Part shown: in pieces, positions 1-32,544 of the stretch
How the letters are laid out: the number at the start of each line of letters is the position of its first letter
How positions within the stretch are numbered: position 1 is the first letter of the stretch
DNA from: Macrostomum lignano
Taxonomy: Eukaryota
DNA: 32,544 bases
Reading direction: 5' to 3'
Assembly (NCBI GenBank): GCA_002269645.1
Contig: NIVC01002465.1
Coordinates: 1-32,544, forward strand
Made by a program: the position numbers and the translations under genes
Notes under the pieces: generated by a model
What the model was told of the DNA's origin: nothing
What the model saw: only the letters and a program-made list of their open reading frames with translations
Databases searched by the model: none

Positions 1-469
1 AGTCTTACTGATATATGATTGGTCCTGCTTACCAAGGCAAACAAATTGATAGGTGATATATAACATAGGTGACATAGGGTAAAAAGAGGATACTTTGCTT
101 TTTAGGCTCATTAGTAATTTGGCTACTATGAAAATTGAAAAAAAATCAATATACATATTTAGATAGTCATGGCAAATCAATTTATAAGAATACATTTGTT
201 TGCAATTGTCTTTTTGTTGCATTTTTTTTAATTTTAGGCCTATAAAAAATTAGATAGTTTAATATATATATGATAAGTTTAAACTCTAAAAATAGACCTT
301 GTTATTTTCCAAAAAATGCAAATCACTTTATTCAAGTAAAATTGTTACAAAGATGTTTGCTATGAATTTATTTTTATGCAAGAAATAAAAGGACAATAAA
401 ATAAAGCCTTCACAAAGACAATAGGCATTCTCCTTAAATAGAAAACATTAAGACCAAAAGCACCTTTTC

Positions 470-575
470 CGAATAGGAAGTATCCTAAAGATAGCAAGTA
501 TCTCCCAATAGCAAGCATCCCATAATAGCAAATATCTTCTCCTAGATAGCAAGCATTCCACAGATAGCAAGGAGT
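470..575. repeat. Degenerate short tandem repeat (ATAGCAAG(T/C)ATC core, ~6 copies) inside the hypermutated domain
   Basis: Recurring atagcaagtatc / atagcaagcatc / atagcaaatatc / atagcaagcatt at ~15-22 bp spacing. Confidence 0.6.
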
Positions 576-1296
576 CTCTATTAAAGATCTCTAATATAAG
601 TATCCCTACTATTCTTCTAAAAAATTCTAGGGGCTATTCTACAATTTGGGGGAAATTCTTCTAAAGAGTTATAGGGGCAATTCAAGATTAACACAGAACT
701 TTTTGAAATCATTAGCCACAATGCTTAGTCTTTTAGTCATTCCAATGGACTCTGTGGTTTTGCTTTCAAGGGCAGGCAAAATTGCTCTACTATGGTACTA
801 TTCTGGTAGTTCACTGAGCACCTAGGGTAGGTAGGCAGACAGATAGATTAGAATAGACAGATGGACATGGCAGCTTACTCATTTATAATATCCATTAGAC
901 TTATTGTTCAAAGTGGACAAGACAACATTGAAGCATATGACTATTAGGCCTATAGATTGTTCTTACTCATTTGTCAGATAGGTAATGTCCAAAAAGTCAG
1001 AGCCCAGACACAAGATTAGCTCTGCATAATCATTTGGGGACAAGATGGTGAACTCTGGTCTAAATGAATACTTGGCCTTGGGTTTTGATTATACAATTAG
1101 GAAACCTAAAGAAAATCAAATAGTTGAGCTTTGCCCCAATGTTTATTTCTCATATTATTATATTATTAGAGCCGAGGTGCTATTGCAAGTTATATTTTTC
1201 TAATATCTTAGACAAAAAAACATCTTAGAAACTAGAGGATGTTCTTTTTGGCCATGGTTAAATAGACTAAATTGGCTAGGGTACTCAAACCAAATG

Positions 1297-1325
1297 TACA
1301 AGTGTTGTTTGAAAAGTCTACAATC
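1297..1325. mobile_element. Candidate mariner terminal inverted repeat (TA + mutated CGAGGGTCGTTCGAAAAGT-like end)
   Basis: TAcaagtgttgtttgaaaagtc lies ~40-70 bp beyond the transposase stop and resembles a mariner TIR after CpG decay. I could not find the partner TIR at the other end. Confidence 0.4.
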
Positions 1326-1365
1326 AAACATGTCTAACAGATTAATGGATTAAACAAATGTAATG

Positions 1366-2358
1366 TTACTCTTCCTGCTTCTCAACATGGGCAGGCACTT
1401 TTGAGACTTATGCACTTATGTCACCTCTTAGCCAACTTCTTTATACTGGCAGCATAGAAATTAGCAGGTAACCCCTTGACCATGGCTGATGCCAGGGTCT
1501 GTAGAAAGCATTACTAGCAATCTCAGGTATGTTTTTTATCTTTTTATCTTTTATCTTCTTTTATGTGGCAACATCTGGAAGCCCAGTTCCAAAATAGCCA
1601 CGATTGTAGCAGACATTGTCATGCTGAAGCAAGATGCCACAACTTAGCTTGCCATATCATTGGGCCTTGATGGCTTCATGCAACTTCTGCAAGACTTAGA
1701 TATATTATTCACTATTGATTTTGGCACCATAGGGATGCTATTTGATAAGCAGAATGCCCTTCTTGTCCTAGAAGATAGTGGCCATTTGCTTCTAAGCTAA
1801 AGGTGCAGTTAGGGTCTTGATAGGTGTGGGCTCATGGCTGGCCTTCTTCTACACATTGCTCTGCATTTTGGACCCTGGCTCACTATAATAGAACCAAGAT
1901 TCATCCCTAGTCACAATCTAGCCCAAAAATTTGGGATCACTACAATATGGACTAGAGAAGCTACTGACACACCTAGACCTGCTCTTGCTATTGCTAGTCA
2001 GTCAGAAGTTTTGGGACCCAATAAGCAAAGACATGTTATATACCAAGTGCAACTGTCAAGATTAAGTGAATAGCCATTGATGAGATGCCAGTACTAGTTG
2101 ACAACTCTTGCACTATGGCTTGACTCAACATCTAGAGCATAATACACAAGCTCATATTGACCATGGTGGCAGGCTAGCTGCTCTGCAAAAGGCCATAAAC
2201 CATCTCCTAGCCATCTTCAAAGCACTGCACCCATTTGTTAACTGTGATTTTTGATTGTTCACTTTTACCATATGTTGCTTGTACCTCATAAATAATTTCT
2301 GCTTGCCATTTCCCTTGCTTGCACAAAAACCAAATGACACTCTGCTTTGTTTCTTCAT
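1366..2358 (-). pseudogene. Mariner (Tc1/mariner DDD-type) transposase pseudogene, hypermutated
   Basis: Minus-strand translation through stops and a few frameshifts gives, in canonical order: VIWFLCKQG..YG..TVNKWVQCFEDG*E..QSS*P (HTH1 and RSGRP); IVQELSTSTGISSMAIHLIL (HTH2); WVPKLL linker (2020-2003); FLG*IVTRDESWFYYSEPGSKMQSNV* (first catalytic D, 1905-1903); KQMATIF*DKKGILLI; KINSE*Y; LHEAIKAQ*YGKLSCGILLQHDNV (second D, 1620-1618); AILELGFQMLPH; FYAASIKKLAKR*HKCI..VEKQEE* (stop 1368-1366). The YSPDLAPxD segment is deleted. Confidence 0.93.
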
Positions 2359-2699
2359 TATTCAGAATAGTGAAAAAATATTTGTGACAAAACTAAGTTG
2401 CACTGGATGGGTGAAATTTTGAGGTTGGGCATGTATGCTTCAGCTAAGCAAGCTGAGTGTGCATGCTCCTAGGGAGCTTAGTTTTGTACTCATTGATGTC
2501 TAGTTGAACTCCAACAACTTTGTTGAGTAGTTCAACATATGTGTATTGGGCCAGGTTGTGTTAATGAGCCAAGGTGTGGATTTTGACAATATATAGTAAA
2601 GACAATGTCCTTGAGGCAACATAGGGAGATTGACAATAAATAGATATACAATGCTATTTTATAATACACATAGATTATAATACAATGCTATTTTTATTG

Positions 2700-2945
2700 A
2701 GTAGCCAAATCTCATGATAATAGAGGTTGACCTCCAAAGCAATGGATATATTGCCAATAATAGTTCAAATGACATTGTTCTTATCTACCTGCAGACATTG
2801 CCAATTCAAGTTGCAGATAAGAGTCATCCATATAAGTGCAGCATACTTGAGGTAGGGACATAAATATAGCTTTCTGCTTGAAATCAAAGATGTGTCTATA
2901 TGTCTACTTTAAAGGCTATGTATATATTTTAGATTTGCTCCAATA
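2700..2945 (-). mobile_element. Non-LTR retrotransposon (LINE) ORF2 post-RT fragment, hypermutated
   Basis: Minus frame reads ANLKYIHSL*SR..LYLCPYLKYAALIW..CLQVDKNNVI*TIIG. This matches the common LINE motif LY..RPxLEYAxxIW..LQxxQNxxxRxIxG with R>C (CGT>TGT), E>K (cGAG>cAAG) and R>* (CGA>TGA). Confidence 0.6.
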
Positions 2946-5295
2946 GCCCCAATTTTAACAAACATACAGACAGACAATTTTAACAGACAGACCAGGTGGT
3001 CTAACATCATGCTCAGTATAAGCAGGGAGGGTCAACACTCCAGTCTTGCTACTTACCAATCCTGAGGCATGTTGCACACATAGACTGAAAGTTAGTAACT
3101 AGGGTCATGGTGAAGGCACAGGCCTGGGTAATAGAATGCCGACTCCAGACCCCAAAGAACTTGCACATTTATGTGGGTATTACTGAACTTGAGGATCATT
3201 GCTATCATTGCTCAGATATCTTACTCACTTTCAAGCCATAGGCTTAGATGTCTACTATGACTGTTCTAGTTTATTTATGTTAGTTATGTTAGCTATACCC
3301 TGGTATAGATGCAAGGATGAAAAAATAACAACTCTAAGGTGACAGACAGACAGGGAGAGAGTGGAGTGCAAATCAAATGCATTGCCTTAGCCAGAATGCC
3401 ATGGCAGAGCCAATCAGCATGTAAAAAAGGGTAGAGAATTGATGCAAGAGAGCACACAAGGGAGGTGGAGGGCTTACATGCAAGCAATTGTAATTTTAAT
3501 TTCCTATTAATATGTTTAATGTTTACTTGATAGTTGTTATTTGCACTACCTGTGCAATTGCTGTCTAACACAGCTGATTTGGCCAGTGTAAACTGTGGTA
3601 GGCCAAATGTAAGTGGCAAAATAGACAACTTTCTAAACAATATTTTATGAGTAGCTAAACCTCATCCTTTGCTTTTGGATAAGTTACAAAACTAAGTTGT
3701 ATTTTCATCAAAACCTAGTAGCATAACCAGTGTTACAAGTTCAGAGGTTATGCATATATTTTAGTATTTTTTTCTGATAGGCTCATGATGTTAAATGTAT
3801 ATTGTTTATTTTCAAATTATATCATACCAAGCACCAGGTACATGTGTGCAGCAGATCATTTTTAGATTATAATGATGTACTATTTCGTTGTACTTTATTC
3901 CATGCTTGCTGTTATGGTAAGTTAGTCAACATGCAGATTTTTGATATTTCACTTTAAAAGATATGTAGTGATATGGGGTTTAATGTACTTTGCTCTTAGT
4001 TATACACTTTACTTATAGTCGTTCAAAAGGTATGATACAAAAAGACAATTTTTCCTCCTAAATGAAAAAAACTGTGCGAATCAGTATGTTCGTGACTAAT
4101 TTCGGACTGATACCCGGTTATTTTTGCACAGATATAAGGGAACAGTTCTGCACAGTACAGGTGTGTCTTTGGCAAGCCAGAGACAGATGAAAGAAGCGAG
4201 TTAGAGAAAAAAGGCCTGAAGGATGACGGCCCTAGCAGTTGGTCATTTTTGGGATATATTAGATGCTTAGAGACAGGGGATGTGAAGTTATCCTCAATCC
4301 AAGCAGTGGTAAGACAGTGGTGGAGTGTTTGGTGCATAGCGGGAGAGAAGGGAACGGTCAAACTGGGCTTGACATCAGAGAGGAAAAAAATAAAACGAAT
4401 GTGGAATGGCGGCCGCCTCTCGTTCCTTCCTAGCCTAAATCAAGAAGGTCTAAATCCAAAACCTGGATTGACAAATCTTCCCTCCAAATCGCCCATAAAA
4501 AGTTCGTTTTTTACTTTAAAATAAAACGAGGTTTTCATAATTCCGGTTAACCAACAGTAGCAATCTGAATCTAAATCTATCTGAATATGAGCAAGAAGTG
4601 CAATAACTCCAGGTAGTTTTAGATCTCCGTGGCCAGTCCCCTGGCCTTTAAATCTGGCTTCATAGTCATGCTTTAATTTTTAGCATCGCTTCTATATATA
4701 TGTACGCGTGCATACTTTTGCTTTTAGCTAAAAATAGCTTTTTTAAAGCCGACCAATTCGGAAACTGCACAGATAGCTGGGTTGGGGAAGGGGGGGAGCC
4801 AAGCCTAGTGGATAGCTATAAAGCAGCGAGTGGGGTCGGTTGTCAAGCGTAGATTAGCAGCTAAATAATAAAAAGCTGCAATGCAACGCTTTCTTAGGAT
4901 CTAATTTGTAGTTATTCCTAGTCCTAACAATTCACTGTCAATCTGTAACTTTCAGTCGTCTATCTCTGCCTGACTGCTTGCTGTTAAGAATATCAATTTT
5001 GAATAAGTCCGCTCGTTTCCGAAGACTGATGGCAACTAGACTTGTTAGTGTGCACTGCGCATTGAATCGGTAGGCATCACGTTTAATACTAAGCCGATGT
5101 CTTATCCAACTGGCGTTCTACTTTGCACCGTGTGTTTAGTTTTAATAAACAATCCAAAGATAAAGATAGAAATTAAATCAACAGCCTTCGTACGCTGAGC
5201 TATTCTCTGACGGAAGTTGCACTGCTGGGTGAAGAGATTCATCGTCCAACAGAGACAACTGTTTAGACTGCCTATTGAAATAGATATATTTAGTA

Positions 5296-6473
5296 ATGCA
5301 GCGAAGCCTTAAACCGCCGCAGGGTCATCAGGCCCAGAAACAGCAACAATACAATCAGTTTGGCATTGTATATGTGAAGCCATCAACTCGCGAGCATCGC
5401 AGCTCAAGCGCCACTGCCATACCCAGCGGTGCCGGTGGCAAGCATCGTTCCCACTCGGCTATACCACAGCCTCCACAGCAGCCGCATCATCAAGATCTTT
5501 CTTCTGCAACATCAGCAGTAGCAACAGCAGGTACTTTGCCATTTTCTCCTCGATACGGTCTGCGTTCTCGGCAGCAGCAGCAGCAGCAGCGTTGCCATAG
5601 CAACACAGGTAGCAGAAATACCAGCCCGGCGCCGCCTTTGGCCCCGTCCAGACTGACATCCGGTCGTCACGCTATGCCTACCGGTCACTCAACAGCATCT
5701 TCCGGCACTTCATCGTCTGGCATACCAACTAGCAGCGGCAAGTCAGCCGCTTCGTCGGGAATTCCTCAGCCCCAGGGCAGGCGAGGCTCAGCAGCCGCTG
5801 TGGTTGCAGCAACGCCTTCGCCTGGCGCCTCTGCGCACAGCTCGCTGCCTCAGCCGCAGCGGCATCAACGAGCTCGATCTGAGCAGCCTCCTGCGCAACC
5901 GAAGCAGCCAACTGTTCAGTCTACTCAGCTTCCTAAACCGACTAAATCTGTCGCAAACAGTAGCGGCATTCCAGCGCCATCTGCATCGCCGGCCGCGAAA
6001 TCCCGTACAGCGTCAAAGAAACCGCCGACAACTCCGCAGTCTTCTTCTTCGACTAATTCTCAGGCGGCATCCTCGTCAGCGTCCACTGGACGTAGATTGC
6101 TGTCCAGGCCAACAATCGGGCAGACAGCTTCATCCAGATCTGTTACACCGGCATCCCCTGCCTCCGCTACTACTGTTAAGAACTCCAACAATACTAGCAG
6201 TAGTAATAGTTTTCTAACTTGCGATGCTTCCGACGAGGATAACAGCAATTCCTTGCACATCGACTGCAGCGATCTTGATGATGCTTTAAACAATGCCGAC
6301 GAGATGTCGATCAGTTCCAGCGAACTGTCGGACGCTGTTGCTGAGCTGGAACGCTCAGTCTGCGCTGGAGGAGAGGGCCGGGCCACTCCAGACTTGTATG
6401 GCCTCACTTTGCGTAAAGCATCGGCAGATTATGGAGCCATTCGTCATCCAGTCGGCTTCAGCAACTCCTTCAG
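5296..6473 (+). CDS. nav: Neuron navigator/UNC-53/Sickie-like protein, N-terminal Ser/Pro/Gln-rich region (5' part of first coding exon, up to the frame break)
   Basis: Long low-complexity ORF directly upstream of, and overlapping, the frame that holds conserved NAV coiled-coil sequence. No CH domain is visible. The right boundary is approximate. Confidence 0.75.
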
Positions 6474-7567
6474 GAGGGCTCAGCTGGCGGCGGCAGCGGT
6501 GGAGAGTACTACTTCTCCGATACAGAGTCTGTACAGCGTCAGCAGCAGCACCAGCTGCTACAGCAGCACCAGAGACGCAAAACCGGCCTGGCTGCTGGCA
6601 CCAGTGGCTACTGCACCATTCGGTCTGCAGCTGGTCAAGCCCCCGCCTCTCTGCCAATGTCTGCCGCTGTTCCTCCAACACCTAGTCAGAGCCTTCGACT
6701 GCCGTACGCCACCATGCGGTCAAGCTGTTCAACTGGGAGCTTCTACCCGGGTAGTGGCGGCGGCGGAGGCATCGGAGGCTCCACGCTGTCAATCTACTCG
6801 GCCGTGTCTTCGTCAGCCACTACGGCTAATGAGGAGCGGCAAGCGATGGAGATTGCAAAGCTTCGAGCTGAGCTTGAGCAGGCCCAGCAGAGAATCGCTA
6901 GTCTGGCTGGTCAGCTCTGCGCCAACACAGACGCTGCCGAGGCTTTTGAACAGTCTCTGTCGGATGTGACCACCAAGCTGAGAGATCTGGCTAGCAGTGC
7001 TGAACGCAAGGACACTGAGCTGTCCCGTCTCCGGGCCGCTGTTGGCGCGCTGAAACGCGAGGAAGCGCCAATGCAGCTTATGATGCAGAAGGAGTCGCAG
7101 CAGCAAGGCTCGCAAAGTAAACGGCATCATGGCTGGTTGAGAAGTTTGCGCAGCTCAAAAAAGCAGCAACAACAGCAGCAGCAGCAGTCACAAGCACAGC
7201 CTCCTCCTCAGCAACAGCAGCCACCTGTTGTTGAGCCTCCCGCACTAACAGAGCTCGAACTCCAGCAAAAGCAGCAATCCGCTGCCGAGCTGCAACAATT
7301 GCGCAGTCTAACAGAAAAAATGCGAGCAGACATTAGCAATTTGAAGGCTGAGAATTGTCGCCTACAGCAGCTACAACAGATGAGATCAGATTTTGTAAGC
7401 GAGGATCACGGATTTGGCGGGTCGGTTACTGACGTTTATGGTGGCTTCGGCGGTGGCGCCAGACGGCTGAGCGTGGACTCGACAGCAGCTTTGTCGGCCA
7501 TCTCTGTCGGCGATGGCTCAATGGATGGTCGCTGCGATGCCGCCCTAGTGGTTAACGGGGCTCAAGG
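6474..7567 (+). CDS. nav: Neuron navigator-like protein, coiled-coil region (3' part of first coding exon; frame open from 6417)
   Basis: STLSIYSAVSSSATTANEERQAMEIAKLRAELEQAQQRIASLAGQLCANTDAAEAFEQSL..AERKDTEL matches the NAV coiled coil (KLRRELE..ANANLVAAFEQSL..AEEKDTEL). The exon ends at a phase-2 donor GG|GTAAGA at 7568. Confidence 0.88.
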
Positions 7568-7881
7568 GTAAGAAAGATTTTAAAGTATAGAGACCGGTAG
7601 TTTCCATGAGGGGAAATACTTCCGCTGACTCCTGAGGACATGCAAGCGCGACAATATTGTACGCAGGCACGCACTCATACACACGCTCATACAAGGTGTA
7701 CAATGGCCCTTTGACTTACTAATCGTTAGACTTGTACACTCTATGTGCCTTAAGGGTTAGAGCCGTTCAGGGAGTCGAACCAGGGGCCGTAATGTGATAG
7801 TCAGACGTGCTTATCACTGACAGTGTTGCACATTATACTGTAAGCTTCACAAAGTAACTACCCACCCTATTTCCCCCGCAG
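7568..7881 (+). other. GT-AG intron of the NAV gene (314 nt)
   Basis: GTAAGA donor and ttcccccgcAG acceptor. Splicing joins GG+A in frame to FDLIDG..LRLTVLAG, continuous with the 7934-9382 ORF. Confidence 0.88.
7757..7835 (-). mobile_element. tRNA-derived SINE head or tRNA pseudogene in the NAV intron
   Basis: Minus strand reads ..gtcagtgataagcacgtctgactatcacattacggcccctGGTTCGACTCCctgaacggc: a B-box/T-loop plus a tRNA-Val-like middle, with an imperfect cloverleaf. Confidence 0.4.
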
Positions 7882-9382
7882 ATTTGACCTAATCGATGGA
7901 TTTCCAAGCTCAGCGGAAAGTCTCCGACTCACTGTGCTGGCTGGGAGCAGCAAGCAGCCAATTGGCTGTCTGCCAGTCTGTCCCAGAACAAAATGGGAAA
8001 CTTTAGACGCCTGTTGCGGTCGGCTGTTTAAAGAATATTTGACTAGAGTTGATCCTAGCCAGGGTCTCGGCTTGGGATCGGACTGCGTTGTCGCTTACGA
8101 AATCCTTGGGAGCAATGGCGGCAGCAGCGGCATGGGTCTCAGGCGGCGTGGCGCTTCATCTCACTCTTGCCCGCCGCCTCTGGTAGCTTGCATGTCGGCC
8201 GCCTCTGCCGCCTCCTCGGATCCCAATATTGATCCTAGAAATCCCCAGCTTCGACTTTATCTACAGCTCCATCTGGCTAGCGAGTTGGAGACCCTGGCAC
8301 TGGAGACTCTGGTGCCTAAGCCTACACTGCAGAGATATATCGGTCTGCTGAAGGAGCACAGGCGTATTGCGCTGTGCGGCCCAGCAGGTGTTGGCAAGTC
8401 CAGACTAGCTGGTAGTTTAGCAGCTCACCTGTCTGGCTCTTCCTCTAGCGTGGCCACTTTCACCGCCGATCGGCGTAGCGAAAGAAATCTTCGAACTTTT
8501 CTCACCAGTTTGAATAACGATTCCAGCGTTGGTGCAGTTGTGCTGGATAATTTGCACCTGGTAGACTCGCTATCTGAGGTCCTGTCAGCCTGTTTGCCGC
8601 CGAAGGAACCGCCGCCGTATTTCATAGTTGGCGTGATGACGCAAGGCGGCAGCGGGCAAGCTGAGCGACTTCACGCGGCCAAGCTTGAGCTGCACAGCGC
8701 TTGCAATTTTCGCTGGGTTCTGTGCTCGGCTCATATGGAACCGGTGCGCGGCTTTCTGGGCCGGTGTCTGCGCCAGCGTCTGGTTGCTGCCGAAGTTGAA
8801 GCTGGGTCCAGACTGCCCGAGATGTCGCTGATAGTTGACTGGCTGCAGGACGCCTGGTTGAAGTTAAATCGCCTGTTGGAGACACACGCTGGCGCTGAGG
8901 CGTCGCTGGGCCCCGGCCAGTTCGCCGCCTGCCCCATGGACTCGTGGCGCGGCGCGGAGCAGTGGTTCCTGCGGCTGTGGAATCACTGCTTAGTTCCCTA
9001 CGTTATCGAAGCTTGCCGTGAAGGCCTGCGTCTGCGCGGCGCCAGAGCTCCGTGGGAAGATCCGGCGGCCAAGTTGAAGATTGACTGGCCCTGGGGTGCC
9101 AGCGGGGACGCCGAGGAGTTGATCAGCATCCGTCCGGAGGATGTGGGTTACGAAGCTAGTAGACCTCCAGCCGCAGGGGTTTCCGCACCAGCCGTTGTCA
9201 CCGGAGCTGCTGATGACATCCCAGCCGAAGTTGTCAATAAAGATTCTACTGCAGCCAACGACGAGGTGATTACAGCATCGTCTGATGCCAACACCACAGA
9301 TGACCGACTGATGGCTATGCTCATGCGGCTACAGGAGGTTGCTAATTGTGGTTTGGCTAGTGACCTGACAGACTGTGTCTGA
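7882..9382 (+). CDS. nav: Neuron navigator-like protein, last exon with AAA+ ATPase domain
   Basis: TKWETLDACCGRLFKEYLTRVDP; Walker A GPAGVGKS; Walker B VVLDNLH; NFRWVLCSAHMEPVRGFLGRCLR; GPGQFAACPM; WFLRLWNHCLVPY; C-terminal LMAMLMRLQEVAN. All are NAV/UNC-53 hallmarks. Confidence 0.95.
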
Positions 9383-9469
9383 GTTTGTTAGTGTGCGGTT
9401 ATATTGTGCGCAACCATTTAACAGCAATGTTTTAGGATCTTGTGGATTTTTCTCTGAGAGTTTCGATAC

Positions 9470-10035
9470 ATCCACGATAATCTTCCCTTAAATCCATAAG
9501 AATATCCCTTAAATCTATCAGAATCTTGCTTAAATCCACGAGAATCTTCCTTTAAATCCATGAGAATCTCTCTTAACTCCACAAGAATCTCCCTTCAATC
9601 CACGAGAGTCTCCCTTGAATCCACGAGAATCTCCCTTCAATCCACGATAATCTCCCTTCAACCCACTAGAATCTCCCTTAAATCTATCAGAATCTCGCTT
9701 CAATCCACGAGAATCTCCCTTCAATCCGCTAGGATCTCCCTTCAATCCACGAGAATCTCGCCTAAATCCACGAGAATCTCCCTTCAATCCACGAGAATCT
9801 CGCCTAAATCCACGAGAATCTCGCCTAAATCCACGAGAATCTCCCTTCAATCTACGAGAATCTCCCTTCAATCCACGAGAGTCTCCCTTCAATCCACGAG
9901 AATCTCCCTTCAATCCACGAGAATCTCCTTTAAATCCACGAGAATCTCCTTTAAATCCATGAGAATCTCCCTTCAATCCACGAGAATCTCCCTTCAATTC
10001 ACGAGAATCTCCTTTAAATCCACGAGAATCTTCTA
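9470..10035. repeat. 21-bp minisatellite (AATCCACGAGAATCTCCCTTC), ~26 copies, just 3' of the NAV stop
   Basis: Direct tandem periodicity with degenerate edges; it produces the spurious ORFs 9530-9997 and 9560-10036. Confidence 0.95.
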
Positions 10036-11349
10036 AAATTTTACGGGAAGCTCTCTAAACCGTACAAGAATATTCGAAAAGTCTGAGAAGCCTTCTCGAA
10101 TTTATACAATCGTCTTTGAGCTGTCTGTTATATTCAGAAGCATGGCAGTACTTGTCAACTAGTTTTCATCTTGAGCAATCTTTTCAAAACATGGCTTACT
10201 TTGAAGAGTTTATATTGTTTATTGTTTATTACGATAGATTTGGCAGAAATCTGACGTATTGCAATCTTCATGTATATGCGTTGCTAATAAAATTAAAAGC
10301 AATACATTTTCGCATTAATTAGATCACTGTATTATTTAATGTATTTATAATGTACAATATTTGCAAAAAAAAGCCTGCATTATATCAAGTATTTTTTAGC
10401 GTAATCAAATCAAAACTTTACCTAAAATTGATACTTTCAATAATTTGTGCAGTTTTTATCAATTATATTATATAGTGTCTTCTGCCCAGTCAGACGTGTT
10501 GGTTGGTTAAGAAAGAAAGAAAAACAGTTTGATACAGTTTGTTTAAATGCGATCAAGTCTTCAGCTGTTCGCCTTTCAACCGCTTGCTTTTATCTCCGTA
10601 TTTTACCATTTTTTATTTGCTCATCATCTCTCATTACTTCCATCCAGCTTAGCTGCATAGCATTGGCTTCCACAAAGGTTCTTTTCTACTAATGTATAAT
10701 CAAAAAATTATTTGAGCAATAAATCCGAATTCGATTATTTTTATCAGTTATAAATGCTTGCGCTTGCTGCAAATAGTTTTTATTGTGTTTTAAAATCCTT
10801 CGTGCCGCCGGAGTCTCTTAGTACAGACTAATCTCTTGTGAAGTTTTTTTACCTTGTTGCTTTTTTGTAAATCGAATTCGCTTAGCCATTTTAGTCACCT
10901 TAGTATGAAAAAACCGTTTATTTTGTCATTTTTTGCAACCGATGTCTAGTGTAAATAATACAGAAAAGTCTCGGTTGTTGAACTTTTCTCAAAGTACAAT
11001 TTCACTAGCAATGCTACGTGCTTTTTTGTTTTTTGTGTCTGTGAATGAAACTATTTATATTGTTTTTTTAGCTTGGTAACTATTATTTACTTGGCATTGA
11101 TATTTAGAATTCTTGGCATTGAGAAAATATTTATTGGCTTTATTATCGAATATAGACTAAGCAAAAGTTCTTTATTAGTAATTAAATAATTATTCACGAA
11201 TATATTTCGTCAGAAGTAGAACTTTTTGTTTCAGTATCCACACACACCCAATGGACACTCAGAAATGGCTTTCACAAACCTATACTACGAATGTACATTC
11301 ACTCTTAGCCAACCCCTAACCTTTATTGTATACTCGCTCTTCACAGACA

Positions 11350-12130
11350 TTAACCCCCAGTGTACGCTCCTATTCATCAAACTCTTACCCCCAATGTACA
11401 CTCGCTCTTCACCAACATCTTACCCCCAATGTACACTCGCTATTCGTCAACCTCTTACCCCCAATGTACACTCGCTCTTCACCAACATCTTACCCCCAAT
11501 GTACACTCGCTATTCGTCAACCTCTTACCCCCAATGTACACTCGCTCTTCGCCAACCTCTTACCCCCAATGTACACTCGCTCTTCACCAACATCTTACCC
11601 CCAATGTACACTCGCTCTTCGCCAACCTCTTACCCCCAATGTACACTCGCTCTTCACCAACATCTTACCCCCAATGTACACTCGCTCTTCGTCAACCTCT
11701 TACCCCCAATGTACACTCGCTCTTCACCAACATCTTACCCCCAATGTACACTCGCTCTTCACCAACCTCTTACCCCCAATGTACACTCGCTCTTCACCAA
11801 CCTCTTACCCCCAATGTACACTCGCTCTTCACCAACCTCTTACCCCCAATGTACACTCGCTCTTCACCAACATCTTACCCCCAATGTACACTCGCTATTC
11901 GTCAACCTCTTACCCCCAATGTACACTCGCTCTTCACCAACCTCTTACCCCCAATGAACACTCGCTCTTCACCAACCTCTTACCCCCAATGTACACTCGC
12001 TCTTCACCAACCTCTTACCCCCAATGTACACTCGCTCTTCACCAACCTCTTACCCCCAATGTACACTCGCTCTTCGCCAACCTCTTACCCCAATGTACAC
12101 TCGCTCTTCGCCAACCTCTTACCCCAAAGC
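11350..12130. repeat. 35-bp minisatellite (CTTACCCCCAATGTACACTCGCTCTTCACCAACAT), ~21 copies
   Basis: CTCGCT recurs at 11401, 11436 and onward with a 35-bp period. ORFs in all three + frames are repeat artefacts. Confidence 0.97.
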
Positions 12131-13304
12131 TACACTCATTCTTAAGTTATTTAAACCTTAGGGCTTATCATTTCGCAATAGTTAACAGCCAGTAAATAAG
12201 CAAGGTATACATTTCACAAACTTTTCACCTAGTATACCATTACAATGTACGTACAGATTTATCTGTTTTAGTAAAGTATCATATTTTATACTTAACTTGT
12301 GTGAAATTTCTGTCGATAAAATTAATAATCTTATCCTATACATGATTAATTTGTCATTAATTTCGCCACCCAGTCCACAATCAGGTTGTTTCAAATTTAG
12401 TCGAATTATTAATGCAAACTAGTTTTTCGCGTTTATCGTGTTATTGTGTACTTGAGCTGAAATAGAAGCCTTTGCTTTGCATTACATAATAATATTGACT
12501 TTGTCAGTGATGTTAGAGAATTCCCATTCGTTGTGGCAGTAGTACACTCAGCCTGTGTGCACCCTGGCGCACTTTAAGCGACATTGTCACACAACCGGCG
12601 AGAGGCATTTAATGGTAGCCAATAGTGTGACTGCACTTGGAATCGAGCCTGGGCCGCTGAAACATCACTAAGGCTGCCCCCCCCTTTAGGCAGTCTGTGG
12701 GAGTGCAGCTTGGAAGTTCAACCTGTCCGTTTGGTTGGCTATATTGTTTATGGCCAATTCCAGTTCTGTGGCAGTGGCTGCTTGCTGCAGCTAATGCAGA
12801 TTCTCCTAATTGTCAAATTCACTGATAAAAGCAATTTATAAACTTTCGGACATTTCTCCTGAGCGCCTATTGTTTGTTACAATGATTTCACTGTTCCCTA
12901 AATAACTGTACCAATGCTTTATTAAACAAGCTTTAAAAGCTTTCTTTTATCACAATTTTCTAACCCAATTTTTGTGAGAAGAATTTTTTTCGCATTACCA
13001 AATATTTGATGATATTTGTTTATTAAAGTAAATTGATCAGCTTTAATGTGCAACTGCTTTTTTGCCATATCTGAGTTCCATTATGGTTTTTTCCGCATTT
13101 TTTTGAGTTTTTTTTAGAATATCAGGCATTGAGAAGTTATTAACTAGCCATTTAGAAAATTTGTTTCCCAGGGATCTTAAGCCTTCTAGGGATTGCCTGT
13201 ACAATTAATTAGAAATTGTAAGCCTTTTTGTAGTTGCACTTGTTGACAAATAGCTTTTCTTTTGACGCTGTAGAATTCAGTCTGTGGTTGTTGGAACTGA
13301 CAAG

Positions 13305-13680
13305 GGGCGGAGCGTTATATTAAGGGGGCGGATGGTTAAAGGAAGGGGGTGGATGGTTTAAATCGAGGGACAGATTGTTATAGGGAGGGAAGGATTGTTA
13401 TAGCGTGTGGCGGATGTTTAAATAGAGGGGCGGACAGTTTAATAGAGGGGCGGATGGTTTAATAGAGGGGGCGGATGGTAAATAGAGGGGGCGGGTGGTT
13501 AAATAGAGGGGCGGGTGGTTAAACAGAGTGGGCGGATGGTTAAATAGAGAGGGCGGATAGTTAAATAGAGGAGCGGATGATTATAGGGAGGGGGCGGATG
13601 GTTAAACACAGGGGCGGATGGTTAAACAGAGTGGGCAGATGGTTAAATAGAGCGCGAATGGTCTAAGTGAGGGGCGGATA
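13305..13680. repeat. G-rich ~21-bp minisatellite (GAGGGGCGGATGGTTAAATA) with repeated GC-boxes
   Basis: About 17 degenerate copies containing GGGGCGG or GGGCGG. Confidence 0.85.
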
Positions 13681-14246
13681 TTTAACAGAATGAGACTGGG
13701 AATGGTGTACGGCGCAAGGCCGTTAATGAAATCGAAGCAGATGGATGGCTCTGTGTGGCTCTGTGAGTTCAATTGGATCCAATTGTAAGATTTTCTATAG
13801 GCTCTCTTTACTTTAAGCGGTTATCTTCACAGGTATTAAGAACAAAAGCACTCAGCTAGTCGCCTTTGTGTTGTCATTAGATTTATATTGTCTATAAAAT
13901 AGTCTAAACTGGCTTTGCCTATTCATTTTTTTAATGGCAAAAGCGTATGAGGGGTTAATTTTGCGGCTATCCTCTGCTACTGCAAGAAACCGGGGACGGA
14001 CGGCTTTGGAGTGGAGAACTCTGTAGGGGATAATGGCGAGGGTAGTCTGGGCTGGATGGGGTGTTGAGAGGCTGAGAAGGGAGTCGCCTCTTCTCTCCTC
14101 CCGTATTTGCATTCCTCCCCTCTTTTTTCTTCCTAATCTGCAGCTTTCTGCGTACAGTCAGTCAGAGTCTGAGAGAGATCTGCTGTAGCGCCCACTTCTA
14201 TCTGTCTTTCCGCGCTCCTGCTGCCCCTTTTTGGTCGGGCTTAATT

Positions 14247-14251
<5 letters not shown>

Positions 14252-14283
<32 letters not shown>
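14252..14283. repeat. (CT)16 microsatellite
   Basis: Perfect CT dinucleotide run. Confidence 0.95.
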
Positions 14284-14289
<6 letters not shown>

Positions 14290-14679
14290 CGTGCCTTCAT
14301 CTCTTTCTGCTCTGAGCCCCACGTGGTTGGCTGATATAATACTGTATAGCAAAGCTTCCATAGCGCTCGCGTGCGTGAACGAATGCTTTATGAGGAAGAC
14401 TCTGAGGCGATTCTTTTTTCTCTCTCTGCTCTTCTCGTTTGGTCAGTTGAATAATAGTCTTGCGAAATGATATTTACTGCTTCTTATAGAGTTTTGCTTG
14501 TTCATTATACAATTGTCTTGCGAATTGCTTCTACTGGCTAATCGGCTTGGTAAAAACTATCTTGATCTTTTTGTTTTGCTCTTGTTTGTAGCTAGATAGT
14601 TGCAACTTCAAACAGTGAGTTGTCCCAGATTGTCTCCAGATTGTCAGTAGGATCATGCTTGGATGCATCAAAATTAACC

Positions 14680-15282
14680 TTAGTTCGGCGCCATGATTGA
14701 CCCTAGTTCGGCGCCAAGATTGACACTAGTTTGACGCCATGATTGACACTAGTTTGACGCCATGATTGACACTAGTTTGACGCCATGATTGACACTAGTT
14801 TGACGCCATGATTGACACTAGTTTGACGCCATGATTGACACTAGTTTGACGCCATGATTGACACTAGGTTGAGGCCATGATTGACACTAGGTTTGAGCCA
14901 TGATTGACCGTAGTTGCTTGACACTAAATCGGCGCCCAGATTGACGCTAAATCGGCGCCATAGTTGATACTAAATCGGCGCCATAGTTGACCCTAAATCA
15001 GCGCCAAGATTAATACAAAATCCGCGCCATGGTTGTCAAAATCGGCGCCAAAATTAGCACTAAATCGGCGCCACAGTTGACACTAAATCAGCACCCAGAT
15101 TGACACTAAATCGGCGCCATAGTTGACACTAAATCAGCGCCCAGATTGATACTAAATCGGCGCCATAATTGACACTAAACCGGCGTCATGGTTGACACTA
15201 AATCAGCGCCCAGATTGACACTAAATCGGCGCCATAGTTGACACTAAATCAGCGCCAAGATTGACACTAAATCGGCGTCATA
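14680..15282. repeat. 23-bp minisatellite with two sub-variants (GATTGACACTAGTTTGACGCCAT, then GTTGACACTAAATCGGCGCCATA)
   Basis: About 26 tandem units; the consensus switches near 14920. Confidence 0.93.
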
Positions 15283-16009
15283 GGCCTGTATAGAAGAGAG
15301 AATATTTCACTCGAAATATCTCAGCTAGGGGATTTGTAAAGCTGACAGCAGCCAGTATTCCGCAGAGATTTCCTGTTCCTGTTGTGGACGCAGCCTGTCA
15401 AGGGCAGCCGTAGAAGCTATGTAGGGCTGACTGTCACTGCGAGTTCATACTTCGAATATAAGGCTGCATAGACTTCCATCCGAGTTGCTTCTACTAAACT
15501 CATCTCGCCTTTCCGTTGTCGCTATATAAGATCAGCGAGCGCTAAAGGCGGATCTGCAAGCCGAGGCTAACGGAAATAGCAAACGACACGTTTCCTTCTG
15601 CTTCTGCCTCGTGTTCTTCCTTAATTTACCCCCTCGCCAGGCCATTAGTTCACGCCTAGCTGCTCAGAAAAAGTAGACGACACACAGAAGAGGAGGGGAA
15701 GCGGAGACTAAGGGGGAAGATCTTCTAGCAAGGCTGTCGTGTCTTAAATTACCCAAATGTTGCTGCTACTGCTGCCTTTTCTGCTTTTTTCTGCTTTTTA
15801 ATAGTGCGTTGCGGGCTAAGGTATGTAACTTTTCGCTGCACTGATTTCTGGCTTCGTTTGAATCTTAACTATATGTTTGAGCCCGTGATTATGGTTTAGC
15901 CTATAGAGAATAAAGGCCACACTGACTAGCGCGTTCATAGATCACTAAATGGCGTGTAAACTTGGACTGGAAGCTTGAAATGTCATTAACTCCGGGACAG
16001 TAACTAAGA

Positions 16010-16335
16010 CTGTCATTGCGGATCTTTTAATAGTAAATCTAGACTGCAAGTTCATGGACACCTGAACAAAACTGAATTGACTCGAACTAAGACTGCCGTT
16101 ACTAACAGATCTCTAAATAGTAAAATCTGGACTGCAAGTTCATGGACAACTAAACAACTGAATTGATCTGAAATAAGATCGTCGACATTATTAACGGATC
16201 TCTAAATAGTAAAATCTGGACTGCCAGTTCATGGACAACTAAACAGGAGTGAATTGACGTGAACTATGACTGCCGTTACTAACGGATCTCTTAATTGTAA
16301 AATCTGGACTGCATGTTCATGGACAACTAAACAGA
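16010..16335. repeat. ~88-89-bp tandem repeat, ~4 copies
   Basis: CATGGACA recurs at ~16053, 16141, 16230 and 16318 within AAATCTGGACTGCAAGTTCATGGACAACTAAAC units. Confidence 0.85.
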
Positions 16336-16854
16336 CCGTGAAATATAGATTTTAGGGAGCTAGACATTTATTAGCAAAAACATAATTTCAAACTTCTTAG
16401 GAACAATCAAGCATGCCTAATATGGAAATGCCAGTGTTTTTTCTGCTTAAATTTCTTATCGGTGGCTGCTGGCTAGATTTTTTATTGTTCGATTTCTTGT
16501 TGCCAAGCAATTTAGATCGTCAAAAAAAGATATTTACGAAATGGTTAGCCAAGCTTTACGAGCGCACTTGCAGCTATTTTTAGCAGTAAAAAATTTCAAT
16601 GTTTTTGGCAGAAGCTTCTTGGTTGAAACCGTTTTCGATTGATTAGGCTTGATAGTTTTATTACTGTGCTCAGCTTTCAGATTTGAAATGGCCTGGGAGG
16701 AAATCTTAATCCGATTTAATCTGGCCGGGCCGGGCCGCCTTTTTCTTTTGAGCTTCCCTTTTTAGGCTTGCCTTTTTAGCTGAGGTTTTTTTACTGAGTT
16801 TTCCCCGTTTTGTTATTTCGAATTCATTCTCTATTTTTATTTCTTTGTCTCTCC

Positions 16855-17395
16855 CCGACTCTTACTCTTCTCTCTCTGAATCTCACTCTCCCGTCTCTAA
16901 CTCACTCTCCTCTCTCTGACTCTCACTCTCCCGTCTTTAACTCACTCTCCTCTCTCTGACTCTCACTCTCCCGTCTTTAACTCACTCTCCTCTCTCTGAC
17001 TCTCACTCTCCCGTCTTTAACTCACTCTCCTCTCTCTGGCTCTCACTCTCCCGTCTTTAACTCACTCTCCTCTCTCTGACTCTCATTCTCCCGTCTTTAA
17101 CTCACTCTCCTCTCTCTGACTCTCATTCTCCTCTCTCTGACTCTCACTCTCCTCTCTCTGACTCTCAACTCCTCTCTATGGCTCTCACTCTTATCTGCAA
17201 TTCTTACTCTTCTCTCGATGAATCTCACTCTCCTCTCTCTGACTCTCACTCTCCTCTCTATGGCTCTCACTCTCCTCTCTCTGACTCTCAACTCTCCTCT
17301 CTATGGCTCTCACTCTTTTATCTACAATTCTTACTCTTCTCTCGATTAATCTCACTCTCCTCTCTCCGACTCTCACTCTCCTCTCTGACTTGCCT
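16855..17395. repeat. Pyrimidine-rich 19-bp minisatellite (CTCACTCTCCTCTCTCTGA), partly a 38-bp dimer
   Basis: CTCACTCTCCCGTCTTTAA and CTCACTCTCCTCTCTCTGA alternate at 16880-17110, followed by monomeric and degenerate copies. Confidence 0.9.
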
Positions 17396-17785
17396 CTATT
17401 CTTTCATTTTTATCTAACTTGTTTTAAAGTTCCATTCCCCTCTTTCTACAAGTCTCTCTTCTCGAACTCATAATAACTTTGTTTAGTTGAATTCGCAAAA
17501 AATTGCACCAAAAGGTTTTGGTTCTTGTTCAAGTTTGATTTGTATCCAACTGTTTGGGATCGGGATTCAAGTGCGTCATTGCTACACGACAAACACTTGC
17601 AGGGGGGGGGAATGTTTTTGGCTACTTGAATGCTATTGAAAACTTAATTCTGAAATTTCCTTGATCTATCCACTGTAAAGTAAAGTCCCGTAGCAACAAA
17701 AATTTCGCATATCTTATTAATCATTTCAGCTGTCATCAAATGAGAAAAAAATGACATTTACATCCGTATTGCACAACTGACAGAC

Positions 17786-17801
17786 ACTAATTACTTCCTA
17801 G
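17786..17801 (+). promoter_or_regulatory. Branch point plus 3' splice acceptor upstream of the arrestin ATG (5' UTR intron or spliced-leader acceptor)
   Basis: caCTAATtacttcctAG ends 24 nt before ATG 17826. Confidence 0.5.
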
Positions 17802-17825
17802 ATTAACCCTGATATCAAGGCATCA

Positions 17826-18503
17826 ATGGCTGACACAGCTAAAGCCGCTAACAACAACTCAAGCTCCAAGCCGACTCAAGCCAATAATAATGGTGATGTG
17901 AACCAGAGCAGCACAGACCCCAGCGCCAAGTCGCAGCAGGCTCAGTCCCAGCGTCAGGGAACGCGGGTGTTTAAAAAGAGTTCTCCAAATGGCAAAATCA
18001 CCGCCTACCTCGGCAAGAGAGACTTTGTGGACCATCTGACTCACGTGGACCCCATTGACGGCGTGGTCCTGGTCGACCCCGACTACATGAAGGACCGCAA
18101 AGTGTACGCCCACGTGCTGGCTGCCTTCCGCTACGGCCGCGAAGATCTGGACGTTCTTGGTCTGACATTTCGCAAGGACTTGTACATCGCCTGCATGCAA
18201 GTTTATCCGCCAATTAAGGACAATGCTAAGCCGTTGACTCGACTACAGGAGCGCCTCATCAAGAAGCTGGGCGATAATGCGCATCCGTTCTTCTTTGAGC
18301 TGCCTCCGCAGCAGAGTCCAGCTTCTGTCACCCTGCAGCCGGGGCCCAATGACAGCGGCAAACCTTGCGGAGTTGACTACGAGCTCAAGACCTACGTAGC
18401 TGAGACTGCCGACGGGAAGTCGCATAAACGTAGCACCGTCAGGCTGGCTATTAGGAAACTCACCTATGCACCCGAGCAGCCGGGCCCGCAGCCCAGCGCT
18501 GAG
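17826..18503 (+). CDS. arrb: Beta-arrestin (non-visual arrestin/Kurtz-like), coding exon 1 (N-domain)
   Basis: [113 protein letters not shown], ending at a GAG|GTGATT donor (phase 0). Confidence 0.97.
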
Positions 18504-19681
18504 GTGATTCGCTTGTTTGGGCTTCATCCATTCGGGGGGTGGCGAAAGGTTCAATAATGAAGTGTCATGGAGACTAACGGATGCATCAGTGGTGGTAGCA
18601 ATGGCATCAATGTTAACTTCGGTTATCAAAAGATCCTGAAGGTTTATGGAGGGTAACTGTTGACATCAAAAGATCCTGAAGCTTCAGGAAAGGTAGAGAC
18701 GACATCAAAGGATTCTGAGCTTCGGGGAGATTAGGGATACTGCGACATCAAAGGATCCTGAAGCTTCAGGGATGGTAGGGCAGTACGACATCAAAGGATC
18801 CTGAAACTTCAGGGAGGGTAGGGACGACATCAAAAGATCCTGAAGCTTCAGGGGAGGTAGGAACGACATCAAAAGATCATTAAGCTTCAGGGGAGGTAGG
18901 AACGACATCAAAAGATCATTAAGCTTCAGTGGAGGTAGGAACGACATCAAAAGATCATGAAGCTTCAGAGGAGGTAGGAACGACATCAAAAGATCATTAA
19001 GCTTCAGGGAAGGTAGGGACGACATCAAAAGATCATTAGCTTCATAGAAGGTAGGGACGACATCAAAAGATCCTAAAGCTTCAGGGAAGGTAGGAACGAC
19101 ATCAAAAGATCATGAAGCTTCAGAGGAGGTAGGAACGACATCAAAAGATCATTAAGCTTCAGGGAAGGTAGGGACGACATCAAAAGATCATTAGCTTCAT
19201 AGAAGGTAGGGACGACATCAAAAGATCCTAAAGCTTCAGGGAAGGTAGGAACGACATCAAAAGATCATGAAGCTTCAGAGGAGGTAGGAACGACATCAAA
19301 AGATCATTAAGCTTCAGGGAAGGTAGGGACGACATCAAAAGATCATTAGCTTCATAGAAGGTAGGGACGACATCAAAAGATCCTAAAGCTTCAGGGAAGG
19401 TAGGAACGACATCAAAAGATCCTGAAGCTTCAGAGGAGGTAGGAACGACATCAAAAGATTATGAAGCTTCAGGGAAGGTAGAAACGACATCAAAAGCTGA
19501 TGAAGCTTCAGGGAGAGTAGCGGCGATATCCAAGGATCCTGAAACTTTAGAGAGTGTGGGGTGATATCAAAGGATCTCAAAGTTTCAGGGAGGGTAGCGG
19601 TGAGATCAAAGGATCCAGAAGATACATGGAGGGTAGGAGACATCCTGACGGCTCATAAAGTGTCCCTTCCCTAACCCGCAG
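18504..19681 (+). other. Arrestin intron 1 (1178 nt)
   Basis: GT..ctaacccgcAG; splicing restores [12 protein letters not shown], as in the beta-arrestin PTAETTRQFLMS motif. Confidence 0.93.
18625..19620. repeat. 39-bp minisatellite (GACATCAAAAGATCCTGAAGCTTCAGGGAAGGTAGGAAC) with a 155-bp four-unit higher-order repeat
   Basis: About 25 units. An identical 4-unit block starts at 19021, 19176 and 19331. The core CCTGAAGCTTCAGG is a perfect palindrome. Confidence 0.95.
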
Positions 19682-20110
19682 ACCACAAAGGAGTTCATCA
19701 TGAGCGCTGGCTGTCTCAGACTGGAAGCCAGTCTTGACAAGGAGAAATATTACCACGGCGAATCGATCGCTATCAACGTCCTGGTTGACAACAACACCAG
19801 CAAAACTGTGAAGAAAGTTCGAATCTCCGTTCGTCAAATTGCCGATATTTGCCTATTCAGTCCGAATAGTTACAAGTGCGGAGTGGCCGAACTGGAATCT
19901 GAAGAAGGCTTCCCTATTGGGCCTTCGCAGACTGGCTGGTGCAAGGTGTACCACGTGTGCCCCCTGCTGGCTAACAATCGGGACAAGCGTGGCCTGGCAT
20001 TGGACGGTCAGCTGAAACACGAGGACACCAACTTGGCTAGCAGTACCATACTGAAGGATGCCAGCCAGTCTAAGGAGAATTTGGGCATTGTGGTCAACTA
20101 TAGAGTCAAG
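19682..20110 (+). CDS. arrb: Beta-arrestin, coding exon 2 (C-domain)
   Basis: [98 protein letters not shown]; 429 nt; AAG|GTTGGT donor. Confidence 0.97.
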
Positions 20111-21252
20111 GTTGGTTTCGATGCTATTGTACCATTTTTGAGATTGGATGCTTTAGGTGATGATTGGATGCTTCATGTGATAATTGGATGCTTCAGGTGA
20201 TGATTGGATGCTTTAGGTGATGATTGGATTCTTCGGGTGATTATTTGATGCTTCAGGTGATGATTAAATGCTTCAGGTGAGAATTGGATGCTGCAGTTTA
20301 TCATTCGATGCTTCAGGTGAGAATTGGATGCTTCAGGTGAGGATTGGATGCTTCAGGTTATCATTCGATGCTTCAGGTGAGAATTGGATGCTTCAGGTGA
20401 TGATTGGATGCTTCAGGTGATGATTGGATGCTTCAGGTGATGATTGGATGCTTCAGGTGATGATTGGATGCTTCAGGTAATGATTGGATGCTTCAGGTGA
20501 TGATTGGATGCTTCAGGTGAGGATTGGATGCTTCAGGTGATGATTGGATGCTTCAGGTGATGATTGGATGCTTCAGGTGAGCATTGGATGCTTCAGGTAA
20601 TGATTGGATGCTTCAGGTGATGATTGGATGCTTCAGGTGATGATTGGATGCTTCAGGTGATGATTGAATGCTTCAGGTGATGATTGAATGCTTCAGGTGA
20701 TGATTTGATGCTTTAGGTGATGATTGGATGCTTCAGGTAATGATTGGATGCTTCAGGTGATGATTGGATTCTTCGGGTGATTATTGGATGCTTCATGTGA
20801 TGATTGGATGCTTTAGGTGATGATTGGATTCTTTGGGTGATTATTGGATGCTTCATGTGATGATTGGATGCTTCAGGTGATGATTGGATGCTTCATGTGA
20901 TGATTGGATGCTTCAGATGATGATTGGATGCTTCAGATGATGATTGGATGCTTCAGGTGATGATTGAATGCTTCAGGTGATGATTGAATGCTTCAGGTGA
21001 TGATTGAATGCTTCAGGTGATGATTGAATGCTTCAGGTGATGATTGAATGCTTCAGGTGATGATTTGATGCTTTAGGTGATGATTGGATGCTTCAGGTTA
21101 TCATTCGATGCTTCAGGTGAGAATTCGATGCTTCAGGTGAGAATTAAGGATGCTTCAGGTGATGATTGGATGCTTCAGGGGATGATTGGATGCTTCAGGT
21201 GATTATTAAATTCCTCAGGTGAAGAATAAGTGCTTCATTTGTCCTTAATCAG
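20111..21252 (+). other. Arrestin intron 2 (1142 nt)
   Basis: GT..ccttaatcAG; splicing restores YRVK-VRLVL (beta-arrestin YKVKVKLVV). Confidence 0.93.
20140..21215. repeat. 20-bp minisatellite (GATGATTGGATGCTTCAGGT), ~53 copies
   Basis: Direct 20-bp periodicity filling almost all of intron 2. Confidence 0.97.
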
Positions 21253-21582
21253 GTCCGCCTAGTGCTGGGTTTCGGAAGCTCTGACGTGTGCGTGGAGCTG
21301 CCCTTCGTGCTGACACACCCGAAGCCCTGTGAGGAGGACCTCTCCGAGGCCGGCGACGCCCCAGCCGCCGCCTCCGCTGGCTCGACATCAAAGGCCGCCG
21401 CTCCAGAACCTGCCGCCGCCGCCGCGGCCGCAGCCGACTCTGACATCCTGGACACCGACCTGATTCACTTGGACGCTGGCAGCGATGGGGCCCGGAGTCT
21501 GCACCTGCACCCGGACGACGATCTGATCTTCGAGGACTTCGCCAGACTGCGGCTTCAGGGCCACGGCGAGGAGGACGCTTGA
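21253..21582 (+). CDS. arrb: Beta-arrestin, coding exon 3 (C-tail); full protein about 478 aa
   Basis: SSDVCVELPFVLTHPKP; clathrin-box-like DTDLIHLD; AP2-binding DDDLIFEDFARLRLQG; TGA stop. Confidence 0.97.
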   Translation, partial: VRLVLGFGSSDVCVELPFVLTHPKPCEEDLSEAGDAPAAASAGSTSKAAAPEPAAAAAAAADSDILDTDLIHLDAGSDGARSLHLHPDDDLIFEDFARLRLQGHGEEDA

Positions 21583-21879
21583 AGACGTTCGCTGTTGCCT
21601 GACCAGCTGGTTGAACTTTTTTGCGCGTCTGATTTATGCAAATATGACTAATCATATGCACTATATACTATAGCTACTACTAGCTTTCTGCAATATCAGT
21701 AGTATGTTGTGGTTAAATGCACCTCTCCATTTGTATTGAAAAGCTACTCTGACTGTCTGATTTATCAATATGAACTTTTTGTAGCCCTCTCTGTTTTGTC
21801 TGCTAATTCGGCTGGTTTGTTACATGAAGTATAGCGTCCGTCCCGCTGTTGGTGATCTGACTGGGCTGTCTCCGTTGGA

Positions 21880-22592
21880 TTTCAAAATCTCATCTAGAGA
21901 TTCCTAAATCTCAACTAGAGATTCCTAAATCTCATCTCGAGATTTTTAAATTTAATCTGAAGATTCCTAAATCTCATCTTGAGATTCCTAAATCTCATCT
22001 TATCTTAAGATTCCTAAATCTCATTTTGAGATTCCTAAATCTCATCTTGAGATTCCTAAATCTCATCTTGAGATTCCTAAATCTCATCTTGAGATTCCTA
22101 AATCTCATCTTGAGATTCCTAAATCTCATCTTGCGATACCTAAATCTCATCTTGTGAATCCTAATTCTCATCTTGAGATTCCTAATTTTTTTCTTGAGAT
22201 TCCTAAATCTCATCTCGAGATTTCTAAATCTCATCTGAAGATTCCTAAATCTCATATTAAGATTCCTAAATCTCATCTCGAGATTTCTAAATCTCATCTG
22301 AAGATTCCTAAATCTCATATTAAGATTCCAAAATCTCATCTCGAGGTTTCTAAATTTAATCTGAAGATTCCTAAATTTCATCTCGAAATTTCTGAATCTC
22401 ATCTTGAGAATCCTAATTCTCATCTTGAGATTCCTAAATCTCATCTTGATATTCCTAATTCTCATCTCGAAATTTCTAAATCTCATCTTGAGAATCCTAA
22501 TTCTCATCTTGAGATTCCTAATTCTTATCTTGAGATTCCTAAATCTCATCTTGAGATTCCTCAATCCCGTCCTGAGATTCCTAAATCTCATG
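21880..22592. repeat. 21-bp minisatellite (GAGATTCCTAAATCTCATCTT), ~33 copies, 3' of arrestin
   Basis: Direct periodicity; it produces the spurious ORFs 21995-22621 and 22154-22720. Confidence 0.96.
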
Positions 22593-23469
22593 ACACACAT
22601 TTTCAAATCGACTTGACCCAATCTGATAAAAACTTATTCACCTTCAAATGTGATTTAATTTTAAGTTTTGTGAATAATAAACTGGAATGTAGTTATGAAA
22701 AGAAGAGAATATTGTATTGAGCTATTTTAATAGGCTTATTTATGAGTACAGATAGTGAGAGTTGTTCAAGTTATTAACTGTTGTCAGTTGTTGCCAGCAC
22801 ACTTCTCTACCTTGTTTATTTGTAACATTTTTGCTATTTCCACTGCTATGTTGTTGTTGGCTTGTCAAGTTGTTTTTCATGTTTATATCAATAATTAATA
22901 AATCAGAAAAAAAATTATCTTGCGTTTTCCCTCCTGGATTAGGAATTGGTTTTCTTCTCTCAATTGCGCAGATTCCCTCGAAAACAATAGTTAATCCATA
23001 TTTTACTGCTTTAAAAGTGCAATTCTGCTTTGGTCAGATGCCGTCAGCTGAAAATACATATTTATAAATACAATAATTATATAATAATTGTTCAAACTTT
23101 GAAGATTTTTATATCGGTGTTCTTTTTTAAACCCTTTCTAGTCATTCGATTTGTGACTCTGATTTTAAGCACACTGCGCTTGAACTTTTTGCTGTGAGCT
23201 TGATTTTGCGTTTTATTTATTTATTTATTTACTTAGTTTTCTTATTTATTTACAGGAGAGCTTTGGGGATGTGAGACGAGAGTTGATCAGCATCCAGTCT
23301 ATGGCCCAAAGGGGGTTTGTGGAGCCGGACAGATTTCCCATCGGGCAAACGTGGATATGACAGACCCCTTTTGTGCCATAGACAATGAAAGGCAGGTCTT
23401 CGCAGGTAGCTTGATTCTAGGATCAACAGTACCTTCTCAAACAAGAATCAAGTCGCCAGCCCTCCGAAC

Positions 23470-23720
23470 CGTCGAGATATTCAACAATTCTGCCAGAAGG
23501 TCGGATTATTTCCATAAGCGCCATGTATTCAGTACACCCCTGTGCGCCAATCATGCGCCTCAGTGCAGCCTTGCCAAGCCTCCAATTTTCATCAGCACAT
23601 CGACCACATGTGTCTGCATCAGCTCTGACTTCGTTGGTCACTGGCCTTCACCCAGACGGAGCTTCTGGACCTTCAACAGGTGGCACCAGGTGACTGTGGA
23701 CACCCTGATGCGAATTTCTC
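23470..23720 (-). mobile_element. Degenerate Gypsy-like LTR-retrotransposon integrase fragment (HHCC zinc finger region)
   Basis: Across shifting minus frames: SHQGV..RSRSSVW..TNEVRADADTCGRCA..RP-WQ-IV. This resembles the H-x-G..RARxSVWWPGMxxxV..CxxC..RPWQxV pattern of Gypsy integrases. Confidence 0.45.
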
Positions 23721-24399
23721 TTGTTTCACTGATCCAGCCTCGACAGTGGGCAAGCCTCAACTCCCGGACATCCTCAACTGGTCTCACAAACATTCAGACA
23801 TTACCCCGACATTCAGACATCCTGTTGCAACTGTGTCCGATTTTTCTTTCCTGGGCGAAAAATGGGCTTGGGGTAAAATTCCTACTGTTAAATTGCTTGC
23901 GTCCAATTTGTTTGTCCGGAGTTTTGCACGCAATTTAAATTGGACTCCTGACTGACTGACTGACTGGCTACCAGGATGCTGATTCAATCAAAGTTGATTT
24001 TCAATTTTTGTGTCGCATCTTGCGCGCTTGGTAAAAGTTGGCCGAATTTAATTTAATATTGCTGCCTGCTTTGGGTCACGTGACTGCTTTGAGTCTACTG
24101 AAGTGCATGAGGCTTTCTCACAAATTGCAGTCTCAGTGTGAGTGCTTGTTTTGGAGAATCTGAAAATTCTTGCTAAACTAAGTACTTCTTGAACTTATAA
24201 ACGCTCGTACATGCATTGTGTATGGTTTTTTAATGCAGTAAAGCATCAAAATTTGAATGTCACTTTTAAGTTACTTTCTACGTCACTCTCAATCCCATTC
24301 ATTTTCACCCTTTTAGTCACTTTTTGAGTCGCTCTCGCTCCTTTTCAGTGTCACTCTCTTTCACCTCACTTTCTCTTTCACTACTCTCAATCATTACTC

Positions 24400-25970
24400 A
24401 GTATCTTTGAGTGCCACTCAGTCATTTTCAGTGTCTCTCTCACTCACTTTTAGCGTCACGTGTCACTCACTTTCAGAGTCACTCTCTCACTCACTTTCAG
24501 TGTCACTTTTTCACTCACTTTCAGTGTCACTCTCACTCACTTTCAGTGTCACTCTCACTCACTTTCAGTGTCACTCTCTCACTTGCTTTCAGTGTCACTC
24601 TCTCACTTGCTTTCAGTGTCACTCTCTCTCTCTCACTTTCAGTGTCACTCTCTCACTCACTTTCAGTGTCACTCTCTCACTTGCTTTCAGTGTCACTCTC
24701 TCACTTGCTTTCAGTGTCACTCTCTCTCACTCACTTTCAGTGTCACTCTCTCTCACTTACTTTCAGTGTCACTCTCTCACTCACTTTCAGTGTCACTCTC
24801 TCACTTTGAGTGTCACTCTCTCACTCACTTTCAGTGTCACTCTCTCACTTACTTTCAGTGTAACTCTCTCACTTTGAGTGTCACTCTCTCACTTTGAGTG
24901 TCACTCTCTCACTCACTTTCAGTATCACTCTCTCACTCACTTTCAGTGTCACTCTCTCACTCACTTTGAGTGTCACTCTCTCACTCACTTTCAGTGTCAC
25001 TCTCTCACTCACTTGAAGTGTCACTCTCTCACTCACTTGAAGTGTCACTCTCTCACTTTGAGTGTCACTCTCTCACTCACTTTCAGTATCACTCTCTCAC
25101 TCACTTTCAGTGTCACTCTCTCACTTTGAGTGTCACTCTCTCACTCACTTTCAGTGTCACTCTCTCACTTTGAGTGTCACTCTCTCACTCACTTTCAGTA
25201 TCACTCTCTCACTCACTTTCAGTGTCACTCTCTCACTTTGAGTGTCACTCTCTCACTCACTTTCAGTATCACTCTCTCACTCACTTTCAGTGTCACTCTC
25301 TCACTTTGAGTGTCACTCTCTCACTCACTTTCAGTGTCACTCTCTCACTCACTTGAAGTGTCACTCTCTCACTTTGAGTGTCACTCTCTCACTCACTTTC
25401 AGTGTCACTCTCTCACTTGCTTTCAGTGTCACTCTCTCACTTGCTTTCAGTGTCACTCTCTCTCACTCACTTTCAGTGTCACTCTCTCTCACTTACTTTC
25501 AGTGTCACTCTCTCACTCACTTTCAGTGTCACTCTCTCACTTTGAGTGTCACTCTCTCACTCACTTTCAGTGTCACTCTCTCACTTACTTTCAGTGTAAC
25601 TCTCTCACTTTGAGTGTCACTCTCTCACTTTGAGTGTCACTCTCTCACTCACTTTCAGTATCACTCTCTCACTCACTTTCAGTGTCACTCTCTCACTTTG
25701 AGTGTCACTCTCTCACTCACTTTCAGTATCACTCTCTCACTCACTTTCAGTGTCACTCTCTCACTTTGAGTGTCACTCTCTCACTCACTTTCAGTGTCAC
25801 TCTCTCACTCACTTGAAGTGTCACTCTCTCACTTTGAGTGTCACTCTCTCACTCACTTTCAGTGTCACTCTCTCACTCACTTTCAGTGTCACTCTCTCAC
25901 TCACTTTCAGTGTCACTCTCTCACTCACTTTCAGTGTCACTCTCTCACTCACTTTCAGTGTCACTCATTC
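24400..25970. repeat. 24/20-bp minisatellite (CTCACTCACTTTCAGTGTCACTCT) with 68-bp and 460-bp higher-order structure
   Basis: Repeat ORF starts are spaced 68 bp apart (25174/25242/25310; 25634/25702/25770/25838). Identical 60-aa repeat ORFs start at 25174 and 25634. Confidence 0.97.
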
Positions 25971-26754
25971 TCAGCCGAGTTTTGACTTCCAGTTCTCTTC
26001 TATCAACCGCATGCCGAGCTCGGGGAAAAATTGGTTAGAAATTTTTTACCAGGCACAAGTAGCCAGTCATTTACTGTTTGACCAAAAAATTTTTTCTGGA
26101 GCGGAGCTGATCGCGCCTGCACGGCTCCCCACCGCCCCTGCTCCAATTTAGCGGCTATGCAAATTGGACGCACAGCAATTTTCGCGTGTGTCCACGCGAT
26201 GCTCTGTGCCTTTCCGTTGCATCAGATGAAGAAGGAGGCTGGCTTACAGAGAGGAGCAATGCCTATGGTTATAGACAAGTGCCGTTCTCAGAATCCACAC
26301 CATGCTGAGCGGCCGGTGCAACTCCCCCTACACCGTAGACTCAACTCATTCCGCGGCCATTGTCGAATCGATTGCGGCTTGGGCCGGGCAGATACTGAAC
26401 TCTCTCCAGACGATGAACTGATAACGGACAGCGGCCGCGTGGAGAGGCCTGCCTGCTGAGCCAAAAAATCGAAGTTTCCTCTCGGCTCTCTCGTCTATAT
26501 AATTTTCCAATAACTTGACTAGCTCTGAATATCTTTTCCCTACTTTTGGTCTATGAGGTGATGTTGGGCAAATGAGGGGAGGCTGGGATAACTTTTTCCG
26601 AGTTAAGTAATAATTATATAGTGCCAGGAAAAGTTCAGGCTACACTTATTTTGGTCAAGAATTGCTTTGCATCATTGCTACATGTTACTAATGTTCGCGC
26701 AGTGGGGTGTAGACAGGAACTTTCATTAGAGAGCCGTCTGCATTTATTTGGGGG

Positions 26755-27420
26755 CGTGGGGTGCGCCACTTCTTTGAGAGAGCCGCCATTTTATTTGGGA
26801 GAGTCGCCACTTCTGTGAGAGAGGCGCCACTTTATTTGAAAGATGCCGCGAGGCGCCACTTCTTTGAGAGTGGCGCCAATTTATTTTAAAGAGGGGCCAC
26901 TTTACTTCAAAGAGGCGCCACTTTACTTCAGAGAGGCGCCACTTCTTTGAGAGAGGCGCCAAATTAGAGGCGCGTCTTTGAGAGAGACGCCACTTTATTA
27001 GAGAGAGGCGTCACTTTATTTGAGAGAGGCGTCACTTTATTTGAGAGAGGCGTCACTTTATTTGAGAGAGGCGCCACTTTATTTGAGAGGTGCCACTTCT
27101 TTGAGAGAGGCGCCACTTTATTTGAGAGGTGCCACTTCTTTGAGAGAGGCGCCACTTTATTTGAGAGGTGCCACTTCTTTGAGAGAGGCGCCACTTCTTT
27201 GAGAGAGGCGCCACTTTATTTGAGAGAGGCGCCACTTTATTTGAGAGAGGCGCCACTTTATTTGAGAGAGGCGCCACTATTTGAGAGAGGCGCCACTTCT
27301 TTAAGAGAGGCGTCACTTTATTTGAGAGAGACGCCACTTCTTTGAGAGAGGCGTTACTTTATTTTAGAGAGGTGCCATTTCTTTGAGAGAGGTGCCACTT
27401 TATTTAAGAGAGGCGCCAGT
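26755..27420. repeat. ~19-21-bp minisatellite (GAGAGAGGCGCCACTTTATTT)
   Basis: About 30 tandem units with degenerate edges. Confidence 0.94.
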
Positions 27421-29578
27421 CCCAAGGAGCGTCAGCACCAAGGGGCACCAATGCAGGGGGGGTCTTTGAGCACTAAGTGCCGAAAATCAAGGTAGCAGTC
27501 GCTCCCGCAGCCAGAGAGCAGGCAAGCAGTTGCGCCTAATTATGGCACTCATCACCGAGCACTCTCAGACACACTGATACACACCCTCAATTAATTCAGT
27601 TCTGCACATTGAAGCTGGTAGAGATCGCATAATTACGATCTGCGAAACAGTTACGATTTTGCACCTTTAGAACCTGAGCAGCACACAGCAGTATATAACT
27701 GAGAAACTCTCAGAGAATAATGAAGATAGATTATGTAGATACATATATACGACTGGGGTTGGAGTACAGATTGGTAATCAGGCTGGTATTGTGCATTCCC
27801 AGTTATTATATCGCAGTTTTATTTTGGCTCGATACCCTTGCACAGCCTCCTGCTATAGAGTGAGAATTTGGCTTCATCCCAATTATTTTGGAACATCATC
27901 TATCTTGTCAGCTGGACTTCAGCTAAGCTCTCTGGGAATTTGGTATCTGGCTAAACTTCGATGCAGATCAGGCCATGGACTGTGCTAATGTAGCTTCCGG
28001 AATAGAAATCCATTGCAACAACATACGTTTAGACCACACACATTATGCATATTTGTCGGTTTTATTGATTTGTGTATTGCGGCAGTTGCCAGTTGTGTGG
28101 ATGATTAATTTTGGCAAAGGTTTTTCCGTTTTGTATTTGATTTATTATTGAAATATTGTTTCCACCCACGATTCCAGAACTCCATGGCTTGGCCAGCCAA
28201 TTCAGCAAGTTAAAGAGGCGGTTTCTAGTTCGGCTCTGCCTCTCGGTCTCCCCATCCACTTCCTTGCCCCATATTTTCACTCTTTGCATCCCCATTTATA
28301 AAATCGGCCCGAGGCACGCACCGCGGGCCGCGAATTCCTTTTTACAAGCAGAACGCAAATTTGTGGGATTGTTGAAACACAGCCCTGCTGCCGATTTTTA
28401 ATTAATCTGCACCCATTACTAAAAACTGATGGGCCGATTTGTATGCCGATTCGATTCCGCGCGCCATCGTAAAAAACCCATGCATGCGTGCACTTTTAAC
28501 TCGCTTTTCAATGAGATTGTATAAAAAGAGACAGAGGGAGAGAGAGGGGGAGAACGCAACTCAGAAATGCTGTATGCCAATTTCGTTAATGCATTTCTTT
28601 CCCCATAATAAATTTCCAAAGCTCTCAAATACCCGGGGGGGGGGGGTGAATCATCTGTCCCCCTTTTTTGAATGAATTTCATACCACGCCATATCCCTTG
28701 GATATCCGCGATCCCAGTCCTGCAAAGTGGGATAGAGTCCAGGCTGGTGAGTCAAGTAGGGGGAAGAGCTGAGCAGCGGTGGGTGACCCGTCCGTCTTCC
28801 ATCCGGGATCTCCGCTGCCAACTGATCTCCGCTGTCTGCTGCTCGCTCTTTTTCTTGCCTAATCGACTGCCTCGAGGAGGCTGGGGATGAGGATTCTCGG
28901 GGGTGGACGTCCTCGGAGCTTGGGGTGGCTCCTTTTTAGCTCATCATCAACAACCTGTCCTTCTCCCAGCCCCACCGCCCTCTCTCAAAACCTTTCTCTC
29001 AACTCGAACTCTTCTCTGCTAACCCACACCCCCGACCTACGGGCGCGCATTCGACTCAACTGCAGATGGCTGACTCCCTTTCCCTGTCCTCTGTTCCCCT
29101 CCAGCCCCCTCCCTGTCTCCCTGACTCTGCGTGCCTCGCTCTCGTCCTTTTCCCGAGCTTGCGCGGCCTGAGCTCGCGCCGAAGCCCCCCCCCTCCACAG
29201 CACCAACACTGGCAGAGTGCGACAGAACGGGCAAACAAGACTTTAACGCTGGGTTATCGATGGACGATATTGGGCGGGAGTTTGGGGAAGGGGATGTCCA
29301 TCTCTACCCACTCTCACTTCTCCAAACCTCTCTCCATCAATCCCGCTTCTCTGGACCCTCTCTCCCTCTCTCTCTTACCCCCTTGACTGCCGCCACGCCT
29401 CTGAGGTTAACTAGTCGCCAAGACTTCTTAGCAGTTCAACCCACTCATCCATCCTTAACACTGCCGATCTTCTCAAGTTAATAACTGTACTGATTTGGCT
29501 GCCTTTCTTGTAACTGCGATTCTATTAACCTGGAGCTAAATATTGACTGAACTGACTGCTCAGTCGCGTCAGAAGAGA

Positions 29579-29858
29579 ATGGTGTCTCAGGTGCCAAGCG
29601 GAGCGGCTGCCGCGGCGTCGGCCTGCGGCAAGAAGCGGGCTCTGGTGCACATGATGTGCATCAACGCGTGCAGCGCCTTCTTCATCCTGACGGTTTCCGT
29701 GTCGACCGACTTCTGGATCTACACCTTCGAGAGGGAGACGAGCGTCAACGGGACAACGAAAATCAACGCCATGCACTCGGGCCTGTGGCGAAAGTGCTTC
29801 GAAAGGAAAACCATGCCAGCTGGGAAAAAGACTCACTTTGTGTGGACTCAGGAAGCCA
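29579..29858 (+). CDS. PMP22/claudin-superfamily protein, CACNG/TARP (stargazin)-like, first coding exon; the remainder was not identified in this window
   Basis: MVSQ..hydrophobic TM1 (CINACSAFFILTVSVS), then STDFW and HSGLWRKC (the W-x(n)-GLW-xx-C signature), ending at an A|GTGAGT donor (phase 1). Confidence 0.75.
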
Positions 29859-30084
29859 GTGAGTATCAATTGCATCGTTCTGTGTTTGTTTGCCATCGAT
29901 TTCTCTTGATGATTAATGTCCAACACATGTTTTAGTTGAAATATCCGGCAGCAGAGACAACTGCAGCTATCACAACAGCTCACACGTTGTTGCGGCAATT
30001 GCTTTCATTGGCCGAAAGAGCAACGAGATTAAGCCCACTGATATTCGTAAGTTTACCTACTGTTGCAGCAGCTGTAGTAGTGGG

Positions 30085-31015
30085 TACGTCTTTGTGGGCA
30101 CGTCTTTGAGTTGCATGTCTTTGGGTTGCACGTCTTTGAGGGGCACGTCTTTGAGTTGCATGTCTTTGGGTTGCACGTCTTTGAGGGGCACGTCTTTGAG
30201 TTGCATGTCTTTGGGTTGCACGTCTTTGAGGGGCACGTCTTTGAGGGGCACGTCTCTGAGTTGCACGTCTTTGAGGGGCACTTCTTTGAGGGGCACATCT
30301 TTGAGGGGCACGTCTTTGGGTTGCACGTCTTTGAGGGGCACATCTTTGAGGGGCACGTCTTTGGGTTGCACGTCTTTGAGGGGCACGTCTTTGAGGGGCA
30401 TATCTTTGAGGGGCACATCTTTGAGGGGCACATCTTTGAGGGGCACGTCTTTGGGTTGCACGTCTTTGAGGGGCACGTCTTTGAGGGGCACATCTTTGAG
30501 GGGCACGTCTTTGGTTGAACGTCTTTGAGGGGCACATCTTTGAGGGGCACGTCTTTGAGGGGCACGTCTTTGAGGGGCACATCTTTGAGGGCACGTCTTT
30601 GGGTTGCACGTCTTTGAGGGGCACGTCTTTGAGGGGCACGTCTTTGAGGGGCACATCTTGAGGGGCACGTCTTTGGGTTGCACGTCTTTGAGGGGCACAT
30701 CTTTGAGGGGCACATCTTTGAGGGGCACGTCTTTGGGTTGCACGTCTTTGAGGGGCACGTCTTTGAGGGGCACATCTTTGAGGGGCACGTCTTTGGGTTG
30801 CACGTCTTTGAGGGGCACGTCTTTGAGGGCATATCTTTGAGGGGCACATCTTTGAGGGGCACATCTTTGAGGGGCACGTCTTTGGGTTGCACGTCTTTGA
30901 GGGGCATGTCTTTGGGTTGCACGTCTTTGAGGGGCACGTCTTTGAGGGGCATGTCTTTGGGTTGCACGTCTTTGAGGGAGACGTCTTTGAGGGGCACGTC
31001 GTCATGGGCACGTCG
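30085..31015. repeat. 15-bp minisatellite (CACGTCTTTGAGGGG / CACGTCTTTGGGTTG), ~60 copies, probably intronic
   Basis: Direct 15-bp periodicity; all overlapping ORFs are repeat translations. Confidence 0.97.
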
Positions 31016-32544
31016 TTAGAGGCACGTCGTTAGGGGCGGGCACATCCTTGGGGCCAAGTCTTTGTAGGCACTTATTCAAGTCAGCTTGCGCCACGCAAAC
31101 TACTGCAGAACGGTATCTTATATTTTTTCAAACTAATGGGGAAGGGCCGTGCCTCTCTGCCCTACTGGCTGCGCTACTGACCTAATCTAACCAGCAAAGG
31201 CACAGCTAAAAGTGGCAGCTAAAATGAACAGCTTACAAGCGCACTTAATCCAAACACTAATTCGATGCTAATCCACTCACGCTTAGCTTCCCTAACTCAT
31301 AGTCTTCAGAACTTGCATTCGATCCCTGAGTTACTAGTGGAAGGCAGGATGGGACGTCCCGCACGGTCTCACACGCTGGCATTCGAACCACCCGGCGGCA
31401 GTGGCCCTAACACCCACGCTAATTCCCCAGTCACTTTCGCTAAGCCTGCTAGTCTGTACGCGGCGCAGAAAAAGTCATAACTGAAGACTCGTCAGACTAG
31501 GAAATGGGCGCTTGGTCAGCCAGCTGGGGACACCTTCTTCTCTTCCTCTGTTCTCCTCATTTTCGTCTCTCCCTCTCTAACATCGTCTGGGGAGTTTCGG
31601 GACCGTCTTTGGAGGCCCGAGAGCCAGTGGCCAGTAATATGACAGCTGCCCTATGGGACCGGATATTGGATAATTCATCTCGCCCCGGGCGCAAAGATAA
31701 AAAGTTGGTAGGCAAAAGTTGGGACTCCTCCAGCTGCCGCCATGTACCAGACTCGAACTGGCGAATTCCATGGGACCAGCTTCATTAATTCCATGGCTGC
31801 CAGACCTTGGGTCGCCTTTTAAATGACTCCCTCGACGGTCTTAAATCAAAGTATGACTTTCAGCGCCATTCTGTCTCTATTGGGTAAACAAGCACTTCTG
31901 CACAGATATGCAGTCTCGGGACTATTTGGTACCATCTATTCCTGCATCTCTCCGGATTTATGGCTCTCCGAGGCGAGACAGGGCAGTAGAGAGAGACGCG
32001 GATGGAAGAGAGTGCTGAGTCTTCTCACCGGACCTTCTTTGGAGAAAAAACAGTTCCCACTGCGCGCTTGGCATAAATATGTCATACTGGGAGAACTATT
32101 CCGATTTAATGCACGTGCGGAAGGAGCCCGACGGCTTTGGCTCCGAGCTCAGCAGGAGGAGAAGCCGGATGGAAGCTGCCTCTGAATTAGTGATTGACAA
32201 GGAGGACTTGCAGCGGGTCGTCTTCGGTTCCGATATTTTTTCTTCGTCTTTCAGACCAAATGCATGTGGTGTGGGTGCCTAGGTGCAATCTCGAGTGCGA
32301 ACTGGTTTCCATCGGTATAGTAGCCGCCTCTTTGTCTTTCTTAGTAGAAATTTGAGGCCACAGGACCTAATAGGATCAAGGATTGCTTGAGTAAGATCTG
32401 CGATCGATGTCTTGTTAATAACACTCTTCGTTCGATGCTTTTAAAAACAGAAACTACAGTTGGCTAAAGCCCCTTGGTGCTTAAGCCCTTTGGTGCTAAA
32501 TTGTGCTACAGTTTCGCAACTTTGTAACTTGAGTTGTTTATTCC

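What the first reader, a model, noticed from the sequence alone, without database searches (positions are those of the whole stretch)
1..4075. Multi-element hypermutated domain with a sharp CpG boundary ~1.2 kb upstream of the NAV ATG
Seen: about 5 CpGs in the first 4 kb, CTAG unusually frequent, and TAG:CAG about 37:10 in the first kb. CpGs then appear every few tens of bases from ~4075 onward. The depleted domain spans unrelated elements (mariner, LINE, a degenerate tandem repeat and unidentified DNA). Inference: the mark or mutator acts on a whole chromatin domain rather than one TE family, and stops at a boundary protecting the gene promoter.
Basis: partly seen in the sequence, partly recalled or inferred. 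Interest (0 to 1): 0.8.

Follow-up and report, generated by a model that had tools for sequence, protein, structure and literature searches.

The report
Dead transposon block stripped of CpGs
The first 4 kb of the window is an old, dead transposon-containing block that has lost essentially every CpG through the kind of C-to-T decay caused by long-term DNA methylation, next to genes and introns that show no such decay. This is a real and clean pattern, but of a known kind.

Summary
Positions 1-4075 hold 6 CpGs where about 131-147 are expected (o/e 0.05). From 4077 on, CpG o/e is 0.6-1.0, and the step falls within 3985-4076.

Window 1297-2598 (minus strand) is a decayed mariner. An intact relative from public metagenomes (68 CpGs, o/e 0.7-0.8) served as a proxy for the ancestor. 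None of its 56 aligned CpGs survives: 23 became TG, 15 CA, 10 TA and 8 other. At non-CpG sites C->T is about 18% and A->G about 3%. This is the footprint of methylcytosine deamination, not fungal RIP.

CpG removal was persistent rather than one early burst. A weaker second signal is depletion of CAG/CTG with an excess of TAG.

The minisatellites, introns and exons in the other 28 kb show no extra CpG mutability. The unmethylated state is therefore the default, and the block is the exception.

No LINE was found. Nothing supports a boundary that "protects the promoter"; the edge most likely marks the end of the methylated repeat block.

The source is an unidentified, spiralian-like animal. Transposon-restricted methylation is already known in a few animal lineages.

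The parts
1..4075 (.). CpG-depleted block, cut off by the left edge of the window, so its true length is at least 4.07 kb. GC is 0.36, it holds 6 CpGs, and CpG o/e is 0.05.
   Evidence: 6 CpGs against 131 expected from composition and 147 expected from the neighbouring unmasked sequence (P = 2e-54). GpC o/e is 1.43, CpA 1.38 and TpG 1.22.
1297..2598 (-). Dead mariner (Tc1/mariner) copy. It carries at least 19 in-frame stops (14 TAG, 3 TAA, 2 TGA), at least two frameshifts, and deletions in the C-terminal part including the PPYSPDLAPSDY stretch (part of that gap now holds an A/T-rich simple repeat). Its terminal repeats are decayed.
   Evidence: Pfam Transposase_1 match with E = 2.6e-7. 63% amino-acid identity over 99% of the pseudo-protein to the intact transposase P0121. 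76% nucleotide identity to the intact element L001:87-1402. Stop codons were counted.
1..1296 (.). Unidentified CpG-free DNA to the left of the mariner (2 CpGs). It contains a degenerate 17-18-bp tandem repeat at 472-573.
   Evidence: No Pfam match in six frames. No similarity to the rest of the window.
2599..4075 (.). Unidentified CpG-free DNA to the right of the mariner (3 CpGs). It ends in a short A-rich run at 4060-4071.
   Evidence: No Pfam match. No target-site duplication was found for a retroposon ending at about 4072.
3985..4076 (.). Interval containing the step in CpG density (best change point 4019). GC also jumps here, from 0.29 to 0.43.
   Evidence: Likelihood change-point analysis and the 200-bp profile.
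4077..5295 (.). Undepleted DNA between the block and the first NAV reading frame. CpG o/e is 0.57-1.0, no different from the rest of the window.
5296..9382 (+). Large coding exons of the neuron navigator (NAV) gene: reading frames at 5296-6969, 6657-7571 and 7934-9382. CpG o/e is 0.66-0.95.
   Evidence: (Pfam AAA_lid_NAV1, E = 2.5e-33, and the NAV1-like ubiquitin-like domain).

Best explanation
Positions 1-4075 are the end of an old, transcriptionally dead, repeat-derived block. It consists of a mariner copy inserted into other, unidentified DNA.

The block has probably been densely CpG-methylated in the germline for a long time, in a genome where genes, introns and simple tandem repeats are not methylated. 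Spontaneous deamination of 5-methylcytosine converted every ancestral CpG to TpG or CpA. Later C->T changes at CpA then took about a fifth of those on to TpA. Newly arising CpGs kept being removed, so the block now sits at a mutational equilibrium of only a few CpGs.

The abrupt edge at about 4019-4076 is where the methylated, repeat-derived sequence ends.

What is shown: the substitution spectrum, the complete loss of ancestral CpGs, the persistence of removal, the absence of CpG hypermutability in the neighbouring minisatellites, and the step itself.

What is inferred: that the cause is 5mC, that it acts in the germline, that targeting is to repeats (by small RNAs or heterochromatin), and that the edge coincides with the end of an element.
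For: - An intact relative of the mariner exists as three 100%-identical public contigs (L001-L003). It has 47-nt terminal repeats, a TA target duplication, 68 CpGs and CpG o/e 0.70-0.79.
- Against that relative, 0 of 56 aligned CpGs survive in the window copy. The outcomes are TG 23, CA 15, TA 10 and other 8.
- At codon positions 1 and 2, each base of a CpG shows a transition in 49% of cases. The figure is 17.7% for non-CpG C or G and 3.4% for A or T. CpG C->T is therefore at least 10 times non-CpG C->T, which is about the mammalian ratio for methylated DNA (that comparison is from my own knowledge).
- Non-CpG C->T is equal at all three codon positions (16-21%), so it happened after the copy died.
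- TpA doubles make up 10 of 48 lost CpGs (21%). This matches the independent CpA->TpA rate of 24%.
- Between 6 and 9 CpG-creating transitions are expected in the mariner and 21-32 in the block, but only 1 and 6 CpGs are present. CA->TG and TG->CA double changes number 6 against 1.6 expected. Removal has therefore been continuous.
- From creation and removal rates, about 5-8 CpGs are expected at steady state; 6 are seen.
- GpC is not depleted, and CpA and TpG are in excess.
- In indel-free minisatellites of the same window, CpG positions are no more variable than other C or G positions (13.5% against 9.6%, 4.2% against 4.4%, 0 against 0). Exons have CpG o/e of 0.66-0.95.
- Methylation restricted to transposons, sparing genes and low-complexity repeats, has been described in a few animal lineages (PMC12460157; PMC8857917).
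Against: - There are no methylation data, the organism is unidentified, and it is not known whether it has DNMT1 or DNMT3.
- The flanks of the mariner were not shown to be transposons.
- A residual o/e of 0.05 is lower than in typical methylated vertebrate DNA. Non-CpG C->T relative to A->G (about 5-fold) is at the high end of ordinary spectra.
- The edge (under 100 bp) is sharper than typical methylation shores.
- The intact copy is only a proxy for the ancestor. The 19% change at third-position A/T sites shows that part of the divergence predates the death of the window copy.
- Only one such block lies in the window, so generality is untested.
Confidence: 0.7

Rival explanations
1. A dedicated repeat-triggered cytosine hypermutation process, RIP-like or carried out by a DNA methyltransferase-like deaminase, struck this repeat block in one or a few bursts. 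Its targets would be CpG first and CAG/CTG second.
For: - Loss of ancestral CpGs is total, 0 of 56, and o/e is 0.05.
- C->T at CAG is 38% against 17% at other non-CpG sites (p = 8e-4), and it is equal on both strands.
- CAG/CTG is the most depleted non-CpG trinucleotide in both the mariner and the non-mariner parts.
- The edge is very sharp.
Against: - CpA and TpG are in excess, not depleted. The RIP index (CpA+TpG)/(ApC+GpT) is 1.51, where RIP gives below about 1.03.
- The ratio of CpG to non-CpG C->T (about 10 or more) is what plain 5mC deamination gives.
- Missing newly created CpGs argue against a single early burst.
- The copy is old, with indels, frameshifts and about 6% change at selectively constrained A/T positions.
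- To my knowledge no such system is known in animals.
Confidence: 0.1
2. A silencing mark spreads over a chromatin domain irrespective of sequence and is stopped by an insulator or an active-promoter boundary that shields the NAV promoter.
For: - Depletion is uniform over the mariner and at least 2.8 kb of non-mariner DNA.
- The edge lies 1.2 kb upstream of the first NAV reading frame.
- CpG o/e is marginally lower (0.57-0.72) in the first 600 bp beyond the edge.
Against: - Everything else in 28 kb is undepleted, not only the promoter-proximal DNA, so no protection is needed to explain the pattern.
- There is no CpG-island contrast beyond the edge.
- No tRNA gene or known RNA element lies at the edge.
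- A spreading mark stopped by chromatin usually gives a gradient over several hundred bp, not a step of under 100 bp.
- The promoter position is unknown.
Confidence: 0.1
3. The pattern is an artefact. Either the assembly joins DNA of different origin at about 4020-4076, or methylated CpGs were systematically miscalled as TG or CA in an unpolished long-read assembly.
For: - The step is abrupt and coincides with a GC jump from 0.29 to 0.43.
- The junction could not be checked, because no reads and no second assembly of this species were found.
Against: - The intact mariner relative has the same GC (about 0.5) and CpG o/e (0.7-0.8) as the undepleted part of the window.
- The copy carries real decay that miscalling cannot produce: 10 CpG->TpA doubles, 18% non-CpG C->T, indels and frameshifts.
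- No repeat is shared between the two sides that could have caused a misjoin.
Confidence: 0.06

Closest known systems
Transposon-restricted CpG methylation in animals (chaetognath Paraspadella gotoi, early-branching nematodes, ctenophores), with its evolutionary footprint of CpG depletion in transposons
   Same: Repeat-derived DNA carries the mark, while gene bodies and low-complexity tandem repeats do not (PMC12460157). Here the block has CpG o/e 0.05, while exons, introns and minisatellites have o/e of about 0.7-1.0 and show no CpG hypermutability.
   Different: Only the mutational footprint is seen here, not the methylation itself. The organism is unidentified: its arrestin is 77-81% identical to mollusc arrestins, and its NAV is at most 45% identical to anything in the database. 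The depletion is essentially complete and ends in a step of under 100 bp.
CpG decay of methylated repeats in vertebrates and cnidarians (deamination of 5mC to T)
   Same: The products are TpG and CpA, the CpG transition rate is about 10 times the non-CpG C->T rate, and GpC is unaffected. Transposons are targets of methylation in cnidarians and other invertebrates (PMC8857917).
   Different: In vertebrates the whole genome is depleted and CpG islands are the exception. Here the genome default is undepleted and the repeat block is the exception. The residual o/e (0.05) is lower than the roughly 0.1-0.2 of old vertebrate repeats (that figure is from my own knowledge).
Fungal repeat-induced point mutation (RIP) and RIP-like CpG hypermutation
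   Same: C->T and G->A changes riddle a repeated element with stop codons, mainly TAG. A sharp compositional edge and AT enrichment are also present.
   Different: The preferred target here is CpG, not CpA. CpA and TpG are enriched, not depleted (index 1.51). The host is an animal, and removal looks continuous rather than a burst.
Non-CpG (CAG) methylation by de novo DNMT3 enzymes in mammalian pluripotent and germ cells, and plant CHG methylation
   Same: The secondary target context is CAG/CTG. C->T is 38% at CAG on both strands, and CAG/CTG is the most depleted trinucleotide.
   Different: This is a footprint only and a modest effect (2-3 fold). No evidence was obtained that non-CpG methylation exists in this animal.

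Membership tests
Methylation-driven CpG decay (5mC deamination footprint) | CpG is strongly depleted relative to composition and to neighbouring DNA, while GpC is not. | tested here: met
   CpG o/e is 0.05 against 0.77 in the rest of the window. GpC o/e is 1.43.
Methylation-driven CpG decay (5mC deamination footprint) | Lost CpGs have become TpG or CpA through transitions. | tested here: met
   Against the intact relative, the 56 aligned CpGs became TG 23, CA 15, TA 10 and other 8, and none was retained.
Methylation-driven CpG decay (5mC deamination footprint) | The CpG transition rate is about an order of magnitude above non-CpG C->T. | tested here: met
   The accumulated C->T change per cytosine (rate x time, from -ln of the fraction unchanged) is at least 2.0 at CpG and 0.195 at non-CpG C. 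The corresponding value for A->G is 0.034.
Methylation-driven CpG decay (5mC deamination footprint) | The DNA is actually 5mC-methylated in the germline, and the genome encodes DNMT1 or DNMT3. | not testable with these tools
   There are no methylation data and no access to the rest of the genome.
Fungal-type RIP | CpA->TpA dominates, with (CpA+TpG)/(ApC+GpT) below about 1.03 and TpA/ApT above about 0.89. | tested here: not met
   The indices are 1.51 and 0.94. CpA o/e is 1.38 and TpG o/e is 1.22.
Fungal-type RIP | It acts on duplicated sequence within one genome, in a burst. | tested here: inconclusive
   Only one mariner copy lies in the window. Missing new CpGs argue against one early burst. 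Close copies from the same genome could not be retrieved.
Tc1/mariner transposon | Transposase with an N-terminal helix-turn-helix region and a DDE/D catalytic domain. | tested here: met
   Pfam Transposase_1 match. 63% identity over the full length to P0121, which carries HTH_48 and Transposase_1.
Tc1/mariner transposon | Terminal inverted repeats and a TA target-site duplication. | tested here: met
   The intact relative has 47-nt repeats and flanking TA. The 3' repeat of the window copy aligns base for base, with its CpGs turned into TG, TA or CA. Its 5' end aligns poorly.
Tc1/mariner transposon | An intact reading frame, meaning an active copy. | tested here: not met
   At least 19 stops, at least 2 frameshifts, and deletions in the C-terminal part including the PPYSPDLAPSDY stretch.
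   No RVT or Exo_endo_phos match in six frames at E <= 1. There is only a 7-A run at 4066-4071 and no target duplication.
CpG-island or insulator boundary at a promoter | The protected side is CpG-rich relative to the genomic background, or a known boundary element such as a tRNA gene is present. | tested here: not met
   Positions 4077-5295 have o/e 0.57-1.0, like the remaining 27 kb. There is no tRNA gene and no Rfam match. Insulator activity itself cannot be tested here.

The most novel reading that the evidence does not exclude
The animal that this window comes from belongs to a lineage not yet known to restrict cytosine methylation to transposons. Its germline machinery marks not only CpG but also CAG/CTG, which leaves a CWG->TWG mutational footprint alongside total CpG loss. 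That would be a plant-like or DNMT3B-like non-CpG component of genome defence in an invertebrate.
Probability: 0.2. Interest if true: 0.55.

Novelty: new member of a known kind. Interest (0 to 1): 0.33.

Why it matters
If the source animal is not one of the few lineages already known to methylate only transposons, this locus is a clean sequence-only indicator of that regime. A dead mariner has lost all 56 aligned ancestral CpGs, while genes and minisatellites a few tens of bases away are untouched.

The locus offers three practical things:
- a simple genome-wide test: CpG o/e of transposon copies plotted against their neutral divergence;
- a rate estimate: CpG transitions at least 10 times non-CpG C->T and roughly 60 times A->G;
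- a candidate footprint of non-CpG (CAG) methylation that could be checked directly by methylation sequencing.

It does not reveal a new mechanism, and it gives no evidence for a promoter-protecting boundary element.

Tried and rejected
- LINE: six-frame Pfam scans of 1-4200 found only the mariner domain. Rejected.
- RIP: the indices do not fit. Rejected as the main process.
- TAG and CTAG excess as an independent signal: CTAG is fully explained by the TAG/CTA excess. The mariner's CTAGs come from CTGG, CCAG and CCGG. The TAG excess in the first kb is partly due to the ATAGCAAG tandem repeat.
- Other CpG-free stretches (20.1-21.2 kb and 24.4-26.0 kb): these are trivial, because the repeat units lack CpG.
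- Element ends at the boundary: searches for inverted or direct repeats gave only chance-level matches. No target duplication was found for a retroposon ending at 4072. No tRNA gene or Rfam family was found.
- Similarity of the block to the rest of the window: none. No second mariner is present.
- Population test of burst against gradual decay: the metagenome scan with the intact transposase returned only other mariner families at 50% identity or less, apparently from other hosts.
- Organism identification: arrestin is 77-81% identical to molluscs and other protostomes. NAV is at most 45% identical to anything, the best hit being a partial Macrostomum protein. The sample identifiers of the intact mariner appear in no paper, and its protein cluster has a single member. 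The organism remains unidentified. A chaetognath was considered because of its published transposon-only methylation, but this could not be tested.
- Reading frames without TAA or TGA outside the mariner: nothing convincing.


Full report

Yes. The window has 1096 CpGs. Below position 4100 they lie at 470, 1173, 1601, 3140, 3886 and 4020, and then at 4077, 4091, 4103, 4115 and onwards every few tens of bases. CpG o/e in 500-bp windows is 0.00-0.11 over 1-4000 and 0.64-0.95 immediately afterwards.

For 1-4075 the count is 6 against 131 expected from base composition (o/e 0.05). The unmasked, non-repeat and mostly non-coding DNA in the rest of the window has o/e 0.77. At that DNA's CpG rate, 147 CpGs would be expected in the block, giving a Poisson P of about 2e-54. 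GpC is not depleted (o/e 1.43), and CpA and TpG are in excess (1.38 and 1.22).

The change is a step. CpG counts per 200 bp run 0, 0, 0, 2 and then 6, 6, 5, 8, 7, 8. The likelihood change point is 4019, with a 2-lnL support interval of 3985-4076.

TAG:CAG in the first kb is 36:9. Two other CpG-free stretches (20142-21222 and 24417-25966) are tandem arrays whose units contain no CpG and are irrelevant.

**2. What is in the block?**

Six-frame Pfam scans of 1-4200 give a single hit, the mariner Transposase_1 domain on the minus strand. No reverse transcriptase or endonuclease was found, so the LINE is not supported.

A frameshift-corrected pseudo-protein found P0121, an intact 352-aa mariner transposase, at 63% identity over 99% of its length. 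P0121 is encoded on three public contigs: two JGI metagenomes and one Logan assembly (L001-L003). These contigs carry 100% identical copies of a 1316-bp element with 47-nt terminal inverted repeats and a TA duplication. Their GC is 0.49-0.53 and their CpG o/e is 0.70-0.79.

The window copy aligns to this element over 1297-2598 at 76% nucleotide identity. It has indels, at least two frameshifts, and deletions in the C-terminal part including the PPYSPDLAPSDY stretch. Its reading frames hold 14 TAG, 3 TAA and 2 TGA stops.

The remaining 1296 bp on the left and 1477 bp on the right are unidentified. The left part includes a weak 17-18-bp tandem repeat at 472-573. These flanks have no protein-domain remnant, no similarity to the rest of the window, no convincing terminal repeats, and no target duplication for a retroposon ending at the short A-run at 4060-4071. 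All three parts are equally CpG-free, with 2, 1 and 3 CpGs.

**3. Mutation spectrum**

The intact copy served as a proxy for the ancestor.

- The intact element has 68 CpGs; the window copy has one, and that one is not homologous to any of them.
- Of the 56 aligned CpGs, none is retained. The outcomes are TG 23, CA 15, TA 10 and other 8.
- Non-CpG C->T is 24% at CpA, 16% at CpC and 15% at CpT. A->G is 5.2%.

Codon positions separate change before the copy died from change after it.

- A/T sites differ by 6% at positions 1+2 (3.4% transitions) but by 19% at position 3. Part of the divergence is therefore older divergence between subfamilies under selection.
- Non-CpG C->T is 16-21% at all three positions, which means it happened after the copy died.

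The accumulated change per site (rate x time, taken as -ln of the fraction of sites left unchanged) is then at least 2.0 per cytosine in CpG, 0.195 per non-CpG cytosine and 0.034 for A->G. CpG transitions are therefore at least 10 times non-CpG C->T. That is the ratio known for methylated mammalian DNA (my own knowledge).

The TpA doubles (10 of 48, 21%) match the independent CpA->TpA rate of 24%. They need no special mechanism.

**4. Burst or persistent process?**

From the A->G and T->C rate, 6-9 CpG-creating transitions are expected in the mariner and 21-32 in the whole block. Only 1 and 6 CpGs exist (P = 0.015 to 0.0009, and 1.6e-4 to 3e-8).

No CA or TG site of the intact copy is now CG. 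Six show the double change CA->TG or TG->CA against 1.6 expected. One caveat applies: these six could also be CpGs lost in the intact lineage.

Creation divided by removal predicts a steady state of about 5-8 CpGs, and 6 are seen. CpG removal has therefore been continuous or recent, not a single early burst.

**5. A second, weaker signal**

C->T at CAG is 19 of 50 (10/25 on the sense strand, 9/25 on the antisense strand) against 68 of 409 at other non-CpG sites (Fisher p = 8e-4).

With a first-order Markov expectation, CAG/CTG is the most depleted CpG-free trinucleotide in both parts of the block:

| Region | CAG/CTG o/e |
|---|---|
| Mariner | 0.69 |
| Non-mariner part of the block | 0.83 |
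| Rest of the window | 1.24 |

TAG/CTA and CAA/TTG are among the most enriched trinucleotides.

It also explains the CTAG excess. The mariner's CTAGs derive from CTGG (3), CCAG (3) and CCGG (2), and CTAG is not in excess once the TAG and CTA counts are given.

The signal may reflect some CAG methylation by a de novo methyltransferase, or a context bias of the spontaneous mutation spectrum. It is suggestive, not established.

**6. The surroundings**

The rest of the window carries three genes:

- a neuron navigator gene (Pfam AAA_lid_NAV1 and the NAV1-like ubiquitin-like domain; reading frames within 5296-9382);
- a beta-arrestin gene (17826-21582, in very few exons);
- probably a third gene near 29.5 kb.

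About 28% of the window is minisatellite arrays. Exons have CpG o/e of 0.66-0.95.

In indel-free arrays with a CpG in the unit, transitions at the CpG are no commoner than at other C or G positions (13.5% against 9.6%, 4.2% against 4.4%, 0 against 0). The germline default here is therefore unmethylated, and the repeat block is the exception.

The 1.2 kb between the edge and the NAV reading frame is not special (o/e 0.57-1.0). No tRNA gene or Rfam family lies there.

**7. Explanation and rivals**

*Best explanation (0.7).* Long-term germline CpG methylation targeted to a dead, repeat-derived block. 5mC deamination has driven CpG to mutational equilibrium, and the edge marks the end of the targeted sequence.

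*Rivals.*

- A RIP-like burst (0.1). This is contradicted by the CpA and TpG excess (index 1.51) and by the persistence argument.
- A spreading mark stopped by a promoter boundary (0.1). This is unnecessary, because all other DNA is undepleted, and a step of under 100 bp is unlike a chromatin gradient.
- A misassembly or miscalled methylated CpGs (0.06). This cannot produce the TpA doubles, the 18% non-CpG C->T or the indels, but the junction itself could not be checked.

**8. Comparison with what is known**

Methylation restricted to transposons, sparing gene bodies and low-complexity repeats, is described for the chaetognath Paraspadella gotoi. The same paper names early-branching nematodes and ctenophores as the other animal cases (PMC12460157). 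Transposon targeting in cnidarians and other invertebrates is also documented (PMC8857917). The pattern here is the evolutionary footprint expected of such a regime.

The source organism could not be identified. Its arrestin is 77-81% identical to those of molluscs and other protostomes, and its NAV is at most 45% identical to any database protein. I therefore file the finding as a new member of a known kind.

**9. Verdict**

This is a clean textbook-quality example rather than a new mechanism. Interest is 0.33. The most novel reading not excluded is CpG plus CAG germline methylation of transposons in an unsampled animal lineage, with probability about 0.2.

Noticed in passing
window 9470-31037 (arrays at 9470-10031, 11290-12137, 13304-13685, 14681-15281, 16019-16333, 16849-17386, 18625-19644, 20142-21222, 21878-22591, 24396-25966, 26763-27418, 30082-31037): About 28% of the window is minisatellite arrays with 15-88-bp units that fill introns and intergenic DNA. 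Several keep a CpG in nearly every unit. CpG positions in them are no more variable than other C or G positions, so they appear unmethylated in the germline.
   Followed up: partly
window 20142-21222 and 24417-25966: These two further CpG-free stretches look like the finding but are trivial. They are tandem arrays whose repeat units (GATTGGATGCTTCAGGTGAT and CTCACTCACTTTCAGTGTCACTCT) contain no CpG.
   Followed up: yes
window 5296-9382: "NAV" is a neuron navigator (AAA_lid_NAV1 and the NAV1-like ubiquitin-like domain), not a sodium channel. It is encoded in unusually large exons, and its C-terminal part is at most 45% identical to any database protein. Whether the ATG at 5296 is the true start was not established. 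It could instead follow a splice acceptor, with further exons to the left of the window.
   Followed up: partly
window 17826-18557, 19700-20141, 21262-21582: The beta-arrestin gene seems to be split into only about three coding exons, separated by introns full of minisatellites. It is 77-81% identical to mollusc arrestins. Both genes look intron-poor for a bilaterian, which may hint at the lineage.
   Followed up: partly
L001:87-1402 (also L002, L003): The intact relative of the mariner is 100% identical in three independent public samples: JGI 3300038379, JGI 3300043259 and Logan SRR12687280. This points to a young, probably active family in some eukaryote present in those samples. The host and the nature of the samples are unknown.
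   Followed up: partly
window 1564-2377 compared with L001: A/T-site differences from the intact copy are 19% at third codon positions but 5-8% at first and second positions. The window copy therefore descends from a subfamily that had already diverged under selection before it died.
   Followed up: yes
window 29543-29935: A reading frame containing a GLWRKC motif and hydrophobic stretches resembles, from memory only, a claudin or calcium-channel gamma (stargazin) type membrane protein. It may be part of a third gene.
   Followed up: no
window 4076-4675: CpG o/e just beyond the edge (0.57-0.72) is slightly lower than further on (0.8-1.0). This could be a short shore of partial methylation, but the counts are too small to tell.
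   Followed up: no
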